From Candidatus Omnitrophica bacterium UBA6233 (GTDB lineage Bacteria > Omnitrophota > Gorgyraeia > Gygaellales > Profunditerraquicolaceae): 64,000 bases of DNA. Shown here piece after piece: positions 1 to 64,000 of this stretch. The stretch covers positions 7,409 to 71,408 of the forward strand of contig DJWJ01000016.1 in assembly GCA_002440965.1 (NCBI GenBank). The letters are read 5' to 3'. The notes beneath the pieces were generated by a model. It did not search any database and had not been told where the DNA came from. It saw only the letters and a list, made by a program, of their open reading frames with translations. How positions within the stretch are numbered: position 1 is the first letter of the stretch; each line of letters starts with the position of its first letter. The position numbers and the translations under genes were made by a program.

Positions 1-485
1 GCCGTCCGGAGTGGACAGAAAATTTCTTGGTCATAACCGGGTTTCTTTTTTTAATTTTAGGCCAGCTTATCCGGGTTTGCGCCCGTGGCTACAAAGCGGA
101 GCGTTCCCAAAACAGCCGCGCCCTGATTGAAGGAGGGCCGTATCGGATAGTGCGTAATCCTATGTACTTGGGAATTCTTTTTATCGGCCTGGGAGTTACG
201 TTTATAGTTTTCAATTGGTGGGCAACTTTTATTTTCCTTTTGGTTTTCGCTTTACGTTATTTTCCGTTAACGCTTAGCGAAGAGAAAAAATTGCGAGGAA
301 TGTTTCCGGGGACTTATGAAGCGTATTGCCTACGGGTTCCGCGCATACTTCCTCGGATATCCAGTTTAATAAAAACAAGCCCCAAAGAATATTTTCCGTT
401 AAAAGCAGTTTGGTTTAAAAAAGAATTAAATTCCATAATTCCATTGTTGATTTTGGTTATATCGGTTTTTCTCTGGAGAAGATGA
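1..485 (+). CDS. isoprenylcysteine carboxyl methyltransferase (ICMT/PEMT-like) family membrane methyltransferase, 5'-partial
   Basis: ORF is open to the window edge. Motif 'RNPMYLGILFIGLG' and the hydrophobic profile are typical of the ICMT/PEMT methyltransferase family. Confidence 0.5.
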   Translation, partial: RPEWTENFLVITGFLFLILGQLIRVCARGYKAERSQNSRALIEGGPYRIVRNPMYLGILFIGLGVTFIVFNWWATFIFLLVFALRYFPLTLSEEKKLRGMFPGTYEAYCLRVPRILPRISSLIKTSPKEYFPLKAVWFKKELNSIIPLLILVISVFLWRR

Positions 486-1282
486 AGACCTTTCAACTGA
501 AAGCGAAAATACTAGCGCAAACTAAAATAAAGGGCAATTGTTGGCATTGCGAATTAAATGCTCCGCAGGTTGCCAGAAGCTCTCTTCCCGGGCAGTTTAT
601 CAATATCCGGGTAGGCGATAATTTGGACCCGTTTTTAAGAAGACCGATTAGCATACACAGTGTGAGTGGAACGAAGGCAAGCATTCTTTATGAAGTTGTG
701 GGCAAGGCTACAGAAATCTTGACCCAAAAGAAAAAAGGCGATTTTTTAGATGTCATTGGTCCGTTGGGCAGCGGGTTTAATTACCCAAAACCCAAAACCC
801 AAAACCCAAAACCCATTTTAGTCGCAGGCGGCATGGGCGTAGCTCCGCTAATTTTTCTTGCCGGAAAATTAACGGAAGTCGAAAGCAAGAAATCGAAAGT
901 AAAAACTCTTGTGTTGATTGGAGCAAAGTCAAAAGAACATTTGCTCTGTGTTCAGGAATTTAAAAAATTGGGTTGCGCCGTAAAGATTGCTACTGACGAC
1001 GGTTCAGCCGGATTCAAGGGTAAAGTTAGTGATTTACTTAAGTATTTACTATCGACTATCGACTATCGACTATCGACTATATACGCCTGTGGGCCAAAGC
1101 CAATGCTTAAGGCGGTGGCGGATATTTCTAATGAGCGTCAAATATCAGCGCAGCTATCCCTAGAAGAACATATGAGCTGTGGAATCGGAGCATGCCTGGG
1201 TTGCGTCGTTAAAACAAAAGATGGATTAAAACGGGCTTGCAAAGAGGGTCCGGTATTTTTAGCTAAAGATTTAGTCTGGTAA
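482..1282 (+). CDS. pyrK: dihydroorotate dehydrogenase electron-transfer subunit (FAD/NAD-binding, 2Fe-2S)
   Basis: 'RRPISI', 'ILVAGGMGVAPL' and C-terminal 2Fe-2S cluster 'CGIGACLGCVVK'. Immediately upstream of pyrD with a 4-bp overlap. Confidence 0.85.
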   Translation: MKTFQLKAKILAQTKIKGNCWHCELNAPQVARSSLPGQFINIRVGDNLDPFLRRPISIHSVSGTKASILYEVVGKATEILTQKKKGDFLDVIGPLGSGFNYPKPKTQNPKPILVAGGMGVAPLIFLAGKLTEVESKKSKVKTLVLIGAKSKEHLLCVQEFKKLGCAVKIATDDGSAGFKGKVSDLLKYLLSTIDYRLSTIYACGPKPMLKAVADISNERQISAQLSLEEHMSCGIGACLGCVVKTKDGLKRACKEGPVFLAKDLVW

Positions 1283-1286
1283 AAAG

Positions 1287-2204
1287 ATGAAAACCAATCT
1301 TTCGGTAGAACTGGGAAAATTGAAATTAAATAATCCGGTGATGGTGGCCTCGGGGACTTTTGGCTATGCCGAGGAGTTTAGAGATTTTATGGATTTAAAA
1401 AAGCTCGGTGCCATTGTTACCAAGACGATAACTTTAAAACCGCGTAAGGGAAATCCCAGTCCGCGCACTTGCGAAACTACCGGTGGCATGCTTAACTCCA
1501 TTGGTTTAGAGAATCCGGGATTGGAAAATTTCATCAAAGATAAGCTCCCTTTTCTTAAAAAGCTAAGCATTCCTATAATTATAAGCGTTGCTTCAGAAGA
1601 AGAACCGGAAGAATTTCTGGAATTAGTGTCACGGTTAAACAAGATTGCAGAGGTTGCGGCTATCGAATTAAATATTTCTTGTCCTAACGTACAGGGAAAA
1701 GATGGCCTGATTGCTCAGGATCCCGAGTCTACTTATAGAATAGTTCAAGAAGTGCGCAAGATTACCGACAAAACATTGATTACCAAGCTTTCTCCTAATG
1801 TTACGTCAATTGGAAAAGTCGCTAAGTCAGCTGAAGAGGCAGGAAGTGACGCTGTTTCCTTGATCAATACTTTGAGCGGAATGAGCATAGATGTCCAGCG
1901 GAGAAAACCAAAAATTGCCTCGGGAGTTGCGGGCTTAAGCGGTCCGGCAATCCGGCCGGTGGCTGTAAGAATGGTTTGGGAGGTTTTTAAGAAGGTCAAG
2001 ATTCCGATTATCGGCATGGGCGGCATAATGGATGCGGATAGCGCCTTGGAATTTATTATTGTCGGAGCAAGCGCTGTAAGCGTCGGGACAGCTAACTTTA
2101 TCAATCCTAAAACAAGCTTGGAAATACTTTCTGGATTAAAAGAATATTTAATTCGAAACAAAATAACTGAAATCAAGGAGCTTATCGGGAGCCTAAAAGT
2201 ATGA
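1287..2204 (+). CDS. pyrD: dihydroorotate dehydrogenase catalytic subunit (class 1B)
   Basis: 'NPVMVASGTFGY', 'NTLSGM', 'SNCPN'-like motifs; 305 aa; operon with pyrK. Confidence 0.9.
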   Translation: MKTNLSVELGKLKLNNPVMVASGTFGYAEEFRDFMDLKKLGAIVTKTITLKPRKGNPSPRTCETTGGMLNSIGLENPGLENFIKDKLPFLKKLSIPIIISVASEEEPEEFLELVSRLNKIAEVAAIELNISCPNVQGKDGLIAQDPESTYRIVQEVRKITDKTLITKLSPNVTSIGKVAKSAEEAGSDAVSLINTLSGMSIDVQRRKPKIASGVAGLSGPAIRPVAVRMVWEVFKKVKIPIIGMGGIMDADSALEFIIVGASAVSVGTANFINPKTSLEILSGLKEYLIRNKITEIKELIGSLKV

Positions 2205-2866
2205 AATCCGAAATAATTTTAGCTTTAGATGTGGATAATTTTGCCTTGGTAAAATATTTTGTTCATAAACTCTATCCTCAGATAAAAACATTCAAAGTAG
2301 GTATGCAGCTTTATACTGCCATCGGACCAAGGGTAATCAAAATGATTCATCAAAAGGGCGGCGAGGTCTTTCTGGACTTAAAATTCCTCGATATTCCCAA
2401 TACTGTCGCTAAGGCGGTGCGTGAGGCGGTCCGTCATAATGTTAAGATGCTTACTCTGCATATATGCGGCGGCCAAGAAATGCTTAAGGCCGCGGTATCT
2501 GCTGCTAAAGATGAAGCCAAAAAATCAAAAGCCAAAAAGCCATTATTAATCGGCGTTACGGTTTTAACCAGTCAAAAAACCCTTTCCAGCCAAGTGTTCA
2601 AGCTGGCTAAAATCGGGATCGCTTCCGGATTAGACGGGGTAGTTTGCTCGGCTCAGGAAGCAAGAAGCCTAAGAAAAATAATTAAAAGAAAATTTGTGAT
2701 AGTTACCCCCGGGATAAGGCCGGAGGGGATAGACAGAAACGATCAAAAACGTATTGCTACTGTGTCCGAAGCGATTAAAGCCGGAAGCAATTTCTTGGTT
2801 ATTGGCCGGCCGATATTAGAATCCGATAATCCGCTTCAGACGGTAAAATCTTTAAAGGTAAGGTAA
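2201..2866 (+). CDS. pyrF: orotidine-5'-phosphate decarboxylase
   Basis: 'ILALDVD' and 'DLKFLDIPNTV' motifs; 221 aa; 4-bp overlap with pyrD. Confidence 0.85.
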   Translation: MKSEIILALDVDNFALVKYFVHKLYPQIKTFKVGMQLYTAIGPRVIKMIHQKGGEVFLDLKFLDIPNTVAKAVREAVRHNVKMLTLHICGGQEMLKAAVSAAKDEAKKSKAKKPLLIGVTVLTSQKTLSSQVFKLAKIGIASGLDGVVCSAQEARSLRKIIKRKFVIVTPGIRPEGIDRNDQKRIATVSEAIKAGSNFLVIGRPILESDNPLQTVKSLKVR

Positions 2867-2881
2867 AAGGGGAGATAATAT

Positions 2882-3283
2882 ATGCAAAAAAAATTGGCAG
2901 TTTTTATTTCTTCATTAATCTTATTGACGAATATTTGCGGTTGTGTTGCTTTAATAGCGGGAAGCGTTGCCGGCGGAGCAGGGACGGCAGTTTGGCTTTC
3001 GGGAAAATTAGTTCAGTCTGTAGATTTTCCGCTTGATCAGGTAGCCAAGGCTGCCAAAGAATATTTAGAATCGGGTAAATTTGCTTTAACAAGTAAGGAA
3101 ACTATTTCCTCCGGACATGCAGTGGTTCAGATCAGAAGCAGGTATATTAGCGGAGAAAGAGTGCGTATAGATATTCATAAAATTACCGAAACAAGATCGC
3201 GTATTGAAATACGGGTTGGCACATTGATGGGAAATAGAGAAGCCGCGGATAAAGTCTTAAAAGGAATTACCGAACGATTGTAA
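2882..3283 (+). CDS. hypothetical lipoprotein
   Basis: Signal peptide with lipobox 'LTNICGC'; RBS 'AAGGGGAG' upstream. Confidence 0.5.
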   Translation: MQKKLAVFISSLILLTNICGCVALIAGSVAGGAGTAVWLSGKLVQSVDFPLDQVAKAAKEYLESGKFALTSKETISSGHAVVQIRSRYISGERVRIDIHKITETRSRIEIRVGTLMGNREAADKVLKGITERL

Positions 3284-3316
3284 TTTGAAGCAGTTAACTT
3301 TTTGATATAAAATGAA

Positions 3317-4009
3317 TTGAGAACAGAGGAAAGAATAAGGGCAAGGAAGTTTCGGACGCAAGGTTTATCTCTTAGGGAGATTTGTGGGAGAATTAAGTGT
3401 TCTAAAAGTTCAGTAAGTGGATGGGTGCGCGATATCCCCTTAACTACCGAGCAAATTGCAAGGCTTAAGTTAAAGCAGGATAAGGGCCGCGCCAATGCTG
3501 CTAATCATCCTAATAGCCCTAAGCAGGTTTGGGTGAGAATACGTAGTGATATCATAACTTCTGCTGTCAAAGAAATTCCTGCTATCCCCTCAGGTTTGGC
3601 GTTAAAAATAGTTGGAACAGCATTATATTGGGGTGAAGGATATAAAGCGGTAGATAATATGGTTAGCTTTAGCAATTCTGATCCTCAAATGATTGCCTTG
3701 ATGATGAAATTTTTTAAAGAAATATGCAAAGTGCCAAAAGTAAAATTTCGTGGAGCAACACATATCCACCCGCACTTAGATAAAATAAAATCCGAAAAAT
3801 TTTGGGTAAAGGTTAGCGGAATACCGCTAACACAATTTCATAAGACTCAATTCGGGGTTAGTAGAGTCAGTAAACAAAAAAGAGATTCATTGCCTTTAGG
3901 CACTTTTAGTATAATAATATGTGATGCTCGCCTTCAGTCAAAGATTAAAGGTTGGATTAAAGGACTGGAGGCCTGGATTAATATTCGGGCGGTTAGTTCA
4001 GTTGGTTAG
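3317..4009 (+). CDS. hypothetical protein with N-terminal HTH-like region (TTG start); 3' end overlaps tRNA-Val
   Basis: 230-aa ORF with N-terminal 'GLSLREICGRIKCSKSSVSGWVRD' HTH-like stretch. No recognisable family. Last 23 nt overlap the tRNA. Confidence 0.3.
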   Translation: MRTEERIRARKFRTQGLSLREICGRIKCSKSSVSGWVRDIPLTTEQIARLKLKQDKGRANAANHPNSPKQVWVRIRSDIITSAVKEIPAIPSGLALKIVGTALYWGEGYKAVDNMVSFSNSDPQMIALMMKFFKEICKVPKVKFRGATHIHPHLDKIKSEKFWVKVSGIPLTQFHKTQFGVSRVSKQKRDSLPLGTFSIIICDARLQSKIKGWIKGLEAWINIRAVSSVG

Positions 4010-4063
4010 AACGCGTGATTTACATTCACGAAGTCAGGGGTTCAAGTCCTCTACCGCCCACCA
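3987..4063 (+). tRNA. tRNA-Val (anticodon TAC)
   Basis: Acceptor stem GGGCGGT/ACCGCCC, D-arm 'TAGTTCAGTTGGTTAGAAC', anticodon stem CGTGA/TCACG with loop 'TTTACAT', T-arm 'GGGGTTCAAGTCCTC', encoded CCA. Confidence 0.85.
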
Positions 4064-4131
4064 TTAATTTAACCGAAAAACCTGTTGCAAGGAAACTGTT
4101 TTTAAGCTACAATTTACATCCTTATACTCTT

Positions 4132-4207
4132 GGGGTCGTAGCTTAGCCTGGCTTAAAGCGCCTCCCTGTCACGGAGGAGATCGCGAGTCCGAATCTCGTC
4201 GGCCCCG
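4132..4207 (+). tRNA. tRNA-Asp (anticodon GTC)
   Basis: Acceptor GGGGTCG/CGGCCCC, anticodon stem CCTCC/GGAGG with loop 'CTGTCAC', T-arm 'CGAGTCCGAATCTCG'. No encoded CCA. Confidence 0.85.
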
Positions 4208-4220
4208 TTAATTCCCGCAA

Positions 4221-4248
4221 TCCCTATAAGCAGCTATAGGGATTTTTT
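4221..4248 (+). terminator. rho-independent terminator after the tRNA pair
   Basis: Hairpin TCCCTATA-agcagc-TATAGGGA followed by TTTTTTGG. Confidence 0.6.
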
Positions 4249-4279
4249 GGAAAAACTAGTTATAAAAAAGGAGGAATTG

Positions 4280-4684
4280 ATGCGGAAAATTTATTCCCTG
4301 TTTTTGTGCTTTTTGTTTTTATCGGGATGCTCGACCGCCGGTTCTCATTTGAAATCAGTGCAATCCGACGCAGGGGACAAGGTAACCGTGGGCAAGGTTC
4401 AGCGCGAGATACGCGTAGGCATGTCTTCGGCAAAAGTTATCGAGGTCTTGGGTTCTCCCAATGTTGTTTCTACCGACGAAAATAGGCTGGAAGTCTGGGT
4501 TTATGATAAAATCGCTACCGATGTAGCTTATTCCAGCAATGAGGGCGGTGTTTGGTTGATAATCGCGGGTATCGGAGGAAATTCCGGGGCGGCCTCAACT
4601 TCTCAGAGGACATTGACCATTGTAATTAAATTTGATGCCGATAAAAAGGTTCGCGACTTCGCGTATCATTCTTCCAGCTTCTAA
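4280..4684 (+). CDS. hypothetical lipoprotein
   Basis: Start chosen at the ATG after RBS 'AAGGAGG'. Signal peptide with lipobox 'LFLSGCST'. Confidence 0.5.
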   Translation: MRKIYSLFLCFLFLSGCSTAGSHLKSVQSDAGDKVTVGKVQREIRVGMSSAKVIEVLGSPNVVSTDENRLEVWVYDKIATDVAYSSNEGGVWLIIAGIGGNSGAASTSQRTLTIVIKFDADKKVRDFAYHSSSF

Positions 4685-4696
4685 AGGAGCAAAATC

Positions 4697-5257
4697 GTGA
4701 AGTTAGCTTTTAGGTTTTTGCGCCCGTTTTTTGTTATATTTTTTTGTTTTAACCTGGTTGGCTGTGTAAGCGTTCCCAGCGGATTCCTGAAACCGCCGGA
4801 AGGGTATCTGGAGAAAAGGCAGCTGCAAACGCGCCAGTATGAGACGGCTAACGAAGAGCAAATTGTGATGGCTGTAGCTGGAGTCCTGCAAGATCTAGGT
4901 TTTAATCTGGATAACAGCGAAACCCGGTTGGGTTTGGTTTCCGCTTCCAAGAAAGCCGATGCCAAAAGTAAGGGGCAGATTACCGGGGCGGTTATTCTGG
5001 ATGTGTTGGCTGCTTTTGGCGGGAGTTATTCAAACAGCACGGCACAGTGCGATAAGTCGCAGGTGGTAAGAGCTTCAGTTATTGTTAAGCCTGCTCTTGA
5101 AGGGCGCAAAATGGTCGTGCGGGTTACCTTTCAACGGATTGTCTGGAATATGAGTAATCAGATTAGCAGGGTAGAAACCATTAACGAGCCGTTAATGTAC
5201 CAGAAATTTTTTGATAGTTTATCCAAGGCAATATTTTTAGAGGCTCAGCAAGTATGA
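4697..5257 (+). CDS. lipoprotein, paralog 1 of a tandem pair
   Basis: Lipobox 'NLVGCVS'. The C-terminal half aligns with the next ORF ('YQKFFDSLSKAIFLEAQQV' vs 'YQDFFVALEKAIFLTAQQV'). Confidence 0.55.
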   Translation: MKLAFRFLRPFFVIFFCFNLVGCVSVPSGFLKPPEGYLEKRQLQTRQYETANEEQIVMAVAGVLQDLGFNLDNSETRLGLVSASKKADAKSKGQITGAVILDVLAAFGGSYSNSTAQCDKSQVVRASVIVKPALEGRKMVVRVTFQRIVWNMSNQISRVETINEPLMYQKFFDSLSKAIFLEAQQV

Positions 5258-5679
5258 GAAATTGTAGCTTTTTAGTTTTTCTTTTGTTCATAAGTATCGT
5301 TTTATCCGGTTGTGCTACTCCCGCCTCCAGCGTCCTTACCGCTGAATCCAGTCAGGTAAGATTAAGAAGTATCCAGACCAGGGCATTTGATACGGCGGAC
5401 AAAAAGAAGATGCTGCAAAACGTAATCAGCACTATGCAGGACCTGGATTTTGTCATTGATAAGGCTGATTTTACGCTTGGTTCGGTTACCGGGTCTAAAT
5501 TTTTGGGTTACGAAGTAGTTACAATGAGCGTAACTGTGCGGCCCAGAGGCGAAAAACAGCTGTTGGTTAGAGCCAACGCTCAGTACGGTATTAAGTCTGT
5601 AGAAGACCCCGCAACCTATCAGGATTTTTTTGTTGCTCTGGAAAAAGCTATATTTTTGACCGCGCAGCAGGTTGATTAA
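5254..5679 (+). CDS. lipoprotein, paralog 2 of a tandem pair
   Basis: Lipobox 'VLSGCAT'. Paralogous to 4697-5257; 4-bp overlap. Confidence 0.55.
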   Translation: MRNCSFLVFLLFISIVLSGCATPASSVLTAESSQVRLRSIQTRAFDTADKKKMLQNVISTMQDLDFVIDKADFTLGSVTGSKFLGYEVVTMSVTVRPRGEKQLLVRANAQYGIKSVEDPATYQDFFVALEKAIFLTAQQVD

Positions 5680-5703
5680 AGATTAAAGCAGGTATTTGAT
5701 TAC

Positions 5704-5735
5704 GGGCTGGATTTGACCATCCAGCCTTTTTATTT
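5704..5735 (+). terminator. rho-independent terminator
   Basis: GGGCTGGAT-ttgacc-ATCCAGCC hairpin followed by TTTTTATTT. Confidence 0.55.
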
Positions 5736-5742
5736 AACTTAC

Positions 5743-5773
5743 TTGGTTCGATTTATGGTATACTTATTATAAT
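5743..5773 (+). promoter_or_regulatory. candidate sigma70-type promoter (-35 TTGGTT, -10 TATAAT) upstream of the csaA-like gene
   Basis: TTGGTT at 5743-5748 and TATAAT at 5768-5773 (19-nt spacer). RBS TAGGAGG precedes the ATG at 5795. Confidence 0.35.
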
Positions 5774-5794
5774 TGTTAAACCTTAGGAGGCTAG

Positions 5795-6115
5795 ATGGCC
5801 ACGATTGATGATTTCAGAAAAATAGAACTAAAAGTCGCTCAAATTAAAGAGGTTAGCGAACATCCTAACGCGGATAAACTTTTGATTTTGACCTTGGATT
5901 TAGGAGATAAAACAAAACAGGTAGTCGCCGGGATAAGAAGCGCCTACACCAGGGAAACGCTCTTGGGCAAATATGTGGTAGTAGTGGATAACCTGGATCC
6001 GGCTGTTTTAAGGGGCGTGGAGAGCCAGGGAATGGTTTTGGCCGGCTCAGATGAATCAGGAGTAGTAATTATTAGTCCGGAAAGGCCGTTGAAGCTAGGG
6101 AGCATAGTTAAATGA
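5795..6115 (+). CDS. tRNA-binding domain protein (CsaA/YgjH/EMAP-like)
   Basis: 'KIELKVAQIKEVSEHPNADKLLILTLDLGD...VVAGI' is typical of the tRNA-binding OB-fold found in MetRS C-termini and CsaA. Confidence 0.7.
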   Translation: MATIDDFRKIELKVAQIKEVSEHPNADKLLILTLDLGDKTKQVVAGIRSAYTRETLLGKYVVVVDNLDPAVLRGVESQGMVLAGSDESGVVIISPERPLKLGSIVK

Positions 6116-6618
6116 TTAGGCAATTGGTCCCGGAAAGCGTCTGCCTTAAATGCCAGGGTTGCTGTCGTTTTAAAGAAATTGATTCGGTTTGGACTCCATG
6201 CTTATTGGAGGAAGAGGTTCAGGATTTAATCGATCAAGACATCCCTCCTGCGTATATTAATATGCAGAAGAAGATTAGCCCTGTTCCTAATCCTAAGGGC
6301 GAGGGGTTTGTCTGCGCTTTTTTTGCAAGCGAAAGCAACAAGTGTAAGATTTACACTATCCGGCCTTTTGAGTGCCAGCTTTATCCGTTTCTGATCAATT
6401 TGAGGGATAAAAAAGTGGTCCTGACAGTGGATTTGAATTGTCCATATATAAAAGAGAATATAAGTAAAAAAGAGTTTAAAGAACACGTTAGTTATCTATC
6501 GTCCTATCTGAATTCTCCGGAACAGTTAGAGATGTTAAAAGATAACCCCCAAATCATTCAAGCTTACGAAGATGTTTTGGATGTGATTGAGCTCAAGCTT
6601 CTTGATGGCGATAAATAA
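6112..6618 (+). CDS. YkgJ-family (UPF0153) CxxCxxCC zinc/iron-chelating domain protein
   Basis: 'CLKCQGCCRF' N-terminal motif plus downstream 'C...CKIY...PFECQLYPF'. Confidence 0.55.
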   Translation: MIRQLVPESVCLKCQGCCRFKEIDSVWTPCLLEEEVQDLIDQDIPPAYINMQKKISPVPNPKGEGFVCAFFASESNKCKIYTIRPFECQLYPFLINLRDKKVVLTVDLNCPYIKENISKKEFKEHVSYLSSYLNSPEQLEMLKDNPQIIQAYEDVLDVIELKLLDGDK

Positions 6619-7495
6619 ACTAAGGCTTGGCGACAAGAAAATATTCGATAAATATCTGGCTTTCGAAAAGCACGAATTATCCGTTTATTCCTTCGCGAAT
6701 ATTTACATCTGGAGAAAGTTTTTTGATATACGTTGGGCCTTGATCAATAATAGCCTGTGTGTTTTTTTTCAGGATAAAATCGGCACGTTTTTATATCTTT
6801 CTCCGTTAGGTAAAAATAGAAATCCGCAAACTACAAAAGAAGTTTTCACGATTCTGGAAGAATTGAATAAAAATCCGGAGTTCGCTCATATTGAAAACGT
6901 CGAAGAAAAGGATTTGGATTTTTACAGGGAATTAGGCTTTAGATGCGAATTAAAAGCCTATGATTATCTTTGTAAACGCGTTGATTTAGCCGGATTAAAA
7001 GGGAATAAATTTAAATCCAAGCGTTCAAGTTGCAATTATTTTATCAAACACAATGATTTTACTTGGGAGAGGCTTTTGCTAAAAGATAGAAGTGCCTGCG
7101 TCAAGCTATATAATCTTTGGCAAAAACAAAGACAGGCGGATAACCCCGATCGTATCTATCAGGGATTATTAAATGATGGTTCAGTTGCCTTAAAAGAAGC
7201 GCTGGACAATTATAAGGCATTAGGTTTACAAGGTGTCGTGGTTAAGCTAAGTAAAGAAGTAAAAGGTTTTACTTTTGGGTTTGAACTGAATCCGGATACG
7301 TTTTGCATATTATACGAAATAACAGATCTTTCGGTTAAGGGTTTGGCGCAATTTATTTTCCGTTCCTTTAGTCAAGAACTAAAAGATTACAAATTTATCA
7401 ATGTTATGGATGACTCCGGTCTAGAAAACCTTAAAAAAGTAAAATTGTCGTATCATCCGCAGGAATTAGTCCCGGCGTATATCGTGAGAAATTAA
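6587..7495 (+). CDS. hypothetical protein (possibly DUF2156/aminoacyl-lipid-synthase-C-like fold)
   Basis: 302-aa ORF with no strong motif. Weak resemblance of the N-terminal region to DUF2156. Confidence 0.3.
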   Translation: MSSSFLMAINKLRLGDKKIFDKYLAFEKHELSVYSFANIYIWRKFFDIRWALINNSLCVFFQDKIGTFLYLSPLGKNRNPQTTKEVFTILEELNKNPEFAHIENVEEKDLDFYRELGFRCELKAYDYLCKRVDLAGLKGNKFKSKRSSCNYFIKHNDFTWERLLLKDRSACVKLYNLWQKQRQADNPDRIYQGLLNDGSVALKEALDNYKALGLQGVVVKLSKEVKGFTFGFELNPDTFCILYEITDLSVKGLAQFIFRSFSQELKDYKFINVMDDSGLENLKKVKLSYHPQELVPAYIVRN

Positions 7496-7496
7496 T

Positions 7497-8348
7497 ATGG
7501 GTAAAAACATAGACGACATAGAATTCGTAATTTTTGATACTGAGACTACCGGATTGGATCCTTCTTTGGGAGACCGGATAGTCGAGATTGCCGCGCTAAG
7601 GTTTAAAGGCAGGGAAAGGCTAGCGGAGTTTCAGACGTTAGTGAATCCGGATAGGCCTGTATCTAGTGCAGCCTTCGCGGTCAATAAAATCAGCGCGGAT
7701 ATGCTTAAAGACGCTCCCAACCCAACTGAAGTAATCCCGAAGTTTCTGGATTTTATTCAAGGCAGCTGCCTTTGTTCCTATAACGCGGGATTTGACCTGG
7801 AATTCCTGAATAATGAGTTTAAAATATTAGGCATTCCCGCATTAAAAGATATTGTGGTAGTGGATGCGCTTAAGATGGCCAAGCGTCTTATGCCGGGGTT
7901 AGAGCGTTACGCGCTTTGGTTTGTGGCGGATGCCTTAGGAATAAAAATTCAGCAAAAACACCGCGCATTTTCCGATGTTGAACTTACCTTAGGTGCTTTC
8001 TATAAATTAAAAGATATGCTTGCGGCTAAAAGCATAATTGATTTTAATAAATTTGTCGGTTTATTTAGCATTGATCCGGTTCTGCTAGAGACTATCAATA
8101 ACCAAAAGATTGCTCAGATCCAGGAGGCGTTGAATTTAAAGGTCCAAGTAAAAATCGAATATATTTCTGCTTCCAGCGCTCAGGTTACTGAGCGCGAGGT
8201 TGTGCCGAAAGAAATTAAGCAGGAGAATGGCCGTAATTATCTGGTTGGATATTGTTGTTTAAAACGGCAAGAGCGGTCATTTCGGGTTGATAATATACTG
8301 CATATTGAGCTGGTGTATGAAAACAGTAAAGATCAAATTACCCGTTAA
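7497..8348 (+). CDS. DnaQ-like 3'-5' exonuclease (DEDDh) fused to a C-terminal WYL domain
   Basis: Exo I 'FVIFDTETTGLD', Exo III 'HRAFSDV'. The C-terminus 'REVVPKEIKQENGRNYLVGYCCLKRQERSFRVDNI' matches the WYL-domain pattern. Confidence 0.6.
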   Translation: MGKNIDDIEFVIFDTETTGLDPSLGDRIVEIAALRFKGRERLAEFQTLVNPDRPVSSAAFAVNKISADMLKDAPNPTEVIPKFLDFIQGSCLCSYNAGFDLEFLNNEFKILGIPALKDIVVVDALKMAKRLMPGLERYALWFVADALGIKIQQKHRAFSDVELTLGAFYKLKDMLAAKSIIDFNKFVGLFSIDPVLLETINNQKIAQIQEALNLKVQVKIEYISASSAQVTEREVVPKEIKQENGRNYLVGYCCLKRQERSFRVDNILHIELVYENSKDQITR

Positions 8349-9378
8349 ATTAAAAAAAACAGTTTTGGCCTTGGGCCCGCAAACCAAAAATACAATTTGT
8401 TTTGCCAAAGGCAGCAATGCGTATGTCAGCCCAGTGCATGCGGAGCTAAGTTCTCCTAAAGATTTGTTAGCTTTTGAAAAAGACGCAAAATGCTTTCTTA
8501 AGAAGCATCCTAAGATTATAACCTGTGATTTACATCCTGAATATCAGTCAACCAAATTTGCTCTTTCTCTCTACGGTAGCTACAAGCCTGTATTAATTCA
8601 GCATCACCATGCGCATATTGCCGCTTGCATGGCAGAGAATGGGTTGAAAGATCAAAAAGTAATCGGCGTTGCTTTTGACGGCACAGGCTTAGGATCTGAC
8701 AATAACATTTGGGGCGCAGAATTTTTAGTCTGTAACTATAAAACATTTGTTAGGCAGGCGCACTTAAAAGAGATCCCGCTTGTTGGCGGAGAGAGAGCGG
8801 TTTTAGAACCCTGGAGAGTATTAGCTGCCTGGTTTGATTTTAATAAGAGTCAGGCCTTAAGAAAAATATATCAAGCCGGAATCAATTCCCCCCTAGCTAG
8901 TAGTATGGGCAGGTTATTCGACGCAGTTGCCAGCCTTATTTTAAATAAGAAAAAGGCGAGTTTCGAGGCAGAGTTGCCAATTGCCTTAGAAAAGCTCGCT
9001 GAAAAAGGCAAACTTCTAAGCTCAGGTTATAGATTTAACCTGAAAAAATACAAAGATAACTATATTATTGATCCGTCCGGAATATTTAAGCAGATCCCTA
9101 AGGATTTAAAATCAGGAATCTTGCGTAAAGATGTTGCCCTGAATTTCCATCGTAGTGTAGCCAGCATGATCGCGCAAACCTGTTTAGTTCTAAGAAGAAG
9201 AAATAAAACCAAGAAAGTAGTTTTATCCGGAGGAGTTTTTCAAAACAGGCTTTTACTGAATTTTAGTTCGGATTTATTAAATGAAGAAGGTTTTGAAGTT
9301 TTTACGCATCAAAAATTATCCTGCAATGATTCGTGTGTTTCTTTGGGGGAGGCAATTATAGCAGGTTTAAGGAGTTAA
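8317..9378 (+). CDS. hypF: HypF-like carbamoyltransferase, C-terminal Kae1/YgjD-like domain only (truncated HypF)
   Basis: 'LIQHHHAHIAACMAENG' and 'GVAFDGTGLGSD' match the HypF C-terminal domain. No acylphosphatase, Zn-finger or YrdC domains are encoded upstream. Start placed at the Met after the previous stop. Confidence 0.55.
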   Translation: MKTVKIKLPVKLKKTVLALGPQTKNTICFAKGSNAYVSPVHAELSSPKDLLAFEKDAKCFLKKHPKIITCDLHPEYQSTKFALSLYGSYKPVLIQHHHAHIAACMAENGLKDQKVIGVAFDGTGLGSDNNIWGAEFLVCNYKTFVRQAHLKEIPLVGGERAVLEPWRVLAAWFDFNKSQALRKIYQAGINSPLASSMGRLFDAVASLILNKKKASFEAELPIALEKLAEKGKLLSSGYRFNLKKYKDNYIIDPSGIFKQIPKDLKSGILRKDVALNFHRSVASMIAQTCLVLRRRNKTKKVVLSGGVFQNRLLLNFSSDLLNEEGFEVFTHQKLSCNDSCVSLGEAIIAGLRS

Positions 9379-9381
9379 GCC

Positions 9382-9591
9382 ATGTGCTTGGGTATACCTA
9401 TGAAGATCAGGAAGATTAACGGAGATTTTGCCGAGGTGGAATCCGGAAGGCTTTTACGCAATGCCAGCATTCAGATGTTACCCGGTTTAAAAGTGGGTGA
9501 TTATGTGCTGGTGCACGCCGGTTTTGCTATCCAAAAGGTTAATCCGGAAAGGGCTAGGGAAACTTTAAAGATTGCCAATGAGATACGTTGA
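9382..9591 (+). CDS. hypC: hydrogenase maturation factor HypC
   Basis: N-terminal 'MCLGIP' with essential Cys2, and 'VGDYVLVHAGFAI'. Confidence 0.8.
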   Translation: MCLGIPMKIRKINGDFAEVESGRLLRNASIQMLPGLKVGDYVLVHAGFAIQKVNPERARETLKIANEIR

Positions 9592-10666
9592 TGAATTCCG
9601 AAATCCTAAGTTAGTCGAAAAAATCGCCGCAAGAATATCCAGCATCAACCCCGGGGATAAAATTGATATTATGGAGGTTTGCGGAACCCATACACAGAAT
9701 TTTTACCGTTTTGGGTTAAGAGAGCTTTTGCCTAAAAATGTCAGGTTAATTTCCGGACCCGGTTGTCCGGTGTGTGTAAGCCCGCAAAAGTATATTGATT
9801 CCGCTATTGAATTGGCCAAAGATAAGGATGTAATTATCGCTACCTTTGGCGATATGTTGCGCATGCCCGGAACCAATTCTTCGCTGGAAGAAGAAAAAAC
9901 CGAGTTTGGAAATGTCCGTATAGTCTATTCTCCTTTGGACACATTGTTTATAGCCAAAAAGAATCCCCACAAGAAAATAGTGTTTTTGGCGGTTGGTTTC
10001 GAGACCACCGCACCCACCATCGCCCTAACAATTTTATCCGCAAAAAAAGAGAAACTAAAGAATATTTTCTTTCTCTCGTCGCTTAGACTAATCCCGCCGG
10101 CTATGCGGTATTTGTTATCCGATAAGAGGCTCAAAATCGACGCATTTTTATGCCCGGGTCATGTTTCGGCAGTTATCGGAACGCAAGATTATGAATTTAT
10201 CCCGAAGAAATATGGAAAAGCCTGTTGTATCGCTGGTTTTGAGCCAGTGGATATTTTGGAAGGAATATGTAGAATTCTAGAGCAAATTATCCTAAATAAG
10301 CCATATGTGGCTAATCAATATACGCGCATAGTTACTAAAACCGGGAATACCCGGGCAAAAAGAGTCACTAACCGTGTGTTTGGAATAAGAGATTCTGAAT
10401 GGCGCGGCCTTGGTTTTATACCGGATAGCGGTCTAGAATTAAAAAGAGAATTTTCTGTTTTTGACGCAAAACGCGTTTTTTCTATTAGCGACAAGAAAAT
10501 CAAGGAAAAAATAACAAGTAGCTGCAGATGCGCTGATATTCTAAAAGGTGTTATTTCTCCGGAAGATTGTCCTTTATTTGTAAGAGCGTGCAATCCGGAT
10601 AATCCTATTGGCCCATGTATGGTTTCCAGCGAAGGAACGTGTAATGCATATTATAGGTATCGTTAG
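9572..10666 (+). CDS. hypD: hydrogenase maturation factor HypD
   Basis: 'CGTHTQNF', 'GPGCPVCV', 'FETTAP' and a C-terminal Cys-rich region; 364 aa. Confidence 0.85.
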   Translation: MPMRYVDEFRNPKLVEKIAARISSINPGDKIDIMEVCGTHTQNFYRFGLRELLPKNVRLISGPGCPVCVSPQKYIDSAIELAKDKDVIIATFGDMLRMPGTNSSLEEEKTEFGNVRIVYSPLDTLFIAKKNPHKKIVFLAVGFETTAPTIALTILSAKKEKLKNIFFLSSLRLIPPAMRYLLSDKRLKIDAFLCPGHVSAVIGTQDYEFIPKKYGKACCIAGFEPVDILEGICRILEQIILNKPYVANQYTRIVTKTGNTRAKRVTNRVFGIRDSEWRGLGFIPDSGLELKREFSVFDAKRVFSISDKKIKEKITSSCRCADILKGVISPEDCPLFVRACNPDNPIGPCMVSSEGTCNAYYRYR

Positions 10667-13124
10667 AAAGTTAAAAGTCAAAAGTCCCTGCCTGCCCGGC
10701 AGGCAGGAAAAGTCAAGACTACAGAGGAAAAATGAAAAATTCAAGTTTTGGGCTGTAGCTTTAGGTTTTTCTCTCTTGTTTTTGCCTTTGCTGATTGGCT
10801 GTGCGCAAAAGATTGAATCGAAGCCGCAAGACTATGCCAAGTTATCCGAGGATTACTACAGTAAGGCCATTAAAGAGTATGAAAGGTCAATCTTCGCCGA
10901 TAAGAATACGGATAAGCCGTATTTTGAATTGGGCAAACTCTACTACGGGCACGGAGATTTTGAGAATGCCGTGAGGGCGTTTCAAAAATCAGCCCTTCCC
11001 GCAGCCGGAAAATTTATTGGTATAGCATATTACCGCCTAGGAGATTACACAAGCGCTCTGGAGATGTTTAACCGCGGGAAATCAACCGATGGGGAGTACG
11101 GATATTATTACGGGTTGACTTGCGAAAAGCTGAATTTATTTGATCAGGCCTTAAATATTTATAAAGGAATTAATGACGGAGAATTCCAGGCTAAAGCAAA
11201 GGCCCGGATTGAGGCAATCGAAAGAAATATTAGTTCAGCGCATATTCGGGACCTAGACCCGGAAATAAGCAGGATTATAGTTTGTTCTCCACAGCAAAAT
11301 AGCTATCCTCAGGCAGCCGCGCTTATTCTCTGGGCCGACGAAGAAATAGAGGTGACCAAAGATAACACCGGGGTATCGCGCCTTCATTATTTGATTAAGA
11401 TTCTTAATGAACGAGGAAAGGAAAATCTTGCGGAAGCCCAAATAGAGTATGATTCCACATTTGAAAAAGTGGAGTTGGAGTACGCGCGCACCATTAAACC
11501 TGACGGCAAGCTGGTTAATGTGGGATCTCGCCACATCCGCGACGTATCGAAATATCTGAACTTCCCGCTTTATAGCAACAATCGGGTCTTTATAATTTCA
11601 TTTCCCGAAGTAGCTATAGGTTCTTGTCTAGAGTATAAACTTAAAATAAAGCGCAGCGAGCTTATCAACAAGAAAGACTTTGTTTTAAATTATCCCCTGC
11701 AGTCTGAAGAGCCGATTATTTCGGCGGATTTTTCGTTTATTCTACCAAAAGAGAAAAAACTTAAAATTAAGGTCATCAACGAGGAGTATAATGATTTCAA
11801 AGCGGTTCTTATTCCTTTTGTTGAAGAACGGGGGGATAGCCTGATTTATCGCTGGAAATTCAAAGATATCCCGCAGATAATCCCGGAGCCCAATATGCCG
11901 CCCGATGTCGAAATCAATCCCATGATTTTATTATCTACTTTCCAGAGTTGGGATGAGGTCTACGATTGGTGGTGGAATTTAGCTAAAAACAAAATCCAGG
12001 CAGATCCAGCCATTAAGCAAAAGGTGAAGGCGTTAATCAGAAAAAAGCATTCTGACGGAGAAAAGGCGCGTTCAATTTATAATTTTTGCGCTCAAAACAT
12101 TCGTTATGTCGCGGTAGAATACGGGCAGGCCGGTTATGAGCCGCATTCGGCAAGCGAAATATTTAAGAATAAATACGGCGATTGCAAGGATCAGGCAATA
12201 CTTTTAGTTACCATGTTTAAAGAAGCTGGCCTTGACGCTTATCCGGTGCTTATCAGCACTGATAAGTCCATTGATCTTAATCCCGACCTGCCGGCAACAT
12301 TGTTTAATCATTGTATAGTGGCTTTGGAAATAAATGGGAAGACTATATTTCTTGATCCTACCGCTCAAACCTGTTCCTTCGCAGACCTGCCTCAGCAAGA
12401 TCAGTTACGCAAGGTTTTGGTATTTAGCCCGGACGGATACAAAATATTGGATACACCGTTATTCCCTCCGGAGCATAACTTAGCCCGTCAGGATCTAAGC
12501 ATAACAGTGAACGAAAACGAAGGGGTAACCGCCGATAAAAAGAATCTTACCCGCGGTTTGTATGATCAAATTCAGCGTTACTGGCTCCTCTATACTCAGC
12601 CTGAGCTCATCCAGGATGTTTTAAATAATGCGGCACAGGAAGTTTCAATCGGGGCTAAAGTGGATAAATATAAAATTGATAATTTAAGCGATTTAAATAA
12701 GCCGGTTGTGTTGTCGTACAGTTTTTCCGGGAATGAGTTTTTCATTGTTTCGGGAGCCTTGAGGATTTTGCCGCAATTGGCCTCGGTTAACACATCTTTA
12801 GTTTCCAAGCTTAAGCGGAAATATCCGATTGACCTTGCCCTCTTGGATACTAAGGAAGAATTCTTCGAGATAAATCTTCCCGGCGGTTTTATCATTAAGA
12901 ATATGCCGGAGAATCTAAACGAGGATAGTCCATGGTTAAGGGTTGAAGTAGAATATGGCTATAAAGATAACAAGGTTTTCTCCCGGCAGCAAACCGAAAC
13001 CAAGAAAAGGATAATTTCACAGAACGAATATCCATCTTTCAAAGTTTTTTTAGAGAAAATAGCGAGAGAACTCAAGCAAAGGATAATTTTAGAAAAGGTA
13101 GATGGCGAATATGAGAAAAAATGA
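10644..13124 (+). CDS. TPR-repeat / DUF3857 / transglutaminase-like lipoprotein
   Basis: Lipobox 'LLIGCAQK'; TPR-like 'YFELGKLYYGHGDFENAVRAFQKS'; transglutaminase core 'KYGDCKDQAILLVTMFKEAGLDAYPVL'. Start assigned to the ATG at 10644. The N-terminal basic region is encoded by the repeat element. Confidence 0.55.
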   Translation: MHIIGIVRKLKVKSPCLPGRQEKSRLQRKNEKFKFWAVALGFSLLFLPLLIGCAQKIESKPQDYAKLSEDYYSKAIKEYERSIFADKNTDKPYFELGKLYYGHGDFENAVRAFQKSALPAAGKFIGIAYYRLGDYTSALEMFNRGKSTDGEYGYYYGLTCEKLNLFDQALNIYKGINDGEFQAKAKARIEAIERNISSAHIRDLDPEISRIIVCSPQQNSYPQAAALILWADEEIEVTKDNTGVSRLHYLIKILNERGKENLAEAQIEYDSTFEKVELEYARTIKPDGKLVNVGSRHIRDVSKYLNFPLYSNNRVFIISFPEVAIGSCLEYKLKIKRSELINKKDFVLNYPLQSEEPIISADFSFILPKEKKLKIKVINEEYNDFKAVLIPFVEERGDSLIYRWKFKDIPQIIPEPNMPPDVEINPMILLSTFQSWDEVYDWWWNLAKNKIQADPAIKQKVKALIRKKHSDGEKARSIYNFCAQNIRYVAVEYGQAGYEPHSASEIFKNKYGDCKDQAILLVTMFKEAGLDAYPVLISTDKSIDLNPDLPATLFNHCIVALEINGKTIFLDPTAQTCSFADLPQQDQLRKVLVFSPDGYKILDTPLFPPEHNLARQDLSITVNENEGVTADKKNLTRGLYDQIQRYWLLYTQPELIQDVLNNAAQEVSIGAKVDKYKIDNLSDLNKPVVLSYSFSGNEFFIVSGALRILPQLASVNTSLVSKLKRKYPIDLALLDTKEEFFEINLPGGFIIKNMPENLNEDSPWLRVEVEYGYKDNKVFSRQQTETKKRIISQNEYPSFKVFLEKIARELKQRIILEKVDGEYEKK
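10667..10719. repeat. short palindromic repeat element, copy 1: AAAAGTCAAAAGTC flanks around CCTGCCTGCC-CGGCAGGCAGG
   Basis: A near-identical element occurs at 28079-28138. Both copies lie in-frame inside ORFs. Confidence 0.7.
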
Positions 13125-15075
13125 GTATTTAGGAAAAGAGAAACGGCAATACGTGCGTTTAGACACGGTTTTTCCCGTGCAATTCCGCCTTGTAAGCGTC
13201 GACGGCAAAATTAACTTATCCGACTGGTTACAGGGGTTTACCAGCGATTTAAGCAAAGGCGGGATATGTTTATGCGTAAACAACTTCGAACCGGGCCTTC
13301 TGCAATTAATCAAAGAGCATAAGGTAAAACTCTCCTTGGCCATAGATATACCATTCTTAAGAAAGCCGGTAGATGTTTTAGCTGTTCCGGTTTGGACGAG
13401 AGAGAAGGCAGGTGCCGTCAACAAATGTTACATCGGGCTTTCTTATGAAAAAATAAATTCTGCCGCCAATAGTAGGTTAATGATTTATGCTCGGGGGAAG
13501 AAGTTATTCGTTCCGGCGGTTTTAGGGGCCATCATTCTTTTGGGGGCGCTTTTAGCATTAAACGGCCTTATAAACATGGAGCTTAAAAAGAATAACAGGG
13601 CCTTAGTTAAGGCTTTGACCGCGGTAATTCAGGAATCCCAAGCCGTCCGGCAGAAAATAAGCGATGTAAACAAGGAAAAAGCGCTTTTGGAATCAAATAT
13701 CCAGGCGCTAGAATCGCGTATAAAAGCAGCAGATTACGAAAGGCTAAAGCTGAAAAGTAAGACGCAAACCGAATTGTCCGAGCTCACGGAGCAGTCCGGG
13801 AGAAAAATAGATGACCTAAGCAATCTTATTAAACAGTTAACAATGGAAAAAGAGGAGCTTAGGGGTAAGTTGGCTGCTACTCGAATCAAAGAGAGCGTTA
13901 TCGTTAAGGAGGCGGCCCGAATAGAAGAGAAGAAGGCGGTTATAGAGAAGGCAAATTTTGATGCGATGTATCAATGGATTAAGGTGCATCAAAATCCCCG
14001 CACCGGCCTGGTGGTGAGCTTCGAGGGGGACAACGATATAAGCGGATGGGCTTTTACTTATGACCAGTCCTTGGTTATACAAGCTTTTACTAATTTTAAA
14101 GATTTTGAACGCGCAAGAAAAATGCTGGATTTTTTCAATAACCGGGCTGAAAAGAAGGACGGCTTATTCTTAAACGCCTATTATGCTAACGACGGTTTGC
14201 CCTCCGAAGTTATAGTCCATTGCGGGCCGAATATTTGGCTGGGGATTGCGGCAGTTCAATATACTTATAAGACCAATGATAAAAAATATCTTAGTATGGC
14301 CGAGAGTATTGCCGATGGTATAATTGATTTACAAAAACAAGATGCCGAAGGAGGATTGCGCGGAGGGCCCAGCGTGACGTGGTATGCCACAGAGCATAAT
14401 CTTGACGCATACGCATTCTTCAATATGTTATACGTACTTACGAGTAAACAGAAATATTTGGAGGCCAGAGATAAGGTATTGGATTGGCTGGTTAAGAATA
14501 CCTATAATAAGACAGATATTCCTATTAAGCGCGGCAAAGGAGATTCTACTATTGCCACCGATACTTACGCTTGGTCAATTGCCGCCATCGGCCCGGATAA
14601 ATTGGAAAGTTTAGGGATGGATCCAGATAGAATTATGGATTTCGCGGAGAAGACCTGCAGCGTAAACGTTTTTTATACAAAACCGGAAGGAGATAAGGTT
14701 AAAATCAAAGGTTTTGATTTTGCTCCCGAAAGACATGTTTCCCGCGGAGGAGTAGTTTCTTCGGAGTGGACTGCCCAGATGGTCATTTCTTTTAAGATTA
14801 TGGCGGATTATTATCTTAAGAAAAATATTCCCGGCAAGGAAAACAGTTATCGGTTGAAAGCGGATGAATATCTTCTTTCTTTAAGCAATATGATTATTTC
14901 CAGTCCATCTGCTTCGGGCCAGGGGGCAAACTGTCTGCCTTACGCCAGCCAAGATTTTGTAGATACGGGGCATGGTTGGTTTACGCCAAAAGGCAAAGAT
15001 ACCGGGTCAGTATCCGGGACTACCTATACAATCTTTGCTTATTATAATTACAATCCCTTGGAATTCAAAGATTAA
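13102..15075 (+). CDS. PilZ-domain protein with TM segment, coiled coil and a C-terminal (alpha/alpha)6-barrel-like domain
   Basis: N-terminal PilZ motifs 'RQYVRLDTVFPVQF' and 'DLSKGGICL'; hydrophobic segment 'VPAVLGAIILLGALLAL'; long heptad-like region; C-terminal glycosidase-like fold is inferred only. Confidence 0.5.
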   Translation: MANMRKNEYLGKEKRQYVRLDTVFPVQFRLVSVDGKINLSDWLQGFTSDLSKGGICLCVNNFEPGLLQLIKEHKVKLSLAIDIPFLRKPVDVLAVPVWTREKAGAVNKCYIGLSYEKINSAANSRLMIYARGKKLFVPAVLGAIILLGALLALNGLINMELKKNNRALVKALTAVIQESQAVRQKISDVNKEKALLESNIQALESRIKAADYERLKLKSKTQTELSELTEQSGRKIDDLSNLIKQLTMEKEELRGKLAATRIKESVIVKEAARIEEKKAVIEKANFDAMYQWIKVHQNPRTGLVVSFEGDNDISGWAFTYDQSLVIQAFTNFKDFERARKMLDFFNNRAEKKDGLFLNAYYANDGLPSEVIVHCGPNIWLGIAAVQYTYKTNDKKYLSMAESIADGIIDLQKQDAEGGLRGGPSVTWYATEHNLDAYAFFNMLYVLTSKQKYLEARDKVLDWLVKNTYNKTDIPIKRGKGDSTIATDTYAWSIAAIGPDKLESLGMDPDRIMDFAEKTCSVNVFYTKPEGDKVKIKGFDFAPERHVSRGGVVSSEWTAQMVISFKIMADYYLKKNIPGKENSYRLKADEYLLSLSNMIISSPSASGQGANCLPYASQDFVDTGHGWFTPKGKDTGSVSGTTYTIFAYYNYNPLEFKD

Positions 15076-15102
15076 AAGCCGGGTTTTGTCCGTAGAGCTT
15101 GA

Positions 15103-15762
15103 GTGGACGAATCTATCCAGAAGATGAAAAGGAAGCTAAATTCGATTTACCATAAGCTTTATTCTTGTTTCGGAGCGCAACATTGGTGGCCGGCTGATTC
15201 TATTTTTGAAATAATGGTGGGAGCGGTTCTTACTCAGAATACCAATTGGTCTAATGTAGAGAAAGCCATAGAGAATTTAAAAAAATATAAATTGCTAGAT
15301 CCGCAGAGGCTTTATAACGCGGCGAATAGCAAAATCGCCCGGCTTATCCGCCCGGCAGGTTACTATAATATAAAAACCCAGCGTCTCAAGGAGTTGCTCA
15401 GGTTTTATATAAATAATTACGGGGCAAATGCGAGAAAAATATCCGCAAGAGGCTTGACCGATTTACGCAGGGAGCTGCTTTCAGTAAAAGGCGTAGGCCC
15501 CGAGACAGCGGATTCGATTTTGCTCTATGCGTTCAACAAGCCAATTTTTGTTATCGACAGCTATACCAAAAGGGTGTTCTCGAGGCATAAGTTGTTAAAA
15601 GAAGATGCGGAGTATGATGAGGCGCAGAGGTTATTTATGGACAATTTGACTGTAGACGTCAAATTATTCAACGAATATCATGCGCTTATAGTGGCGGTGG
15701 CAAAAACTTATTGCAGTAAGTCGCATCCTAAATGTGCTGTTTGCCCCCTAGATTTTTGCTGA
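15103..15762 (+). CDS. endonuclease III-related HhH-GPD protein with 4Fe-4S loop (COG2231-like)
   Basis: 'HWWPADSIFEIMVGAVLTQNTNW' and a C-terminal 'C...HPKCAVCPL' cluster loop. Confidence 0.6.
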   Translation: MDESIQKMKRKLNSIYHKLYSCFGAQHWWPADSIFEIMVGAVLTQNTNWSNVEKAIENLKKYKLLDPQRLYNAANSKIARLIRPAGYYNIKTQRLKELLRFYINNYGANARKISARGLTDLRRELLSVKGVGPETADSILLYAFNKPIFVIDSYTKRVFSRHKLLKEDAEYDEAQRLFMDNLTVDVKLFNEYHALIVAVAKTYCSKSHPKCAVCPLDFC

Positions 15763-15792
15763 AATCTTGCTATAATATTCGGTATAATTAAA

Positions 15793-16917
15793 ATGGTTAA
15801 TAAAGTTCGTCTTATCAAGCTTACCCGTAAGCTTATCCAGATAAATTCCGAAAATCCTCCCGGTGATGAATCGGTCTTGGCTAATTTCGTGCAGGGGTAT
15901 CTTAAGGGATTAGGCTTAAGAGCAAAGATTTATGAATTTAAAAGAAATCGCTCAAATGTGCTGGCGTATTTGGAGAGGCCGGGAAACAGGCGTCAGTTGC
16001 TTATAACTCCGCATCTGGATACAGTTTGCGCCGGGGAAAATTGGCGGTTTAACCCTTTTGCGGCAAAAATAGCCGGAAACAGGATTTATGGTTTAGGCGC
16101 AACCGATTGCAAAGCGAATTTGGCAGTTGCCCTGGAAGCGATCAACAGCCTGGTGGAAGATAAGAAATGTTTAGATTATAATTTGGTCCTGGCGGCTACT
16201 GCGGATGAAGAATGCGGTTCAGGCCTAGGTTTGATTCCCCTTCTGGATAAAAAGATATTAAAACCGGATGCAGCCCTGGTTTTAGATGCGGATGACTTTG
16301 AGATTATTGTGGCGCAAAAAGGTTTGATGCATCTTAAGATAAGGATAGAAGGCAAGCGCGCGCACGGGGCTTATCCTTATCTGGGGGTCAATGCAATTGA
16401 TATAGCCCTGGATGTAATCAAGGATATAAAGAACCATAAATTTCATTATTCTAAGAATAAATACCTTAAGGCTCCTACCCTTAACGTGGGCACGATCCAC
16501 GGCGGAGATAAGGTTAATATTGTTGCGGATAGGTGTGAGTTTGAGTTAGATTTTAGATTTTTGCCCGGGACTAAGCCAGAAGAGATATTGGACGTACTTA
16601 AAAAGATTCTCCATAAGCGCGCCAAGAAATATAAAATAGAAGAGTCCAGCATTCAGCAGACTTATTCGATTTCGGAAAGACATCCTTTGGTTAGTGTTCT
16701 TAAAGAAGCGATGCGCGACTTCGGAGTTAGGCCGCATCTTACAGGCTCAGAGGGCGCAACAGTAATTACTTTTTTTCAGCATAAGAATATTCCGGCTATT
16801 GCCTCGGGATTTGGCTGCTTCGGATGCGCACATATTTCGGATGAATACGTAAAAATCGATAATCTTTATAAAGGAGCCAAAGTGTTGGATAGGTTTTTAG
16901 CAAATTATAAATTCTAA
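15793..16917 (+). CDS. M20-family metallopeptidase (ArgE/DapE-like deacylase)
   Basis: 'ITPHLDTV', 'GATDCKANLA', 'ADEECGS', 'HGAYPYLGVNAI'. Confidence 0.7.
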   Translation: MVNKVRLIKLTRKLIQINSENPPGDESVLANFVQGYLKGLGLRAKIYEFKRNRSNVLAYLERPGNRRQLLITPHLDTVCAGENWRFNPFAAKIAGNRIYGLGATDCKANLAVALEAINSLVEDKKCLDYNLVLAATADEECGSGLGLIPLLDKKILKPDAALVLDADDFEIIVAQKGLMHLKIRIEGKRAHGAYPYLGVNAIDIALDVIKDIKNHKFHYSKNKYLKAPTLNVGTIHGGDKVNIVADRCEFELDFRFLPGTKPEEILDVLKKILHKRAKKYKIEESSIQQTYSISERHPLVSVLKEAMRDFGVRPHLTGSEGATVITFFQHKNIPAIASGFGCFGCAHISDEYVKIDNLYKGAKVLDRFLANYKF

Positions 16918-16921
16918 TTTA

Positions 16922-17017
16922 AAAATGACCAATAACCAAACCCCAAATCCGAATAAAATCTCAATTATTCAATTTCCAAAATTGGAATTTGAGATTTGGA
17001 GCTTCATTTGTCATTGT
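16922..17017. repeat. intergenic long imperfect palindrome (AAATGACMA...TTTGTCATT), related to the 47369/49226/52549 family
   Basis: The two arms 'AAATGACCAATAACCAAACCCCAAATCC' and 'GGAGCTTCATTTGTCATTG' are inverted relative to each other. Starts right after a stop codon. Confidence 0.5.
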
Positions 17018-17067
17018 AACTTGGGATTTAATCCAAAAGGGAATGTTTAACAAGGAGAGTAAAACTT

Positions 17068-18036
17068 ATGGAAGGAATTAAAATTATAAAACGGCCTCGC
17101 CTAAAGAAGCCCTATTTGATCGTTGCTTGGCCGGGAATGGGGGAAGTTGCTTTTAGGGCCGCCACCTATCTGGTTGAAAAGTTGAATGCCGAAGAATTTG
17201 CTTCGTTGAATGCGGAAGACTTCTTTTATCTGGCCGGAAGCATGGTTAAGGATGGCTTGTTAAGTGCATCAGATTTACCAGAGAGTAAATTTTACTTCTG
17301 GAAGAATAGAAAAGGGAAAAACGATCTTATAATATTTTTGAGTAATGCCCAGCCGGATTTAGCCAGGGCCGAAGGATACTCCAAGATTATTATTCAGGTA
17401 GCTAAGAGTTTTAAGGTTGATAAGGTAGTTAGCTTTGCCTCTATGCCGCAGGGAATCGATCATACCCAAGATCCCAGGTTGTGGTTTGCCGCTACCTCGC
17501 AAGATTTAAGCAATACCCTAAAGAAATTCAACTTTAAAAGCTTGAGAGAAGGTTTGATTAGCGGAATGAACGGACTTTTTCTGGGTATAGCTAAAAGAGA
17601 AGGTATCGATGGGTTCTGTCTTTTGGGAGAAATCCCGCTTTATACCATTCAGATCGAAAACCCAAAAGCCTCCAGAGCTGTTTTAGAGGCTTTGTTTGCG
17701 ATTACCGGAATTCAGGTTGATTTATCCGGTTTATTTATACAGGCACAGGCCATGGAAGACGAAATCAATAAACTTTTGGATTACTTGAAGCTTGGGTCGG
17801 CAGCTAACGGGCCAATCGGAGAGGAAGATATAGAAAAAATAAAAAAGACTCTGAACCAGCTTACCAAGCTTCCCGTTTCAGTCAAAGAAAGGATTGAGCA
17901 GTTTTTTTCCCAGGCTAAAACCGATGTATCAAAGGCCCGTGAACTTAAAGTCGAACTCGATAAGTGGAATGTTTATAAAGAATACGAAGACAGATTTTTG
18001 GATCTATTCAAGAAGACCGGTGAAAAAAACAACTAG
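17068..18036 (+). CDS. PAC2-family (proteasome-assembly-chaperone-like) protein
   Basis: 'PYLIVAWPGMGEVAFRAATYLV' is characteristic of bacterial/archaeal PAC2-family proteins. Confidence 0.5.
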   Translation: MEGIKIIKRPRLKKPYLIVAWPGMGEVAFRAATYLVEKLNAEEFASLNAEDFFYLAGSMVKDGLLSASDLPESKFYFWKNRKGKNDLIIFLSNAQPDLARAEGYSKIIIQVAKSFKVDKVVSFASMPQGIDHTQDPRLWFAATSQDLSNTLKKFNFKSLREGLISGMNGLFLGIAKREGIDGFCLLGEIPLYTIQIENPKASRAVLEALFAITGIQVDLSGLFIQAQAMEDEINKLLDYLKLGSAANGPIGEEDIEKIKKTLNQLTKLPVSVKERIEQFFSQAKTDVSKARELKVELDKWNVYKEYEDRFLDLFKKTGEKNN

Positions 18037-19030
18037 AATATTATTGGGGCATGGCAGCGGCGGAAGGCTCACCCATAATTTCATTAAGCAAGTGCTGCTT
18101 GAAAAATTAAAGAATCCAATTCTAGGGGAATTGGCTGATAGCGCGGTCATAAATTACAAAGAACAAGTCGCTTTTACTACGGATTCTTTTGTGGTGAGCC
18201 CCTTATTTTTCCCCGGAGGAGACATTGGCAAGCTTTCGGTATCCGGCACAGTTAATGATCTGGTCATGCTAGGAGCTGTTCCGGAGTATCTTTCTTTGGC
18301 CTTGATTGTAGAGGAGGGGTTAGAGCAGAAAATTCTTGAGAGGATAATTTGTTCGGTAGCCATTCAGGCTAAAAACTCAAGGGTGCAGATTGTTACCGGA
18401 GATACAAAAGTCGTAGAAAGACTGGCCGCCGATAAATTATTTATTAACACTTCAGGCCTAGGTAGGTTAATTTCTTCGAGAAGGTTGTCCTTGAAGGGTA
18501 TCTCGCCCGGCGATAAAATTATCATTACCGGAAATATCGCCGAACACGGTTTGAGTATTCTTGCTAAAAGAAAAGAATTGGGCTTAAACTTTAATATTAA
18601 AAGCGATTGCGCAAGCCTCAACGGATTGATTATCCCGCTCTTAAGGATCACCAAGGCAATAAAATTTATGCGCGACCCGACGCGAGGAGGGATAGCGACA
18701 ACTTTAAATGAAATCTCCGAAGGCTCCGGGTTAGGAATTATTCTCGAGGAGAAAGACATTCCGATATCTCCGAAGGTAAGGGCGGCTTCGGAATTATTGG
18801 GCATAGATCCTCTTTATGTCGCTAATGAAGGAAAGGCTTTGTTGGTCGTAGAACCTAAAGAAGCGCAAAGAATCGTGGCTGTTCTTAGAAAAAATCCCTT
18901 AGGTCGTAACGCTAAAATTATCGGGACAGTTAAAAAGACGCCGCGAGGCAGGGTTGTGTTGCGCACCGCTTTTAATACCGAGCGTATTTTGGATATGTTA
19001 ACTTCTGATCCATTACCGAGGATATGTTAA
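18020..19030 (+). CDS. hypE: hydrogenase maturation factor HypE (PurM-like), GTG start
   Basis: 'ILLGHGSGG', PurM-like fold motifs and the invariant C-terminal 'PRIC'. GTG at 18020 chosen; 17-nt overlap with the upstream gene. Confidence 0.85.
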   Translation: MKKTTRILLGHGSGGRLTHNFIKQVLLEKLKNPILGELADSAVINYKEQVAFTTDSFVVSPLFFPGGDIGKLSVSGTVNDLVMLGAVPEYLSLALIVEEGLEQKILERIICSVAIQAKNSRVQIVTGDTKVVERLAADKLFINTSGLGRLISSRRLSLKGISPGDKIIITGNIAEHGLSILAKRKELGLNFNIKSDCASLNGLIIPLLRITKAIKFMRDPTRGGIATTLNEISEGSGLGIILEEKDIPISPKVRAASELLGIDPLYVANEGKALLVVEPKEAQRIVAVLRKNPLGRNAKIIGTVKKTPRGRVVLRTAFNTERILDMLTSDPLPRIC

Positions 19031-19768
19031 ATGAAATCATCAAGATATATGAAGCGTTTTTACCGTGATTGGGCTAGGGCTAAAGACCTTTATCCCTTGC
19101 GCATAGTCGCAAAAGAAACCGATCTGCAGATTTTTACCAATAAACCAGTAGACCCGAGATTCGTTGAAGAAAAGATCCGCAATTATCGTTGGGAAATAGA
19201 GAACTATATAAATAAGGATCATCGTTTCCTCACTGCTTTAAAACCGATTCCAGTTGAACTTGGCGCCGCTCTTATTGTAAAGGATATGGCAGAGCAATCC
19301 AAGAGGGCGAATACCGGACCGATGAGTACAGTTGCCGGAGCAATAGCCGGAGTTTTAGGTAAGGATTTGCTCAAGGCCGGTTACAAGGAAGTGATTGTTG
19401 AAAATGGCGGAGACATTTTTTTAAAATCCCGTAAAGTGCGTAAAGTCGGGGTATATGTGGGCCGCTCGAAAATGTGGAATAAATTGCAGTTGGAGATAAA
19501 ACCCAAAGATACGCCGTTAGGAATTTGCACTTCTTCAGGGACGCTGGGGCATTCTTTAAGTTTTGGCTGCGCGGATAGCGTAGTGATTATTTCAAAGAGC
19601 GTTAGTCTCGCGGACAGTGTAGCTACAGCTACAGCCAATCGTATTAATTCCAAAGAAGACTTGCAGCGGGCGCTTAATTTTGCCCGTTCCATCAAAGGTG
19701 TCCTAGGAGTAGTTATTATTTTAAAAAATAATTTAATTACTTGGGGTAAGGTAGAATTTGTTCGTTGA
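19031..19768 (+). CDS. UPF0280 / ApbE-superfamily-like protein
   Basis: 245-aa ORF with 'GICTSSGTLGHSLSFGCADSVVIISKS' resembling UPF0280. Low certainty. Confidence 0.35.
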   Translation: MKSSRYMKRFYRDWARAKDLYPLRIVAKETDLQIFTNKPVDPRFVEEKIRNYRWEIENYINKDHRFLTALKPIPVELGAALIVKDMAEQSKRANTGPMSTVAGAIAGVLGKDLLKAGYKEVIVENGGDIFLKSRKVRKVGVYVGRSKMWNKLQLEIKPKDTPLGICTSSGTLGHSLSFGCADSVVIISKSVSLADSVATATANRINSKEDLQRALNFARSIKGVLGVVIILKNNLITWGKVEFVR

Positions 19769-19774
19769 ATTTTC

Positions 19775-19803
19775 TTGACAATCACAGCGGATTGTGATAA
19801 AAA
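19775..19803 (+). promoter_or_regulatory. candidate promoter (-35 TTGACA, extended -10 TGaTAAAAA) with an embedded palindromic operator ATCACAGCGGATTGTGAT
   Basis: TTGACA at 19775-19780; the 17-nt spacer is itself an inverted repeat TCACA-N6-TGTGA; -10-like ATAAAA. Confidence 0.4.
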
Positions 19804-19880
19804 ATCACTATAGACACAATACTTAGCGTAATTTTTCAGGAGGCATTAAACTTAAATTGAAAAAATAGGCGTAACGAAAA

Positions 19881-19914
19881 GGGCTCTTTTGGCAGGATGA
19901 AGAGCCTTTTTTTG
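19881..19914 (+). terminator. rho-independent terminator / attenuator hairpin
   Basis: GGGCTCTT-ttggcaggatg-AAGAGCC followed by TTTTTTTG. Lies about 110 nt after the previous stop and about 60 nt before the next start. Confidence 0.55.
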
Positions 19915-19976
19915 TAGTAAAAGAAATCTCGTCACAAAATCAAGCTGGCGGGGACTAAAAAAGGATTTCTAAAACA

Positions 19977-20966
19977 ATGAGAACGGTCGGGTTAACCTAC
20001 GATTTAAAGACAGATTATCAATTTAAAGAAGGCGATCCTCTTGATGCTAACGCTGAATTCGATCATCCATCGACTATTGATATTATTGCTTGCGCAATTG
20101 AAGCAAACGGTTTTAAAGTAGAGAGGATAGGTAACGCCGGGAATCTTCTCGAAAAATTATCTTCTTTAAGGGTGGACATTGTTTTTAATATCTCCGAAGG
20201 ATTAACCGGGAGAAACCGTGAATCCCAAGTACCCATATTACTTGAGATGGCCGGAATTCCTTTTGTTGGCTCAGACGCTCTTACTCTTGGGCTTACTTTG
20301 GATAAGGTTATGGCCAAAAAGATTTTTATCGCTGAGAAAATACCCACTCCAAAATTTATTGAAACAAGCTCAGTGGAAGAATTAGCAAATACCAATCATT
20401 ACAAGTTTCCTTTAATCGTAAAGCCGCGCTTTGAGGGTTCTTCCAAAGGTTTAAGCGAAAGTTCCCGGGTTGAAAATAGAGATGACTTGCTTAAGCAGGT
20501 TGGATATATTGTTAATGCTTATAAACAACCAGTGCTGGTTGAAGAGTTTATATCCGGTCAGGAATTTACTGTGGCTCTTGTAGGAAACGATCCTGCGGAA
20601 GTTCAGCCAATCGTTCAAATTAAAATCGACGGAAAACTAAAATTAAACGACAGGTTTTACACCTTTGCCCGTATTACTTCCGATAGATTGGAATATATTT
20701 GTCCGGCAAAAATCCCTCAAGAATTAAAGAAGAAGATCGATGATCTGGCCTTAAGGACTTATAAAGCGGTAGATTGCCGTGATTTCGGACGGGTTGATTT
20801 TCGGGTTGACAATGAAGGCAAGCCCTATGTCTTAGAGATAAACCCTTTGCCTTCCCTGTCTACCGAAGACGTATTTATGCTTTTAGCCAAAAACACAGGT
20901 ATTACTTATGAGCAGATGATTGGCAAAATCTTAAATAGCGCAATTAAAAGGCATAATCTCGACTAA
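19977..20966 (+). CDS. D-Ala-D-Ala-ligase-like ATP-grasp enzyme, paralog 1
   Basis: Ddl-family architecture: N-domain 'VDIVFNISEGLTGRNRESQVPILLEMAGIPFVGSD', central 'PLIVKPRFEGSSKG', C-terminal 'FGRVDFRVD...YVLEINPLP'. Confidence 0.65.
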   Translation: MRTVGLTYDLKTDYQFKEGDPLDANAEFDHPSTIDIIACAIEANGFKVERIGNAGNLLEKLSSLRVDIVFNISEGLTGRNRESQVPILLEMAGIPFVGSDALTLGLTLDKVMAKKIFIAEKIPTPKFIETSSVEELANTNHYKFPLIVKPRFEGSSKGLSESSRVENRDDLLKQVGYIVNAYKQPVLVEEFISGQEFTVALVGNDPAEVQPIVQIKIDGKLKLNDRFYTFARITSDRLEYICPAKIPQELKKKIDDLALRTYKAVDCRDFGRVDFRVDNEGKPYVLEINPLPSLSTEDVFMLLAKNTGITYEQMIGKILNSAIKRHNLD

Positions 20967-21968
20967 ATGAAGATTGCCCTAACGTATAATTTAAAAAAGA
21001 AGGATACGACAAAACCCGCGGATTATTTTTCGGAGTGTGACTCCGAAGAAACCATTAACGCCATCACCGGGGCTATCCGCAGAAAAGGTCATAATGTCGA
21101 GGCAATCGACGTAGAATATCCCAAGTTATTCTCTTATTTTAGGAAAAATTCGGTAGATATGGTTTTTAATATTGCCGAAGGCAAGTCAGGTAAGTTTCGC
21201 GAGTCGGAAGTTCCGGCGATATTAGATTACCTAAAAATTCCTTACACAGGTTCAGATACATTCTCCTTAGCCTTAGCTTTGAATAAGGCCCTTACCAAGA
21301 AGATTTTAAAAGCCGAAAATATCCCGACTCCGAATTTCCAGGTTTTTATTAAAGGAACGGAAGAATTGAACCCGGATTTAAGATTTCCTTTGATCGTAAA
21401 GCCAAATTGCGAAGGTTCGGCTAAAGGGATTAGCAAGCTCAATGTGGTTAATAACACGGAGGATTTATTCAAGCGGGTTAAAGATATTCTTAGCGTATAT
21501 AAACAGGAAGCCCTGGTGGAAGAATTCATCGAAGGCAAAGAGCTTACCGTAGGGATTTTGGAAAACGGCAAGACCCGCGTCCTGCCGATCTTAGAAATTG
21601 ATTTCTCCGACTGTAAGAATAGCGGAGAATATTTTTATTCCTGGAAGATGAAGGAATACCAGGGAAATAAAGAGTTGGGGTTAGTGCCGACTTTTCACTG
21701 CCCGGCGCGCCTGGATTCGGAGACTGAAAAAGCGGTTAAGGATGTCGCACTCAGGACGCATCGCGCAGTCGGCTGCCTGGATATTTCACGTACCGATATA
21801 CGTTTGGACAAATTCAATGTGCCTTATGTTCTGGAGATTAATCCTCTCCCGGGTTTAGATCCTAAGGAATCAAATTTTCCAATTATGGCGTATGCCGCGG
21901 GAATGAAATACGAAGATCTTATTGAGGCAATAATTCTAAGCGCCTCTGAAAGGAAAGGCTTAAATTGA
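20967..21968 (+). CDS. D-Ala-D-Ala-ligase-like ATP-grasp enzyme, paralog 2
   Basis: Collinear with paralog 1: 'VDMVFNIAEGKSGKFRESEVPAILDYLKIPYTGSD', 'PLIVKPNCEGSAKG', 'YVLEINPLPG'. Its start codon directly abuts the previous stop. Confidence 0.65.
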   Translation: MKIALTYNLKKKDTTKPADYFSECDSEETINAITGAIRRKGHNVEAIDVEYPKLFSYFRKNSVDMVFNIAEGKSGKFRESEVPAILDYLKIPYTGSDTFSLALALNKALTKKILKAENIPTPNFQVFIKGTEELNPDLRFPLIVKPNCEGSAKGISKLNVVNNTEDLFKRVKDILSVYKQEALVEEFIEGKELTVGILENGKTRVLPILEIDFSDCKNSGEYFYSWKMKEYQGNKELGLVPTFHCPARLDSETEKAVKDVALRTHRAVGCLDISRTDIRLDKFNVPYVLEINPLPGLDPKESNFPIMAYAAGMKYEDLIEAIILSASERKGLN

Positions 21969-23152
21969 GCAGCGTTCAGGCAATTGAAAATCAAAAATTG
22001 CAGCAGGAAAACGCTAATGTTGTACGCACAAGCAGAAAGCCCCGGGACTACCAGCAGATAGGTATTTATAAGGACATTAACCCTTTGGACTGGGAAGATT
22101 GGCATTGGCAGATAAAGAACAGGATTTGCACCAAAGATGTTCTGGCGCAGATAATCAGTTTGACTCCCGACGAGGAAAAGGGGATTGATAAGGCTAGGGG
22201 CCGTTTATCCATGGCTATAACTCCTTATTGGGGTTCTCTTCTTGATCAGGAAGACGCCAATTGTCCGATCAGGCGTCAATCTGTTCCGGTAATCCAGGAA
22301 TCCATGGTTACTCCGCATGAAATGACTGATCCTTGCGCCGAAGACAGAGATTCTCCGGCTCCGCATTTGGTGCACCGCTATCCAGATAGGGTTCTACTAT
22401 TGGCGACTGACCATTGCGCTATGTATTGCCGGCATTGCACGCGCCGGCGTCTGGTTGGCGATCATGAGGTCAAAGATGCAAATTCTGCGGATAGGTTTGA
22501 TGCAGCTATCGAATACATAAAAGCCAACCGTAAAATAAGGGATGTGCTGATATCCGGAGGCGACCCGTTAATTCTGGAAGACGAAGAATTGGAAAAGCTG
22601 CTGCAAAAGATTCGTTCTATATCGCACGTGGAATTTTTAAGGATCGGCACGCGTATCCCGGTGACTCTTCCTCAGCGCATTACGGAAAACCTGGTGAATA
22701 TGCTTAAAAAATATTCGCCGATCTGGATGAGTATACATTTTAATCACCCCAAGGAGATTACCAAACGCTGCAAGATTGCCTGCGATATGCTTTCGGAGGC
22801 AGGCGTTCCCTTAGGGAGTCAAACGGTCTTGCTTAAGGGTGTTAATGATCGGCCCTTCATAATGAAAAAGCTGGTTCATGAATTGTTGCAGATAAGGGTA
22901 AGGCCGTATTATATTTATCAGTGCGATCCGGTGCGCGGCACGCAGCATTTCCGGACTCCCGTAGCTACCGGGATAAATATCATGGAGAAGTTGCGCGGAC
23001 ATACTTCCGGATACGCTGTCCCTACCTATGTTATTGATGGTCCTGGCGGAGGCGGAAAAATTCCCGTGGGGCCGAATTATATTCTTTCACAGGCTAAAGG
23101 AAAATACGTCCTGCGTAATTATAAGGGTAAGATTTACACCTACCTAGAATAA
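21965..23152 (+). CDS. kamA: lysine 2,3-aminomutase (KamA-family radical SAM/PLP enzyme)
   Basis: 'WEDWHWQIKNRI', 'PYWGSLL', 'CPIRRQSVP', radical SAM 'CAMYCRHCTRRR', and 'YYIYQCDPVRGTQHFRTP'. Confidence 0.8.
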   Translation: MSSVQAIENQKLQQENANVVRTSRKPRDYQQIGIYKDINPLDWEDWHWQIKNRICTKDVLAQIISLTPDEEKGIDKARGRLSMAITPYWGSLLDQEDANCPIRRQSVPVIQESMVTPHEMTDPCAEDRDSPAPHLVHRYPDRVLLLATDHCAMYCRHCTRRRLVGDHEVKDANSADRFDAAIEYIKANRKIRDVLISGGDPLILEDEELEKLLQKIRSISHVEFLRIGTRIPVTLPQRITENLVNMLKKYSPIWMSIHFNHPKEITKRCKIACDMLSEAGVPLGSQTVLLKGVNDRPFIMKKLVHELLQIRVRPYYIYQCDPVRGTQHFRTPVATGINIMEKLRGHTSGYAVPTYVIDGPGGGGKIPVGPNYILSQAKGKYVLRNYKGKIYTYLE

Positions 23153-23221
23153 TTCTTCAATTAACTCATATACGCCTCGTAGGTGTACATGGGATTAGTG
23201 CAGATAGGGTAAACACGGGAA

Positions 23222-25177
23222 ATGGACGTTAAGAATAAACGCAATTTTATTCTTTTAGGTCATGCCCAATCAGGCAAAACCAGCCTCGCCGAAAGTATAC
23301 TTTATTTCTCCAAAGCTACTACCCGCAAAGGAAAAATCGAAGATGGTTCGACTACTAGCGATTATAGCTTTGATGAAATCGAGAAAAAACATTCCATAAA
23401 TTTAAGTTTGCTCTTTTGTGATTATCAGGGCGCGCGTTTGCAGATAGTGGATACCCCTGGATACGCGGATTTTTCCGGAGAGGTTATTTGTGGAATCCGG
23501 GCTGTAGATAGCGCGGTCATCGTGGTGGATAGCGCAAACGGTGTGCAGGCAGGTACGCAGCGTGGCTGGGAAATGTGCGAAGAGGCCAATATCCCTTGTA
23601 TGATTTTTATCAACAAGGTGGATAAAGAAGGGGCGGATGTTAATAAAATTTTAGCGGATTTAAAATCCAGCCTCTCCAAAAACTGCGTTATAATTCAGTC
23701 TTTGGAAGATTCTCTTTTGGTGGAAGCGATTGCCGAAAGCGATGACAGTTTGCTGGAAAAATATCTGGCGACCTTGCGTCTATCACAGGAAGAGATTAAG
23801 AATGGCTTAGCTCAGGCCGTAAATAAGCGCAAAATTTTTCCGGTCTTGGCAGGTTCAGCGCTTACTGATAAAGGAATTAAAGATTTACTGGATGATATTC
23901 TGCAGTATCTGCCTGGTCCTTTGGAGAGAAATCCGGTTAAAGCGTTTAATCCTTTAAAACCCGAAGAAGCCAAAGAGGTGGTTTTAAAAGAGGATGCTCC
24001 GTTTTCCGCGCTTGTTTTTAAAAACATCTCGGATCCTTTTGTGGGCCAGCTTACTTTGCTACGGGTTTTCTCGGGAAAGCTTTTAAGCGATACCGGGTTT
24101 TATAACGTAAGCCGGAAATCAAAGGAAAGAATCGGTCCGATTTATATTTTACAGGGCAAAGAGCAGCGTCAAATTGAAGCTGCAATCAGCGGCGATATTG
24201 TAGCTATCGCCAAATTGAAAGATACGGGTGTAGGGGATTCGCTCTCAAGAGACAAAGAGCAATTTTTATTCGAACCGCTAGTTTTTCCGGAAGCGGCAAT
24301 TTCCGCTTCGGTTAAGCCTAAGAGCCGCGAGGATGAGGAAAAAATATCCGATGCTTTGCATAAGCTGGCGGCCGAGGATCATACCTTTGGAGTAAGGCAT
24401 GATCCGCAAACCAAAGAATTGATTATTTCGGGGATGGGCGATTTGCATTTGTCAGTAATGGTTGCCCGGATGAAAAAAAGATTTAATGTCGTTGTCGATT
24501 TAGGGACCCCGAAAGTTTCCTATAAAGAAACGATTACGAAGAGTATAAAAGTTCAGGGAAAATTTAAGCGCCAGTCCGGCGGCCGCGGCCAATACGGCGA
24601 TTGTTGGATTGAGGTTGAACCCCTGGGAAGAGGAAAAGGTTTTGAGTTCGTGGATAAGATATTCGGAGGTGCAATTCCGCGTAACTTCATTCCTTCCGTC
24701 GAAAAAGGCGTACGGCAAGCAGCCTTGGAAGGAGCGGTTGCCGGACATCCGATTGAAGATATCCGGGTAACTCTGGTTGACGGCTCTTATCATGAAGTCG
24801 ACTCGTCGGATATGGCTTTTCAAATTGCTGGAGCCATGGCTTTACGTAAGGCAGTAATGGATGCCGGTCCGGTATTGTTGGAGCCGATAATGGATGTGGA
24901 GATAAATATCCCGGAAGATTGCCTGGGGATTATTTCCGGAGATATTAATTCCAGGCGCGGCAGAGTTATGGGGATGGAAATTAAAGGTAAACAGCAGATT
25001 ATTAAGGTTCAGGCGCCGCTGGCGGAGATGTTTAAATACGCCAATGACCTGCGTTCAATAACCGGAGGCCGCGGGACCTACACCATGCGATTTTCGCACT
25101 ACGAAGAAGTACCGCATAAAATCGCTGGCTCGATTATTACTCAATATCAAGCCTCAAAAAAACAGGAAGAACAGTAA
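23222..25177 (+). CDS. elongation-factor-G-like translational GTPase (EF-G paralog)
   Basis: G1 'GHAQSGKTSL', G3 'DTPGYADF', G4 'NKVDK', and EF-G domain IV/V-like C-terminus; 651 aa. Confidence 0.7.
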   Translation: MDVKNKRNFILLGHAQSGKTSLAESILYFSKATTRKGKIEDGSTTSDYSFDEIEKKHSINLSLLFCDYQGARLQIVDTPGYADFSGEVICGIRAVDSAVIVVDSANGVQAGTQRGWEMCEEANIPCMIFINKVDKEGADVNKILADLKSSLSKNCVIIQSLEDSLLVEAIAESDDSLLEKYLATLRLSQEEIKNGLAQAVNKRKIFPVLAGSALTDKGIKDLLDDILQYLPGPLERNPVKAFNPLKPEEAKEVVLKEDAPFSALVFKNISDPFVGQLTLLRVFSGKLLSDTGFYNVSRKSKERIGPIYILQGKEQRQIEAAISGDIVAIAKLKDTGVGDSLSRDKEQFLFEPLVFPEAAISASVKPKSREDEEKISDALHKLAAEDHTFGVRHDPQTKELIISGMGDLHLSVMVARMKKRFNVVVDLGTPKVSYKETITKSIKVQGKFKRQSGGRGQYGDCWIEVEPLGRGKGFEFVDKIFGGAIPRNFIPSVEKGVRQAALEGAVAGHPIEDIRVTLVDGSYHEVDSSDMAFQIAGAMALRKAVMDAGPVLLEPIMDVEINIPEDCLGIISGDINSRRGRVMGMEIKGKQQIIKVQAPLAEMFKYANDLRSITGGRGTYTMRFSHYEEVPHKIAGSIITQYQASKKQEEQ

Positions 25178-25182
25178 AATTT

Positions 25183-25884
25183 ATGAAGATAAGCGTAATC
25201 GGTTTACCGGAGTTAAATCCCGGTAAGCATAATGTTAAAGATTCTCGTTTGGACGAAGTGGATAGTATAACCAAAGCTAAAAAGAAGACCTATGTCCAGG
25301 CTGAAGTTGTGGAAGAAGCAGCGGCAATTGACGCAGATGCAATTTTAGTCGTTAAAGATTCAGCGAGCGACCTTATCCTTAAGGATCTGGAATTTGTGGA
25401 AACTCGGCTTACGCGTTCGACGGAAGAAGCGGAAAAAGCTTTATTCAATAAACTAAAAGCGGCTTTAGAAAAAGAGCAGTTTATATTTAACGCGGGGCTT
25501 GCGGAAACTGAAAAAAAAGAATTGATCAAATACGGTTTGCTTACCGCGAAACCGGTGATTGTTGCCGAGGCCAAAGACCTGGAAGATAAAAATGCCCTTT
25601 TGCTTAGAGTATTAAAGGAAGGCGGATATATCAGTTTTTTTACTACCGGTGAAAAAGATACCCGGGCCTGGCTCATTCGAAACGGCGCAAACGCCTGGGA
25701 GGCCTCGGGGGCTATACACTCGGATATACAACAGGGGTTTATTCGGGCTGAAATCATTGCTTTTAAGGATTTTATGGAGTGCGGCGGAGAAAATAGAGCC
25801 AAACAAGCCGGCAAAATGCGTCTGGAGTCAAAAGAATATATAATGCAGGATTGTGATTTAGCCAATTTTAGGTTTAATAAATAG
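25183..25884 (+). CDS. YchF-like protein retaining the helical and TGS/C-terminal domains but lacking a functional P-loop G domain
   Basis: The C-terminus 'RAWLIRNGANAWEASGAIHSDIQQGFIRAEII...AGKMRLESKEYIMQDCDLANFRFNK' matches the YchF C-terminal domain. The N-terminus 'KISVIGLPELNPGKHN' is a degenerate Walker A; 233 aa versus about 360 aa for YchF. Confidence 0.5.
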   Translation: MKISVIGLPELNPGKHNVKDSRLDEVDSITKAKKKTYVQAEVVEEAAAIDADAILVVKDSASDLILKDLEFVETRLTRSTEEAEKALFNKLKAALEKEQFIFNAGLAETEKKELIKYGLLTAKPVIVAEAKDLEDKNALLLRVLKEGGYISFFTTGEKDTRAWLIRNGANAWEASGAIHSDIQQGFIRAEIIAFKDFMECGGENRAKQAGKMRLESKEYIMQDCDLANFRFNK

Positions 25885-25896
25885 AAAGAGGTTGTT

Positions 25897-27456
25897 ATGG
25901 TTAAGATTAGGCGGGCGTTAATCAGCGTATCGGATAAGACAGGGATACTGGATTTGGCTCGCGAACTGAATAAATTCGGAGTGGAAATTGTTTCTACCGG
26001 GGGCACGGCAAAACTCTTGCGTGAAAATAATATTCCGGCGGTGGAAGTTTCGGAATACACCGGTTTTCCGGAAATGCTCGACGGCCGCGTCAAGACCTTG
26101 CATCCTAAGATTCACGCCGGGCTCCTTGCTTTAAGAAACAACCAAGAGCATATGAAAACGCTGGAAAATCACGGCATTGGCTTAATAGATATGGTAGTGG
26201 TAAATCTTTATCCTTTCGAAAAGACAATACTTTCACCCGAGGTTTCCATTGAAGAGGTTATTGAAAATATCGATATCGGCGGGCCGTCGATGTTACGCTC
26301 TGCCGCTAAAAATCACCGCTCAGTCGCGGTTATCTGTAATCCTGAGCGTTATCCGCAAGTCGTTGAAGAATTAAAGAAGAATAAAGGCGCTTTGTCGGAG
26401 AGTTTGATGCGGGATTTAGGTATTGAGGTGTTTAACCGGACCTCTAAATACGACGCAGCGATATTTGAATACTTGAACAAATGGAATAATGGAGTTCATC
26501 AGGCGGTTACGGGGTTTCCCGATACGCTTAATTTATCTTTTGAGAAAATCCAGGAATTGCGTTATGGGGAGAACCCGCATCAAAAAGCAGCCTTTTATAG
26601 AGAAAAGGGGAAGACCAGCGGAATTATTAATCTTAAGCAATTGCAAGGAAAAGAACTTTCATTTAACAATATTCTGGATTTAAATTCTGCTTTTGAATTA
26701 GTCCGGGAATTTCTCGGGGCGGCAGCGGTAATTGTTAAACATAACAATCCTTGCGGTGTGGCTGAGGACAGGATTCTGGAAAAAGCTTTTTTATCCGCCT
26801 GGAAATGCGATAAGCTTTCAGCCTTTGGCGGAATAGTCGCCTTAAACCGGAAAATGGATTTAAAGACCGCGCTAGCTGTCGCCAAGAGCGGATTCCTGGA
26901 ATGCATTATTGCTCCGGGTTTTGAAGAAAAGGCTTTAGCCTTATTCAAAGAGAAAAAGAATTTGCGTATTTTGGAATTTTGCGGGCTGGAACCGATAAAT
27001 GAACCGGATTTTAAGCGGGTTAGCGGCGGATTATTGCTGCAGGATAAGAATTTAGCCACGTTGGATTTGAATAATCTTAAAGTGGTTACTAAAAGAAAGC
27101 CGACTAAACAGGAGATGGAAAGCCTGATTTTTGGCTGGAAAGTAGCTAAACATGTAAAGTCGAATGCCATTGTTTTGGTTAAAGGAACCCGGACAGTTGG
27201 TATTGGCGCAGGCCAAATGTCGCGGGTAGATTCTGTAATGATTGCTCAGAAAAAAAGTAATAAATTAAGTGTAAATTCTTGCTTGGCTTCGGATGCCTTC
27301 TTCCCTAAGCCCGATGCCATCCTCTGGGCGCATAAGGCAGGGGCCCGGGCGATAATCCAACCCGGAGGTTCGATTGCCGACGGAGAAATTATCCAGGCTT
27401 GCAATAAATATAAGATTGCCATGGTTACTACGGGCATCCGCCACTTTAGGCACTGA
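25897..27456 (+). CDS. purH: bifunctional AICAR transformylase / IMP cyclohydrolase
   Basis: 'RRALISVSDKTGI...STGGTAKLL' MGS-like domain and AICARFT domain; 519 aa. Confidence 0.9.
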   Translation: MVKIRRALISVSDKTGILDLARELNKFGVEIVSTGGTAKLLRENNIPAVEVSEYTGFPEMLDGRVKTLHPKIHAGLLALRNNQEHMKTLENHGIGLIDMVVVNLYPFEKTILSPEVSIEEVIENIDIGGPSMLRSAAKNHRSVAVICNPERYPQVVEELKKNKGALSESLMRDLGIEVFNRTSKYDAAIFEYLNKWNNGVHQAVTGFPDTLNLSFEKIQELRYGENPHQKAAFYREKGKTSGIINLKQLQGKELSFNNILDLNSAFELVREFLGAAAVIVKHNNPCGVAEDRILEKAFLSAWKCDKLSAFGGIVALNRKMDLKTALAVAKSGFLECIIAPGFEEKALALFKEKKNLRILEFCGLEPINEPDFKRVSGGLLLQDKNLATLDLNNLKVVTKRKPTKQEMESLIFGWKVAKHVKSNAIVLVKGTRTVGIGAGQMSRVDSVMIAQKKSNKLSVNSCLASDAFFPKPDAILWAHKAGARAIIQPGGSIADGEIIQACNKYKIAMVTTGIRHFRH

Positions 27457-27460
27457 TGAA

Positions 27461-28828
27461 ATGTCTTACCTTAAAGCACTTCAGTATCTGGAATCCCGCA
27501 TTAATTATGAAAAGCTTTCCAAATATCCCTATAAAAAAGCGCTGAGTTTAAAACGCGTCCAGTTTTTTCTGGATACAATCCATAATCCGGAAAGCTTCTT
27601 AAAATCCATCCATATAGCCGGAACCAAGGGTAAGGGTTCAACCTCAGCGTTTATTGCCTATATATTAAGAGAAGCGGGTTACCGGGTAGGGCTTTATACT
27701 TCTCCGCACTTAGTAGATTTTAGAGAGCGGATTAGAATTCTTGCGCCTGGTTCCGCAGAAAAAGAAGATTTTTCCGGGATGATCCCTAGGCGTAAATTCG
27801 CGGAATTAGTTTTCAGGTTAAGGCCTACAATCGAAAAGTATAATCGGGTTTCAAAATACGGTCCGCTTACATATTTCGAAATCTGCACCATAATCGCCCT
27901 GGTTTATTTTAAAGAAGAACACGTTGATTTTGCTGTTCTGGAAACCGGATTAGGGGGAAGGCTGGATGCTACGAATGCAGTTAATCCGTTGGCCAGCATA
28001 ATAACCCCCATAAGTTATGAACATATGGATAAGCTGGGGTATACTTTAACTAAAATAGCGTCGGAAAAAGCCGGAATTATAAAAAGTCAAAAATCCCCGC
28101 CTGTCCGGCAGACAGGAAAAGTCAAAAGTCAAAAATCAACGGTAATCAGTGCCCCACAAACGCAAGAAGCACTGACTGTTATTAGAAGTAAGTGTAAAAA
28201 AGAAAAAGCGAAATTACTGGTCGTGGGAAGAAATATAAAATATGCTGGCACTGAAAATAATTTTAAAGTTATTACTCCCTGCAGGGAATATAAGAATCTG
28301 AAAATAAAGTTAATTGGCGCGCATCAAATAATGAATGCCGCTGTGTCTTTGGGGGCAATTGAATCCTTGCGTTCATCCGGAGTTAAGGTCAGTATTGATT
28401 CTATAAGGGGCGGGCTTTATAATACTCTTTGGCCTGGCAGATGTGAGATTGCGGGCAAAAGGCCGTTTATTATCCTCGATGGCGCGCAAAATTCCGCCTC
28501 TGCCGGAGTTTTAAGCCAGGCAGTCAGGAATAGATTCCGTTATCAGCGCCTTATTCTTGTGCTAGGTATATCCAGTGATAAGGATATGCAAGGCATAGCC
28601 AAGCAACTTTATGCTTTGGCAGATGCGGTTATCTTGACTCAAGCCCGTACTCCGCGCGCAGCTGATGCGCCTGTTCTTAAAAATTATTTTAAGGGTAAAG
28701 AAACTTATGTTACCGAAAGCGTAAGAGAAGCTAAAAAATTGGCTTTAAAGATTTCCCGGAAAGAAGATTTAATTTTGATCACCGGTTCATTATTCGTAGT
28801 GGGCGAGTTTAGAAATGATAAATCATAA
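27461..28828 (+). CDS. folC: folylpolyglutamate synthase / dihydrofolate synthase
   Basis: 'IHIAGTKGKGSTSAF' P-loop, Mur-ligase middle and C-domains. Start at the ATG just after the purH stop. Carries an in-frame copy of the palindromic repeat element. Confidence 0.8.
   Translation: MSYLKALQYLESRINYEKLSKYPYKKALSLKRVQFFLDTIHNPESFLKSIHIAGTKGKGSTSAFIAYILREAGYRVGLYTSPHLVDFRERIRILAPGSAEKEDFSGMIPRRKFAELVFRLRPTIEKYNRVSKYGPLTYFEICTIIALVYFKEEHVDFAVLETGLGGRLDATNAVNPLASIITPISYEHMDKLGYTLTKIASEKAGIIKSQKSPPVRQTGKVKSQKSTVISAPQTQEALTVIRSKCKKEKAKLLVVGRNIKYAGTENNFKVITPCREYKNLKIKLIGAHQIMNAAVSLGAIESLRSSGVKVSIDSIRGGLYNTLWPGRCEIAGKRPFIILDGAQNSASAGVLSQAVRNRFRYQRLILVLGISSDKDMQGIAKQLYALADAVILTQARTPRAADAPVLKNYFKGKETYVTESVREAKKLALKISRKEDLILITGSLFVVGEFRNDKS
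28079..28138. repeat. short palindromic repeat element, copy 2: AAAAGTCAAAAATC..CCGCCTGTCCGGCAGACAGG..AAAAGTCAAAAGTCAAAAATC
   Basis: Related to 10667-10719. In-frame inside folC, encoding 'KSQKSPPVRQTGKVKSQKS'. Confidence 0.7.
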
Positions 28829-30197
28829 TCTTAGCGATACAATCGCGGCTATTTCAACTCCTATAGGCGAAGGCGGGATAGGAATAGTGCGTTTAAGCGG
28901 GGAAAAAGCGTTAAACATCTGCGATAAGATATTTGTTTCCGCGGCAGGGAGAAAACCCTCGGATTTTAAAACCTACACTATGCATTACGGAACTATTGTT
29001 AAAGATGGTAAAGTTATTGATGAGGTTATTCTGACTGTTATGCGCGCTCCGAAATCTTACACCAGAGAGGATGTCGTTGAGATCAACTGTCATGGCGGGA
29101 TCGTCGCTTTACGGGATACGCTTAATCTGGTTTTAGATCAGGGCGCTCGCCCGGCTGAGCCGGGAGAATTTACCAAACGCGCCTTTTTAAACGGCAGGAT
29201 TGATTTGACCCAGGCTGAAGCAGTTTTGGATATAATTCGCGCCAAAACAGATTCAGCTCTAAAAATGGGGATCGAACAGTTAAAAGGCGGATTATCCAGT
29301 CAAATAAATAAACACCGGCAGTCTTTGCTGAGTGTTCTTGCGGAACTGGAAGCTAGTATCGATTTTCCGGAAGAAGAAATTTCTATTTCTGGCCTAAAAT
29401 CGATTTCTAAGAAGATAGAAGAAATAGACAAAGGCTTGGCTAAGTTGATCGAAGGTTCAAAATTAGCCAGGATATTGCGTGAAGGAATTCATGTAGTGAT
29501 TTGTGGTAAACCTAATGTTGGCAAATCATCGCTTTTAAACGCTTTGCTCCAGGAAGAGCGTTCCATCGTAACTCCTATTGCCGGAACCACCCGTGATGCG
29601 ATAGAAGAGATAATTGATATTAAGGGTATTCCCGTCAGGATCGTCGATACAGCCGGCATTTTGGAACCGCGGGATTTGGTGGAGAAGGAAGCGGTAAAAC
29701 GTTCTCAGGAACATATTGCTGCGGCGGATTTAGTTTTGATCATATTTGACGGGAACAAGCGGTTAGCCAAGGAAGATTTGTTTTTAATCTCCAAGTTGAA
29801 GAAAAAGAAGGCGATTGTTTTGGTCAACAAAATCGATCTTAAACAAAAAATCGAGCGGGATAAATTGGCGAAGCTTTTCAAAAATATAATCGGCATATCG
29901 GCGAAAAAAATAAAGAATATAGACCTATTGGAGAATGTAATCGCAGATTTGATATACGGTGGCAATATCGCTACTCCAGAATCGTTGCTGGTGGCAAATT
30001 TAAGATATATCCGGGAGCTGCAAAAAGCAAAGATTGCTATTGCACAGGCGCAAAGTTCGTTAGATAATAACTTATCTGCCGAATTCATCGCTCAGGGGCT
30101 TAAGGAAGGGGTAGAGGTTTTAGATGAAATATTGGGCAAGAGATTTTCTGAAGATCTGTTGGATAAAATATTTTCAGAGTTTTGCATAGGCAAATAA
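28815..30197 (+). CDS. mnmE: tRNA uridine-5-carboxymethylaminomethyl modification GTPase
   Basis: '[14 protein letters not shown]' and 'DTAG', plus the C-terminal 'CIGK' motif. Confidence 0.9.
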
Positions 30198-30205
30198 GGA
30201 GAACT

Positions 30206-30763
30206 ATGGATAAGAAAAAGATTGAAAAGGCAATACGCGACATATTGGAAGCAATTGGGGAAGACCCGAAGAAGAAGGATCTTTTAGAAACTCCTAAACG
30301 TGTGGCCGAGATGTATGAAGAAATCTTTGCCGGAATCAAGCTTGATCCCGAAGAAGAACTGGAAGTTATTCTCGATCAGAAACATCATGAAATTATTTTG
30401 CTCAAGGGGATTCCCTTGTATTCGGTATGCGAACACCATCTTTTGCCTTTTATCGGCAAGGCCAGTATAGCATATATACCCAGAAACGGAAGAGTTACGG
30501 GATTAAGCAAGCTCGCCCGGGTGGTTGATATCTTAGCGCGTCGGCCGCAGGTGCAGGAACGCTTGACTACGCAGATTGCCGATATTATCATGTCTAAATT
30601 GAAACCTTTGGGGGTAATGGTGGTTCTTGAAGCAGAGCATCTTTGTATGTCCATGCGGGGGGTGAAAAAACCCGGGACATTAACAGTCACTTCGGCCGTG
30701 CGCGGGATATTCAAAGAAAGCGAGAAAACCCGCTCAGAAGCGTTGGCGTTGATTAAATCTTAA
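30206..30763 (+). CDS. folE: GTP cyclohydrolase I
   Basis: 'CEHHLLPF' active-site motif. RBS AAGGAGAA upstream of the ATG at 30206. Confidence 0.85.
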
Positions 30764-30780
30764 TAAGTAAGGGAGGGGGT

Positions 30781-31119
30781 ATGAGACATATAAGCCAGGG
30801 AAAATCCAGCCTCGGGATGGAAGCGAACATAGCCGCTGTCTTAAGCTACCTTTTCGGTTTTATTACCGGCCTTATTTTCTATGCTTTGGAAAAAGAAAAT
30901 AAATTCGTGCGGTTTCATGCCGCGCAGTCGACCATAGCCTTCGGGTTTTTGTTTATGGTAGGCGTTGTGGCAAGATTCCTGCCGTTAGTAGGATTTATAA
31001 TCATGACATTGGTGGGTATAATAGAAATAGTTCTTTGGATTATCCTCATGATTAAAGCCTATCGAGGGGAATATTTTGAACTGCCGATAATCGGCGAATT
31101 TGCCCGAAGAAAATCCTGA
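30781..31119 (+). CDS. DUF4870-family small membrane protein
   Basis: 'AAVLSYLFGFITGLIFY...FVRFHAAQS' and two TM segments. Confidence 0.5.
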   Translation: MRHISQGKSSLGMEANIAAVLSYLFGFITGLIFYALEKENKFVRFHAAQSTIAFGFLFMVGVVARFLPLVGFIIMTLVGIIEIVLWIILMIKAYRGEYFELPIIGEFARRKS

Positions 31120-31240
31120 AGAAAGCGCTTTCTAAAAAATCAAATATAGTCTTGAAACCGGTTCTAAACCTAGGCATACTAGTTATGCGTATTAGAAAGA
31201 TGATTATGTTTGGGGTGGCTGGGGAGGAGGGGGCGATTCG

Positions 31241-31582
31241 ATGTCGGAAAACTATCTTCAAGACAAACGAAAGTCAGTCCGTTTTCTTATTACCATCCCA
31301 ATAAAATATACCAAATTAGACGTAGAATGTTTTGACTCAAAGTATACCCACGATATAAGTTCTCAGGGGCTTGGTGTAATCAGCTCCGAGAAATTACCTT
31401 TGAATACGCCTATAATTCTATGCCTCAAGATTCCCGATAATGGCGAAGAAATAGTGCTTGAAGCCGAGGCCCTCTGGTCAAGACAAATGGCTGATTTGAC
31501 CTATAGGTCGGGCCTGAGAATTAAGAATCCTCCAATTAAACCAATACCTTTGGTGCTGAGGACGATTTATTCCCGATTATAA
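31241..31582 (+). CDS. stand-alone PilZ-domain protein
   Basis: 'RKSVRF' (RxxxR) and 'DISSQGLGV' (DxSxxG) motifs. Confidence 0.55.
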   Translation: MSENYLQDKRKSVRFLITIPIKYTKLDVECFDSKYTHDISSQGLGVISSEKLPLNTPIILCLKIPDNGEEIVLEAEALWSRQMADLTYRSGLRIKNPPIKPIPLVLRTIYSRL

Positions 31583-31588
31583 TGTTAA

Positions 31589-31617
31589 TTGACATGCTTT
31601 CTCCAAAGTAGTATCAT
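31589..31617 (+). promoter_or_regulatory. sigma70-type promoter (-35 TTGACA, 17-nt spacer, -10 TATCAT)
   Basis: TTGACA at 31589-31594 and TATCAT at 31612-31617, with an exact 17-nt spacer. Followed by an A-rich leader to the gene at 31750. Confidence 0.55.
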
Positions 31618-31749
31618 ATCTTAAATCAATTAAACAAATAATGTAAAGCAAGAAAACAAAAGTAAAAAAAGCAAAAACACAAGTTAGAAGTAGAAAATTT
31701 GACTTTTAATTGTGATTTTAAGTTTTGCGCCCCCTACTTCCTAATTAAA

Positions 31750-32763
31750 ATGAAGAAAACCTTATTTTTCATACCTTTAGCCATTCTATTTCTTTCCGGT
31801 TGTTCCACTTATAGCATAAAAAAAGGCGAAACACCCTATAGCAATGGTTTTGTAGTTACCAGATATGACAGGGTAATTCCGGAGTATACCATTGGAAAGA
31901 ATAATTCTGTGCCTGATGAGAAACTTGCCTGGGAGCGCTTTAAAAGACGGAGAGTGGAAGTCGAAAAATACTATAAGAAAATGGGCTATATCGAAAACCG
32001 GTTTAAACAAAATTTTGTTGATCCACCGGTTTTTATCGCTAGAGCTGTCCTCGGCATATTTTGGCTGCCTTCCATCGCGATAAATGACTATAAGTATAAT
32101 CATGATCCGAAATACAAGGACTATGTAGATAAAAAAGAAGATGTTGAATATAAGATTGAAAAGGCACGCACAAAGGCTTTAAAAGAACAGTTAAGTGGTT
32201 ATATCCAGGAAGATTTAGGAAAAGAACAGCCTGCTGTTTCAACAGGGCAGAAACTCGAGCCAGCCCCCGAAGTAAAGAAAAAAGTCGAGCCACCTCCTGA
32301 GGTTAAAGAACCGGTTAAGGAAGAGGTTTCGGTTGAGAAACCAAAACTGGAAAGTCAGGAAGTAGCAGATCCTGAAAAAGTTACCGCTGTTCCTGCGCCA
32401 CAAGCGGTTCCTGAAGCCAGTGTGCAAAAGCCTATAGAGAGAATATCCAAACCGGAACAGGCAATTGAAAAAGAGAGGCCGTCTAAGTCTCCCGTAGCGG
32501 TAATTATTGCCAAGCCGTCTAAGGGGTATTCTCCTTTATTTGTTCAATTCAATGGTTCAAAATCCCATTCTCCCAACGGCAGGATAGTTTCTTATATTTG
32601 GGATTTTGGCGACGGAGATACCTCTACTAAGAAGACTCCCGCCAATAGCTATTGGAGCACGACTTACGGAAAGCCCCGCCAATATACCGCAAAACTTACG
32701 GTAAAAGATGAAAAAGGCCTAACCGGCGAAAGCAGTGTTATCATTGAAGTTCTTACTCCATAG
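31750..32763 (+). CDS. lipoprotein with Pro/Glu/Lys-rich linker and C-terminal PKD domain
   Basis: Lipobox 'LFLSGCST'; low-complexity 'EPAPEVKKKVEPPPEVKEPVKEE'; PKD-like 'FVQFNGSKSHSPNGRIVSYIWDFGDGDTS...YTAKLTVKDEKG'. Confidence 0.6.
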   Translation: MKKTLFFIPLAILFLSGCSTYSIKKGETPYSNGFVVTRYDRVIPEYTIGKNNSVPDEKLAWERFKRRRVEVEKYYKKMGYIENRFKQNFVDPPVFIARAVLGIFWLPSIAINDYKYNHDPKYKDYVDKKEDVEYKIEKARTKALKEQLSGYIQEDLGKEQPAVSTGQKLEPAPEVKKKVEPPPEVKEPVKEEVSVEKPKLESQEVADPEKVTAVPAPQAVPEASVQKPIERISKPEQAIEKERPSKSPVAVIIAKPSKGYSPLFVQFNGSKSHSPNGRIVSYIWDFGDGDTSTKKTPANSYWSTTYGKPRQYTAKLTVKDEKGLTGESSVIIEVLTP

Positions 32764-32778
32764 GATTATTCCATAAGG

Positions 32779-33615
32779 ATGGCTATATCGGGAGAACCCC
32801 AGACAGAAAATCAGAGAAAGCCCGTTACTTTTATAAACAGCATTTTTCCACTTGTTATTTTCATTTTTGGTTTTTTCCCTGTCATCTCCCAGGCTGACAT
32901 AACAAAGTCTTCCTGGCAGACCAATAAATCCCAACATTTCATTATTTATCATCAGGGCGTTCAGCCGGCGCTAGTCGATGACTTGATTAGCAAGGCCGAA
33001 TTTTATTATAACAGTATAGTTGATGATCTTGGTTACCGCAGATTTGATTTCTGGAGTTGGGATAATCGCGCCAAGATTTATCTTTACAGGGATGCTGGTG
33101 AGTTCCAGAGAGAGACCCAGAATTCTTCTTGGGCAGGAGCGGTGGTTTCCGTAAACAGCCGGGTAATTAAAACATATGTGGGGCAAAGCGGATTTTTTGA
33201 TTCCATACTTCCTCATGAAATGACGCACATAATCTTTCGTGAATTCATAGGTAAGAATATTCAACTCCCTCTTTGGATCGATGAAGGGGTCGCCAGCTCT
33301 CAGGAACAAAGCAATCTTAATTTACGTTTACAAAAAGCCAAGGAGCTAATCAAACAAAACAAATATGTTGAGCTTAATGCGCTCTCCGGAGTTGTTAAAC
33401 CGGATGACAACATGGAGCCCGGAGTTTTTTATTCAGAAGCCGCGTCGGTGATTGTTTTTCTTCTTCGCGAGAAAGGAAAGGAAGATTTTCTTCGTTTTAG
33501 CCGGATGCTTCGCGATGGAACAGATTGGAAAAAAGCCCTGTTAAAGTCATTCAATTTTATTAACTTCCAGGATTTTGAAGCCGAATGGAAGAATTTTGTC
33601 CTGCAGCAGTATTAA
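32779..33615 (+). CDS. putative HExxH zinc metallopeptidase (Peptidase_MA-like), N-terminal signal/TM
   Basis: 'ILPHEMTHIIF' HExxH motif with a downstream 'IDEG'; N-terminal hydrophobic segment. Confidence 0.4.
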   Translation: MAISGEPQTENQRKPVTFINSIFPLVIFIFGFFPVISQADITKSSWQTNKSQHFIIYHQGVQPALVDDLISKAEFYYNSIVDDLGYRRFDFWSWDNRAKIYLYRDAGEFQRETQNSSWAGAVVSVNSRVIKTYVGQSGFFDSILPHEMTHIIFREFIGKNIQLPLWIDEGVASSQEQSNLNLRLQKAKELIKQNKYVELNALSGVVKPDDNMEPGVFYSEAASVIVFLLREKGKEDFLRFSRMLRDGTDWKKALLKSFNFINFQDFEAEWKNFVLQQY

Positions 33616-33872
33616 AAGTAAGTTATTTTCATCGTCCGCAAGCAGTTCATTTGCTTACGACCCCCAGCAAAATCTCCTTAGTTAGTTTATAAGTTTTTAA
33701 ACGCCTAGAATTTCTCTTGAGTGATAATCGCGAGGTTCGGGCAATAGTTATAATGAGCAAAGTCTATGCTTGGAACTATCTGAAAATAAGATAGTTGTAA
33801 CTATTCTCTTGTGTTATATTATATATGCATAAAGTGATAAAGCAGATTGAAATGTATTCTAAGGGAATATAA

Positions 33873-35534
33873 ATGCGGAAAATCTTGATTATTAGTAAAA
33901 GCGCTTTGCTGTTTAGTTTTATTTTATCAGCATCTTTTTTGTTAAGGATGACACCTTCTAAAGGGTGCGTTCTTGAGTTTGTTTCTGACAGCGCCTTCAA
34001 TTATCGCATGACCGCATCGGTTATTCAAAAGGGGTCCGTACCTATAATTGATCGCTTGAGTATTTATCCTGAAGGCAAAAACATAAGAAATTTTCTTCCC
34101 ATCGGGCTTTACCATGCAGGAGCAGTTTTTCACAGGTTTTTAAATATCTTTAGGCAAATCCCGCTTAATGAATCTTTGCTGATTTTTGCCGCTTTTTTTA
34201 GTTCCTTGATTTGCGTCCCTGTTTATTTCTTATCGTTAGAGATCTATAGAAATGAAAAAATAATAGCCTTCCTTTGTGCGTTTTTATCCGCGATTATCCC
34301 CGCTTATCTGCATAGGACGTTCTGTTATATGTATAGATATGAAGTGCTGGCTGCGCCGTTACTTTTTATGAGTTTGCTATTTTTTATCATGGCCTTTAGA
34401 GAGAATAACGGTAAGCTGCGGTTTACTTGTTATTTTGGGACGTCCCTTTTTTGGCTGATGTTAGCTTCTTGGGTTTGGAGGCTGTATGTTTTATTCTTAA
34501 TTGCCTATCTTATCAGTATCGCTTATCTTTGTCTGAAACGCCGAAATTTGCTCGGAAATGAATGGATAAAAATTATTATTTCCGGGGTATGCGTTCTGCT
34601 GTTATTTTTCGCATTGGGCTTGGCTCAAATCCCGAGATATTCCGGATTGCCGTATCTCCGGACTTTTTTTGAGGTTTTCATACAACGCCTGTATCCTCCG
34701 TATAATTTTAGTCAATTCTCCAAAGTTATTTATTACGTAAACGAATTGTCAGGAGTTAGTATCTTAGGACTATTGGGGACTAAGTTTCTGTCTTTTTCAG
34801 GAGTATTCGCTATTTTTTACTTATACGCCTGCTTTAGAAAACAGAAGTTTAATCCGCAAAAATTTATTTTGCAGTTTTTCATAATCCTTTTCCTCGTGCT
34901 CACCCTGCTTTTTTCGAGATTCAAGATAATCTTGGGGCCCTTGATCGCTTTGTCTTTGGGAGAAAGTCTGTTTTTTGTTTTTCATAATTACAGGGGAATA
35001 ATGAAGAAGATTTTATTGGGTCTTTTGGTCATAATTTTTGTTAAAACAGGGTGTGATGCCTGGAGATTGGCCAGTACGAGATTTAAATATGCCGGTATGG
35101 ATGCCGAATTAAAGCAAGTTATCTCGGCGGTGAATAGGTTGACCTCGAAAAACGCCGTGATACTTTGCGATTGGGGGCAGGGTTATTCCATTCAGACGTA
35201 TTGTAATCGTCCGACAATAACCGACGGCCTCTTGGAGAGCCCGGAGATAATCAAAAGAATTATAAGGGTGGCCAAGGTTTTCAACTCTTATGATGAACAG
35301 GCGCTACGGTTGTTTTGTAAGGAGTATGGTGTAACTCATATCTTGGTTGCCAAAAGGTTGGATTACGCATTTGCATATTCACAATATTCAGGCCGCGGTT
35401 TTACCATGGGCAAGGGCGCTAACGATAAGGACGTGCCCTTAATATATAAATTATTTTATCGTTCGCCCGATTTAAAAAGAATCGATTTCTTGTATGAAAA
35501 TAAAGGATTTATTTTATTCGCGCTGAAAGATTGA
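33873..35534 (+). CDS. polytopic membrane glycosyltransferase with STT3/PglB/AglB-like 'WWDYG' region (putative oligosaccharyltransferase)
   Basis: About 11 predicted TM helices. 'CDWGQGYSIQTYCNRPTITDG' aligns to PglB '[21 protein letters not shown]' (G-Y-x3-x-Y-x4-T-x2-DG pattern). Confidence 0.4.
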   Translation: MRKILIISKSALLFSFILSASFLLRMTPSKGCVLEFVSDSAFNYRMTASVIQKGSVPIIDRLSIYPEGKNIRNFLPIGLYHAGAVFHRFLNIFRQIPLNESLLIFAAFFSSLICVPVYFLSLEIYRNEKIIAFLCAFLSAIIPAYLHRTFCYMYRYEVLAAPLLFMSLLFFIMAFRENNGKLRFTCYFGTSLFWLMLASWVWRLYVLFLIAYLISIAYLCLKRRNLLGNEWIKIIISGVCVLLLFFALGLAQIPRYSGLPYLRTFFEVFIQRLYPPYNFSQFSKVIYYVNELSGVSILGLLGTKFLSFSGVFAIFYLYACFRKQKFNPQKFILQFFIILFLVLTLLFSRFKIILGPLIALSLGESLFFVFHNYRGIMKKILLGLLVIIFVKTGCDAWRLASTRFKYAGMDAELKQVISAVNRLTSKNAVILCDWGQGYSIQTYCNRPTITDGLLESPEIIKRIIRVAKVFNSYDEQALRLFCKEYGVTHILVAKRLDYAFAYSQYSGRGFTMGKGANDKDVPLIYKLFYRSPDLKRIDFLYENKGFILFALKD

Positions 35535-35974
35535 TTTTGTTGGGTCAGTTTGTGATATAACTTTTCCTGCCGCCAAAATACTTGATTTTCCCGCGGATTT
35601 GGTGTATAAACACAAGCGTATTGTTTGAATAAGCGCATATTTGAAAAATACAGAGTTTAATAAAGATTAATTCTGGCATATCCACTAAAAAATATTTATA
35701 TGCGCTTTTGAAGTTTTGTATTAAAGGAATAGAGATTATGCCGATAGCGATACCTGAGCCTAAAATATCCGGAACCTCTCTGTATAACTGTAATTTCAAT
35801 TTTCTTATCAGCCGAGAATTTTTTACCATCCTTCCATTGCAACTAAAAGTTCCTTCAAAGTTTTGCCTGGCCCTCGTGGATTTAAACTTTGGTTTCGTCG
35901 TCTAGTTTTCGCCGAATATGAGGTAGGCATATATTAGTGAAACAGCCGCCTCGGGATTTTCCAAGAGATAAAAA

Positions 35975-37648
35975 ATGGCAGAAAAAGCTAAAATACTCAT
36001 AATTGGGGCGGGAAAATGCGGAAGAGCGCTTGTAGAGTTATTTTCCAAAATCGAAAAAATAACTATTATAGGCGTGGTTGATTTCAATCAAGATGCCCCC
36101 GGAATTAAACTAGCCAAAGCCTTAAATATCCCGACAGCGGTTGATTATAGGGAGTTTATGAATAGGGCGGGGCTTAGTTGTATATTCAATTCTACGGGAA
36201 AAGCTCAGATTGAGGAAGAGCTTATGCTGAGCAAGCCCGCGGGTGTTGAGGTGTTAGGCGGCTGTAGCGTAAATCTAATACAGGAACTTATCGAAGAGCG
36301 CGAAAAAGTAGAGCAACAATTAAAGGGATTAGCCGAAAGGCGCGATAATGTTGTAGATAATATTGGTGTTGGCGCAATTCCTATAAACCCGAAGATGGAA
36401 ACCCCGGATTTTAACAAACAAATTAAGAAAGATGAAGATTTAGGGAAAAAGGATAAGATTATAGAGTCTATAATTCAGAATTCCGCGGTTGCCACCTTTG
36501 TCATTAATTCTCAACACAAAGTTCTTTATTGGAATGTGGCCTGTGAAGAGCTTACCGGCACGAAAGCGAAAGATTTGCTGGGCACCAGCGATCACTGGAA
36601 AGCTTTTTATAGCTACCAGCGTCCTTGCGTTGCCGATATAGTTATTGATAATAGCTTTGTTGATTTGGATAAGTTTTATAAAGTCTATCAGGGTTCTACG
36701 CTTATACCCAACGGTTTGCACGCAGAAGACTGGTATCCTAAATTAGGTGGTAGAGACAGGTATATAGTATTTGATGCTGCACCTATATATGACACCGAAG
36801 GAAAGTTAATAGCTGCTATCGAGACATTACAAGATATTACCGAGCGCAAAAAGGCGGAAGATGAGCTTAAAAAGGCGTATACCAGGTTAAAAGAGATGCA
36901 GAATCAGGTCATCCAAGCGGAAAAATTGAATACAATAGGCCAACTGGCTAGCGGGGTAGCGCATGAAGTAAGAAACCCTCTGGGAATAATATTGCAAGGA
37001 GTTAACTACCTGGAAAACAAAATACCGGTTAAAGAAGGAGATATTTCTGAAACCTTAACCATGCTTAAAGACAGTGTAAAAAGGGCAGATAAGATTATAA
37101 ATACCCTTTTAGATTTCTCCAGATTTACGAATCTGGATCTGAGGCCGGAAGATATAAATTCTATTCTAGAAAGTTCTTTAAGTTTGGTAAAAATCAAGTT
37201 TGAATCAAAGAATATTGATATCATACCGGAAATCAAAAAAGACGTGCCCAAGGTGCTGGCCGATAGAAACAAATTAGAACAAGTGTTCGTTAATATATTT
37301 TTGAATGCGATTCAAGCCATGCCTGAAGGCGGCAATATTACGATCCGTAGTTATGGTAAAAAGTTAGAGGGGATAGAAAACGGGACAAGCAGAAGAGAAG
37401 AAGGTTATTTTATGATTGGAGAGAAGGTTGTAGTAGTTGAAATCGAAGATACTGGCGTTGGCATTCCTGAAGAAAATCTGAAAAAAGTATTCGAACCATT
37501 TTTTACCACAAAAGGTTCAACCGGTGGCGTAGGTTTAGGACTGTCCGTAACCAAGAACATAATCCATATGCACAGAGGGATTATATATGCAGAAAGCAGA
37601 TTCGGCCAGGGGGCTAAAGTGACAGTTATCTTAAAAATAGCCGAGTGA
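35975..37648 (+). CDS. cytoplasmic sensor histidine kinase with N-terminal Rossmann-like (GAGKCG) domain, PAS domain, HisKA and HATPase_c
   Basis: 'ILIIGAGKCGRAL' dinucleotide-binding-like N-terminus; PAS region; H-box 'ASGVAHEVRNPLGII'; N/G boxes 'NIFLNAIQAM' and 'GLGLSV'. Confidence 0.75.
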   Translation: MAEKAKILIIGAGKCGRALVELFSKIEKITIIGVVDFNQDAPGIKLAKALNIPTAVDYREFMNRAGLSCIFNSTGKAQIEEELMLSKPAGVEVLGGCSVNLIQELIEEREKVEQQLKGLAERRDNVVDNIGVGAIPINPKMETPDFNKQIKKDEDLGKKDKIIESIIQNSAVATFVINSQHKVLYWNVACEELTGTKAKDLLGTSDHWKAFYSYQRPCVADIVIDNSFVDLDKFYKVYQGSTLIPNGLHAEDWYPKLGGRDRYIVFDAAPIYDTEGKLIAAIETLQDITERKKAEDELKKAYTRLKEMQNQVIQAEKLNTIGQLASGVAHEVRNPLGIILQGVNYLENKIPVKEGDISETLTMLKDSVKRADKIINTLLDFSRFTNLDLRPEDINSILESSLSLVKIKFESKNIDIIPEIKKDVPKVLADRNKLEQVFVNIFLNAIQAMPEGGNITIRSYGKKLEGIENGTSRREEGYFMIGEKVVVVEIEDTGVGIPEENLKKVFEPFFTTKGSTGGVGLGLSVTKNIIHMHRGIIYAESRFGQGAKVTVILKIAE

Positions 37649-37742
37649 TGCAGCGGATAGGCAAGATTATCGCTAGCAAAAATGGTTCTTATAAAATATA
37701 TTAATTTTTTCCTTAAGGATTATAGAAGGAGATAAACCAAAA

Positions 37743-38117
37743 ATGGACAGGAAAAGAATATTGGTTATTGATGACGAAGAAAATTTTACAAAATTGATAA
37801 AATGGAATCTCGAGAAAACCGGAAAATATGAAATTAGGGTGGAGAATAGCGGATTGCTCGGTTTTTCTGCCACAAAAGAATTCAAGCCGCATTTAATCTT
37901 GTTAGATATCTCAATGCCGGATATGGACGGTAGCGAGGTAGCGTTTCAGTTGAAGTGTGATGAAGATACCAAAGATATACCCATAGTGTTTTTAACTGCG
38001 GTGGCTAAGAAGGAGGAGGTAGAAGCAAACAGCGGCATTATTGGCGGGCATCCCTTTATAGCCAAGCCGGTGGAATTAGAGCAGCTTATTGATGTTATTG
38101 AGAGAAATGTTTATTGA
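37743..38117 (+). CDS. single-domain response regulator (CheY-like receiver)
   Basis: 'ILVIDDEE' and 'ILLDISMPDMDG', with a conserved Lys region; 124 aa. Confidence 0.8.
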   Translation: MDRKRILVIDDEENFTKLIKWNLEKTGKYEIRVENSGLLGFSATKEFKPHLILLDISMPDMDGSEVAFQLKCDEDTKDIPIVFLTAVAKKEEVEANSGIIGGHPFIAKPVELEQLIDVIERNVY

Positions 38118-38156
38118 GACCGGAGCAATCCCCCTTGGATTAAATAAACGTTTGTT

Positions 38157-39686
38157 CTAAGCGAAAAAATCTCTATCTAAAGATCGATATTGGATTGTTT
38201 CTGCAAGATGGTCTGTTTTTATCTGTTCTGATCCGGCGAGATCGCTAATGGTTCTTGATATTTTCAATATTTTATCATAGGCCCGGGCACTAAAGTTTAG
38301 TTCAGACATCGCCATTTTTAACAATTCGTTTTCCTCCTTGCCTAATATACAAAATTTTCTTACCTGTTTGCAACTCATTTGAGCATTGCATAGGATGCCC
38401 TCATTTCTAAATCTTTCAATTTGGATTGCGCGGGTTTTATTTACCCTCTCCTTGATTTGCGCGGAACTTTCCGCAGGCAGATTTCCGCTTAACTCCTGAT
38501 ATTTTGTCGCCGGAATTTCTATATGAATATCTATCCTATCCAATAATGGGCCGGATATTTTAGAGCGATAGGCATGGATCTGTGCTGTTGAACAGCGGCA
38601 GGAAGTTTTATTGTTGTGATAATTGCCGCATTTACAGGGGTTCATCGCGGCGACCAAAACAAAAGAGGCAGGAAATACCAAAGATTTGAATACCCGCGAT
38701 ATGCGAATTGAACGATCTTCTAGCGGTTGCCGCAAGGCTTCGAGGCAATCGCGTCTAAATTCCGGAAGTTCATCCAGAAAAAGCACGCCTTCATGCGCCA
38801 GGCTTATTTCTCCCGGTATGGGTATGGAGCCGCCGCCTACAAGAGCTGCGTTGGAGATGGTATGGTGAAGGGAGCGAAATGGGCGGGTAGTTATGACCCC
38901 GTCTTTATTCACCAGATAACCGGCAACCGAATGAATTTTACTTACTTCTAGCGCTTCTTCGGGAGTCATGTCCGGCATAATTGTGGGAATTCTTTTTGCG
39001 AGCATGGTTTTACCGCTTCCGGGTGGACCAATCATCAGAATGTTGTGGCCTCCGGCTATGGCTATTTCTATGGCTCTCTTTGCCATAAATTGGCCTTTAA
39101 CATCCGAGAAGTCTACGCTATAAAAGCCTTTTTGAGATAAATTCAACAATTCAGGTTCCAAAGGCCTAAAGCCGTCTGGATTATTTAAAAATTCTACACT
39201 TTCCCGTAAGGTTTTAAGCGCGAATGTGGATGCTCCAGATACAATCGCGGCTTCTTTGGCATTTTGGGCCGGGATAATTAGCTTATTGCAGGGAGATTTT
39301 GCTGCCGCTATAGCTATTGGAAGTATTCCTCGCAGCGGCCGAAGCGATCCGTCCAAGGATAGTTCTCCTAAAACAAAATAATTAGATAGTCTTGAGCTGT
39401 TTATCTGTTGTGTTGCCGCCAGTATGCTTAAAGCAATCCCCAGATCAAAATAAGCTCCTTCTTTTCTGATCCCGGATGGCCCCAGGCTTATGGTAATCCT
39501 TTCAGATGGCCAGCTAAAGCCGGAATTTTTAATCGCGCTTTTTACCCTTTCCCTGCTTTCTTTAACCGCGGAATCCGGTAATCCTACTACGTTTATTGCA
39601 GGTAGACCCCGGCAAATATCTACCTCAATTTCTACGGGGTAGGCTTCTATACCGTGTATCCCGAAACTTAATGCCCTGGCTAACAT
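38157..39686 (-). CDS. YifB/ComM-family Mg-chelatase-like AAA+ ATPase
   Basis: N-terminal Lon-protease-like domain 'HGIEAYPVEIEVD'; Walker A 'GPPGSGKTMLA'; C-terminal ChlI region. The only - strand gene in the window. Confidence 0.85.
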   Translation of the reverse strand: MLARALSFGIHGIEAYPVEIEVDICRGLPAINVVGLPDSAVKESRERVKSAIKNSGFSWPSERITISLGPSGIRKEGAYFDLGIALSILAATQQINSSRLSNYFVLGELSLDGSLRPLRGILPIAIAAAKSPCNKLIIPAQNAKEAAIVSGASTFALKTLRESVEFLNNPDGFRPLEPELLNLSQKGFYSVDFSDVKGQFMAKRAIEIAIAGGHNILMIGPPGSGKTMLAKRIPTIMPDMTPEEALEVSKIHSVAGYLVNKDGVITTRPFRSLHHTISNAALVGGGSIPIPGEISLAHEGVLFLDELPEFRRDCLEALRQPLEDRSIRISRVFKSLVFPASFVLVAAMNPCKCGNYHNNKTSCRCSTAQIHAYRSKISGPLLDRIDIHIEIPATKYQELSGNLPAESSAQIKERVNKTRAIQIERFRNEGILCNAQMSCKQVRKFCILGKEENELLKMAMSELNFSARAYDKILKISRTISDLAGSEQIKTDHLAETIQYRSLDRDFFA

Positions 39687-39796
39687 GTTTTTCCTCCTTC
39701 TAATATAATAGACGTGATGATAGCTGAAATCTAACTAAAAAACACCTATTTTTAACTTCATTTTTCACCCGAAATCGGGAGAAGTCGAGAAAAGGC

Positions 39797-39824
39797 TTGC
39801 AATTTGAGGTGCTGATTATATAAT
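39797..39824 (+). promoter_or_regulatory. candidate promoter (-35 TTGCAA, 16-nt spacer, -10 TATAAT)
   Basis: TTGCAA at 39797-39802 and TATAAT at 39819-39824. About 165 nt upstream of the 39989 gene. Confidence 0.4.
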
Positions 39825-39988
39825 ATTGCGATATAACCAGGCGGGAATGTTACCATCCTTGTTTTCTCCGCACAAGCGCCTGATTCAGGATATTTTTCCT
39901 TTCTTTCGCAGTTTTAAGCAAGCCAGAAAAGGCAGAAGGAGAGGCGGGTAAGTTTAATGCACGACATTTCATATTTAAACCGAAAATA

Positions 39989-40435
39989 ATGATAGAGATT
40001 CTAGCTCAATTATCCCGGAATAAGATTTTTCTTACTACTCTCTCGGCATGGTTAATTGCCCAGACTTTAAAAGTTTTTATCGGCGTTGTGCAGAAGAGGA
40101 AGTTTGACTTCCGCCTATTTGTTGGCACCGGAGGTATGCCTTCGAGCCACGTAGCCGGCGCAGCATGCTTAGCTACCGCGTTAGGTTTAGATTATGGTTT
40201 TGACAGCGCTTATTTTGCTTTAGCTGCGTCATTTGCGATTGTAGTTATGTTCGATGCCCAAGGCGTGCGCCGGGCAACCGGAAGACAGGCGCGCATTTTA
40301 AATAAAATAACCGACGATATTTACTGGAAGGGTAAGATCCACGACGGACGTTTACGCGAACTCATCGGCCATACGCCGCTGGAGGTAATCGGCGGGTTTC
40401 TGGTTGGTGTTCTCATAGCGGTACTGGCGCATTAG
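39989..40435 (+). CDS. DUF212 / divergent PAP2-family membrane protein
   Basis: 'GGMPSSHVAGAACLATALGL' PAP2-like motif; 148 aa. Confidence 0.6.
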   Translation: MIEILAQLSRNKIFLTTLSAWLIAQTLKVFIGVVQKRKFDFRLFVGTGGMPSSHVAGAACLATALGLDYGFDSAYFALAASFAIVVMFDAQGVRRATGRQARILNKITDDIYWKGKIHDGRLRELIGHTPLEVIGGFLVGVLIAVLAH

Positions 40436-40520
40436 AATATTTAATTTAATATCACTATCCGTTAGAAAATGAGCAATGCTGAAGTAAGGCATAATTAATT
40501 TATAGGAAAGGAAGTGCGCA

Positions 40521-41333
40521 GTGAATAAGAAGATTTTTATACTATCTGGCGTAATATTGTTACTTTTGATTTTAACCGCTTCCCTTATTTTTAGAAGCGG
40601 CAAGAACTTTCTTGCCGGACAAAAGGATTCATCGAAAGCGCAATCTTTGTTAAATGAAGCAAAAAGTCTGCAGGCAAAAGGGGATTTGCTGGGGGCTAGA
40701 TCCGTTTATCAGAAGCTCGTCAATGATTTCTCTAATTCAAATGATGTCATGAGCTGGCAGAGAACGATTGATGATGTTAACATAAAACTTTTATTTTCCC
40801 CCGTCATGACTCCCAAAAGCGTGCTTTATGAAATAAAATCCGGGGATACTTTGAATAAAATTGCCCGGGAATTTAAGACCACGACGGATCTGATCAAGAA
40901 GAGTAATAACCTGAGCAGCGATATAATTAATCCGGGGAAAAAGATTAAAATTTGGAATGCGCCTTTTAGTATTCTGGTGGATAAGTCGCAGAATATCCTG
41001 ATTTTAAAAAGCGATGAAGAAATAATCAAGACTTATATAGTATCGACGGGAAAGAATAATTCCACCCCTGTTGGAACTTTCAAAATTACTTCTAAACTGA
41101 TGAATCCTACTTGGTTTAAAACCGGAGCAGTCATTCCGGCAGGCAGCCCCGAAAATGTTTTGGGCACGCGCTGGTTGGGTTTGGATAAACCTTCTTACGG
41201 GATACATGGCACGATTGAACCCCAGGATTTAGGAAAACAAGTTACCCAGGGTTGCGTGCGTATGGCTAATCCCGAAGTAGAGGAACTTTATACAATTGTT
41301 CCCGTTGGAACAGAAGTAGTTATAGTTGATTAA
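40521..41333 (+). CDS. L,D-transpeptidase (YkuD) with LysM domain
   Basis: LysM 'YEIKSGDTLNKIAREF'; catalytic 'YGIHGT' and 'GCVRMAN'. Confidence 0.75.
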   Translation: MNKKIFILSGVILLLLILTASLIFRSGKNFLAGQKDSSKAQSLLNEAKSLQAKGDLLGARSVYQKLVNDFSNSNDVMSWQRTIDDVNIKLLFSPVMTPKSVLYEIKSGDTLNKIAREFKTTTDLIKKSNNLSSDIINPGKKIKIWNAPFSILVDKSQNILILKSDEEIIKTYIVSTGKNNSTPVGTFKITSKLMNPTWFKTGAVIPAGSPENVLGTRWLGLDKPSYGIHGTIEPQDLGKQVTQGCVRMANPEVEELYTIVPVGTEVVIVD

Positions 41334-41345
41334 CCGCTCATTAAT

Positions 41346-42293
41346 ATGGCCGGATTAGATTTCGAAAAACCAATCGCTGAATTAGAGAAAAAGATACAGG
41401 ATCTAAGGCATTTTATCTCGGATAAGAAGATAGACCTTTCTTCCGAGGTTAAACGTCTCGAGGATAAACTCGAACATCTTAAAAAAGATACCTACACTAA
41501 TCTTTCCGCTTGGCAAAGAGTGCAGCTGGCCCGCCATCCCCAAAGACCATATACCCTTGATTATATAAACCTAATTATGTCGGATTTTATCGAGTTGCAC
41601 GGAGACAGGCTTTTTAGCGACGACAAAGCTATGGTTTGCGGGTTGGCTAAATTGGATAAACAGAAAATAGCGATTATCGGCCATCAAAAAGGCCGGGATA
41701 CCAAGGAAAACCTTAAGCGTAATTTTGGCTGCGCCCATCCAGAGGGCTATCGCAAGGCGCTTAGGGTTATGCAATTAGCCGAAGAATTTGGTTTGCCGGT
41801 AATAGTTTTTATTGATACGCCCGGAGCATATCCGGGAATAGGAGCGGAAGAACGCGGACAATCTCAAGCTATCGCGCTTAATTTAAGAGAAATGATTTCT
41901 ATTGCTACGCCAATAATTTCAGTTGTTATAGGGGAGGGCGGGTCAGGAGGAGCTTTAGGCGTGGGAGTGACTGATCGCATTTTTGTATTAGAAAATTCCT
42001 ATTATTCCGTTATTTCCCCCGAAGGTTGCGCTGCCATTTTGTGGAAAGACGGTTCAAAGGCGCCTCAGGCAGCTGAGGTTCTTAAACTGACAGGAGATGA
42101 TTTGACCGAACTTAAGATTATTGACGAAGTTATCCCTGAACCTTTAGGGGGAGCTCACCGGGATCCGCAAAAGACAGCCCAAAAATTAAAGGAAGCCCTT
42201 ATTAAGACTCTTAACGAATTAAAAGCTTACAATAAGGATGAGCTTTTGAAATTAAGGTACAAAAAGTTCCGCGACATAGGCATTGTGGCATGA
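41346..42293 (+). CDS. accA: acetyl-CoA carboxylase carboxyltransferase alpha subunit
   Basis: '[18 protein letters not shown]', '[13 protein letters not shown]' and 'GEGGSGGAL'. Confidence 0.85.
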
Positions 42294-42808
42294 TCGAGCA
42301 GGAATTATTATTATTGGGCTTACTTAAAGAAGGCCCCAAGCACGGCTACGATATTAAAACCAAGATAAAACAAATCCTTTCTTTATTCGCCGGAGTAGAA
42401 TTAAAATCCATATATTATCCTTTACGCATACTTGAAAAAAGAGGGTTGGTTGCTAAACGGACACTTAAACCCGGGAAAAGGCCTGAGCGGATGGTTTATG
42501 CTTTAACTTCCAAGGGAGAGGCTCGTTTTAATGAGCTTTTGAATAAAAGTCTGCTTAGTCTCAAGAGGCCTCAATTTAGCCTGGATTTGAGTCTGTATTT
42601 TCTGCACTATATGAATCCCGGAGTGGCAATCCGTCGCTTGCGCGCCAGATTACATATGTTGAATAAGATATCCCACGGCTTGGAACATATGGTTAAAACT
42701 TCATCTAAAGGTAAAACCGTTCCATTAAACCGTATTTTGGAACACAACTTTAGGCTCCTTAAAGCAGAATCCCAGTTTATCTCGCAATTAATTAATACAG
42801 TACAGTAA
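42290..42808 (+). CDS. PadR-family transcriptional regulator
   Basis: '[12 protein letters not shown]...[13 protein letters not shown]' winged-helix motif. Confidence 0.7.
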
Positions 42809-42884
42809 TTTTACTTGACACCATAGCGGCAATTTTATAAAATATAGGTGAGTTTAAATAGTAAAATTTTACTATATAAGAAGG

Positions 42885-43166
42885 GTGTTTCTTATGGATT
42901 GGGATAAGGCTACGCAGGAAAAGTTCAAGGTTATGGTTGCTAAAATACCTGTTTTCCATCGGCATATTACCGAGGGGGTAGTAACTAAGGGAGCACAGGG
43001 GTATGCTCAGGCAAGAGGCGCTGTAAAGATTGAAGAAGTGGATGTGATAAATGCATTTTTCTCGGATGTCCCTGCCGCCTTTTATAGTATGATGGTTAGG
43101 CTGCTGGAGCAGAACGGTTTTGATTATAAGAAATACGGTTTCCCCAAAAATAGACCCCTTATATGA
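42885..43166 (+). CDS. small protein with PCP_red-like (protochlorophyllide reductase 57-kDa subunit C-terminal-like) domain
   Basis: 'WDKATQEKFKVMVAKIPVFHRHITEGVVTKGAQGYAQARG' resembles the stand-alone PCP_red domain. Low certainty. Confidence 0.3.
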   Translation: MFLMDWDKATQEKFKVMVAKIPVFHRHITEGVVTKGAQGYAQARGAVKIEEVDVINAFFSDVPAAFYSMMVRLLEQNGFDYKKYGFPKNRPLI

Positions 43167-44170
43167 GAATCGCGGTTATTGGCGCAGGAGCCATAGGAAA
43201 TCTAGTCGCCGGTTATCTGAAATTGCAGGGCGAAGATGTTTATTTGGTCGGGCGGCAAGAGGCGGTTAGGGCTATCTCAGGGAGCGGGCTCAAGATCAGC
43301 GGTGTGCGGGGAGATTTTCAGGTTAATATCAGTATATACGATATGCTGGTTTCCAAACCCGAGCTCTTAATCTTAACTACAAAAACGCAAGATATAGAGC
43401 CGGCGCTAAAAGATAATTTCAGTTTGATCAAAGATACTATTATTCTGACGACGCAAAACGGTCTTGCTGCCGAAAGAATAGTAGCCAAGTTTGTCCCGGA
43501 AAATAATATTCTTTCGAGCATTGTTATGTTCGGCGCTACTTACCTGGAACCAGGCAAGGTTGTTCATAATTTTGAAGGAAGTTGGGTGTTGGGAAATTTA
43601 TTCTCTGAGTCTATGGATGGGCGCCTGCTTTCTTTAAGCTTGATTTTGGATAAAGCATTTCCGGCGGTAGTTAGCGAAGACATTTTGGGGATGAAATATC
43701 TCAAGGTGTTTGTCAATGCCAATAACTGTATAGCGGCAATATTAGGCGTAAGTATGCAGGAAGCTTTCTTAGACCCCCAGGTGAGCAGAGTAAGCGTTGC
43801 GATTTGGAGGGAAGGTTTTAAGGTAATTTCAAAGTCCGGGCTCAAGCTTGTTTCTTTGCCGGGATTCCCGATTGAAAATGTGACTCGGCTTATTTCTCTT
43901 CCTCCGGAAGAAGCAGCTAAAATTTTCTCGGCAACCATGAGTAAGTTGAGCCGCGACCCGCTCTACGGTTCAATATTACAGAGTATTAAAAGGGGAAGGC
44001 TTTCGGAGGTCGATTATATTAACGGAGAATTTGTAACTTTAGCCGGGAAGTGTAATTTAAAGGCAAGTTTAAATAAAAAATTGGTTGAAATGGTGCATGA
44101 AGTAGAAAAGAATAAACGGTTTTTTAGTAAATCCGAATTTTTAACCGCTACAGAAAGATTATTAAATTAA
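43163..44170 (+). CDS. 2-dehydropantoate 2-reductase family (PanE/ApbA-like) oxidoreductase
   Basis: N-terminal 'MRIAVIGAGAIGNLVAGYL' Rossmann fold; ApbA_C-like C-terminus. Confidence 0.7.
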   Translation: MRIAVIGAGAIGNLVAGYLKLQGEDVYLVGRQEAVRAISGSGLKISGVRGDFQVNISIYDMLVSKPELLILTTKTQDIEPALKDNFSLIKDTIILTTQNGLAAERIVAKFVPENNILSSIVMFGATYLEPGKVVHNFEGSWVLGNLFSESMDGRLLSLSLILDKAFPAVVSEDILGMKYLKVFVNANNCIAAILGVSMQEAFLDPQVSRVSVAIWREGFKVISKSGLKLVSLPGFPIENVTRLISLPPEEAAKIFSATMSKLSRDPLYGSILQSIKRGRLSEVDYINGEFVTLAGKCNLKASLNKKLVEMVHEVEKNKRFFSKSEFLTATERLLN

Positions 44171-44171
44171 A

Positions 44172-44768
44172 ATGCCCGAAGTCAATTCGCCTTTCCCAAA
44201 ATTAAAGCTTACAGTTACAGGAGTTTTTGGAAACTGTTACCATGGGTATGAAGCTGGAGATGAAATCATTCTGGAAGATTTTACCCATCCTCCTAAGCAT
44301 TTTTGTTTAGGGTTGGCGCATGCGCTCTTTCCGGTAATTTATGCTTTGAGTTTCGGCGCAAGGTTCGGCTTTCGCGATAATCAGCGGTCACTTTTGGTAA
44401 CTTGTCCTGACGGCGGCAAATTGGAATTTAAAGCCGAGATTCTGGATAAGGAAGGCAAAGTGGAAGTTTTCCCTAAAGACCCCAATCATAAATTTAGTCC
44501 TAAGAAAATGGTTATTGAAGTAGCCAAAACCAAAGGGAAATGCACTTTTGGTTATAAAGTGGGAGATAAATGGGAGACTCAAGGATTGAAATGTATTCCG
44601 GGTTTTTGCGGAGCAGCGTTTCATACAGCGTTTCCGGCGCTCTTCGCTTTAAATTTCGGGGCAAAGTTTTTCTTTATGCAGGATCCGGATTCGATCGATA
44701 CCGTAACCTGCCCTGACGGCGGAAATATTGTGTTTAAGGTTACCAGAGTAGAAGAAAATAAGAAGTAA
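44172..44768 (+). CDS. duplicated Cys-rich domain protein (TIGR04076-like), two tandem ~95-aa modules
   Basis: Internal repeat: 'GNCYHGYEAGDEI...CLGLAHALFPVIYALSFGARFGF...VTCPDGGKLEFKAEI' vs 'GKCTFGYKVGDKW...CGAAFHTAFPALFALNFGAKFFF...VTCPDGGNIVFKVTRV'. Confidence 0.4.
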   Translation: MPEVNSPFPKLKLTVTGVFGNCYHGYEAGDEIILEDFTHPPKHFCLGLAHALFPVIYALSFGARFGFRDNQRSLLVTCPDGGKLEFKAEILDKEGKVEVFPKDPNHKFSPKKMVIEVAKTKGKCTFGYKVGDKWETQGLKCIPGFCGAAFHTAFPALFALNFGAKFFFMQDPDSIDTVTCPDGGNIVFKVTRVEENKK

Positions 44769-44879
44769 GAAATCAATGGCCGATTACCAATATCACAATG
44801 TCGAACGAAATCCCAATGATCCAATGTTTCAATTGTGAATTGGGATTTGTAAATTGGATATTTAGCTTAGGGATTAAAT

Positions 44880-46142
44880 ATGAAAAAAAGAAGAGTAGTG
44901 ATTACGGGGATTGGCGTAATTTCGCCTAATGGCATAGGTAAAGATAAAGTTTATCAGGCGATGACCAACGGCGTTTCCGGAATAAAACGGGTAGATGGTT
45001 TTGATGTTTCGGTATTTAATACCAAGATCGCCGCGGAAGTCCGTGACTTTGATCCGTTTAAGCTCGGGCTTACTCATGACGAAGCTGTACGTATGGATAG
45101 ATACGTACAATTTGGAGTGGTTGCCGGAAATATGGCGATTAAGGATAGCACCCTGGATCTTTCGAAAGTTAATCCTGAGAGGATCGGAGTTTGTCTTGCC
45201 AATGCCATTTGCGGGACAAAATATATGGAAGAAGAATTCGCTCTTGTAACTGACGATGGCAAGAAAGCAATTGATCCGTCAAAGGTCCGTCCTGACCTTT
45301 ATGATGCCGCGATGTTTAATACACCTTCCATTGAATTATCTTCGAAATATCATTTAAAAGGAATATGCAATACGCTCTCAACCGGCTGCACAGCCGGGAC
45401 TGATTCTTTAGGGTTTGGTTTAGAGACGATCCAGGATGGAGAGCAGGATATTATGATTTGCGGAGCGGCAGAGGCTCCGATCACGCCGATTACTTTTGGC
45501 GCTTTTGATGTGGTAAATGTTTTATCAGCCCGTAATGATGATCCTGAAGCTTCGTCACGGCCGTTTGATAACAAACGCGATGGATTTGTCTTAAGTGAAG
45601 GCGCCGGGATTTTAATTTTAGAAGAATTGAATCACGCTTTAAAACGTAACGCCCATATTTATTGCGAGGTTTTGGGTTTTGGCACCAGCTGTAACGCTTT
45701 TCATATGACTGACCTTCCGGGAGACGGAGGAGCAATGACTAATTGTATAACCCTGGCGTTAAAAGATGCCGGGATCAAACCGCAAGAGATAGATTATATC
45801 AGCGCCCACGGATCAAGCACGAAAATGAATGATATCTTCGAAACCAATGCTTACAAAACGGTTTTCGGAGATTACGCGTATAAACTTCCCATAAGTTCGC
45901 TTAAGTCAATGATCGGCCATCCCCTGGCTGCTTCTAACGCCGTGGAGATGACTGTTTGTTCGATGATTTTTGAAAAAAATATCCTTCCTCCGACTATCAA
46001 TCAGGAAGAGAAGGATCCCTTGTGCGACTTGAATTATATTCCCAATAAAGCAATCACCAAAAAAGTAAATACTATTATTAAGACTAGCTCTGGATTTTCC
46101 GGAATTCATTCTTCGTTGGTTGTGAGGAGATATAATGGATAA
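44880..46142 (+). CDS. beta-ketoacyl-ACP synthase (KAS I/II-like; KS-alpha)
   Basis: Active-site Cys 'LSTGCTAGTDSLG'; His 'SAHGSSTKMND'; His 'IGHPLAASNA'; 420 aa. Confidence 0.85.
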   Translation: MKKRRVVITGIGVISPNGIGKDKVYQAMTNGVSGIKRVDGFDVSVFNTKIAAEVRDFDPFKLGLTHDEAVRMDRYVQFGVVAGNMAIKDSTLDLSKVNPERIGVCLANAICGTKYMEEEFALVTDDGKKAIDPSKVRPDLYDAAMFNTPSIELSSKYHLKGICNTLSTGCTAGTDSLGFGLETIQDGEQDIMICGAAEAPITPITFGAFDVVNVLSARNDDPEASSRPFDNKRDGFVLSEGAGILILEELNHALKRNAHIYCEVLGFGTSCNAFHMTDLPGDGGAMTNCITLALKDAGIKPQEIDYISAHGSSTKMNDIFETNAYKTVFGDYAYKLPISSLKSMIGHPLAASNAVEMTVCSMIFEKNILPPTINQEEKDPLCDLNYIPNKAITKKVNTIIKTSSGFSGIHSSLVVRRYNG

Positions 46143-47361
46143 GATAGCGATTACTGGCATAGGTATTGTCAGTCCTTCAGGAATAAATAAACGCCAGTTT
46201 TGGGCGAATATAAAATCCGGCAGGTCTTTTGTAAAAGAAATTACTCGTTTTGATGCTTCTAAATATCCGTCGCATATAGCCGGGCAAATCGATGAGCTGA
46301 ACAAGTATAGCAATATCTCCGAGCGCCTGCTGAAAAAGATCGATGCGTTCTCGCATATGGCTTTAATTGCTTCTGAGCTTGCTTTGCAGGATGCCGGGAT
46401 AGATATAAAGAATGAAGACCCGAATTTAGTCGGCATATTTTTAGGTAACGCTATCGGCGGATGGCTTTACGCTGAAACAGAATTGCGTGATTTATATATC
46501 GAAGGCCGGGAAGGTGTTTCTCCTTACATGGCTTCAGCGTGGTTTCCGGCTGCCCCGCAAGGACAAGTTTCTATTTATTATGGTATTAAAGGATTTTCCA
46601 AAACAGTTGTCGCCGATAGAGCCGGTTCCTTGATGGCCTTAGGTTACGGAGCCAAGGTTTTAAATAAGAATAAATTAAATATGATTTTAGCCGGAGGCAT
46701 GGAAGCGCCGGTGTCGCCTTACGCGCTTTTATGCTGCAATACTTACGGAGCTTTATCCAAAAATAATTCCCAGCCTCAAGAAGCTTACAAGCCATTTGAT
46801 AAAAAGCGCGATGGCTTTGTAATCGGTGAAGGCGCGGGGATTGTGGTTATGGAGAGTGTGCAGAGGGCAAGTAAAAGAGGAGTTAAACCTTTGGCTTATA
46901 TTTCCGGATACTCGACCAGCTGCGACGGAATTGACCGGATCAATTGCGCAAGCGACGGGGTAGAATTAGCCAGAGCAATAAAACTAGCGCTTGCCGATGC
47001 TAAAACCAATATTGATGAAATTGATTATATAAGTCTAGATGGCGCGGCTATAAATTTGTGGGATGATTCTGAACTGCAGGCGATTAAAAGCATTTTTGGC
47101 GCCAGGACCAAAGATATTCCAATGAGTTGCCCTAAATCTATGTTCGGAAATTTACTGGGGGCAAGTGGAGCGGTGGATATGATTACTACTATCTTAGCGA
47201 TGGAACATAGTTTGGTTCCGGTTACTTTAAATTTAGACGAACCAAGTATGAAAGGTTTTAATTATATTACAAAAGAAGCCAAGGAATACAAAATCGATAA
47301 AGCCCTGGTGATTTCGCGCGGCAGGGGCGGAATCAATTCAGTTCTGGTGGTTGAAAAGTAA
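46135..47361 (+). CDS. ketosynthase-like partner lacking the catalytic triad (chain-length-factor / KS-beta-like)
   Basis: KS fold, but the active-site Cys is replaced ('VVADRAGSLMAL') and both His positions are altered ('LDGAAINL', 'GNLLGASGA'). 8-bp overlap with the KS-alpha gene. Confidence 0.7.
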   Translation: MDKIAITGIGIVSPSGINKRQFWANIKSGRSFVKEITRFDASKYPSHIAGQIDELNKYSNISERLLKKIDAFSHMALIASELALQDAGIDIKNEDPNLVGIFLGNAIGGWLYAETELRDLYIEGREGVSPYMASAWFPAAPQGQVSIYYGIKGFSKTVVADRAGSLMALGYGAKVLNKNKLNMILAGGMEAPVSPYALLCCNTYGALSKNNSQPQEAYKPFDKKRDGFVIGEGAGIVVMESVQRASKRGVKPLAYISGYSTSCDGIDRINCASDGVELARAIKLALADAKTNIDEIDYISLDGAAINLWDDSELQAIKSIFGARTKDIPMSCPKSMFGNLLGASGAVDMITTILAMEHSLVPVTLNLDEPSMKGFNYITKEAKEYKIDKALVISRGRGGINSVLVVEK

Positions 47362-47368
47362 ATAGTTT

Positions 47369-47500
47369 AATGACAAATGACAAAATCCAAAGCACAAAAT
47401 AAATCTAAAGTTCAAATGTCAAATACTAAAACTAATGTTTTGTTATTTAATTTTTGGAATTTGAATTTATTTTGGATCTTGTGCTTTGTCATTTGACATT
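47369..47500. repeat. intergenic long palindromic repeat, family 'AATGACAAATGACAAAATYCAAAGCACAAAATAAAT', copy A
   Basis: The 5' arm 'AATGACAAATGACAAAATCCAAAGCACAA' is mirrored by 'TTGTGCTTTGTCATTTGACATT'. Lies between the KS-beta stop and the rSAM RBS. Confidence 0.7.
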
Positions 47501-47515
47501 AAAAGAGGAGGAGTT

Positions 47516-48976
47516 ATGAAGATATTATTTGTAATGCCTAAAGTCGGTGCCTGGGCAACCCATGGGATTCACCGTTCGCCGAATCAGTTATACGCGCATT
47601 GGGCTGCTTATGTGCGTGAAAAAGGATATAAGGATGTGGCGGTTATTGACGGTAAAGCTGAGCAGATTCCGATGGATCAGCTTATCGAACAGGTAAAACT
47701 TAAGAACCCCGATGTGGTGGTAATGGGTGAGCAGCTGCATGGTTATGGCGGATACGGAGTTTTACGCCATTTTAAAGACGCGGCCATTGGAATTAAAAAA
47801 GCCCTGCCTAAAACCAAGATAATTCTCGGCGGATTATGGTATTCGGCAATGCCTGTTCCGACTTTAGAAGAAATTCCGGAAGTTGATTTCGTGGTTATGG
47901 GAGAAGAGGAGTCATTTGGAGATTTAATCGAGGCAATTGATAAGAATAAGCCGCTTAAGGATGTTGGCGGAGTAACTTCGCGCATCGATGGTAAGATAGT
48001 CATGGGCCCGCATAAACCATTGATGACGGATTTGGATAAATTACCTTTACCGGCTTATGATTTGTTTCCGATGGATAAGTACTCGGGCCACACTTATTGG
48101 AAACCGTTTGTGGATATGGTTACTTCCCGCGGCTGCCCTTCAGCCTGCACATTTTGTTATGAGTGGGATCAGTTTGATCCGCGCTCGCCTTCGGATTTCT
48201 TAAAATGGCGCGCCAAGAGCCCAGAAAGAGTAATTGAAGAATTGAAACTCCTGCGCGATAAATACGGAGTCAAAGTAGTAGTAATTCAGGATGATAATTT
48301 TATCGTGGATCCTGCGCGCGTCAAGAAATTCTGCGAGTTAAAAAAGAAAGCTAACATTGATACCAAATGGGTTGCTTTGGGCAGGGCTACTGATTGGATC
48401 AATTGCGAATCGATCTTACCTCTGATGAAAGAAACAGGTCTATTCATGGGAGTCTTTGGAATTGAAGTAACTACCCAGTCGGAACTTAAGAAGATCGCTA
48501 AAGGTATAACCATTGACCAGATCCAAAAGACAATCGATATCCTGCGCAAACAGAATATCGCGATTGTCGCTGACATTATGATGGGTTTTGATTATGATAC
48601 CGAAGAAATAATTAAGCAGCGTTTTGAGTTTACCGACGCGGTGGATCCGGATATTTTATGGGTTGGTTACGTGACTCCTGCGCCGAATTCGCCGATGTGG
48701 AAGGTTGCCTTAAAGAAAAACTGGATCGATCCCAAGAAAGTGGATTTCTCGACCTGGGATTTTCTGCACCCGGTAATTCCTACGGATCACTTAACTACTG
48801 AAGACTTAGGCAGGCTTGGTTCATGGTGTATGCGCGAATTTTTCTCCAAACCCGGACGGGTCAACCGGATCATGGAGAGCGATTTTGATCCGCTGGCCAA
48901 GCTTTGTTTCCAGGATGTTATGAATGGCATCAACAAGTGGGAAGCAGCCGCGACCAAGGGCGAAGTTCAGATATAA
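47516..48976 (+). CDS. B12-binding-domain radical SAM enzyme (class B rSAM)
   Basis: N-terminal cobalamin-binding-like domain; 'SRGCPSACTFC' CxxxCxxC motif. RBS AGAGGAGG before the ATG at 47516. Confidence 0.8.
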   Translation: MKILFVMPKVGAWATHGIHRSPNQLYAHWAAYVREKGYKDVAVIDGKAEQIPMDQLIEQVKLKNPDVVVMGEQLHGYGGYGVLRHFKDAAIGIKKALPKTKIILGGLWYSAMPVPTLEEIPEVDFVVMGEEESFGDLIEAIDKNKPLKDVGGVTSRIDGKIVMGPHKPLMTDLDKLPLPAYDLFPMDKYSGHTYWKPFVDMVTSRGCPSACTFCYEWDQFDPRSPSDFLKWRAKSPERVIEELKLLRDKYGVKVVVIQDDNFIVDPARVKKFCELKKKANIDTKWVALGRATDWINCESILPLMKETGLFMGVFGIEVTTQSELKKIAKGITIDQIQKTIDILRKQNIAIVADIMMGFDYDTEEIIKQRFEFTDAVDPDILWVGYVTPAPNSPMWKVALKKNWIDPKKVDFSTWDFLHPVIPTDHLTTEDLGRLGSWCMREFFSKPGRVNRIMESDFDPLAKLCFQDVMNGINKWEAAATKGEVQI

Positions 48977-48990
48977 GCTAAAGGAAGGAT

Positions 48991-49227
48991 ATGGAGATGA
49001 AAGCGAAAGTTAAAGAAGTTTTGGTTAATTTGCTCAAAGTCAAACCTGAAGAATTAAAGGATGGTGTTTCTTTGGAAGAGAGTATAGGCGTGGATTCAAC
49101 TGAAATGGTTGAGTCAGTCATTGCTCTGGAAAAGGCTTTTGGAGTGAAGTTAAGCCCTAAAGAAATTAGCAAGTCTTCCAGCATTGACGATATCGCGAAA
49201 ATTATAAGTAGCAAGATAAGCGTTTAA
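48991..49227 (+). CDS. acyl carrier protein
   Basis: 78 aa; phosphopantetheine-attachment context 'GVDSTEMVESVIALEKAFGV'. Confidence 0.7.
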   Translation: MEMKAKVKEVLVNLLKVKPEELKDGVSLEESIGVDSTEMVESVIALEKAFGVKLSPKEISKSSSIDDIAKIISSKISV

Positions 49228-49328
49228 TGACAAATGTCAAAATTCAAATGTCAAAATTCAAATGTAAAAACCAAGGTATTTAGTTTTGTAATTTGCGCTT
49301 TGACATTTGAATTTTGACATTTGACATT
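49226..49328. repeat. intergenic long palindromic repeat, same family, copy B
   Basis: 'AATGACAAATGTCAAAATTCAAATGTCAAAATTCAAATG' is mirrored by 'CTTTGACATTTGAATTTTGACATTTGACATT'. Lies between ACP and the cyclase gene. Confidence 0.7.
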
Positions 49329-49340
49329 AGCTATTTATTC

Positions 49341-50138
49341 ATGAAGATTATTGATTTAAGTCTTCCAATAGATGACAAGGCGTTTGAGGTGCACAAGGTA
49401 GCCATTGAGCGGGTAACTCATAAGGCGGGGATTAAGAAGTTTAACCGCGTGATTATGGGTAAGACGCTGGCGGGAAGAGTTAAATACCTTTTGGGAAAAC
49501 GCATCCTCAAGAAAGAAGATTTACCTGACGAAGAATTTTTATCACTGGAAGTCGTGCATTCTCCGGTTCACGTCGGCACCCACCTGGATTATTCATTCCA
49601 TTACGGATCAAAATCCGAAAACCGCACCTCTAAAACAGCCGAAGAGATCCCGCTGGAATATTGTTATCAAGACGGAGTAAGGCTCAATCTTACCCATAAA
49701 AAACCCAATGAAAAAATTCTTTCCGCGGATATCGAAGCAGCGCTTAAAAAAATAAATTATAAATTAAAACCTCTGGATATTGTTTTTTTGCATACCGGAG
49801 CGGATAAGTTTTTTGGTTCGCCAAAATATTTCTCGGATTATCCGGGAGTGGATACTTCGGCGATAGATTATCTTTTGGACCAGGGAGTCAAGATTTTTGG
49901 GGTGGATACAATGGGTATTGACCGTCCATACAGGTTTATGCTTAAAGAATTCCTGGAGAGTAAAAATCTTAAGGCTTTATACCCGGCGCATTTTTATGGA
50001 AGAAAAAGAGAATTCATCCATATCGAGAGGCTGGCTAATTTAGAGAAGCTTCCGGCAACTGGGTTTAAGGTTATTTGTTTTCCGGTGAAGATTAAAAATA
50101 CAGGCGCGGCTTGGTCGCGAGTAGTTGCAATATTATGA
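49341..50138 (+). CDS. cyclase-family protein (PF04199-like; kynurenine-formamidase/putative-cyclase fold)
   Basis: 'MKIIDLSLPI' start and 'HSPVHVGTHLDYSFHY' (HxGTHxD) metal-binding motif. Start moved to 49341 because the tabulated ORF start runs into the repeat. Confidence 0.65.
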   Translation: MKIIDLSLPIDDKAFEVHKVAIERVTHKAGIKKFNRVIMGKTLAGRVKYLLGKRILKKEDLPDEEFLSLEVVHSPVHVGTHLDYSFHYGSKSENRTSKTAEEIPLEYCYQDGVRLNLTHKKPNEKILSADIEAALKKINYKLKPLDIVFLHTGADKFFGSPKYFSDYPGVDTSAIDYLLDQGVKIFGVDTMGIDRPYRFMLKEFLESKNLKALYPAHFYGRKREFIHIERLANLEKLPATGFKVICFPVKIKNTGAAWSRVVAIL

Positions 50139-50191
50139 CACCCGGCCTTAAAGGGTAGGCCGGTGTGCGCTTTCTGCGCAAGGAGGATTAA

Positions 50192-50629
50192 ATGGGACAC
50201 ACTTGTAATTCGATAATAATCAAGGCGCCATATGATTTAGTATTTGATATTTCCAATGATATCCCGCGCTGGACCGAATTATTTGGCAGCGAATACAAAA
50301 AAGCTGAGATTACAAAAAAAGAAGAGAACAAGATTACTTTTTGCCTGACTGATGATGAAGATAAGTCTTGGATTTCTTGGAGACTGCTTTATAAAGACAA
50401 ATTCTTTACTTATTCTGAAAGGCAGGAGCCGAAATTTCCGTTTAAATATATGAAAATCGTCTGGCTCTATACCCAAAAGCCGGAAGGAGTGGAATTAACC
50501 TGGATTCAACATTTTGAAATGGATGATAAAGCCAAGTTCAATGATGAGCAGGTCGAGGGCTTCATTAATAAGCATTCCAAAGACAATCTGTTAATTTTTA
50601 AGAATGTAATTGAAAAAGCAGCAGCTTAA
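50192..50629 (+). CDS. SRPBCC (Bet v1/START-like) polyketide cyclase/dehydrase-like protein
   Basis: 'SIIIKAPYDLVFDISNDIPRWTELF' is typical of the Polyketide_cyc2/SRPBCC N-terminus; 145 aa. Confidence 0.55.
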   Translation: MGHTCNSIIIKAPYDLVFDISNDIPRWTELFGSEYKKAEITKKEENKITFCLTDDEDKSWISWRLLYKDKFFTYSERQEPKFPFKYMKIVWLYTQKPEGVELTWIQHFEMDDKAKFNDEQVEGFINKHSKDNLLIFKNVIEKAAA

Positions 50630-50657
50630 AACAATGCTCCGCGCATAGCGCGGAGTT

Positions 50658-50692
50658 AAATAAGCGCCAAGCGCCAGTGGCGGCGCTTATTT
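50658..50692 (+). terminator. stem-loop (AATAAGCGCC...GGCGCTTATTT), preceded by a second hairpin CTCCGCGC-atag-GCGCGGAG
   Basis: 10-bp perfect stem with a T-rich tail. Immediately upstream of RBS AAGGAGG of the SDR gene. May act as an intra-operon attenuator or RNA-stability element. Confidence 0.45.
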
Positions 50693-50705
50693 AAGGAGGT
50701 AGAAA

Positions 50706-51482
50706 ATGAATCAGGACTTAAAAGGTAAGGTAGCGATTGTAACCGGAGCAAGCCGAGGGATTGGCAAGGCTCTTGCCTGCACTGCGGCAAGCTTAGGAGT
50801 AAATTTAACTATTGCTGCCCGCGGAGAAGGCCAATTAAAAGAAGCAGCTGAAGAAATCGCCAAAAAATATAAGGTAGATGTTTTAGCTGTTCCTTGCGAT
50901 GTCACTAAATTAGAGGACCTCGAGAATTTGGTGAATAAAACCAAGGAGAAATTCGGTAAGATCGATATTTTGATCAATAACGCCGGAGTTTCTTCGCAGT
51001 ATCCATTTCAAGATCAGCCGATTGAGGATTTTGAGCGCCTGGCCCATACAAATTATTTGGGTTATGTGCGCCTGATCCGTTTGGTTATCAACGATATGAT
51101 CAAAAATAAAAGCGGCGCGATCATCAATATGGTTTCCGGCTCTACTCTTTGCGATCCGCTACCCAGGAATTTTATCGTTTATAGCTCATTAAAAGTCGGT
51201 TTGCGCGCGTTCTCTAAAGGGTTATTTTGGGAATTGCGCGACCACGGTATCAAAGTTACTTCGATATTGCCCGGGGTTACGGACACGGATCTGACCGGAA
51301 AATTAAGCGAGATTACCGCTGATACTAAAAGATTGATGAGCACTGAGGCAATCGAAGACGCGGTCAGGTTTGCTTTGACTGTGCCGCAGAATGTTTGTCC
51401 CCTAGAGATCGCGGTAATCAATCAGCAAACCCCGTGGACAGCTCCGGTAATACCATTTGCACAGAAGCATCCGGGAAAATAG
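50706..51482 (+). CDS. short-chain dehydrogenase/reductase (FabG/ketoreductase-like)
   Basis: 'GKVAIVTGASRGIGKALA', 'NNAG' and 'YSSLKVGLRAF' (YxxxK). Confidence 0.8.
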   Translation: MNQDLKGKVAIVTGASRGIGKALACTAASLGVNLTIAARGEGQLKEAAEEIAKKYKVDVLAVPCDVTKLEDLENLVNKTKEKFGKIDILINNAGVSSQYPFQDQPIEDFERLAHTNYLGYVRLIRLVINDMIKNKSGAIINMVSGSTLCDPLPRNFIVYSSLKVGLRAFSKGLFWELRDHGIKVTSILPGVTDTDLTGKLSEITADTKRLMSTEAIEDAVRFALTVPQNVCPLEIAVINQQTPWTAPVIPFAQKHPGK

Positions 51483-51546
51483 CTTAACGGCACCCGACGC
51501 TGATCGGAATTGCGTCGGTGTTGTCATGGTAGGCAAGGAGGATTAA

Positions 51547-52155
51547 GTGAAAAAAATATTTTTAGCGGCGGCATTGTTATTAGGGATAACAGGAATTAGT
51601 TTTACGGCAGATGGAAATTTGCTGGTTGATGATTTTGAGATCGCGGTTTCAGCTGGGCCAGACGGCACAGTTGATTTTGGCGCGGGAAACGGCTCAATTA
51701 TAAAAGTTACCGCGGCCGCGGATGTTAAAAATACCGGAAAACAAGGTCTAAAGGTTGATTTTGACGCGGTTACCGGCGGGTATATGTATGTTGCCCGCGG
51801 CGAAGGGCTTGACGCGCATAATACCGGCTGGCTCGTAAATCCGGATAGCATCAAATGGCAGGATTATAAGGCATTTTCTTTTTATATGTATGGCTCAGAT
51901 TCCAAAGGTAAAATAGCTTTTGATCTTAAAGACAGTGGAAATGAAATCTGGCGTTTTATAGTTGAAGATAATTTCAAGGGGTGGAAGCAGATCATCTGTA
52001 ATTTTGATCAATTTACCGTAAGGGGCGATTGGCAGCCGCAAACAGCTGATAATAACGCGGCGCTTAATTTTCCGATCCGTTCATTTCAATTTGAGCCGCT
52101 TCCTCCATTAAAGGGCACGATTTATTTTGATACAATGGAGTTGATCAAGAAATAA
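51547..52155 (+). CDS. secreted hypothetical protein (beta-sandwich / carbohydrate-binding-module-like)
   Basis: Signal peptide 'MKKIFLAAALLLGITGISFTA'. No catalytic motif recognised. Confidence 0.4.
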   Translation: MKKIFLAAALLLGITGISFTADGNLLVDDFEIAVSAGPDGTVDFGAGNGSIIKVTAAADVKNTGKQGLKVDFDAVTGGYMYVARGEGLDAHNTGWLVNPDSIKWQDYKAFSFYMYGSDSKGKIAFDLKDSGNEIWRFIVEDNFKGWKQIICNFDQFTVRGDWQPQTADNNAALNFPIRSFQFEPLPPLKGTIYFDTMELIKK

Positions 52156-52547
52156 TGAATAAGCGGGATTTAAAGAACTTAAAAAAGCGTTACCTCATCT
52201 GGTTTTATAAGACTTCCAAAGAGGCGCTTGATAAAGTCGAGCGGAAATTCAGCCAGGTTGATATCGACCGTTTTATTCTTAAGGAATTGCAAGCTTCGGA
52301 TAAGGATAAAGCGGTTGAACTTTTGATCGCTCAGTTTGAAGCGTATATTCAAAAGAAGGAAGCAGATGGCCTTGACTTAAAGTTCGAGAATAAGAAGTTA
52401 AAGCCGGATTATTTATTCCTTTCCTGGAAATTAGAAGCAATTGAAAAAGCGATTGTCAAAGAGCTGGGTAAAAAGGGGCTCGAAGAGATAAAGCTTCTCT
52501 ATGAAGTTGAGATGATTGAGCGAATATTGAGAAGTACAGAACATTAA
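52155..52547 (+). CDS. hypothetical protein
   Basis: 130-aa charged, helical ORF; no recognisable motif. Confidence 0.3.
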   Translation: MNKRDLKNLKKRYLIWFYKTSKEALDKVERKFSQVDIDRFILKELQASDKDKAVELLIAQFEAYIQKKEADGLDLKFENKKLKPDYLFLSWKLEAIEKAIVKELGKKGLEEIKLLYEVEMIERILRSTEH

Positions 52548-52548
52548 G

Positions 52549-52690
52549 TAATGACAAATGACAAAATTCAAAGCACAAAATAAATTCAAAATCAAAATTA
52601 CCAATGACAAAACCTTGGTTTTGACATTGGGTATTTGTCATTTAAATTTATTTTGAATTTTGAGCTTTGGTATTTGTCATTTTGAATAAT
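52549..52690. repeat. intergenic long palindromic repeat, same family, copy C
   Basis: 'AATGACAAATGACAAAATTCAAAGCACAAAATAAATTC' is mirrored by 'GAGCTTTGGTATTTGTCATTTTGAAT'. Shares its first ~36 nt with copy A at 47369. Confidence 0.7.
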
Positions 52691-52760
52691 CGTTCAGCAA
52701 CCCCCGGGCTTTAGCCTGAGGAGTATTCATTTTTTTGGCTTTGGGATTTGACATTAAATT

Positions 52761-53669
52761 ATGATTATAGACAGTCATAGTCACTGGTTACCTGAAGGAA
52801 TAATCAATAGCGCCCATTTCTATCATAAAGGTTGGGGAGATATTGAGGCTCAGCTTAAGATGATGGATGCGGCGGGGATTGCTAAGGCGGTTTTAACATA
52901 CCCAACTTCTGACGCGCATTTAAAAATGGGGAGTATCTCTGAAGTCGTGCGTATATTTAATGACCACGTCGCTAAAATCATCAAAAAATATCCGGATAGA
53001 TTTATCGGAGCGGCAATTCTTCCCATAGACCACCAGCCGGATATGCTTAAAGAAATAAAGCGGACTACAGAAGAATTGGGATTTAAAGCTATTTCTTTAG
53101 CAACTAGTTATGGCGGAGTTTATTTGGATGATGCTAGATTTATGGATGTATATAAGTTAGCCCAAAGCAAAAATTTACCGATCTTTGTGCATTCGCAGAT
53201 TGTTAAGCCGATAGGAACTGAGCGCGTAGAGGATCCGCTACTTACTCCGGTAATTGAGTATGTGTTTGATACGACGATGTGTATTGGCAAGCTTTTGATG
53301 TCGGATATTCTGCGCGATTACCAGACTAAATTTATTTTTGGTTATTTTGGCGGAGTTACGCCGTTTTTGGCAAATAGATTTGACGCGACTTATCAAATGC
53401 TGCGAGGGATGAACTTTGTTAAGGATTTGCAAGCTAAGCCTACAGAATTATTAAAGAATATTTATGTGGATACTAGCGGAGATACGACTAAAGCTAATTT
53501 TCAGGCAGCCTTAGAGTTGTTCGGGCCGCAGCATATTTTATGGGGGAGCGACTGGCCAGCCAAGCGCGACATCGCTCCAGGCATCAATGCAATCAAAGAA
53601 TTGAATATATCCGACGCGGATAAGAATAGTATATTAGGCGGTAATTTAGCTCAGCTTTTTGCTCTTTAG
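52761..53669 (+). CDS. amidohydrolase-2 family (PF04909, TIM-barrel metal-dependent hydrolase/decarboxylase)
   Basis: 'MIIDSHSHW' and 'ILWGSDWP' are hallmarks of the ACMSD/amidohydrolase_2 family. Confidence 0.7.
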   Translation: MIIDSHSHWLPEGIINSAHFYHKGWGDIEAQLKMMDAAGIAKAVLTYPTSDAHLKMGSISEVVRIFNDHVAKIIKKYPDRFIGAAILPIDHQPDMLKEIKRTTEELGFKAISLATSYGGVYLDDARFMDVYKLAQSKNLPIFVHSQIVKPIGTERVEDPLLTPVIEYVFDTTMCIGKLLMSDILRDYQTKFIFGYFGGVTPFLANRFDATYQMLRGMNFVKDLQAKPTELLKNIYVDTSGDTTKANFQAALELFGPQHILWGSDWPAKRDIAPGINAIKELNISDADKNSILGGNLAQLFAL

Positions 53670-53679
53670 CAATTTGTGT

Positions 53680-53825
53680 CTGGCTTGTCTTGTTTAGCCT
53701 CGGGGTCCTGCCGCGGAAGTTTCCCCATTCCTGCGGTCAGGTTTGTCCTCGGAACGGGGAAGCCCCTCTTCCGCGTCACCCCTCCGGCATTACTCTAGAC
53801 ATAAGTGTAAACAAGCCAACCCAGC
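53680..53825 (+). ncRNA. candidate signal recognition particle RNA (ffs-like extended hairpin)
   Basis: GC-rich ~145-nt imperfect hairpin: 5' GGCTTGTCTTGTTTAGCC...3' GTAAACAAGCC, with CCGCGGAAG pairing CTTCCGCG. The apical region contains 'GGTCAGGT...GGAA...GGGGAAGC', resembling the SRP RNA helix-8 consensus 'GGUCAGGUCCGGAAGGAAGCAGC'. Confidence 0.35.
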
Positions 53826-53869
53826 CACAAATGTGGACTCACAGCACCTTTTGGCAAAATAGCTCTTAA

Positions 53870-54190
53870 ATGGTTTAAATGAATCTGGCAAGTTTATCCG
53901 CGAATTGAGATTTTAGCCAAAGCACGCTTGAGGATTTTCGGGAATTCCGAGGCCAAGCTGAAAGCTTGGCAATCTCGGAACGGCTGTCCGATGTTTGTAG
54001 TATAGAGACAGGCTGAGAGCGCCGAGTGAAAGCACGAGGCGCGAGTTCGGCAGCCGCCGAAAATACGAAAGACCTTTGGCGGCACGCTCCTAATTCTGTT
54101 AGCGGGCAAAATCGATTGAGCGGGAAACTTGGCAGATTCATTAAAACTTACTCGACAGGACCCGCGTAAGGTCTAGAGTTAACAAAGTGG
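53870..54190 (+). ncRNA. GC-rich structured non-coding region upstream of crcB (unassigned; possible riboswitch/leader or small RNA)
   Basis: No ORF with coding character. Several local hairpins (GGCCAAGC-tgaa-AGCTTGGC; GCCGCC...GGCGGC; CGCC-gagtgaaagcacga-GGCG). GC content is clearly above the surrounding genes. Confidence 0.25.
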
Positions 54191-54206
54191 TAGATTTATC
54201 AATATT

Positions 54207-54581
54207 ATGATAAAATTCTTAAATCTGGTTATCGGCGGGGCAGCGGGGACGATTGCCCGTTATTTGCTGGCAGGGTTTGTGTATAGGGTGGCAGGGACAA
54301 GTTTTCCTTACGGAACGCTTATCGTAAATGCCTCCGGATGTTTTATCTTAGGGATCTTGGCTTCTTTAGCGGATAAGAAATTTGTGCTTGGGCCGGATGC
54401 CAGAATATTATTGATGATCGGTTTTTGCGGCGCGTTTACTACCTTTTCAACTCTGATATTTGAATCCGATAATCTGGTTAGAAATGGGCAGGCAATAAAA
54501 GCATTCAGTAATATATTGATTAGTGTAATTTTAGGCTTTATTTTATATAGAGTCGGTTCTTTATTAGGCGAGATTATTTAA
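54207..54581 (+). CDS. crcB: fluoride ion channel CrcB/Fluc
   Basis: 124 aa, four TM helices; 'GGAAGTIARY' and 'GFCGAFTTFSTL' motifs. Confidence 0.85.
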   Translation: MIKFLNLVIGGAAGTIARYLLAGFVYRVAGTSFPYGTLIVNASGCFILGILASLADKKFVLGPDARILLMIGFCGAFTTFSTLIFESDNLVRNGQAIKAFSNILISVILGFILYRVGSLLGEII

Positions 54582-54594
54582 ACCGGGAGATAAA

Positions 54595-54927
54595 ATGAAA
54601 ATTCCTGCGGACGGTAAGCTCTTAAGAATTTTTATCGGCGAAGCGGACAAATGGAATGGCAAACCGCTTTATGAAGAGATCGTGCTTCTGGCCAAAAAAA
54701 CAGGGATGGCTGGAGCAACTGCCATAAAAGGATTTATGGGTTTTGGATGCAAGAGCCATATGCATACTGCAAATCTGCTCAGATTATCCGAAGACTTGCC
54801 GATTGTCATTGAAATCGTCGATAGCGAGGATAAGATCAACACGTTTATCCCTCAACTTGATAGTATGGTTAAGGAAGGTTTAATTACTCTGGAAAAAGCT
54901 AACGTAATCATGTACCGCGCGCAATAA
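54595..54927 (+). CDS. DUF190-family protein (PII-like; commonly paired with crcB)
   Basis: 'LLRIFIGEADKWNGKPLYEEIV...GATAIKGFMGFG'. Confidence 0.7.
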   Translation: MKIPADGKLLRIFIGEADKWNGKPLYEEIVLLAKKTGMAGATAIKGFMGFGCKSHMHTANLLRLSEDLPIVIEIVDSEDKINTFIPQLDSMVKEGLITLEKANVIMYRAQ

Positions 54928-54943
54928 AAAGGAGAAGACTAAC

Positions 54944-55693
54944 ATGCAAATGGTAAAAGATGTGCATCTGACGGGAAAAGATCTGACACAAATGGTTCAA
55001 TTACGCCAGCAGGATGTGGGCAAATACGCGATTGTTCCGGGCCCCAAGGATAGGCTGGAAGTTTTAATGAAGAAAATCGAGAATCCGGTCAAGAATTTTA
55101 CTTTTATGGAATATTCCATGTTCACCGGGACTTATCAAGGGATCAAGATTACCATGATGAACGGCGGAAGATTTTCTACGGATACCTCGATTACCTCGGA
55201 AGTAATGTGCAATGCCAGAATTGATAATATTATCCGCGCGGGCTCTGCCGGTTCTTTGGATGAAAATATAAAAGTAGGAGATTTATTCGTGGTTGATGAA
55301 GTTATCCGCGGAGACGGGGTTACGCCTTATTATGTGGATAAGGACTTTAAAACAGTTGCCGATAAAAAAATTGCCGATACGCTTTATGAGGCGGGTAAGG
55401 CTATGGGTATAAATATCCATCGTGGAAAGGCCTGGAGCACGGATGCGCTTTTACGCGAAACCAGAGAAATCGTCGAAGCTAAGCGTAAAGAGGGGGCAAG
55501 AGCCGTAGATATGGTCTCTTCAACGCTTTTGACCATTGCCCAGACTTATGGCGTTAAAGCAGGTTCGATCCTGGCCGTAAGCGATAATGTGATTACCGGC
55601 GAAATGGGTTTTATGAATCCATTGTATTATATGGCTGAGGCGAATATTTTAAAAATTGCCCTTGAGGCAGTGGTAAAATTAGAGGGAAAATGA
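54944..55693 (+). CDS. PNP/UDP-family nucleoside phosphorylase (MTA/5'-deoxyadenosine/purine nucleoside phosphorylase-like)
   Basis: 'IDNIIRAGSAGSL' and 'VDMVSSTL' are typical of the PNP_UDP_1 fold. Confidence 0.65.
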   Translation: MQMVKDVHLTGKDLTQMVQLRQQDVGKYAIVPGPKDRLEVLMKKIENPVKNFTFMEYSMFTGTYQGIKITMMNGGRFSTDTSITSEVMCNARIDNIIRAGSAGSLDENIKVGDLFVVDEVIRGDGVTPYYVDKDFKTVADKKIADTLYEAGKAMGINIHRGKAWSTDALLRETREIVEAKRKEGARAVDMVSSTLLTIAQTYGVKAGSILAVSDNVITGEMGFMNPLYYMAEANILKIALEAVVKLEGK

Positions 55694-56658
55694 AATTTTC
55701 TCCGCTTTTCTGGCCGATCCAGTTTAAAAACGGGATAATTTATATCCTTGATGAAACTCTCCTGCCGCATAAGCTTACCTATATAAAGGCAAAGAACTAC
55801 CAGGAGGCCTGTCGCGCGATAAAAGAAATGAAAACCCGGGCTGTGGGCCAGGTCATTCTGGTAATGTATATTTTTCTGCAATTACTCGAGCAAGGGAAAA
55901 AGAAAGACCTGGTTAAAGTTGCTCAAGCTATCAACTCTACCCGTCCGACTTTATCATTTAAGTTTTTAACCGATATGGTTTTGGGTTGGGCTAAATCCGG
56001 CGCTCCTTTAGATAAATGCATTACGGGATTTTTAGAAGGTTTAAAATACAGCCGGATCAAACAAGCTGAAGAAGCCAGCAAATTAATTAAAAGCGGTGAT
56101 TGCATATTAACTCATTGCAATATCAGTGGTCTCCTGCCTTTAATCGGAGAAATTTGTCAAAAGCAGGGTAAAAAGATAAGTTTTTTCGCGACTGAAACCC
56201 GTCCATATATGCAAGGCTCGCGTTTAACTGCCTGGGAGTTAAAACAAGCCGGATTTGACGTAACCATAATCACCGATAATATGGTTGCCGCGGTTATGTC
56301 TTTGGGTAAGGTAAATAAAGTTATTGTCGGCGCGGATCATTTGGCGCAAAACGGAGATATCGCCAATAAAATCGGAACTTATGGAATCGCGGTCTTAGCT
56401 AGACATTTCAATCTGCCTTTTTATGTTTTATGCCCGCCGGCTTCCGGATTAAAGAGCGGCAAAGATATCAAAATCGAGATCAGACCGGATATCGAGATGC
56501 TTGAGTATCAGGGTTTGCGCTTGGCGCCTATTGGCGCGAAAGGTTATTATCCGGCATTCGATGTTACTCCCAATAAATTAATTACCAAACACATCCATTT
56601 AAATGTAGGGACGGTTCTCAATTCAAGGCAGAAGTGTCCCCGGAGGGGACAGTTTTAG
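55690..56658 (+). CDS. eIF-2B alpha/beta/delta family isomerase (MtnA-like 5-(methylthio/deoxy)ribose-1-phosphate isomerase)
   Basis: 'GADHLAQNGDIANKIGTYGIAVLARHFNLPFYVLCP'. Confidence 0.75.
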   Translation: MKFSPLFWPIQFKNGIIYILDETLLPHKLTYIKAKNYQEACRAIKEMKTRAVGQVILVMYIFLQLLEQGKKKDLVKVAQAINSTRPTLSFKFLTDMVLGWAKSGAPLDKCITGFLEGLKYSRIKQAEEASKLIKSGDCILTHCNISGLLPLIGEICQKQGKKISFFATETRPYMQGSRLTAWELKQAGFDVTIITDNMVAAVMSLGKVNKVIVGADHLAQNGDIANKIGTYGIAVLARHFNLPFYVLCPPASGLKSGKDIKIEIRPDIEMLEYQGLRLAPIGAKGYYPAFDVTPNKLITKHIHLNVGTVLNSRQKCPRRGQF

Positions 56659-56693
56659 GTTGGTTTGAGAACCGTCCCTAATAGAGGAGAGAG

Positions 56694-57695
56694 ATGATTT
56701 TTAGCAGAGAGAGGGCGTTAAAAAAAGAAATAATTCAAGTTGGCAAACATCTTTATCGGAATAGGCTGGCTGTGGCTAAATCCGGGAATTTAAGTGCGCG
56801 CCTGGATGCTGAAAACATACTGATTACTGCAACCGGAACATCGCTAGGGGATTTAAAATATAAGGATATTGTAAAAGTAAATTTAAGCTCTGAGAAAGTT
56901 TGCGGTGAGGCCAAGCCCAGTTCAGAGTTACCTTTACACGCTCTTGTTTATAAGAATTTCGATTCTAAAGTTGTGATTCATGCCCACCCTCCTTTAATCA
57001 ACGGTTATTTTGCGGTTACCTCAGATTTAAAGGCCTTAACCTTCGAGACTAAATTTTATCTGGGGAATATTCCGGTTATTGAGCAAGATACTCCTACTGT
57101 AACTAAACCCGGAGCAGTCATAAGCGCGTTGAAATCCAATAGTTTAGTTATACTGAAGAATCACGGGATAGTGGCGATAGCTGATAAATTCGGCGACGCG
57201 CTTAATTTAACTGAAGCCCTGGAAGAGGCAGTGCGTAGCGCTGCTTTGGCCAGAATATTCCAGAAAGATATTCTTGATGATTTGGACAAGGTTTTAAAAG
57301 AAGATTTGGCCAAGGATGTCGCATATACAATGTTTTCTCCAGAGCATATCCAGGCGATTGTAGATTTAGTGAATAAAGACGAATTCATTGCTCAAAAAGG
57401 GAAAGAACAGGATTTAACGGTAAAGCTGGCTATAAAATTGGACGGAAGCGATAAAGCCTACAAATTTAATTTCGAAAAAGGAAAAATCGTAAAATTGGAT
57501 TTTGATAGCGAGGCGCCATTTGTAATTTCTGCCCCGGCCAATGTCTGGGAGCAGGTGTTTTTGGGTAAGCTCGATTCGTTTGTGGCGGTTACCCAGGGGA
57601 AAATGAAATTGCAGGGACAATTGGGCCAGCTTTCCAAGTGGTATGTGCCCTTTACTCGGCTTTTTGGGATATTTAAGGAAGTAAAGATAAAATGA
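56694..57695 (+). CDS. class II aldolase/adducin-family protein (MtnB/Ald2/FucA-like) with C-terminal extension
   Basis: 'SGNLSARLD', 'VVIHAHPPLINGYFAV' and 'LKNHGIVAI' metal-binding motifs; extra ~120-aa C-terminal region. Confidence 0.7.
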   Translation: MIFSRERALKKEIIQVGKHLYRNRLAVAKSGNLSARLDAENILITATGTSLGDLKYKDIVKVNLSSEKVCGEAKPSSELPLHALVYKNFDSKVVIHAHPPLINGYFAVTSDLKALTFETKFYLGNIPVIEQDTPTVTKPGAVISALKSNSLVILKNHGIVAIADKFGDALNLTEALEEAVRSAALARIFQKDILDDLDKVLKEDLAKDVAYTMFSPEHIQAIVDLVNKDEFIAQKGKEQDLTVKLAIKLDGSDKAYKFNFEKGKIVKLDFDSEAPFVISAPANVWEQVFLGKLDSFVAVTQGKMKLQGQLGQLSKWYVPFTRLFGIFKEVKIK

Positions 57696-59179
57696 TTAAA
57701 AATTATCCGCTCTATATAGGCGGAAAATTCATCGAGACCAAAGACAGGCTGGGAGTGCTTAATCCTTCGACGGGAAAAGTAATTGCCGAGGCTTCGCTTG
57801 CTTCGTTAAAAGAAGTGGAATTGGCTTTAGTAAGCGCAAGAGCAAGTTTTGACCAGGGAGACTGGCCACATTTAACCCTAGCCCAGCGTAAGAATTTTAT
57901 CGTTAAAATTGCGCAAGGAATCCTAGATAATGCCGCGGAACTGGCAGAGTTAGAAAGCGCAAATACCGGGAAACCCACTAAGGAATCCACTTTTATGGAT
58001 ATTCCTTCGGCGGCAAGAACTTTTTCCTATGCCGCCAATAATTTCGAAAAATTCCTGAAAGCAGAAGATTTAAGAATCGGAGAAGAAGCGGAAGCAGTTT
58101 TAAGGCGCGAGCCAGTGGGAGTTGCGGTATTAATCGTTCCCTGGAATTATCCGCTTTTAATCGCCTGCTGGAAATTAGCCTCAGCTTTGTCTGCCGGAAA
58201 CACGCTGATATTGAAGCCATCCAGCCTTACTCCTTTAACCGCTCTAAAGCTGGCCCGGATTATACATGATGCCGGATTACCAGCAGGAGTCGTAAATGTT
58301 ATCAATGGCAGCGGCAGCAAGATTGGAGAGGCGCTTTGTTCGGATAAACGGGTGGATATGATTTCTTTTACTGGGAGCAATGAAGTGGGTAAGTCGATTT
58401 TGGAGTATTCATCTAAAAACGCAAAGAAATCGATTATGGAATTAGGTGGAAAATCCGCCAGCTTGATTTTTGGGGATGTGGATTTGGATACGGCGGTGAA
58501 TAGTTCGCTTTGCTCCATATTTTTGAATCAAGGGCAGATGTGCACAGCTATGTCGCGGATATTTGTGCAGGATAATTTATATGATAAATTCGCGGATAGT
58601 TTTGTGGAAAAGGCCAAAAGGCTTAAGCTTGGGACTCCGGACGACCCCGAAGTGCAAGTCGGGCCGTTAATCAGCGAAAACCAGCGCAAAAAAGTTATCG
58701 TCTATATTGAGAAAGCTAAAAGAGAGGGTGCTAAGGTATTATGTGGCGGGAAGATCCCGTCTAGTCCGGAATTAAAAAACGGTTTTTTCTTTGAGCCTAC
58801 GGTTTTAGCCGGGGTTAACCGAAACGCGCATATATTTAAGGAAGAAGTATTCGGCCCGGTAGTCATCATCGGAAAATTTTCCAGCGCAGAGGAAGCTTTA
58901 GATTTGGCTAATGCCAGCGATTTTGGTTTGGCAGCTTGTATTTGGACCAAGGATCTGGAGTTAGCTAAAGAATTTTCCCGGAAACTTAACGCCGGGACTG
59001 TTTGGATTAATACTTACGGCATGTTTTATAATGAACTTCCCTATGGCGGATTTAAGAGGAGCGGTTTTGGCAAGGAATTAGGCAAGGAGGGAATTCTCGA
59101 GTATACCCGGCTTAAGAATATAATCATTGATCAGTCGCCTGATTCGAAACCTTTGGTCAACTACTGGTACGGGTTCTAA
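57692..59179 (+). CDS. NAD(P)-dependent aldehyde dehydrogenase
   Basis: 'VPWNYPLL', 'ELGGKSA' and the catalytic Cys context 'NQGQMCTAMSRIFV'; 495 aa. Confidence 0.85.
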   Translation: MIKNYPLYIGGKFIETKDRLGVLNPSTGKVIAEASLASLKEVELALVSARASFDQGDWPHLTLAQRKNFIVKIAQGILDNAAELAELESANTGKPTKESTFMDIPSAARTFSYAANNFEKFLKAEDLRIGEEAEAVLRREPVGVAVLIVPWNYPLLIACWKLASALSAGNTLILKPSSLTPLTALKLARIIHDAGLPAGVVNVINGSGSKIGEALCSDKRVDMISFTGSNEVGKSILEYSSKNAKKSIMELGGKSASLIFGDVDLDTAVNSSLCSIFLNQGQMCTAMSRIFVQDNLYDKFADSFVEKAKRLKLGTPDDPEVQVGPLISENQRKKVIVYIEKAKREGAKVLCGGKIPSSPELKNGFFFEPTVLAGVNRNAHIFKEEVFGPVVIIGKFSSAEEALDLANASDFGLAACIWTKDLELAKEFSRKLNAGTVWINTYGMFYNELPYGGFKRSGFGKELGKEGILEYTRLKNIIIDQSPDSKPLVNYWYGF

Positions 59180-59182
59180 ATT

Positions 59183-59899
59183 ATGCTGAAATACATCTTA
59201 TCTATATGGTATTGGATTGCCAGCACAATTATTACAATGGTTTTATTTTTTGTAGTGCTTTTTATCGTCGTCTTTACTTTTCCTTTTGATAAGAAGAATA
59301 AACTTGCGCATGCGCAATGTTTCTGGTGGTCGGATTGGGTGATCCGAATGAATCCTTACTGGAAATTGCGGGTCGAGGGCTTGGAAAATATTGATTACTC
59401 CAAGACCTATGTAATTATCGCTAACCATCAGAGTCTGGCCGATATAGCTGTGCTTTACCAAACCCGCATGCAATTTAAATGGGTCGCCAAGCAAAGCCTT
59501 TTTAAGATTCCTTTTATCGGATGGTGTCTTTCTTTAATCAAGCATATAAAGCTGGAAAGGGGGGATTTCTCCAGCATTAAAAAACTATATCGTGAGGCAG
59601 CGGAATGGCTCAGGAAAGATATGTCGGTATTATTTTTTCCCGAAGGTACCCGCAGCGATACCGACACGATGAATGCTTTTCAAAACGGCGCCTTTAAATT
59701 AGCCCTCAAAGAAAAGAAGCCGATTCTTCCTGTTCGCATCAGAGGCACGCGTGATGCTATCCCTAAAGGGAGTTGGGTGTTTGAGGCTAAGGTTGATGCG
59801 GTAGTTACAGTGTTGCCGGTAATAGAAACAAGCGAATTAGCCCCAGGCGATTTTGCTTTACTTAGGGATGAAGTTTTTGCCAAGATTTCCGGAAATTAA
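59183..59899 (+). CDS. plsC: 1-acyl-sn-glycerol-3-phosphate acyltransferase
   Basis: 'ANHQSLADI' (HX4D-type) and 'FPEGTRS' motifs; N-terminal TM. Confidence 0.75.
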   Translation: MLKYILSIWYWIASTIITMVLFFVVLFIVVFTFPFDKKNKLAHAQCFWWSDWVIRMNPYWKLRVEGLENIDYSKTYVIIANHQSLADIAVLYQTRMQFKWVAKQSLFKIPFIGWCLSLIKHIKLERGDFSSIKKLYREAAEWLRKDMSVLFFPEGTRSDTDTMNAFQNGAFKLALKEKKPILPVRIRGTRDAIPKGSWVFEAKVDAVVTVLPVIETSELAPGDFALLRDEVFAKISGN

Positions 59900-59945
59900 A
59901 AAATCAAGTTGTGGTATAATAGCTATAGGTATGTAAAGAAAGGAG

Positions 59946-60497
59946 ATGGCTATGAAAAATAAAACCTTGCTTATTATCTTGGCTGCCTTATGCGCATTAT
60001 TGATATTTGAAACAGGATATTTGGTCGGAATCGGCGAGCAAAGAAGAATGTTCCGGAATTTAAGGAGCCGCTACATTTATCCGCCGCAACCATTTAATCC
60101 GAATTGGGACTTTCCGCGAATACAAAGAGAAAAATTTCCTGTTCAAGCGGGAAAAGAGAGTTTTTTTGTTACAACAATGACTTCAAAAGACACAGACCAA
60201 GCGAAAATAATTACGGTTAAACTGCCGGGTGTGGATAAAAAGGATATCAGCGTTGAAGTTAACGGAATATATCTGGCTGTTCAGGCAAAGCAAAAGAGAG
60301 AGGCCGGTATAAACCGAGACGACTTTTCTGCTCAAACACTAAATTCATCCGGTTTTGTCCAGGCAATCGCTCTTGGCGATAACGCGGATACGCAGCATAT
60401 CCAGGCGGAATTTAACAAGGAGACTCTTACGATTACTATTCCTAAAGATAAGCGCTCAAAGCCTTCGGGAAAAACTTTTACTGTTCCGATAAAATGA
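59946..60497 (+). CDS. Hsp20/alpha-crystallin-domain-like protein with N-terminal membrane anchor
   Basis: N-terminal TM 'LLIILAALCALLIF'. C-terminal 'VKLPGVDKKDISVEVNGIYLAV...LTITIPK' resembles the ACD fold. Confidence 0.45.
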   Translation: MAMKNKTLLIILAALCALLIFETGYLVGIGEQRRMFRNLRSRYIYPPQPFNPNWDFPRIQREKFPVQAGKESFFVTTMTSKDTDQAKIITVKLPGVDKKDISVEVNGIYLAVQAKQKREAGINRDDFSAQTLNSSGFVQAIALGDNADTQHIQAEFNKETLTITIPKDKRSKPSGKTFTVPIK

Positions 60498-61333
60498 ACA
60501 CCTATATTCTTTTATTACAATGCAAAGACCAAAAAGGTATCGTAGCCAAGCTTTCGGACTTTATTTTTAAGCGCGGAGGCAATATTATTACCGCCGATCA
60601 ATATTCCACTGATTTCAAGGCGGGGCATTTTTTTATCCGGTTGGAATTTGTCCTAGACGGTTTAGCCCAAAGGGATAAGCTGGAAGAAAGCCTGAATCTC
60701 TTTGTTTCTCCATTACGTGCCAAGTTCTCGCTTTACAATAAACATAAGGCATTGCGCATGGGAGTATTGGTTTCTAAACCCAGCCATTGCCTGGCAGAGA
60801 TACTTTATTTGTGGAAAGAACAGGAATTAGACGTTGAGATTCCTTTTGTCATCAGTAATTTTGCAGGCCACAGAGAGTTGGTAGAACAATACAGGATTCC
60901 ATTTCATTTTGTTCCTGCGGTTAAGAGTAACCGGAAGGAGAATGAGCTGTTGAAGATAATCGGCGCCAAGACCGATTTTCTGGCGCTTAGCCGTTATATG
61001 CTTCTGCTTTCCAAGAAGTTTCTTAATGCTTATGACAAGGATATCATAAATATCCACCACGGGCTTCTACCCTCATTTAAAGGAAGCAATCCTTACCGGC
61101 AGGCGCTTTCTGGCGGAGTAAAAGTGATTGGAGCAACCAGCCATTTTGTTACCGAAAAGTTGGATGAAGGGCCGATTATCGCTCAGGAAGTAGTGAGTGT
61201 TTCGCATAGGGATGGTTTGATGGATTTAATACGTAAGGGTAAGAATCTGGAAAAGAAAGCTTTAATTGACGCAATCCGCTCCTATATCGATTATCGCGTA
61301 ATTAAACATAACAATAAAACTATAGTTTTTTAG
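60494..61333 (+). CDS. purU: formyltetrahydrofolate deformylase
   Basis: N-terminal ACT 'ILLLQCKDQKGIVAKLSDFI'; formyl-transferase 'INIHHGLLPSFKG' and 'GATSHFVTEKLDEGPII'. Confidence 0.8.
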   Translation: MNTYILLLQCKDQKGIVAKLSDFIFKRGGNIITADQYSTDFKAGHFFIRLEFVLDGLAQRDKLEESLNLFVSPLRAKFSLYNKHKALRMGVLVSKPSHCLAEILYLWKEQELDVEIPFVISNFAGHRELVEQYRIPFHFVPAVKSNRKENELLKIIGAKTDFLALSRYMLLLSKKFLNAYDKDIINIHHGLLPSFKGSNPYRQALSGGVKVIGATSHFVTEKLDEGPIIAQEVVSVSHRDGLMDLIRKGKNLEKKALIDAIRSYIDYRVIKHNNKTIVF

Positions 61334-61342
61334 TTCATTGCG

Positions 61343-62425
61343 ATGAAGAGAATCTATAAGGTCTTACTATGGCTAATCGCCATCTTTTTCATAGTTTTTG
61401 TCCTTGTCAATATAGCTCTCTCCTTATTTGCCAAGCAAATAGTTGTTAAGCAAATCGAGCAAAATATAAAACTACATACTACTCTTGATAAAATAAGCGT
61501 TGATCTGCCTCTTTCAATAAAATTAACTAAGTTGAGCATAGGAGACTTGTTTAGGGCGGATGAAATTTCGGTTTCACCGAATATTTTAGGATTTTTTGCC
61601 GGCAAAATCGCGCTTAACAGAGTAATATTAGTCAATCCGGTAGTAAATCTTGAGCGCTCAGGAGACGGAAACTTAAATCTACCTAAATTAGAACAAAAAG
61701 GAACGCAGAAGGCTCCGCCGGTCTATCTTACCGGCCTAAGCATTAGAAACGGGAAAATAGTTTTTACCGATAAAAAGGTTGAAGCTTCAGGTTATAAGGT
61801 TATCTTGGACAGGTTGAGCGCGCATGTATCTAAAGTTATGCTTCCGCCAACTTCTTTAAAGGCGAATTTTAAGCTTTCAACGGATATATTGGACTCGGAT
61901 AGCCAAAAGCTGGGAAGTATCGGGTTAAGCGGCTGGGTTGACTTTGGGCCCAAGGATATGGATGCCGTCTTGAATATAAAAGATTTGGATTTGATCTATT
62001 TTTCTCCTTATTACGGAAATTTTATTTCCCAGAAAAAACTTCTTTCAGCTAAACTTAACGTAAATGCTACGTTTAAAGCCAAAGATAACAATTTAAATAT
62101 CTTAACTGATTTTAAACTTTCAAATTTAACCTATGCCCAAGAAGAGCCTGTTGAGGGAGGGCTTCCGGAATTAGATTTAACCAGAAATGCTTTGGATTTT
62201 TTTACTGATTCCAAGGGTAACTTGGGACTTGAGTTTGAGGTCAATACTCAGTTGAATCATCCCGCTCTCAGCCCCGAGCAGCTTAAGAAAATTATGTTAA
62301 AGGCAGCGGCCAAGAATCTTTCTAATCAATCGCCGGATGAATTGATTCAAAAGGTTAGCGATAATATCGAACAGTTTAAAGCGATTGGTAAAACTCTTAA
62401 AAACATATTTGGAGGGAAAGATTGA
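61343..62425 (+). CDS. hypothetical membrane-anchored protein (AsmA/DUF748-like)
   Basis: N-terminal TM 'LLWLIAIFFIVFVLVNIAL'; long beta-rich region. Weak family assignment. Confidence 0.3.
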   Translation: MKRIYKVLLWLIAIFFIVFVLVNIALSLFAKQIVVKQIEQNIKLHTTLDKISVDLPLSIKLTKLSIGDLFRADEISVSPNILGFFAGKIALNRVILVNPVVNLERSGDGNLNLPKLEQKGTQKAPPVYLTGLSIRNGKIVFTDKKVEASGYKVILDRLSAHVSKVMLPPTSLKANFKLSTDILDSDSQKLGSIGLSGWVDFGPKDMDAVLNIKDLDLIYFSPYYGNFISQKKLLSAKLNVNATFKAKDNNLNILTDFKLSNLTYAQEEPVEGGLPELDLTRNALDFFTDSKGNLGLEFEVNTQLNHPALSPEQLKKIMLKAAAKNLSNQSPDELIQKVSDNIEQFKAIGKTLKNIFGGKD

Positions 62426-63078
62426 TGATGGCGGATAAACCCAGGAGTATACAGAATATCGAGGATAAGATGGTTTCTCTGGATGTCAGTTCTTTGCGTT
62501 ATCATGTTCTCGAGAGCGCCAAGAATTTTAAGACTTCCTGGATTGAATTGGGTCGTTCGCTTTATTCGGTATGGAAAGATAAAATGTATAAAGAGTGGGG
62601 TTTTGGCACGTTTGATGCTTATACCGCCAGAGAGATAGGCATCAAGAAGCCCACCGCAATGAAATTGTTGCGTTCATACTATTTCTTGGAAAAGGAAGAG
62701 CCGGCTTATCTGAAGAGCGATTACGCTAAAGAAGCGGATACTGCCAAATTGCCCAGTTACGAAGCGGTTGATTTATTGCGCAAAGCCAAAGATAAGAAAA
62801 CTTTAAATCAGGAGGACTATTCGAAATTAAAGAAAGATATTTTTGACGGCGGTAAAGACGTTCAGGCGCTAAAGCGGGATTTGACTTCTTTAATCAGGCA
62901 GAGGCAAGAGCTTGATCCTGATGAGGCTTACCAAAACCGGCGGGTATCTACTTTAAAGAGATTTATCGGCAGCCTTAAAGCGCTAAAGCAGGAAGCTGAG
63001 ATCTCCAAGCTTCTTCCGGCCCAGCTTATTAAGGAGGTCCAGGAATTGATAAGAAAGATAGAAGGAGAGATCCAATAA
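62422..63078 (+). CDS. hypothetical protein
   Basis: 218-aa charged, helical ORF; no motif recognised. Confidence 0.3.
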   Translation: MMMADKPRSIQNIEDKMVSLDVSSLRYHVLESAKNFKTSWIELGRSLYSVWKDKMYKEWGFGTFDAYTAREIGIKKPTAMKLLRSYYFLEKEEPAYLKSDYAKEADTAKLPSYEAVDLLRKAKDKKTLNQEDYSKLKKDIFDGGKDVQALKRDLTSLIRQRQELDPDEAYQNRRVSTLKRFIGSLKALKQEAEISKLLPAQLIKEVQELIRKIEGEIQ

Positions 63079-63079
63079 A

Positions 63080-64000
63080 ATGAACATAATCCAAATACTC
63101 GACGATAGGGCAAAAAATAACCCGGATAAACCAGCGGTTATATTCAGGGAGCAAGTAATTTCATTTTCTAAATTAGCGGATTTTTCTTTGCGTTTTGCCA
63201 ACACTCTTAAAAAACTAGGTGTGAATAAGGGCGATAAGGTGGCAGTATACTTGCCGAGTTGGCCGGAATATATTTTTAGTTATTTGGCTATTTGGCGCAT
63301 AGGCGCAACAGCCGTGCCTTTGGATTTCATGCTTACTGAAGATGAGTTGGCCTCATGCATAGCGCATTCCGAGGCCAAGATTTTGATTGCTAAGCCTAAA
63401 GCCAATTTTTCTCTCGTGTCGCTTAAGAATAGATGTTCTGATTTAAAACAGATAATCACTTGTCAGGATAAAACAGAAGGGTTTTTATTCTTTAACGATT
63501 GTGTAGAGAAATCCGTTTCAACCGCGATAAAAGTGGATATACAGGATAAAGACCATGCCATTATCTTCTATACCTCCGGAACAACCGGTAAGCCCAAAGG
63601 AGTATTAATAAATTACTTGCAATTAAGCGCTCCTCCTAAGTCCATGGAGTTTTTCGTAAATTCAGACCTAGGCGATCGCGACACGACTTTATGCGCTTTG
63701 CCTTTTTCGCATTTGGGAGGCCTGATTTATATTCAAAACACTATTGTTTTTGGTTTAAAGCTGGTTCTGATGGAAAGATTTATCCCGTTAGAGTTTTTGA
63801 AGGACATTCAGAATTTTAAAGTAAATTTCTTCTGGCTGGTTCCTTCTATGTATTACGCTCTTTTACAGTTGAAAGAATTTGAAACCTTCGACTTGTCGAG
63901 TTTACGTTGGATTGTAACTTTCGGCGCTTCCAGCTCACCGGATGCTTTGCGTAGATTCCATCAGTTTTGCCCCAAGGCGCACCTATTAAATGGCTGGGGC
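63080..64000 (+). CDS. AMP-dependent synthetase/ligase (acyl-CoA synthetase family), 3'-partial
   Basis: AMP-binding motif 'IFYTSGTTGKPKGV' and 'GWG'. ORF runs to the window edge. Confidence 0.7.
   Translation, partial: MNIIQILDDRAKNNPDKPAVIFREQVISFSKLADFSLRFANTLKKLGVNKGDKVAVYLPSWPEYIFSYLAIWRIGATAVPLDFMLTEDELASCIAHSEAKILIAKPKANFSLVSLKNRCSDLKQIITCQDKTEGFLFFNDCVEKSVSTAIKVDIQDKDHAIIFYTSGTTGKPKGVLINYLQLSAPPKSMEFFVNSDLGDRDTTLCALPFSHLGGLIYIQNTIVFGLKLVLMERFIPLEFLKDIQNFKVNFFWLVPSMYYALLQLKEFETFDLSSLRWIVTFGASSSPDALRRFHQFCPKAHLLNGWG

Follow-up and report, generated by a model that had tools for sequence, protein, structure and literature searches.

Which kind of glycosyltransferase is encoded by a short membrane protein gene of an uncultured Omnitrophota bacterium? 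The gene lies in a 64-kb stretch of DNA (64,000 nucleotides, referred to here as the window) and had been proposed, from its sequence, to encode a PglB-like oligosaccharyltransferase (OST) that would confer N-linked (or related) protein glycosylation. The analysis presented here assigns the product to the STT3 superfamily of GT-C membrane glycosyltransferases and separates it from the PglB-type OSTs. The reading towards which we lean, with slight preference, is that of an active, periplasm-facing protein glycosyltransferase that depends on a lipid-linked sugar and recognizes its acceptor in a non-canonical way. The open reading frame begins with ATG, encodes 553 aa and lies exactly where it had been predicted.

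33861..33866, plus strand: Shine-Dalgarno-like AAGGGA, 7 nt upstream of the ATG, read from the sequence.
33873..35534, plus strand: STT3-superfamily GT-C membrane glycosyltransferase gene, 553 aa (ORF, Pfam, AF2 model, Foldseek, hydropathy, dN/dS).

The ORF is real and under purifying selection. Comparison of the window protein with its syntenic L005 ortholog yielded a dN/dS of 0.19, and the full-length ORF is kept in all relatives; the protein is also the most diverged member of the block that the window has in common with L005. Promoter-like matches upstream of the gene were no more frequent than expected by chance, the terminator scan returned nothing above chance, and Rfam found only two tRNAs, both far from the gene.

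Family membership is given by Pfam PF02516 (STT3), which matches residues 38-359 with 45.8 bits against a gathering cut-off of 24.5 (E 7.9e-12) and is the sole Pfam match of the protein, even at E<=10. At the same limit the STT3/PglB/AglB core domain PF21436, which does match the classical relatives P0069 and P0091, found no match in the window protein, nor did the NCBIfam scan. A family profile was needed to search the PDB because phmmer with the single sequence found nothing there. Submitted to Foldseek, the AF2 model (pLDDT 79, pTM 0.83) has eukaryotic STT3 as its best structural match overall (E 5e-15, TMq 0.75-0.78), followed by AfAglB (E 1.6e-10), CeDPY19 (E 4e-10, TM 0.65-0.68) and PglB (E 1e-7; E 6e-4 with the family HMM). 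Weaker fold matches include Emb, AftD (E 5e-5), Pmt4 (E 2.1e-4) and ArnT (E 2.4e-4), the last two with TMq 0.45-0.49. The window protein is an STT3-superfamily GT-C enzyme, far closer in fold to STT3 than to ArnT or PMT. A better match to GT39 or GT83, against which the original prediction had set itself, did not appear, as STT3 wins on both Pfam and Foldseek; identity as a PMT (GT39) or ArnT (GT83) protein is ruled out by the Foldseek results and by the absence of any such Pfam match at E<=10. The PglB-like label fared worse: PglB is the most distant solved OST by both Foldseek and HMM, PF21436 is unmatched, the metal-ligand Asp is an Arg and WWDYG is degenerate. The window protein is not a PglB-type OST.

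The overall architecture is reduced in two places, as seen in the following regions.

33957..34163, plus strand: external loop 1 (EL1), residues 29-97 (family alignment, HMM alignment, CeDPY19 bridge alignment).
34623..34790, plus strand: long EL5-equivalent external loop, residues 251-306 (hydropathy against longer relatives, AF2, hhalign).
35085..35531, plus strand: C-terminal periplasmic domain, residues 405-553, made of the central-core ('CC' or 'luminal dome') unit only.

The protein is polytopic, as had been claimed, and 11 TM helices are predicted, with the N-terminus inside and the C-terminal domain outside (hydropathy, loop charges, AF2). All conserved charged residues fall in predicted external loops, while the K/R-rich loops are internal. 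The count is 11 and not 13 because the TM8-TM9 hairpin is missing, so that the EL5-equivalent loop comes straight after TM7. This hairpin is absent in five of five tier-1 proteins examined and present in tier-2, archaeal and classical relatives. The C-terminal domain is indeed short, although the proposed length of ~110 aa was only roughly right: there are ~149 aa behind the last TM helix, and 121 aa when counted from the motif onwards. The missing hairpin, overlooked at the time, also contributes to the shortness of the protein. Foldseek matches the C-terminal domain to those of AfAglB-S1 and AfAglB-S2 (3vgp and 3vu0), 3vgp being also its best solved sequence match (profile, E 2.7e-3), and the domain aligns gap-free to the bacterial DPY19-like dome.

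The candidate catalytic residues are located in the loops and at the start of one helix.

33987-33989, plus strand: D39 in the motif SDSAFNYRMT of EL1, equivalent to the OST first-DXD Asp and DPY19 Glu71.
34050-34052, plus strand: invariant D60 in P-x-x-D-x-L-S-x-Y-P-x-G, EL1.
34314..34343, plus strand: EL2 motif R148-x6-R155-Y-E157 (STT3: Rx6DNE; DPY19: Rx6LRE; definitions from PMC6801728 and PMC8342417).
34743-34745, plus strand: invariant E291 in YVNE, equivalent to the Glu of TIXE/SVSE.
34917..34940, plus strand: Rx6P motif R349-F-K351-I-I-L-G-P356, at the start of the penultimate TM helix.

The HMM and hhalign alignments agree on the residue equivalences, and the acidic loop motifs expected of an OST are represented by D39 in EL1 and E291 in EL5. 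EL1 was aligned by HMM to STT3 HEFDPYFNYR and to WFDDRAWYPLGR, with D39 in SDSAFNYR opposite the FDPYFNYR of STT3; equivalents of this Asp are PglB D56, STT3A D49 and AfAglB D47. E291 aligns with the Glu of archaeal TVAEH (hhalign), the Thr/Ser-Ile/Val part of TIXE/SVSE being kept only loosely. Bacterial DPY19-like proteins do not conserve the position equivalent to E291, so the D39/E291 pair resembles that of OSTs. In DPY19, R471-x-K473 binds phosphate and takes part in a cation-pi interaction with Trp+3. R349 is the equivalent of DPY19 R471, PglB R375 and STT3A R405, and K351 that of DPY19 K473 (comparison positions from PMC6801728 and PMC10154233). The OST Arg of the Rx6P motif belongs to EL6 and binds phosphate. 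R349 and P356 are invariant in the family, and K351 does not vary in tier 1 and is frequent in tier 2. Of the six catalytic positions of PglB (list of PMC6801728), five are kept, as D39, R148, E157, E291 and R349. Through the P0113 bridge alignment, D39 also corresponds to CeDPY19 E71, and the E71D variant of DPY19 retains most activity (PMC10154233). Conservation was counted over 66 full-length clade representatives, all of which keep D60, R155, E/D157, E291, R349, W434 and D451. R148 is kept in 65 of them, E455 in 64 and D39 in 62 (the others being one Gly and three unaligned). Within this clade, whose members have diverged to roughly 20-30% identity, about a dozen charged positions in the loops show little or no variation.

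One departure from the OST pattern lies in EL2. Four independent alignments place R155 where OSTs have the metal-ligand Asp of the second DXD motif (PglB D154, STT3A D167, AfAglB D161), so that of R-x6-D-x-(D/E/H) R148 and E157 are there and the first Asp is R155. In the Rx6LRE motif of DPY19, R211 and E220 are essential; R148 and E157 match them, with R-Y in the middle instead of L-R, the Arg being one position off. An Arg at the same EL2 position (FYRHEQ) also occurs in a subset of TACK/Asgard AglB-like proteins with intact WWDYG and TIXE, because of which it may say little about metal use; judged by this comparison, it may suit ordinary OST chemistry. Moreover, in AfAglB one of the metal ligands is His163, the third position of the second DXD motif (PMC8342417); a cation could therefore still be bound by D39, E157 and E291. 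In view of both precedents, the proposal that R155 proves metal independence was not adopted.

The C-terminal domain carries the region on which the original prediction was built and, after it, a loop resembling one of DPY19.

35169..35228, plus strand: degenerate WWDYG block DWGQGYSIQTYCNRPTITDG, with W434, G437, Y438, Q441, T442 and D451 conserved.
35235..35258, plus strand: dome loop E455-S-P-E-I-I-K-R462, equivalent to CeDPY19 E579 and R586.

The region CDWGQGYSIQTYCNRPTITDG (residues 432-452, nt 35166-35228) is homologous to the OST WWDYG block, according to HMMER with the STT3 chains of the PDB and to three profile-profile alignments made independently. The block had been described as aligning residue for residue; its homology holds, and its register was one residue off. 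The proposed register gives 1 of 21 identities and the register shifted by one (DWGQGYSIQTYCNRPTITDGL) gives 7 of 21, more than any other 21-residue segment of the protein. WWDYG then corresponds to D433-W434-G435-Q436-G437, with two of five residues kept (W434 and G437), and the family consensus is (Y/D/H)-W-(A/S/G)-(D/E/Q)-G. The first Trp is replaced by Y, H, F or D, and the Asp of WWD is missing here and throughout the family. From the DGGK or DNxTxNx(T/S) motif that follows WWDYG, D451-G452 is kept and then continues as L-L-E-S-P-E. When the profile is aligned with AfAglB-S1, a gap of nine residues falls on the DK-motif segment of the latter, and no clear DK/MI motif emerges; most family members have a Lys near the DK position (N-R-K-x-A-Y-A), without the acidic and Met/Ile signature residues. 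In OSTs the WWD residues and DK/MI form the +2 Ser/Thr pocket (PMC8342417), and to judge from the sequence the WWD Ser/Thr pocket is lost.

The E455-R462 loop falls within or adjoins the DPY19 loop responsible for holding the acceptor and positioning the donor (His575-Arg584; PMC10154233). E455 is a clade-specific invariant Glu and R462 a conserved Arg, both shared with DPY19-like proteins. In DPY19 the acceptor Trp is enclosed by an aromatic cage of Y395, F401 and Y578, and a disulfide joins EL5 to the dome. The position of Y578 is L454 in the window protein and L, F or Y in the family. The window protein has three conserved cysteines, Cys151, Cys444 and Cys482.

These features are placed in context by the relatives. 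The window protein belongs to a coherent, uncharacterised bacterial clade found in Omnitrophota, Auribacterota and Eisenbacteria, on which, as on Omnitrophota STT3-like proteins, our literature searches returned nothing. With hhalign the clade profile scores 428 against AglB-like and 402 against bacterial DPY19-like proteins, and a Pfam Dpy19 match was precomputed for 4 of 19 close relatives. By such comparisons the clade appears about equidistant from AglB/STT3 and the DPY19-type C-mannosyltransferases, having features in common with both. The neighbour-joining tree has a star-like centre without resolution, and no branching order is claimed because its alignment is biased to the family's own profile. 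A second and a third word-indexed homolog search, with the tier-2 alignment and the archaeal RHE alignment, added almost nothing new; the DPY19-like bridge protein was searched against the PDB with its TPR tail removed, as the repeats otherwise swamp the matches. Within this clade, which stands between the AglB/STT3 OSTs and DPY19, the window protein is a divergent member of minimal build: it has 11 TM helices, and its C-terminal domain is limited to the core. The capacity for N-linked glycosylation once read into it is not borne out by a WWDYG kept at two of five positions, the lack of a clear DK/MI motif, R155 in place of the metal Asp, and a family as close to DPY19-like as to AglB-like enzymes.

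The genomic neighbourhood is silent on the sugar donor. Pfam scans of 49 ORFs distributed over the 64-kb window, which include nearly all of its larger ORFs, found no glycosyltransferase, flippase or polyprenyl-phosphate sugar synthase, confirming the earlier remark that no pgl-type genes are adjacent and extending it to these ORFs. Conserved neighbours were sought at nine independent loci, and none was common to more than two. Species-representative genomes and metagenome contigs contributed four loci each, and with only four in each search large-scale context statistics are impossible. Because the aglB of Sulfolobus also stands apart from glycosyltransferase genes (PMC4287180), the missing pgl genes are in themselves no argument against OST function. 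The lack of linked donor-pathway genes and conserved neighbours does weigh against the reading preferred here.

The role of the protein is probably that of an active periplasmic glycosyltransferase. In the mechanism we propose, an inner-membrane GT-C enzyme with its active site facing the periplasm would draw on a polyprenyl-phosphate-linked donor and transfer its sugar or glycan, most probably, to an unfolded segment of a protein in the periplasm or at the surface. D39 and E291 would act on the acceptor as in OSTs, and an Asn amide would be the favoured acceptor because this carboxylate pair is kept. R349, and possibly R155, would stabilise the departing polyprenyl phosphate. R155, if placed relative to D39 and E291 as we infer from the alignments, would either stand in for the divalent cation or alter the shape of a site where a cation is still held by D39, E157 and E291. 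The acceptor signal would be other than the canonical N-x-S/T.

Other readings deserve consideration against this one. It is unlikely that the protein is a canonical single-subunit N-OST of the PglB/AglB kind, transferring an undecaprenyl-PP (or -P) glycan to the Asn of N-x-S/T with a divalent cation. STT3 family membership and fold agree with such an enzyme, as do the conserved D39, R148, E157, E291 and R349 and the remains of the WWDYG...DGG block (W434, G437-Y438, D451-G); archaeal AglB-like proteins with the same EL2 Arg keep WWDYG and TIXE, core-only C-terminal domains are found in the archaeal paralogs AfAglB-S1/S2 (PMC3703281), and isolated OST genes exist, for example in Sulfolobus (PMC4287180). 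However, the WWD residues of the +2 Ser/Thr pocket (PMC8342417) are unconserved, a clear DK/MI motif and a PF21436 match are lacking, the metal-ligand Asp is an Arg, and no solved OST is more distant than PglB. An improbable reading, too, is that of a DPY19-like, metal-independent monosaccharide transferase acting from a polyprenyl-monophosphate sugar on a non-Asn residue of an unfolded periplasmic peptide; its product would be C-glycosylated Trp or another O- or C-linkage. STT3 is the better structural match, the window protein is without a Pfam Dpy19 match, the TIXE-type E291 is invariant here and not in DPY19-like proteins, and W434, G437, Y438 and D451 are STT3 features absent from DPY19. 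In addition, the Arg is one position off (R-Y-E against L-R-E), Leu454 occupies the place of the Trp-cage Tyr578 with no conserved Tyr, and C-mannosylation is reported from metazoa and alveolates only (PMC6801728). What speaks for DPY19-like activity is the closeness of the hhalign scores (402 against 428), the gap-free alignment of the whole C-terminal domain, the Dpy19 matches of 4 of 19 close relatives and the Foldseek match to CeDPY19 (TM 0.65-0.68), together with the absence of an Asp at the metal position, the Arg beside the EL2 Glu as in LRE (PMC6801728), the equivalence of R349-x-K351 to R471-x-K473 and of E455/R462 to E579/R586, and the metal independence of DPY19 itself (PMC10154233).

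Re-use of the STT3 scaffold for a non-protein acceptor such as LPS/lipid A, a periplasmic or surface polysaccharide or a glycolipid, with decay of the peptide-binding elements (compare ArnT, Emb and AftD), is quite unlikely. Peptides are the acceptors of all characterised relatives that are close in sequence and fold (STT3, AglB, PglB, DPY19); ArnT, Emb and AftD are much poorer matches (E 2e-4 or worse; AftD 5e-5); and the strict EL5 Glu and the dome-loop residues stand at the peptide-binding sites of OSTs and DPY19 (PMC8342417, PMC10154233). The degenerate peptide-recognition motifs, the lack of a conserved target or partner gene linked to the locus, and the presence of the same dome core in the arabinosyltransferases Emb and AftD (PMC10154233), which are among the weaker fold matches, would fit such a role. 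An inactive relic or a non-catalytic membrane protein is very improbable: the loss of one canonical catalytic residue and of most of WWDYG, in the most diverged protein of the L005-common block, points that way, yet it is countered by the dN/dS of 0.19, the full-length ORF kept in all relatives and the dozen or so charged loop residues held across the clade.

A periplasm-facing protein glycosyltransferase with non-canonical acceptor recognition, the reading preferred here, has implications beyond this locus. If the protein is active, no natural STT3-type enzyme would be smaller (553 aa, 11 TM, core-only dome), and structural studies and glycoengineering would gain a useful minimal scaffold. 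To our knowledge, every solved OST holds its metal at the second-DXD Asp position, and R155 at the metal-holding residue would be a natural test of the cation dependence of OST chemistry. As far as we know, STT3 and DPY19 have so far been linked only through fold and a few residues; the clade provides sequence intermediates between them and, with the bacterial DPY19-like proteins, bears on the origin of the C-mannosyltransferases. We tentatively raise the broader idea, doubtful as it is, that these 'R-x-E / x-W-x-x-G-Y' proteins form a new bacterial GT-C lineage that bridges OSTs and C-mannosyltransferases and carries out new protein glycosylation. Its joint parts are a carboxylate chemistry of the OST type (D39/E291) in which R155 assumes the function of the divalent cation, a recognition signal other than N-x-S/T, and an occurrence in the PVC group and other candidate phyla, with the 11-TM Omnitrophota proteins as the minimal form. 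For Omnitrophota and related uncultured phyla, the clade points to periplasmic or surface glycosylation as a candidate activity, masked at present by the annotations 'STT3 domain-containing protein' or 'hypothetical protein'. Should the protein be an ordinary N-OST instead, the finding would be routine.

Comparison with known systems defines what is distinctive about the window protein. All solved OSTs have 13 TM helices against the 11 predicted here. Campylobacter PglB is likewise a single-subunit bacterial STT3-family enzyme, whose D56, R147, D156, E319 and R375 have equivalents in the window protein. It differs in having D154, WWDYG, the MI motif and 13 TM helices; its C-terminal domain measures ~280 aa, and a pgl cluster lies next to its gene. 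The PMT/TMTC proteins (GT39/GT105) have 11 TM helices, 'two fewer in the middle' than STT3/DPY19 (PMC6801728), the same kind of TM reduction as in the window protein, whereas they show no sequence-family match, a weak fold match (E 2e-4, TM ~0.45) and different luminal domains. DPY19 (GT98; CeDPY19, PDB 7zlg) has in common an EL2 without the metal-ligand Asp and with an Arg adjoining the conserved Glu, the R-x-K on the Arg-bearing helix (R349-F-K351 against R471-x-K473), the length and order of the dome, and a dome loop with conserved Glu and Arg. In contrast, DPY19 has a Glu in EL1, L-R-E, a His for D451 and 13 TM helices, and it is without the Trp/Gly-Tyr block and the invariant EL5 Glu. Bacterial DPY19-like proteins differ further in their added TPR repeats and score 61-104 bits with Pfam Dpy19 (PF10034), which has no match in the window protein. 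AglB-S1 and AglB-S2 of Archaeoglobus fulgidus (591 and 593 aa; 3vgp, 3vu0), the shortest known STT3/AglB/PglB proteins as of 2013 (PMC3703281), are also single-subunit STT3-family enzymes with a C-terminal domain made of the central core only; the window protein is ~40 aa shorter and has DWGQG without a clear DK/MI motif, where AfAglB-S keeps WWDYG and a variant DK motif. The paralog AglB-L has D-H-H as its second DXD motif (PMC8342417), compared with R-Y-E. Eukaryotic STT3 and TACK/Asgard AglB differ from the window protein in having WWDYG, TIXE/SVSE, the DNxTxNxS/T double sequon, the DK motif, 13 TM helices and longer C-terminal domains. They resemble the window protein in EL1 D-x-x-FNYR, D...YPxG, R-x6-..-E, Rx6P and the block ...W-x-x-GY-x-I...R-x-T-x-x-D, and the TACK/Asgard AglB-like subset likewise opens its second DXD motif with an Arg.

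The gene under study is preceded, at a distance of 7 nt, by a Shine-Dalgarno-like AAGGGA:

33873-35534, + strand, STT3-like ORF encoding a 553-aa protein

The single Pfam match of this protein is the STT3 N-terminal model PF02516 (45.8 bits, E 7.9e-12, cut-off 24.5); even at E ≤ 10 no other model matches, PMT/ArnT, Dpy19 and STT3-PglB_core included. An NCBIfam scan returned no match. Nineteen near-full-length homologs of about 553 aa were found (37-92% identity), the named ones being "STT3 domain-containing protein" from Candidatus Omnitrophota, and among 185,579 species-representative genomes four loci turned up, each in Omnitrophota. An AlphaFold2 model, with the family alignment as input (pLDDT 79, pTM 0.83), was compared with solved structures.

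Foldseek matches of the model (E; TM on query)
Eukaryotic STT3: 5e-15; 0.75-0.78
A. fulgidus AglB: 1.6e-10; 0.57-0.64
C. elegans DPY19: 3.8e-10; 0.65-0.68
PglB: 1e-7; 0.61-0.63
ALG12, AftD, Pmt4, ArnT: 1e-5 to 2e-4; 0.44-0.49

A GT39/GT83 (PMT/ArnT) identity was rejected, given the missing Pfam match and the far weaker Foldseek values of Pmt4 and ArnT than of STT3. Since these families, whose better match the original prediction had named as its refutation, do not match better, the STT3-superfamily membership stands. It is not new in itself, because the gene already carries a generic STT3-domain annotation.

Hydropathy and the AlphaFold2 helices give 11 TM helices, with a predicted topology in which short K/R-rich loops face inward and every conserved charged residue lies in outward loops. 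The five Omnitrophota-type proteins examined have no hydrophobic segment between TM7 (~230-255) and the helix at ~305-322. Because longer relatives (600-700-aa bacterial, archaeal AglB-like and classical proteins) carry two extra segments after TM7, the TM8-TM9 hairpin is taken as deleted, with topology preserved.

Oligosaccharyltransferases (OSTs) are defined by two DXD motifs, TIXE/SVSE, WWDYG, DGGK/DNxTxNx(T/S) and DK/MI (PMC8342417). The PglB catalytic set comprises D56, R147, D154, D156, E319 and R375, and external loops EL2 and EL6 read Rx6DNE (in STT3) and Rx6P (PMC6801728). Residues were equated by aligning the family profile with PDB chains and by hhalign against three reference alignments, with concordant results.

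Window-protein residues and their OST counterparts
D39 (SDSAFNYR): Asp of the first DXD (FDPYFNYR in STT3)
D60...P66-x-G68: WFD...YPLG
R148: conserved EL2 Arg
E157: third position of the second DXD
E291 (YVNE): Glu of archaeal TVAEH
R349...P356: Rx6P

The exception among the catalytic positions is R155, which occupies the place of the metal-ligand Asp, so that the motif reads R148-x6-R155-Y-E157. This arginine may stand in for the cation or do no more than alter the shape of the site. It was not taken as proof of metal independence, as Arg also occurs in otherwise canonical-looking archaeal AglB-like proteins and D39, E157 and E291 could still bind metal; such retention is conceivable because the third position of the second DXD is a metal ligand in Archaeoglobus fulgidus AglB (AfAglB) (PMC8342417).

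The original prediction had aligned CDWGQGYSIQTYCNRPTITDG (residues 432-452) residue for residue with the PglB/AglB catalytic block. The homology held, the literal register did not: in it 1/21 residues are identical to the PglB string, and a one-residue shift raises this to 7/21, the single best window protein-wide. In the C-terminal domain, ILCDWGQGYSIQTYCNRPTITDG aligns to (S/A)WWDYGY(Q/W)I......R.T..D, so WWDYG becomes D433-W434-G435-Q436-G437. Only D451-G452 is left of DGGK, and the DK-motif segment of the AfAglB-S1 domain faces a gap, a nearby Lys alone being kept in most family members. With WWD lost and no clear DK/MI motif, the Ser/Thr pocket has probably been remodelled, which would make canonical N-x-S/T recognition unlikely.

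In hhalign, the family's C-terminal domain and the dome of bacterial DPY19-like proteins align gap-free. One such protein served as a bridge to the chain of CeDPY19, the C. elegans C-mannosyltransferase, with numbering checked on E71, R211 and R471/K473/L474.

Window-protein residues and CeDPY19 counterparts in the bridge alignment
D39: E71
R148: R211
R155-Y-E157: L-R219-E220
R349-F-K351-I352: R471-L-K473-L474
E455: E579
R462: R586

CeDPY19 needs no divalent metals; Glu71 is its acid/base, R211/R471 serve the phosphate, and the loop His575-Arg584 both grips the acceptor Trp and sets the donor in place (PMC10154233). Judged by its residues, the window family seems to combine OST-type features (the D39/E291 pair, W434, G437-Y438, D451-G) with DPY19-type ones (no metal-ligand Asp, Arg beside the EL2 Glu, R-x-K, a Glu/Arg dome loop). 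Additionally, C151 (nt 34323-34325, EL2) is invariant and C444 and C482 are conserved in the periplasmic domain; they may form disulfides, reminiscent of the DPY19 loop-to-dome disulfide.

When 1.84 billion cluster representatives were searched exhaustively with a profile, 1958 matched at E ≤ 1e-3, with 81 reaching E ≤ 1e-30. Aligned to the family profile, 166 collected relatives were grouped by motif state.

Motif groups
Class (1): 66 full-length representatives of 470-711 aa; Arg in place of the metal-ligand Asp, x-W-x-x-G-Y instead of WWDYGY
Group 2: classical proteins; D/E-x-E and WWDYGY
Group 3: TACK/Asgard AglB-like proteins with FYRHEQ (Korarchaeia, Thermofilum, Baldrarchaeia); TVAEH, WWDYGYW and DGxTxNSS intact
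Group 4: bacterial proteins, 750-880 aa, lacking the Trp block; Pfam Dpy19 at 61-104 bits, C-terminal TPR repeats

Class (1), whose named members beyond Omnitrophota are from Auribacterota and Eisenbacteria, keeps D60, R155, E/D157, E291, R349, W434 and D451 in all 66 (66/66), D39, R148 and E455 in 62-65/66, and R462 in 56/66. In hhalign the Omnitrophota family scores highest with classical AglB-like proteins (428), followed by bacterial DPY19-like proteins (402) and the small set of archaeal RHE proteins (338), at 100% probability throughout. A crude NJ tree, from which no branching order is claimed, places class (1) in an unresolved centre amid the other groups.

Outside the window, group 3 proteins P0069, P0078, P0085, P0098, P0107 and P0131 (alignment A6, the archaeal RHE set) read F-Y-R-H-E-Q at the OST metal-binding D-x-D/E/H; their DGxTxNSS is double-sequon-like, and TIXE and WWDYG are also intact. 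Group 4, likewise from outside it, includes P0102, P0109, P0113 (Candidatus Erginobacter occultus, Auribacterota), P0127 and ~25 more from the exhaustive search, which retain equivalents of CeDPY19 E71, R211, LRE and R471. On one metagenome contig (L013), tandem family members lie at 42-518, cut by the contig end, and 539-2215; they share 46% identity over the C-terminal domain, and their different WWDYG-like motifs (CYWADGY vs CDWSDGY) suggest paralog specialisation.

The window gene is solitary, with spacers of 257 bp upstream and 440 bp downstream, flanked upstream by a PKD-domain lipoprotein and an MA-type peptidase and downstream by a PAS histidine kinase and a response regulator. A contig of a closely related Omnitrophota MAG (L005) is syntenic across the entire block; the STT3-like protein is 85% identical to its ortholog (L005:6692-8347), the block minimum, and nine neighbours are 88.5-100% identical. 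Its dN/dS of 0.19 against this ortholog, among the more relaxed values of the neighbourhood, shows that purifying selection acts on the gene. Pfam scans of 49 ORFs distributed over the 64-kb window revealed no glycosyltransferase, flippase or polyprenyl-phosphate sugar synthase. Among nine independent loci (one from the longer bacterial relatives), only the STT3-like gene recurs, any neighbour family appearing in at most two. Gene context thus provides no clue to donor or acceptor; the lack of linked glycosylation genes was not counted against OST function, because Sulfolobus aglB is similarly isolated (PMC4287180).

Other features were recorded in the window and related loci. The window (1-64000) has nearly all its genes on the + strand and a positive GC skew throughout, as would fit a single leading-strand replichore arm.

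Further features (window unless a locus is named)
3987-4060 and 4132-4207: two tRNA genes, the sole Rfam gathering-level matches
8287-10666: HypF-like gene, C-terminal Kae1-like part only (363 aa), adjoining hypD
10608-15075: 838-aa TPR, DUF3857 and transglutaminase-core protein, then a 657-aa ORF that overlaps it and matches no Pfam model
19977-23152: two tandem D-Ala-D-Ala-ligase-like ATP-grasp genes, then a lysine-2,3-aminomutase-like radical-SAM gene
L001:2602-4583: aminomutase homolog, 47% identical to the window copy, ~6 kb from the STT3-like gene
L001:8431-9533: DUF3047 and HAMP gene pair, directly 5′ of the STT3-like gene, divergent
L003:18738-19876: DUF3047 and HAMP pair ~8 kb from the STT3-like gene; none was seen near that of the window
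L001:12001-13248: DUF748-family protein directly 3′ of the STT3-like gene
61343-62425: distant homolog of that DUF748-family protein, 26 kb from the STT3-like gene

Taken together, we lean towards an active protein glycosyltransferase with non-canonical recognition. The enzyme would work at a predicted periplasm-facing site on a polyprenyl-phosphate-linked sugar, the donor type of all GT-C enzymes to our knowledge. Activity is argued for by the strict conservation of a dozen charged outward-loop residues at only 20-30% identity and by the dN/dS value, and the same evidence makes an inactive protein highly improbable. Asn-amide activation in OSTs has been proposed for the carboxylate pair equivalent to D39/E291. 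Because this pair is retained and motif sorting shows the E291 equivalent not to be conserved in DPY19-like proteins, OST-like chemistry on a peptide is the most likely reaction.

That same glutamate speaks against a DPY19-like transfer of a monosaccharide onto a non-Asn residue, which R-x-K, the Glu/Arg dome loop, the Arg beside the EL2 Glu and the absent metal-ligand Asp would favour; we hold it to be unlikely. A canonical N-OST is equally doubtful, given the lost WWD and the lack of a clear DK/MI motif, and transfer to a non-protein acceptor is somewhat less probable than either.

The literature searched yielded no description of the R-x-E / x-W-x-x-G-Y proteins as a coherent clade, of their place between OSTs and DPY19, of their substitution at the metal-ligand position, or of an 11-TM minimal STT3-like form. 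The reduction of the membrane part is akin to that of PMT and TMTC enzymes, which also have "two TMDs fewer in the middle" (PMC6801728). At ~149 aa, the C-terminal domain comprises just the central-core unit, an arrangement shared with AfAglB-S1/S2 (591 and 593 aa), termed the shortest known OSTs (PMC3703281); the window protein family is shorter than these by ~40 aa.

Follow-up and report, generated by a model that had tools for sequence, protein, structure and literature searches.

A probable aromatic type II polyketide synthase cluster conserved in Candidatus Omnitrophota

Two described systems are compared with the locus reported here. The Ant system requires a CoA ligase (PMC6638757), and in anammox bacteria the FabF pair of Cluster I forms a heterodimer resembling a ketosynthase (KS) with its chain-length factor (CLF) (bioRxiv 10.64898/2026.05.19.726425). 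KS-CLF pairs from Omnitrophica have previously only been catalogued.

The locus belongs to a Candidatus Omnitrophota MAG and was analysed within a 64-kb stretch of DNA, hereafter the window. An earlier note, made from the sequence alone, had described eight co-directional, tightly spaced genes at 44172-51482, preceded by a PadR regulator, accA and a PanE-like reductase; all eight open reading frames were confirmed on the same strand, as were the three upstream genes. The genes of the window given coordinates below, and the promoter match, are on the forward strand. The best explanation, which we consider probable from sequence comparison, is that the locus encodes a polyketide synthase (PKS) of type II (iterative, with discrete enzymes) for an aromatic product and has been vertically inherited in Candidatus Omnitrophota. 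An aromatic type II PKS is favoured over a lipid or ladderane pathway because of the KS scores, the SRPBCC matches confined to WhiE and TcmN, the conserved neighbouring LigW/resorcylate-type decarboxylase, the absence of FabZ, FabI, FabH and FabD, and the failure of the radical SAM (rSAM) enzyme against the ladderane model. The type II PKS-like character claimed earlier is borne out by the presence of two cyclases, an ACP and a KS whose partner is catalytically dead, and the suggestion of a possibly undescribed pathway agrees with the lack of a described product.

Extent and conservation of the block

The earlier boundaries are too narrow on both sides, although the genes within them stand. 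The conserved unit extends at least from a 90-aa gene and the PanE-like reductase (from 42894, behind PadR) to a downstream decarboxylase (53669). The 90-aa gene had been missed, and neither the PanE-like reductase nor the decarboxylase had been counted as part of the block. The block is colinear in 80 of the 80 species-level genomes examined, wherever the contig reaches, and because the gene order recurs in all of them the arrangement is not due to chance. A second Omnitrophota lineage (lineage 2) carries the gene set in rearranged order and adds an in-cluster MFS gene, a methyltransferase and a ligase. With accA as the housekeeping yardstick (median identity 80%), the median identities are 89% for the rSAM enzyme, the highest value in the block, 86.5% for the short-chain dehydrogenase/reductase (SDR), 85% for the TIGR04076 protein, 83% for the KS and 81% for the SRPBCC protein. 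The GC content of the cluster is that of its flanks.

The PadR-family transcriptional regulator (42290-42808; PF03551, E 8e-14) opens the unit in both lineages and heads the rearranged cluster in loci L087 and L089. It is adjoined in 25 related loci by accA, the acetyl-CoA carboxylase carboxyltransferase alpha gene (41346-42293; Pfam ACCA/Carboxyl_trans), which is a neighbour supplying malonyl-CoA, outside the cluster core. The top promoter-scan match of the region, a sigma-70-like TTGACA-17-TAAAAT (42815-42843, 11/12 matches), lies in the gap that separates PadR from the first biosynthetic gene; it is a candidate by position, a positional lead only, and the total of scan matches is not above the shuffled expectation. 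The 90-aa protein (42894-43166) is weakly DUF2621/PCP_red-like (PF11084 E 0.011, PF08369 E 0.14). Its gene is present in 57 lineage-1 loci, with a lineage-2 copy at 54% identity, and always pairs with that of the PanE/ApbA-family NAD(P)H reductase (43163-44170), which it overlaps by 4 bp. The latter has ApbA and ApbA_C domains, scores 167 bits against TIGR00745 (cutoff 141), is colinear in all related loci and is a probable tailoring ketoreductase.

The ketosynthase pair and its carrier protein

The KS-alpha-like ketosynthase (44880-46142; ketoacyl-synt N and C domains) keeps the intact triad previously read from it, Cys170/His310/His347, which is invariant in 68 orthologues. Its best PDB matches are AntD (6smo_B, 370 bits) and the act KS (1tqy_A, 364 bits), with all FabFs at or below 344 bits, so that the margin of KS-alpha over FabF is modest (about 7% in bit scores). 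The protein is below the FabF equivalog cutoff (451 vs 494) and clears that of the NCBIfam 'beta-ketoacyl-ACP synthase II' subfamily (441 vs 387). By its PDB matches, the KS is nearer to PKS KS-alpha proteins than to FabF. The anammox FabF pair (9s5h; 273 and 190 bits) is a more distant match than AntD, the act KS and the FabFs.

The gene of the CLF-like partner (46135-47361; ketoacyl-synt N and C domains) and that of the KS share 8 bp, from the start of the former to the stop of the latter (ATGGATAA at 46135-46142), as had been claimed. In alignments Arg162/Asp302/Asn339 replace the Cys/His/His triad, in agreement with a partner devoid of catalytic residues, and 72 lineage-1 and 2 lineage-2 orthologues all share Asp161-Arg162, Asp302 and Asn339. 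The invariance of the Arg/Asp/Asn state in these 74 orthologues indicates that the dead triad has been selected and is not the result of decay. The partner is 31% identical to the KS; it matches FabFs (264 bits) better than the act CLF (239 bits) and, like AntE (PMC6638757), is without the glutamine usual in CLFs of actinobacteria, and its status as a CLF thus rests on its position and its dead triad.

The dedicated acyl carrier protein (48991-49227) was confirmed as a stand-alone ACP by its PP-binding domain (E 1e-9), and 78 orthologues share its Asp35-Ser36-Thr37 (DST) motif without exception. The window contains no phosphopantetheinyl transferase or malonyl transferase, and for its loading the ACP would depend on a phosphopantetheinyl transferase from another part of the genome and on the FabD of the cell. 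The translationally coupled KS and partner would then form a heterodimer that converts malonyl-ACP units to poly-beta-ketoacyl-ACP. The starter may arise as acetate when malonyl is decarboxylated, or it may be an acyl group that has been activated by a linked FadD-like AMP-forming acyl ligase, whose gene is cut by the window end (63080-64000; tblastn 51% identity over 307 aa). This gene is an orthologue of the lineage-2 in-cluster ligase: a full-length copy in locus L172 is 54% identical to the ligase of L087, which scores 455 bits against PRK06187 (long-chain-fatty-acid-CoA ligase). A PlsC-like acyltransferase is also found near the cluster.

Cyclases, tailoring enzymes and linked genes

The SRPBCC protein (50192-50629; Polyketide_cyc2, Polyketide_cyc), noted previously as ARO/CYC-like, is a mono-domain TcmN/WhiE-type polyketide aromatase/cyclase by its matches, which among PDB entries are to WhiE (3tl1, 3tvr, 2kf2; E 2e-23) and TcmN (E 4e-21) only. 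The active-site residues are kept: Trp28, Phe32, Glu34, Tyr35, Trp65, Ser67, Arg69, Arg82, Met91, Trp95 and Gln110 of TcmN are identical in the aligned protein. It is predicted to fold the unreduced chain and aromatise the first ring. Closure of a further ring, or chain release, could be the task of the PF04199 'putative cyclase' family metal-dependent enzyme (most likely starting at 49341, with an alternative at 49314, and ending at 50138), for which the domain (96 bits) was confirmed and the HxGTHxD motif, already recognised, proved invariant. As its Pfam family name implies, this family may be linked to type II PKS cyclases. Isatin hydrolase is only a distant relative (E 6.5e-7), and an identity as kynurenine formamidase was rejected (TIGR03035, 25 bits vs a cutoff of 223). 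The SRPBCC-SDR spacer holds two perfect GC-rich hairpins (50637-50694) at the site where an MFS efflux gene stands in 42 of 64 related loci (e.g., 13103-14239 in locus L008).

Carbonyl reduction would fall to the PanE-like reductase and the SDR (50706-51482; adh_short, 175 bits). The SDR assignment made earlier holds, but the protein is a generic classical SDR, with generic PDB neighbours (clavaldehyde dehydrogenase, FabG), and its matches do not mark it specifically as a C-9 (act-type) ketoreductase. At the head of the eight genes, the duplicated Cys-rich protein was confirmed as a tandem TIGR04076 protein with two Cys/His-rich repeats (44172-44768; 98 bits in two stretches, cutoff 33); it has no Pfam match, and its gene is found in lineage 1 only.

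The class B rSAM enzyme (47516-48976) has both of the domains ascribed to it, B12-binding and Radical_SAM, and its start was corrected from TTG 47486 to ATG 47516, behind AGGAGG. Cys207-x3-Cys211-x2-Cys214 is invariant in the orthologues. The enzyme is BchE/HpnJ-like (BchE 203 bits, cutoff 481; HpnJ 154 bits); it exceeds the cutoff of no characterised family model and fails the ladderane-type model TIGR04072 (70 bits, cutoff 360). More distant relatives, outside this Omnitrophota group, occur without a KS. It may catalyse an oxygen-independent step: a C-methylation, or else an oxidation or cyclisation in the manner of BchE, which in aerobes would fall to oxygenases. Since the rSAM is 48% identical between lineages 1 and 2 and the KS 71%, this step may differ between them. 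The window also contains Hyp hydrogenase-maturation genes, consistent with an anaerobic host.

Downstream, an Amidohydrolase_2-family enzyme (52761-53669; PF04909) resembles non-oxidative aromatic-acid decarboxylases, matching 5-carboxyvanillate decarboxylase (LigW-like; E 1.6e-21), ACMSD and gamma-resorcylate decarboxylase among PDB entries. Its gene lies downstream in 54 lineage-1 loci and is the terminal gene of the lineage-2 cluster, and the enzyme would remove a terminal carboxylate. The product would be a phenolic or quinonoid compound, sensed by PadR and exported by the MFS pump in about two thirds of lineages. Beyond the decarboxylase, genes for a nucleoside phosphorylase, an MtnA-like isomerase, a class II aldolase and an NAD aldehyde dehydrogenase (54944-59179) resemble the DHAP shunt for 5'-deoxyadenosine and MTA (PMC10986504, PMC6079011), and may dispose of the 5'-deoxyadenosine produced by the rSAM. 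An IF-2B gene is downstream of the decarboxylase in 38 of the 40 loci with enough sequence, and in lineage 2 the four salvage genes are inside the cluster, between the ligase and the rSAM.

Alternative readings and comparison with known clusters

The same chemistry might instead yield an ordinary exported toxin or antibiotic of putatively host-dependent or predatory nanobacteria, and not a core cofactor, which we regard as possible but doubtful. Responses to phenolic compounds are commonly under PadR control, and most of the type II PKS products that have been characterised are bioactive pigments or antibiotics; the operon includes an MFS efflux gene in lineage 2 as well as at 42 of 64 lineage-1 loci, and Omnitrophota are predicted to be host-dependent (PMC10066038). 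Against these points, the cluster is at least as conserved as accA in sequence identity across 80 species, its synteny is strict and its GC content does not depart from the flanks. Moreover, a third of the genomes, this one included, have lost the MFS gene and kept the enzymes, and linkage to genes for by-product salvage suggests that flux is sustained. Conservation this strong speaks for a role in core physiology and against a dispensable antibiotic.

A specialised lipid pathway (ladderane, aryl-polyene or another modified fatty acid), in which the KS pair elongates an acyl chain that the B12-rSAM remodels, as proposed for the anammox cluster, is very unlikely. The combination of KS, dead KS, ACP and B12-rSAM does parallel Cluster I, Omnitrophota and anammox bacteria are both in the PVC group, a FadD-like ligase and a PlsC-like acyltransferase are nearby, and 'ladderane' is among the antiSMASH calls reported for Omnitrophota MAGs (PMC9902471). 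However, lacking a dehydratase or enoyl reductase, the cluster could not make a saturated or polyene chain, which together with the TIGR04072 result counts against the lipid, aryl-polyene and ladderane alternatives raised earlier; the anammox proteins are the more distant match, and neither an aromatic-acid decarboxylase nor a TcmN/WhiE aromatase/cyclase with its catalytic residues preserved would fit such a pathway. The hallmarks of aryl-polyene clusters (second ACP, LolA-like protein, thioesterase, RND exporter) were not seen in the neighbourhood.

[quoted passage not shown] The claim that this is not a standard fab operon is supported accordingly, and of the adverse finding named in the earlier note, a fatty-acid operon conserved in related genomes, the conservation was found phylum-wide but the fatty-acid operon was not.

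Returning to the aromatic type II PKS, conservation of such strength is unusual for clusters of this class and could reflect another function that was not considered. Unlike most type II PKS clusters, this one keeps its gene order in at least 80 species of the uncultivated phylum Omnitrophota and is more conserved there than a housekeeping gene.

Gene content and inheritance of the locus

Eight co-directional genes had been described here as a type-II-PKS-like or unusual lipid biosynthesis cluster. All eight open reading frames were found on the + strand, separated by short spacers, and their assignments are upheld by Pfam and NCBIfam. They encode a tandem TIGR04076 protein (44172-44768; two repeats scoring 98.4 bits, with the family cutoff at 33, and no match in Pfam), a KS (44880-46142) and a KS-like partner (46135-47361), both with ketoacyl-synthase domains, a radical SAM enzyme with B12-binding and radical SAM domains (rSAM, 47516-48976), an ACP (48991-49227; PP-binding, E = 1e-9), a PF04199 "putative cyclase" recognized by Pfam (49341-50138), an SRPBCC protein of the Polyketide_cyc2 family (50192-50629) and a classical SDR (50706-51482). 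Two gene starts were revised. The rSAM gene of the earlier note stands, but its TTG start gives way to the ATG at 47516 behind AGGAGG, and the protein recorded in public assemblies is the ATG form. The cyclase gene likewise stands, with its start most likely at 49341, as in the gene call. L002 and L003 (11751-12659) represent a population variant of this contig, in which 36 extra bases are located at or before the cyclase start and the gene is called at 302 aa, compared with 265 aa for 49341-50138 in the window.

The same contig was found in several JGI metagenomes, and all named homologues belong to Candidatus Omnitrophota. When one genome per GTDB species was scanned with the rSAM, 187 relatives were recovered, of which the best 80 are 84-98% identical. 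A tblastn synteny table revealed a single invariant order wherever the contig reaches, namely the 90-aa gene (42894-43166 in the window), the PanE-like reductase (43163-44170), the two TIGR04076 repeats, KS, partner, rSAM, ACP, cyclase, SRPBCC, in some genomes an MFS gene, SDR, in some a CBM11-like gene, a 130-aa gene and an amidohydrolase_2 gene (52761-53669). The median identity to the window is 89% for the rSAM, 86.5% for the SDR, 85% for TIGR04076, 83% for the KS, 81% for the SRPBCC protein, and 79% for both the partner and the PF04199 cyclase; for the adjacent housekeeping gene accA (41346-42293) it is 80%. Far below the rest of the block are a CBM_11-like protein with a signal peptide (61%) and the 130-aa protein (54%), which are encoded between the SDR and the decarboxylase (51547-52547) in most loci of this lineage (lineage 1, the window and 80 colinear Omnitrophota species genomes). 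The GC content of the cluster equals that of its flanks. The colinearity, the identities and the flank-like GC content thus indicate vertical inheritance under strong constraint, with no recent acquisition. The same colinear locus also occurs in GTDB records titled "uncultured Planctomycetales bacterium" (L008, L024, L025, L028, L030 and others), where it is about 90% identical to Omnitrophota genomes; these organism labels are probably wrong.

A rearranged version was observed in a second Omnitrophota lineage, represented by loci L087 and L089. It begins with PadR, a FadD-like ligase, one or more nucleoside phosphorylases, one or more MtnA-like isomerases, a class II aldolase and an aldehyde dehydrogenase, and continues with the rSAM, the 90-aa gene, the PanE-like reductase, KS (71% identical to the window), partner (64%), ACP and cyclase. 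In L087 there follow SRPBCC (56%), MFS, a class I methyltransferase, SDR (67%) and amidohydrolase_2, and a PC4-domain gene replaces the CBM_11-like and 130-aa genes; the called genes of L089 past the cyclase differ from those of L087. This lineage lacks TIGR04076.

The ketosynthase pair and the tailoring enzymes

The KS retains the catalytic triad claimed for it, with Cys170, His310 and His347 identified by alignment to AntD and FabF, and the triad is invariant in 68 orthologues. The partner indeed lacks all three catalytic residues. Arg162, Asp302 and Asn339 are aligned in its Cys/His/His columns, and Asp161-Arg162, Asp302 and Asn339 are invariant across orthologues. The 8-bp overlap between the two genes was also confirmed, the partner ATG overlapping the KS stop within ATGGATAA. 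Actinobacterial CLFs carry a conserved Gln that is used in decarboxylative priming; this residue was not found in the partner, where Asp161-Arg162 is aligned at that site. The characterized, non-actinobacterial AntE is also without the CLF Gln and has Asp there (PMC6638757).

Among solved structures the best match of the KS is AntD (370 bits), followed by the actinorhodin KS-alpha (364), with every FabF at or below 344. The KS also falls short of the FabF equivalog cutoff (TIGR03150, 451 bits against 494). In this bit-score ranking it scores best as a relative of KS-alpha rather than of FabF, by a modest margin. For the partner, FabF matches score above the match to the act CLF. The KS and its dead partner would form a heterodimer that builds a poly-beta-ketoacyl chain from malonyl units on the dedicated ACP, whose phosphopantetheine-attachment motif, Asp35-Ser36-Thr37, is invariant across orthologues.

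Among all solved structures, the SRPBCC protein finds matches only in the aromatase/cyclases WhiE (ORFVI; E = 2e-23) and TcmN (E = 4e-21). In the alignment, TcmN Trp28, Phe32, Glu34, Tyr35, Trp65, Ser67, Arg69, Arg82, Met91, Trp95 and Gln110 are all identical residues in the SRPBCC protein, including Tyr35 and Arg69, the catalytic pair of TcmN. This match points to first-ring cyclization of an unreduced chain, and a mono-domain enzyme of the TcmN/WhiE type would both cyclize and aromatize that ring. PF04199-family cyclases occur in actinomycete type II clusters; the one encoded here, with an HxGTHxD motif that is invariant across orthologues, might close another ring or release the chain. The SDR is generic, and together with the PanE-like reductase it may carry out carbonyl reduction. 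The amidohydrolase_2 protein, conserved at the downstream end of the block, is closest to the 5-carboxyvanillate, ACMS and gamma-resorcylate decarboxylases. Such decarboxylases take a carboxylate off an aromatic acid, and this one would remove the terminal carboxylate of the product.

The TIGR04076 protein contains invariant sets of Cys and His residues. An AF2 model of medium confidence (pLDDT 68) has no Foldseek match in the PDB and bears a weak XdhC-like resemblance; in the literature searched, two papers mention the family briefly and none gives it a function. The 90-aa protein has only weak, sub-threshold similarity to DUF2621 and PCP_red.

The radical SAM enzyme and linked genes

The rSAM has an N-terminal B12-binding domain and a CX3CX2C motif that is invariant across orthologues. 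Its best characterized families are BchE (203 bits against the TIGR02026 cutoff of 481) and HpnJ (154 against 578), and with scores so far under the cutoffs no characterized family fits. The closest PDB match is AprD4 (E = 1.7e-14). Identification as BchE itself was rejected on that score and on the lack of bch genes nearby. Neither chlorophyll (bch) nor hopanoid genes were found in the genomic context of the rSAM, which, combined with the below-cutoff scores, argues that its substrate differs from those of BchE and HpnJ. The enzyme may tailor the product without oxygen, by C-methylation or else by an oxidation or cyclization of the BchE kind.

When 50%-identity representatives were searched exhaustively, the next rSAM relatives stood at 48%, 45% and 37-38% identity. 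The 48% family is also of Omnitrophota origin and lies in the rearranged form of the cluster. Seeding a metagenome scan with the 37-45% relatives gave 80 loci, for the most part from soil and rhizosphere; none of the 80 has a KS near the distant rSAM relative (36-37% identical); most have just an SDR downstream. At one such locus (L110, 10001-15751), the rSAM relative forms a cassette with an SDR, a FAD_binding_4 oxidase, a PqqC/haem-oxygenase-like protein and an O-methyltransferase. This cassette was considered as a guide to the chemistry of the rSAM and does not reveal the reaction. In the data searched, the combination of the KS pair with an rSAM of the window's family is confined to Omnitrophota.

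The phosphorylase, isomerase, aldolase and dehydrogenase genes of lineage 2 are also present downstream in the window, co-directional with the cluster (54944-59179). In lineage 1, 38 of 40 loci show this linkage to the PKS block, and in lineage 2 the four genes are part of the cluster itself. The MtnA-like isomerase exceeds the TIGR00524 cutoff (195 bits against 186), and the set of nucleoside phosphorylase, MtnA-like isomerase, class II aldolase and NAD aldehyde dehydrogenase resembles the DHAP shunt for 5'-deoxyadenosine/MTA salvage. This shunt recycles 5'-deoxyadenosine, a by-product and inhibitor of radical SAM enzymes (PMC10986504; PMC6079011), and the linked enzymes could recycle the 5'-deoxyadenosine released by the rSAM in this way. 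A FadD-like AMP-forming ligase (63080-64000) is clipped by the end of the window, and a full copy is found in the related locus L172 (11343-12851). The window/L172 ligase is 51-54% identical to the lineage-2 ligase, which adjoins PadR within the cluster. Its role may be to activate an acyl group as the starter or to assist in ACP loading, for which the CoA ligase of the Ant system is required (PMC6638757).

Of 64 lineage-1 loci, 42 have an MFS gene between SRPBCC and SDR, as does L087, and where present the pump would export the product. In the window, two perfect GC-rich hairpins with 8-bp and 13-bp arms occupy this site (50637-50694); they may be the scar of a deletion or act as an internal attenuator. 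The PadR protein (42290-42808) is the putative regulator of the operon. Immediately downstream of its gene is the region's best promoter-like site (42815-42843), although the promoter and terminator scans as a whole performed no better than chance. No riboswitch was found in the window, where the Rfam matches are two tRNAs (3987-4207). After a 540-bp gap, genes for a crcB fluoride channel and a DUF190 protein occupy 54207-54927, and the window search gave no fluoride riboswitch at the Rfam gathering score near crcB.

Other gene groups were observed in the window. A MamF/MmsF-family membrane protein (30781-31119) is followed by PilZ, PKD-repeat and Peptidase_MA_2 proteins in a row, which ends with an STT3-type oligosaccharyltransferase homologue (33873-35534). 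At about 8300-19000 and 19977-25177 there are the hydrogenase maturation genes hypF, hypC, hypD and hypE, which fit an anaerobic host, and, separately, a lysine-2,3-aminomutase-like radical SAM gene with two ATP-grasp genes and a paralogue of EF-G next to it.

Class assignment and relation to known systems

The KS ranking, the SRPBCC match, the decarboxylase and the missing lipid and fatty-acid synthesis genes together place the locus, as judged from its predicted proteins, among type II aromatic PKS clusters. No dehydratase, enoyl reductase, FabH, FabD or second KS, and no fabG, fabZ or fabI partner, is encoded in the 64 kb. A ladderane-type pathway, as offered in the earlier note, would account for a KS paired with a mutated homologue, an ACP and a cobalamin radical SAM enzyme. 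It was not borne out, since the rSAM reaches 70 bits against the TIGR04072 (rSAM_ladder_B12) cutoff of 360. The anammox FabF pair is more distant (273 and 190 bits) than AntD, the act KS and the FabFs, and an amxFabZ-type dehydratase and a phytoene-desaturase homologue are absent from the window and from related loci. A housekeeping fatty-acid synthase was rejected on the TIGR03150 score of the KS and the lack of other fab genes in the 64 kb. The aryl polyene clusters named alongside ladderanes combine KS/CLF with dehydratases, two ACPs, a thioesterase and a LolA-like protein or RND/MMPL exporter; the annotated neighborhood has the KS pair with one ACP and lacks dehydratase, thioesterase, LolA and RND genes, and the reading was dropped.

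To our knowledge, nearly all known type II PKSs are clusters for antibiotics or pigments that occur sporadically in aerobic actinomycetes, and the distribution seen here, a complete one with fixed gene order in a phylum of uncultivated, ultra-small anaerobes, is unusual. Conservation of the cluster exceeds that of acetyl-CoA carboxylase, which suggests that an aromatic polyketide is essential, or nearly so, to these organisms. The product could, though we consider this unlikely, be a core and not a secondary metabolite, an aromatic polyketide tailored without oxygen whose cluster Omnitrophota inherited vertically and depend on, with the BchE-like rSAM replacing the oxygenase chemistry of aerobes; examples would be a redox carrier or shuttle of the quinone type, or a phenolic lipid whose priming falls to the linked fatty-acyl ligase. 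If so, no earlier type II PKS would have served as primary metabolism throughout a bacterial phylum, and class B radical SAM enzymes would gain a new type of reaction, on polyketides. We know of no description that brings together an invariant, dead Arg/Asp/Asn partner, a BchE-like B12-radical SAM enzyme, a tandem TIGR04076 protein, a non-oxidative decarboxylase and linked 5'-deoxyadenosine salvage. The locus offers a tractable route to learning how aromatic polyketides are tailored without O2, a compact low-GC KS/CLF for engineering that is probably compatible with E. coli, and a chemical handle, possibly a biomarker, for a never-cultured phylum.

Omnitrophica is among 14 phyla with KS-CLF pairs in a survey of type II PKSs, in which the sequences were catalogued only (PMC10132072); these pairs are probably of the same locus family as the window. 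That survey is silent on cluster content, phylum-wide conservation, the rSAM, the decarboxylase and any product, and its text-format supplementary files contain no Omnitrophica entry. Polyketides go unmentioned in the main genomic study of the phylum (PMC10066038). AntiSMASH "ladderane" calls reported in Omnitrophota MAGs (PMC9902471) may refer to this locus.

Known systems share parts of this composition. Anammox Cluster I comprises amxACP, amxFabZ, amxFabF2/amxFabFmut, a B12-radical SAM enzyme and a phytoene-desaturase homologue (9S5H; bioRxiv 10.64898/2026.05.19.726425). Like the window locus, it encodes a FabF-like KS and a triad-mutated partner, which in the anammox case form a KS/CLF-like heterodimer, together with an ACP of its own and a radical SAM enzyme of the cobalamin type, and it is conserved within a PVC lineage. 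The window locus differs in lacking FabZ and the phytoene-desaturase homologue, in having an rSAM of another family and in carrying aromatic-polyketide cyclases. As a functional analogue of the KS pair, the FabF2/FabFmut heterodimer is useful. BchE and HpnJ share with the window rSAM the B12-binding N-terminus and the CX3CX2C core.

The Photorhabdus Ant PKS (AntA-I; AntD/AntE/AntF, 6SMO) is likewise a non-actinobacterial KS/CLF/ACP system with ketoreductase, aromatase and cyclase, has a CoA ligase as part of the system, and has a CLF without the canonical Gln. Its aromatase AntH is tri-domain, whereas the enzyme here is of the mono-domain TcmN/WhiE type. The Ant system is without a B12-radical SAM enzyme, TIGR04076, PanE-like reductase and amidohydrolase_2 decarboxylase, has its own PPTase, of which none was seen at the window locus, and is sporadic in distribution, in contrast to the phylum-wide conservation observed here. 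The Streptomyces WhiE spore-pigment and Tcm PKSs are built around the same core, a KS-alpha with its partner and an ACP, and also share an aromatase/cyclase with the catalytic and pocket residues. These systems of aerobic actinomycetes use a Gln-containing CLF, mono-oxygenase tailoring and cupin or TcmI-type extra cyclases, whereas the window locus has the Arg/Asp/Asn partner, the B12-rSAM, two reductases and a decarboxylase in an anaerobic, low-GC Omnitrophota host. Compared with Ant, WhiE and Tcm, what stand out here are the invariant Arg/Asp/Asn partner, the B12-rSAM, the set of TIGR04076, 90-aa and PanE-like proteins, and a vertical, phylum-spanning conservation at or above the housekeeping level.

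Follow-up and report, generated by a model that had tools for sequence, protein, structure and literature searches.

Palindromic elements at gene junctions of Candidatus Omnitrophota: a dispersed family with arms resembling those of PF05635 cassettes

Palindromic elements in the PKS-like cluster

The window, the whole 64-kb stretch of DNA analysed here, carries a PKS-like gene cluster in which three palindromic elements (copies A, B and C) lie between genes within 5.3 kb. A fourth, copy D, lies outside this group (Table 1). Inverted-repeat search gives copy A arms of 67 nt (47366–47432 and 47437–47503) with 75% complementarity, copy B arms of 50 nt (49225–49274 and 49280–49329) with 84%, and copy C arms of 65 nt (52550–52614 and 52617–52681) with 77%. 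As single strands they fold with minimum free energies of −39.0 kcal/mol (z about −5.6), −42.2 kcal/mol (z −8.3) and −43.6 kcal/mol (z −6.9), respectively, and for each of them none of 200 shuffled sequences folded as well. Copy A begins 6–7 nt 3′ of the TAA at 47359–47361 and copy C 1–2 nt 3′ of the TAA at 52545–52547, while the first TAA of copy B (49225–49227) is itself the ACP stop codon. The preliminary description of three long imperfect inverted repeats that start at stop codons is thus borne out, as is its report of about 36 shared 5′ nucleotides: copies A and C agree in 35 of the first 36, the sole difference being C/T at position 19.

Table 1. Coordinates of the palindromic elements and of the two genes with corrected starts
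Feature	Position	Strand	Context or basis
Copy A, ORF-less palindromic element	47366..47503	+	Between KS-beta stop (47359–47361) and B12-radical-SAM ATG 47516
Copy B, short variant	49225..49329	+	Between ACP and cyclase genes; inverted repeat, fold, nhmmer
Copy C	52548..52687 (hairpin 52550–52681)	+	Between ORF 52155–52547 and amidohydrolase gene (ATG 52761)
Copy D, decayed family member	16923..17030	+	After stop 16915–16917; nhmmer E 5e-5, score 23.4
Orphan second right terminus	52740..52756	+	53 nt downstream of copy C, just 5′ of amidohydrolase start; read from sequence
B12-binding radical SAM gene, corrected start	47516..48976	+	Pfam PF04055 and PF02310; RBS GAGGAGG before ATG 47516
Cyclase gene, corrected start	49341..50138	+	N-terminus conservation; 265 aa as called in L118

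Both arms are built of degenerate 7-nt units (AATGACA twice, then AAATTCA, AAGCACA, AAATAAA and further units), one arm being the inverted copy of the other. The heptamer periodicity is evident in the lag-7 self-match of the arms, which is 0.564, whereas shuffled sequences give 0.364 ± 0.004. The motif AAATGWCAAAW is present 8 times where 0.46 occurrences would be expected, always within A, B or C, and the 18-mer AATGACAAATGACAAAAT has 7 matches at ≤3 mismatches against 0.2 expected. An nhmmer profile of the family scores copy A at 114.9 (E 3e-33) and copy C at 119.2 (E 2e-34), and detects copy B at E 1e-12. Copy D, earlier described as a diverged fourth copy, belongs to the family by its weak profile match, but its fold is no more stable than those of its shuffled versions (z +0.2); it is a decayed relic that no longer forms a stable hairpin. 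An assembly artefact was rejected, identical copies being present in independent JGI, ENA, Logan and NCBI assemblies.

The mechanical ORF start of the radical SAM gene, TTG 47486, falls within copy A; the 486-residue product of the corrected gene is the exact sequence of NCBI MFA5063105.1. Such exact matches of window proteins are to proteins from a Candidatus Omnitrophota MAG, which places the window in that phylum. The mechanical cyclase start, TTG 49314, falls within the right arm of copy B and had correctly been suspected of being mis-set. Four orthologues (L128, L129, L130 and L131) conserve the N-terminus MKIIDLSLPID, which sets the true start at ATG 49341. Only 11 nt separate the end of copy B from this ATG, and they hold no Shine-Dalgarno sequence. 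Downstream of copy C, the orphan right terminus TTTGGGATTTGACATTA suggests that this spacer is composite, from two events or as a recombinant. The A site of the related locus L196 is likewise composite, with an additional C-like right arm.

Family distribution, insertion and strain variation

Copies A to C, together with the relic D, belong to a dispersed palindromic family of about 133 nt in Candidatus Omnitrophota. Across the fetched DNA, about 1.6 Mb, the profile marks 179 places. Among them are 81 distinct full-length copies, whose most frequent length is 133 nt (35 of 71 copies); since the loci were fetched through exact matches to one arm, these statistics are biased toward well-conserved copies. 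The 81 copies lie at unrelated loci in many MAGs and are 75–90% identical across the whole ~133 nt, the non-periodic centre and apex included. Scores above 85 are confined to Omnitrophota MAGs. The search for further copies proposed earlier found the element to be abundant: a genome scan with the 18-mer gave more than 117 loci, with hairpin-type copies in about 30 Omnitrophota MAG loci, and a metagenome scan with the 36-mer gave 64 loci. The highest density is 5 copies in 13.6 kb (L161), and a locus from the same sample as the window (L135) has 4 copies in 8.7 kb.

The element lies between co-directional genes in 52 of the 81 copies and between convergent genes in only 5; it has the same orientation as the host genes in 56 and the opposite one in 14. 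All three reading frames meet stop codons in its left end. The upstream ORF enters the element in 23 copies and terminates there at an internal TAA, with the protein tail ..MTNDKIQSTK.

Copies A, B and C are insertions, because the corresponding sites are empty in orthologous operons of sister lineages, where stop and start codons overlap. All three sites are empty in L128, whose radical SAM protein is 91% identical and whose A site is a 29-nt spacer. The B site is empty also in L129 and L131, the stop and start codons of the three loci overlapping or abutting, and the C site is empty in L128 (TAATG overlap), L131 (ATGA overlap) and L129. Neither L197 nor L198 has a family copy at A or B, and only L196 (radical SAM 98% identical) has both A and B in common with the window. 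The comparison of orthologous sequences places the insertions in the lineage of the window. Since the sister operons lack them, the elements are not part of the operon design and their clustering is lineage-specific, contrary to the proposal that they demarcate sub-operons. Presence or absence at orthologous sites, together with dispersal, is the evidence that points to mobility. No clean target-site duplication, for which a check had been proposed, was found in the copies examined. The base at −1 is T in 56 of 71 copies (79%), and A follows the last T of ...CATT in most; these flanks fit a TA or TTAA target, yet are indistinguishable from an extension of the palindrome.

Copy A is unchanged across the strain contigs L118–L122. 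Copy B is dimorphic between strains that are 99.5% identical, with a spacer of 114 or 150 nt. The difference consists of matched 18-nt indels in both arms, after 49242 and 49312, and the long allele is common to L196. One arm of copy B appears to have been re-templated from the other. The arms evolve rapidly, through repeat slippage and the apparent re-templating of one arm from its partner.

PF05635 cassettes with homologous arms

At five loci (L188, L013, L200, L204 and L206) the family arms enclose, at the hairpin apex, a PF05635 ORF with a 116-residue product, in cassettes of about 480 nt. The profile matches both arms of L188 (E 1e-14 each), L204 (E 4e-9 and 1e-12) and L206 (E 2e-6 and 1e-13), the right arm of L200 (E 1e-14) and the left arm of L013 (E 6e-9). 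Judged by these alignments, the window-type arms are homologous with those of the PF05635 cassettes. The cassette proteins match Pfam PF05635 (E 4e-15), TIGR02436 (E 7e-21) and PDB 2rld (E 6e-16); they are Avd-like four-helix-bundle "23S rRNA intervening-sequence proteins". For the L188 protein there are 2445 homologues at E ≤ 1e-10, with 66–100% identity among the 120 matches listed. A small protein gene otherwise known from rRNA-interrupting spacers turns up between the arms of an operon-inserted element. The 64-kb window itself holds no PF05635 gene and none of its copies bears an ORF; arm homology with loci elsewhere is what links them to PF05635.

Similar designs surround other PF05635 genes. 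Arrays of ~7-nt repeats occur on both sides of all 13 further genes examined, from Omnitrophota, Cyanobacteria, Bacteroidota and Azospirillum, and are clearly inverted and matched in 10. Three Omnitrophota genes (L138, L148 and L198) have matched inverted arrays, and plasmid genes have clear inverted arrays in 7 of 10 cases, one of which is a genuine 23S rRNA intervening sequence from Azospirillum. The two flanks of PF05635 genes form duplexes with a median energy of −44.7, whereas the median for 62 window genes is −29.2 (p 2e-6).

Avd, an accessory protein of diversity-generating retroelements, is a homologue of PF05635 proteins (PMC10053308). The L148 protein weakly matches a bAvd-like Pfam family (E 6e-6, under the cut-off); an adjacent reverse transcriptase, template repeat and variable repeat, as in those retroelements, are absent from all cassettes examined.

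Probable origin of the ORF-less copies

Copies A, B, C and D are ORF-less members of a ~133-nt family that probably derives from the ~480-nt PF05635 cassettes, the ORF having been lost in the manner of a MITE. Parsimony favors ORF loss over ORF capture as the direction of change.

An ordinary DNA-transposon MITE, in which a transposase encoded elsewhere (for example of IS630/Tc1 type with a TA target) acts on the conserved termini TAATGACAAATGACA...TGTCATTTGTCATTA and PF05635 is an occasional passenger, is unlikely. It would account for the conserved terminal inverted repeats, whose outer pairs either do not vary or do so on a single side, for the uniform length of dispersed copies, for insertion polymorphism among lineages, and for the T and A flanks as a TA duplication; the flanks, being palindromic, are not diagnostic. 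Correia (Neisseria), ERIC/IRU (enterobacteria) and RUP (Streptococcus pneumoniae) elements are known precedents. They too are imperfect palindromes of 100–150 nt with conserved termini and TA-like flanks, in dozens to hundreds of copies, lying between co-transcribed genes near stop codons and transcribed into stem-loops, as is putatively the Omnitrophota element; Correia elements are RNase III substrates. These families, however, are kin to transposase-bearing insertion sequences, and they share no sequence similarity with the Omnitrophota element or its heptamer-array arms. Nowhere in the ~1.6 Mb of fetched loci do family termini flank a transposase; termini pairs 400–4000 nt apart always enclose host genes or PF05635. 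The PF05635 protein is not known to have transposition activity. PF05635 is the only cargo seen, in 5 of 5 close homologues examined, and the arm-ORF-arm design recurs with unrelated arms in four phyla, which is not expected of a passenger. The preliminary description was right about dispersed, non-coding palindromic insertions, which suit its MITE-like, non-autonomous reading, but the larger relatives carry PF05635 rather than a transposase. Neither of the outcomes that it named as refuting came about, since the element is abundant elsewhere and the arms do fold. Its comparison with REP/BIME fails beyond the intergenic position, often 3′ of stop codons: REPs are GC-rich and 20–40 nt long, carry a conserved GTAG head, come in doublets and depend on RAYT for mobility, traits that this 133-nt, AT-rich, heptamer-built element does not share.

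We see little room for a cis-regulatory role, with terminators or attenuators, mRNA stabilisers or arrays of TGACA/TGTCA transcription-factor sites splitting the cluster into sub-operons. The density of copies in one cluster and the TTGACA hexamers in right arms would fit, and long stems can protect 3′ ends. Orthologous clusters do without the elements (L128, L129 and L131), however, and the same element stands at dozens of unrelated loci. Scans found no promoter or terminator enrichment at the elements (20 against 22.5 expected and 14 against 10.6 expected) and Rfam holds no family for it. The suggested terminator function is not supported either, given the rarity of convergent neighbours and the lack of a GC-rich stem with a U tract behind it. 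Folding is not biased to the sense strand (−41.6 kcal/mol against −40.8 for antisense, Wilcoxon p 0.33; G-U pairs 213 against 167). About as doubtful is growth in place, in which heptamers expand in AT-rich spacers and the inverted arm is then made by intra-strand template switching, in the manner of the STRR arrays of heterocystous cyanobacteria. These are intergenic 7-nt tandem units with the identical heptamer TGACAAA/AATGACA in Nostocales, where about 50 loci carry the 18-mer within plain (TGACAAA)n arrays, and cyanobacterial plasmid PF05635 genes are flanked by inverted heptamer arrays. The strong 7-nt periodicity, the slippage and arm-to-arm templating in copy B, and the different repeat-based hairpins held by the same spacers in different lineages agree with such growth. 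But STRR arrays are near-perfect and variable in length, whereas the Omnitrophota element is a degenerate, fixed-length, single-sequence family whose apex is defined and whose copies share a modal length and a preferred orientation; independent growth would not converge on one sequence at 81 unrelated loci.

In the PF05635 cassettes, two arms enclosing the gene at the apex reproduce the architecture of the ORF-bearing intervening sequences described in 23S rRNA genes of Leptospira and Coxiella. Here the insertions are at stop/start junctions of protein-coding operons instead of rRNA, and the window copies would have lost the ORF as a MITE loses its transposase. The element would be transcribed within the operon, and its paired arms would make a long stem, chiefly of A-U pairs and probably cleavable by RNase III as rRNA intervening sequences are. 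Against selection on an RNA stem stand the lack of a sense-strand folding bias and the RNAalifold analysis, which detected no compensatory changes, two-sided variation being absent from the outer 18 pairs; a DNA-level palindrome would give the same pattern. The stem may bring the upstream stop and the downstream start together at its base, which would explain why insertion is tolerated in tightly coupled gene pairs. Copy B sits in such a pair, and its insertion may be the reason that the cyclase gene lacks a Shine-Dalgarno sequence. The element would then be selfish or near-neutral rather than a designed regulator.

Differences from the rRNA intervening sequences are the position, at operon junctions rather than in 23S rRNA helix 25 or 45, the ORF-less window copies, the highly multi-copy family, and RNase III excision, which is established for rRNA but putative here. 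Shared features are the inverted arms as a long stem, an apical four-helix-bundle PF05635 ORF of ~115–120 residues, a total size of about 450–500 nt, the existence of short ORF-less versions, and a position in a transcribed region, co-oriented with it. The arms of the Azospirillum lipoferum plasmid example (L213) also consist of ~7-nt repeats (GAGGACG/CGTCCTC).

Long hairpins between genes of the PKS-like operon

The three longest inverted repeats of the entire 64-kb window, as found by an inverted-repeat search, are copies A, B and C, which lie between genes of the PKS-like operon (Table). The three main repeats of the preliminary description are real. For each copy, none of 200 dinucleotide shuffles folds as well, and folding is just as good on the other strand. 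Eight matches to the core motif AAATGWCAAAW are present in the window, against 0.46 expected, and every one is within A, B or C. A fourth copy had also been listed. This copy D matches the family profile at E 5e-5, yet it folds no better than chance and is a relic of the family only. An orphan right terminus is located at the end of the C spacer.

The co-directional cluster is arranged in the order KS-alpha, KS-beta, (A), B12-radical-SAM (rSAM), ACP, (B), cyclase, polyketide-cyclase-like (cyc2), SDR, CBM11-like, 130-aa ORF, (C) and amidohydrolase. Window proteins have exact matches to Candidatus Omnitrophota MAG proteins. Searching with the rSAM protein gave 634 homologues (E <= 1e-60), and many of the nearest carry Omnitrophota names; homologues among the matches listed are mostly 486 aa. 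The type-II-PKS/FAS-like cluster (window 44880-53669, and L128-L131 and L196-L199 among the loci fetched from other assemblies), comprising KS-alpha, KS-beta, B12-radical-SAM, ACP, cyclase, SRPBCC cyclase, SDR and amidohydrolase, is strongly conserved and syntenic in Omnitrophota. Across window 1-64000 the + strand carries 61 of the 64 mechanically called genes, and the GC skew is positive throughout, with a monotonic cumulative rise; this places the whole window on one replichore, its genes co-oriented.

The elements disrupt gene calling. The start called at TTG 49314 had been suspected to be mis-set, and it does lie within copy B; the real cyclase start is ATG 49341, because the sequence MKIIDLSLPID is conserved in four orthologues. 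Likewise, TTG 47486 is within copy A, and rSAM starts at ATG 47516, preceded by GAGGAGG. The left end of the element carries stop codons in all frames (TAA, TGA and TAA at about +34). The gene before the element runs into it in 23 copies and ends with ..MTNDKIQSTK*, an 11-aa element-encoded tail present in about 30% of the copies with an upstream gene. Calls of PF05635 ORFs are inflated in other loci.

Positions, arms and repeat units of the hairpin copies and related features (window numbering unless a fetched locus, L, is named)
Feature	Position	Arms or units	Remarks
Copy A	47366-47432 / 47437-47503	67 nt each, 75% complementary	MFE -39.0 kcal/mol, z -5.6
Copy B	49225-49274 / 49280-49329	50 nt each, 84% complementary	MFE -42.2 kcal/mol, z -8.3
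Copy C	52550-52614 / 52617-52681	65 nt each, 77% complementary	MFE -43.6 kcal/mol, z -6.9
Copy D	16923-17030		fold z +0.2
Orphan right terminus, C spacer	52740-52756		
Nested CTCCGCCACAGGCGGATCCGCCTTCGGCGGA	L152 11653-11819		compared with L141 809-945; absent from orthologues in other strains
Nested CTCCGCCACAGGCGGATCCGCCTTCGGCGGA	L179 5526-5693		compared with L168 10017-10155; absent from orthologues in other strains
GC-rich double hairpin, cyclase/cyc2 spacer	50139-50191	CACCCGGCC..GGCCGGTG, then TGCGCTTTCTGCGCA, then AGGAGG	small; 3' half recurs in L129 operon spacers 5841-6000, 8571-8705, 10275-10547
Adjacent GC-rich hairpins upstream of SDR gene	50630-50705	CTCCGCGC..GCGCGGAG and AAATAAGCGCC..GGCGCTTATTT	z -5.1; conserved at equivalent L196 site (6862-6950)
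Inverted repeat across end of gene 55690-56658	56606-56680	36-nt arms TAGGGACGGTTCTC.. / ..GAGAACCGTCCCTA, 81% complementary	ends resemble GGGGACGGTTCTG.. palindromes filling L198 spacers 3750-3996, 5461-5592, 6915-7038
537-nt spacer 5' of crcB/DUF190	53670-54206		structured GC-rich segment 53930-54090, -66 kcal/mol, z -5.2; orthologous L131 spacer highly structured too (12423-12824, -134 kcal/mol)
PF05635 cassette nested in unrelated heptamer hairpin	L200 880-1470	CCGTAAT CCGTAAA CCGTAAT .. ATTACCGATTACCG	left arm of cassette truncated
PF05635 gene, Calothrix		GGGTGTA / TACACCC	
PF05635 gene, Geminocystis		AAGGGAA / TTCCCTT	
PF05635 gene, Riemerella		AAGGTTT / AAACCTT	
PF05635 gene, Leptolyngbya			clear matched inverted heptamer arrays
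PF05635 gene, Stanieria		GGCAGAA / TTCTGCC	
PF05635 gene, Anabaena sp. 90		GGTGACA / TGTCACC	
PF05635 gene, Azospirillum plasmid		GAGGACG / CGTCCTC	genuine 23S rRNA intervening sequence
PF05635 gene, N. punctiforme			arrays partial
PF05635 gene, Pseudanabaena			arrays direct, not inverted
PF05635 gene, PCC 7120 gamma			one arm lost beside ISL3 insertion
Bracketed host genes, Nostocales	L014 1720-2810; L022 1265-2068; L051 5779-6625; L008 5860-6454; L004 6417-7604	AATGACT/AATGACC ... TTTGTCA/TTTGTCC	no PF05635 gene between arrays

A dispersed family of heptamer-built palindromes

The copies belong to an abundant, previously undescribed repeat family of a large uncultured phylum; a literature search found nothing on Omnitrophota palindromes. 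Scanning one genome per species for the 18-mer AATGACAAATGACAAAAT returned more than 117 loci of two kinds. In Nostocales cyanobacteria the 18-mer lies within plain, true tandem (TGACAAA)n arrays, and in about 30 Omnitrophota MAG loci from many environments it opens a long hairpin like those of the window. BLAST identified full-length homologues of 125-145 nt, with 75-88% identity to A or C, in many Omnitrophota MAG loci. The 36-nt core, with which the preliminary description had proposed to count copies elsewhere, is found in 64 further metagenome loci, from a collection that is incomplete, as the window's own contig was not returned though it contains the pattern. A profile HMM built from 16 copies recognizes 179 places in the window and the fetched loci, among them 81 distinct copies of full length, whose most common size is 133 nt (35 of 71 measured). 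One contig carries five copies in 13.6 kb (L161), and a contig from the window's own sample carries four in 8.7 kb (L135). The top profile scores are all from Omnitrophota; full-length copies with greater divergence are seen in MAGs that, as binned, are labelled Planctomycetota, Chlamydiota, Desulfobacteraceae and Parcubacteria.

Both arms are arrays of degenerate heptamers, with a lag-7 self-match of 0.564 against 0.364 +/- 0.004 in shuffles, and 0.472 at lag 14. The consensus ends are T-TAATGACAAATGACAAAAT ... ATTTTG.CATTTG.CATTA-A. In these terminal inverted repeats the outer 18 pairs are conserved across 68 copies, with one pair varying on one side only. RNAalifold on the 68 copies recovers the conserved outer 18 pairs alone and no compensatory changes; the interior is out of register in the alignment because the heptamer units shift. 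A T precedes the element in 56 of 71 copies and an A follows ...CATT in most, which fits a TA or TTAA target and a longer palindrome alike, since such a duplication is itself palindromic and thus inseparable from the inverted repeat. Filled and empty sites were compared between species, whose spacers are too diverged for base-exact junctions.

Nearly all copies, including all in the window, are located between protein-coding genes. The neighbouring genes are co-directional for 52 of the 81 copies, convergent for five and divergent for two. Read in the direction of transcription, the better-conserved arm comes first in 56 of 70 copies. The folding energy of sense and antisense strands does not differ across 70 copies (p 0.33), so this test shows no strand signature at the RNA level. 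Promoter and terminator scans gave no enrichment. At Rfam gathering thresholds two tRNAs are the sole matches in the window, and at E <= 1 just sub-threshold look-alikes of eukaryotic miRNA precursors appear.

Insertion at operon junctions and change between strains

The operon was recovered from relatives with 98, 92, 91, 90, 88, 83 and 82% rSAM identity. Among these, family copies at sites A and B occur in the 98% relative alone (L196, MAG STD1_202). In L128 (91%), site A is a 29-nt spacer, site B is an overlap of the ACP stop and cyclase start (ATGA), and site C is a TAATG overlap. Sites B and C are empty in L129 and L131 too. A, B and C are insertions, and a gain in the ancestor shared by the window and L196 is the parsimonious reading. 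Copy B places 113 nt without a Shine-Dalgarno sequence between ACP and cyclase, the stop and start of which overlap or abut in the orthologues.

The operon spacers are hot spots for other palindromes as well. In the KS-beta/rSAM spacer, each of four lineages has a different, unrelated hairpin. The cyclase/cyc2 spacer, non-homologous between L196 and the window, is occupied by a GC-rich hairpin in the window, a family copy in L196, other GC-rich palindromes in L129 and a complete PF05635 cassette in L198. The window hairpin of this spacer is of a type that is a second intergenic palindrome family, supplying a Shine-Dalgarno sequence to the downstream gene. Two further structured sites, a hairpin pair before the SDR gene and an inverted repeat across a gene end, are listed in the Table, together with the long spacer 5' of crcB/DUF190, which has no Rfam match, a fluoride riboswitch included even at E <= 1.

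Strain variants document how the palindromes evolve in a natural population, by matched indels, apparent arm re-templating and nested 30-nt GC-rich hairpins. In ten strain contigs A and C are unchanged and B is dimorphic. Strains that are 99.5% identical over 20 kb have B alleles distinguished by four substitutions and by matching 18-nt indels, one in the left arm and one in the right. The long allele is common to L196 and therefore ancestral. Direct repeats of 15 nt flank the left-arm deletion, a sign of slippage. Over its outer 31 nt, the right arm of the short allele complements the left arm at 30 of 31 positions with no G-U pairs, and this outer sequence is not in the long allele. Most simply, a single deletion by slippage would have been followed by an intra-strand template switch that re-templated one arm from the other. 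In addition, two different family copies have the 30-nt GC-rich double hairpin nested at one and the same inner position; it may be a site-specific mobile element of very small size or else the product of gene conversion between copies. At its A site, L196 has acquired an extra C-like right arm.

PF05635 cassettes and the nature of the family

In L188, family arms lie about 330 nt apart and encode a 116-aa protein between them. A jackhmmer search of all ORFs of about 200 loci found five non-redundant homologues. The protein belongs to NCBIfam TIGR02436 (four-helix-bundle protein), with 2rld as the closest solved structure. It has 2445 homologues at E <= 1e-10; the best 120 of these are 66-100% identical, the named ones being from Omnitrophota. 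Three homologue contexts were fetched (L200, L204 and L206), and in all three the gene lies at the hairpin apex between family arms. The profile finds family arms flanking the ORF at E 1e-14 to 2e-6; L188 and L013 bring the number of cases to five, and the arms of the ORF-bearing relatives also fold together. The apex of the ORF-less copies, ..CAAAAC-NNNNN-GTTTTG.., has its counterpart in the ORF boundaries ..CAAAAC TTAAAA [ATG ... TAA] GTTTTG.., and ORF-less copies therefore look like apex deletions. All cassette ORFs are oriented from left arm to right arm, in the direction of their neighbours, which explains the orientation bias of the ORF-less copies. The L200 cassette is itself nested in an unrelated heptamer hairpin.

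The same build extends to other lineages. Three other Omnitrophota PF05635 genes (L138, L148 and L198) have arms of different sequence, again inverted arrays of units of about 7 nt. A tblastn search of plasmids gave 35 records, mostly Nostocales, and seven of the ten contexts read show clear matched inverted heptamer arrays. PF05635 cassettes with arms occur in Omnitrophota, Cyanobacteria, Bacteroidota and Pseudomonadota. The flank-to-flank duplex energy has a median of -44.7 for 18 PF05635 genes against -29.2 for 62 window genes (p 2e-6), a difference that is indicative only, base composition across phyla being uncorrected. PF05635 is Avd-like and functionally uncharacterised (Avd homology: PMC10053308). 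A literature search found nothing linking it to heptamer arms.

The window hairpins are ORF-less members of an IVS-like cassette family inserting at Omnitrophota operon junctions. As in the intervening sequences (IVS) of 23S rRNA, the element ends form a long stem, both in the window copies and in the ORF-bearing relatives, and a PF05635 ORF occupies the apex of the full-length members, as in the five relatives; the window copies are ORF-less. The insertion site differs, since rRNA IVS reside in helix 25 or 45 and family copies between protein-coding genes instead. Set against the tandem 7-nt arrays of cyanobacterial STRR, the arms have a clear 7-nt periodicity but degenerate units, and the element has a fixed length. 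The MITE-like character proposed earlier agrees with the dispersal, the terminal inverted repeats and the insertion polymorphism, but a transposase-bearing relative with the same termini did not emerge: pairs of termini 400-4000 nt apart, inspected in L001-L199 and the window, enclose host genes or PF05635 only. By analogy, the hairpins appear to be to PF05635 cassettes what MITEs are to insertion sequences, except that the larger partner has no known transposase.

Three other roles once suggested for the repeats do not hold. A REP/BIME unit is a GC-rich imperfect palindrome of 20-40 nt with a GTAG-type head and RAYT association, and it is ruled out by the 133-nt, AT-rich, heptamer-based build. 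An intrinsic terminator would close a transcription unit with a short GC-rich stem and a U tract; the terminator scan predicts none within A, B or C, and the predominance of co-directional neighbours likewise opposes it. A designed divider of the cluster into sub-operons is rejected, as orthologous operons exist without the element at B and C (L128, L129 and L131). The most likely status of the element is selfish or near-neutral. It would be co-transcribed with the operon, its arms are predicted to form a long A-U-rich RNA stem, and by analogy with rRNA this stem is a likely RNase III substrate. The stem base may bring the upstream stop and the downstream start together, so that insertion into translationally coupled pairs would be tolerable.

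It is possible, though we would not call it probable, that PF05635 genes and inverted arms of about 7-nt repeats constitute one widespread class of mobile intervening-sequence cassettes that inserts into transcribed DNA across phyla and leaves ORF-less hairpins as MITE-like offspring. Its insertion sites would be rRNA helices and operon stop/start junctions, and the offspring would include the window elements and possibly the classical ORF-less rRNA IVS and part of cyanobacterial STRR. The hallmark gene of such a class would be the one for the small PF05635 protein, which might bind to the heptamer arms or work together with a reverse transcriptase, like Avd. As no transposase is present in the cassettes, they would move by a new mechanism. 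The orphan family PF05635/TIGR02436 ('S23 ribosomal protein'), which has thousands of copies, homology to DGR Avd and no known function outside diversity-generating retroelements, is hereby tied to a concrete, testable DNA architecture outside rRNA, namely inverted heptamer arms with an ORF at the apex, inserted at operon junctions. The nature and movement of rRNA intervening sequences and the nature of cyanobacterial heptamer repeats, both old puzzles, become tractable.

Two further arrangements were seen in Cyanobacteria. In Pseudanabaena galeata pPg_01 (L207) and Anabaena sp. 90 pANA02 (L216), a PF05635 gene with heptamer arrays lies exactly between cas6 and cas4 of a CRISPR-Cas locus. In Nostocales, inverted arrays of the same heptamer class bracket host genes, among them those for ribosomal proteins L1 and L5/S8, a TruA-like and an ITPase-like protein.
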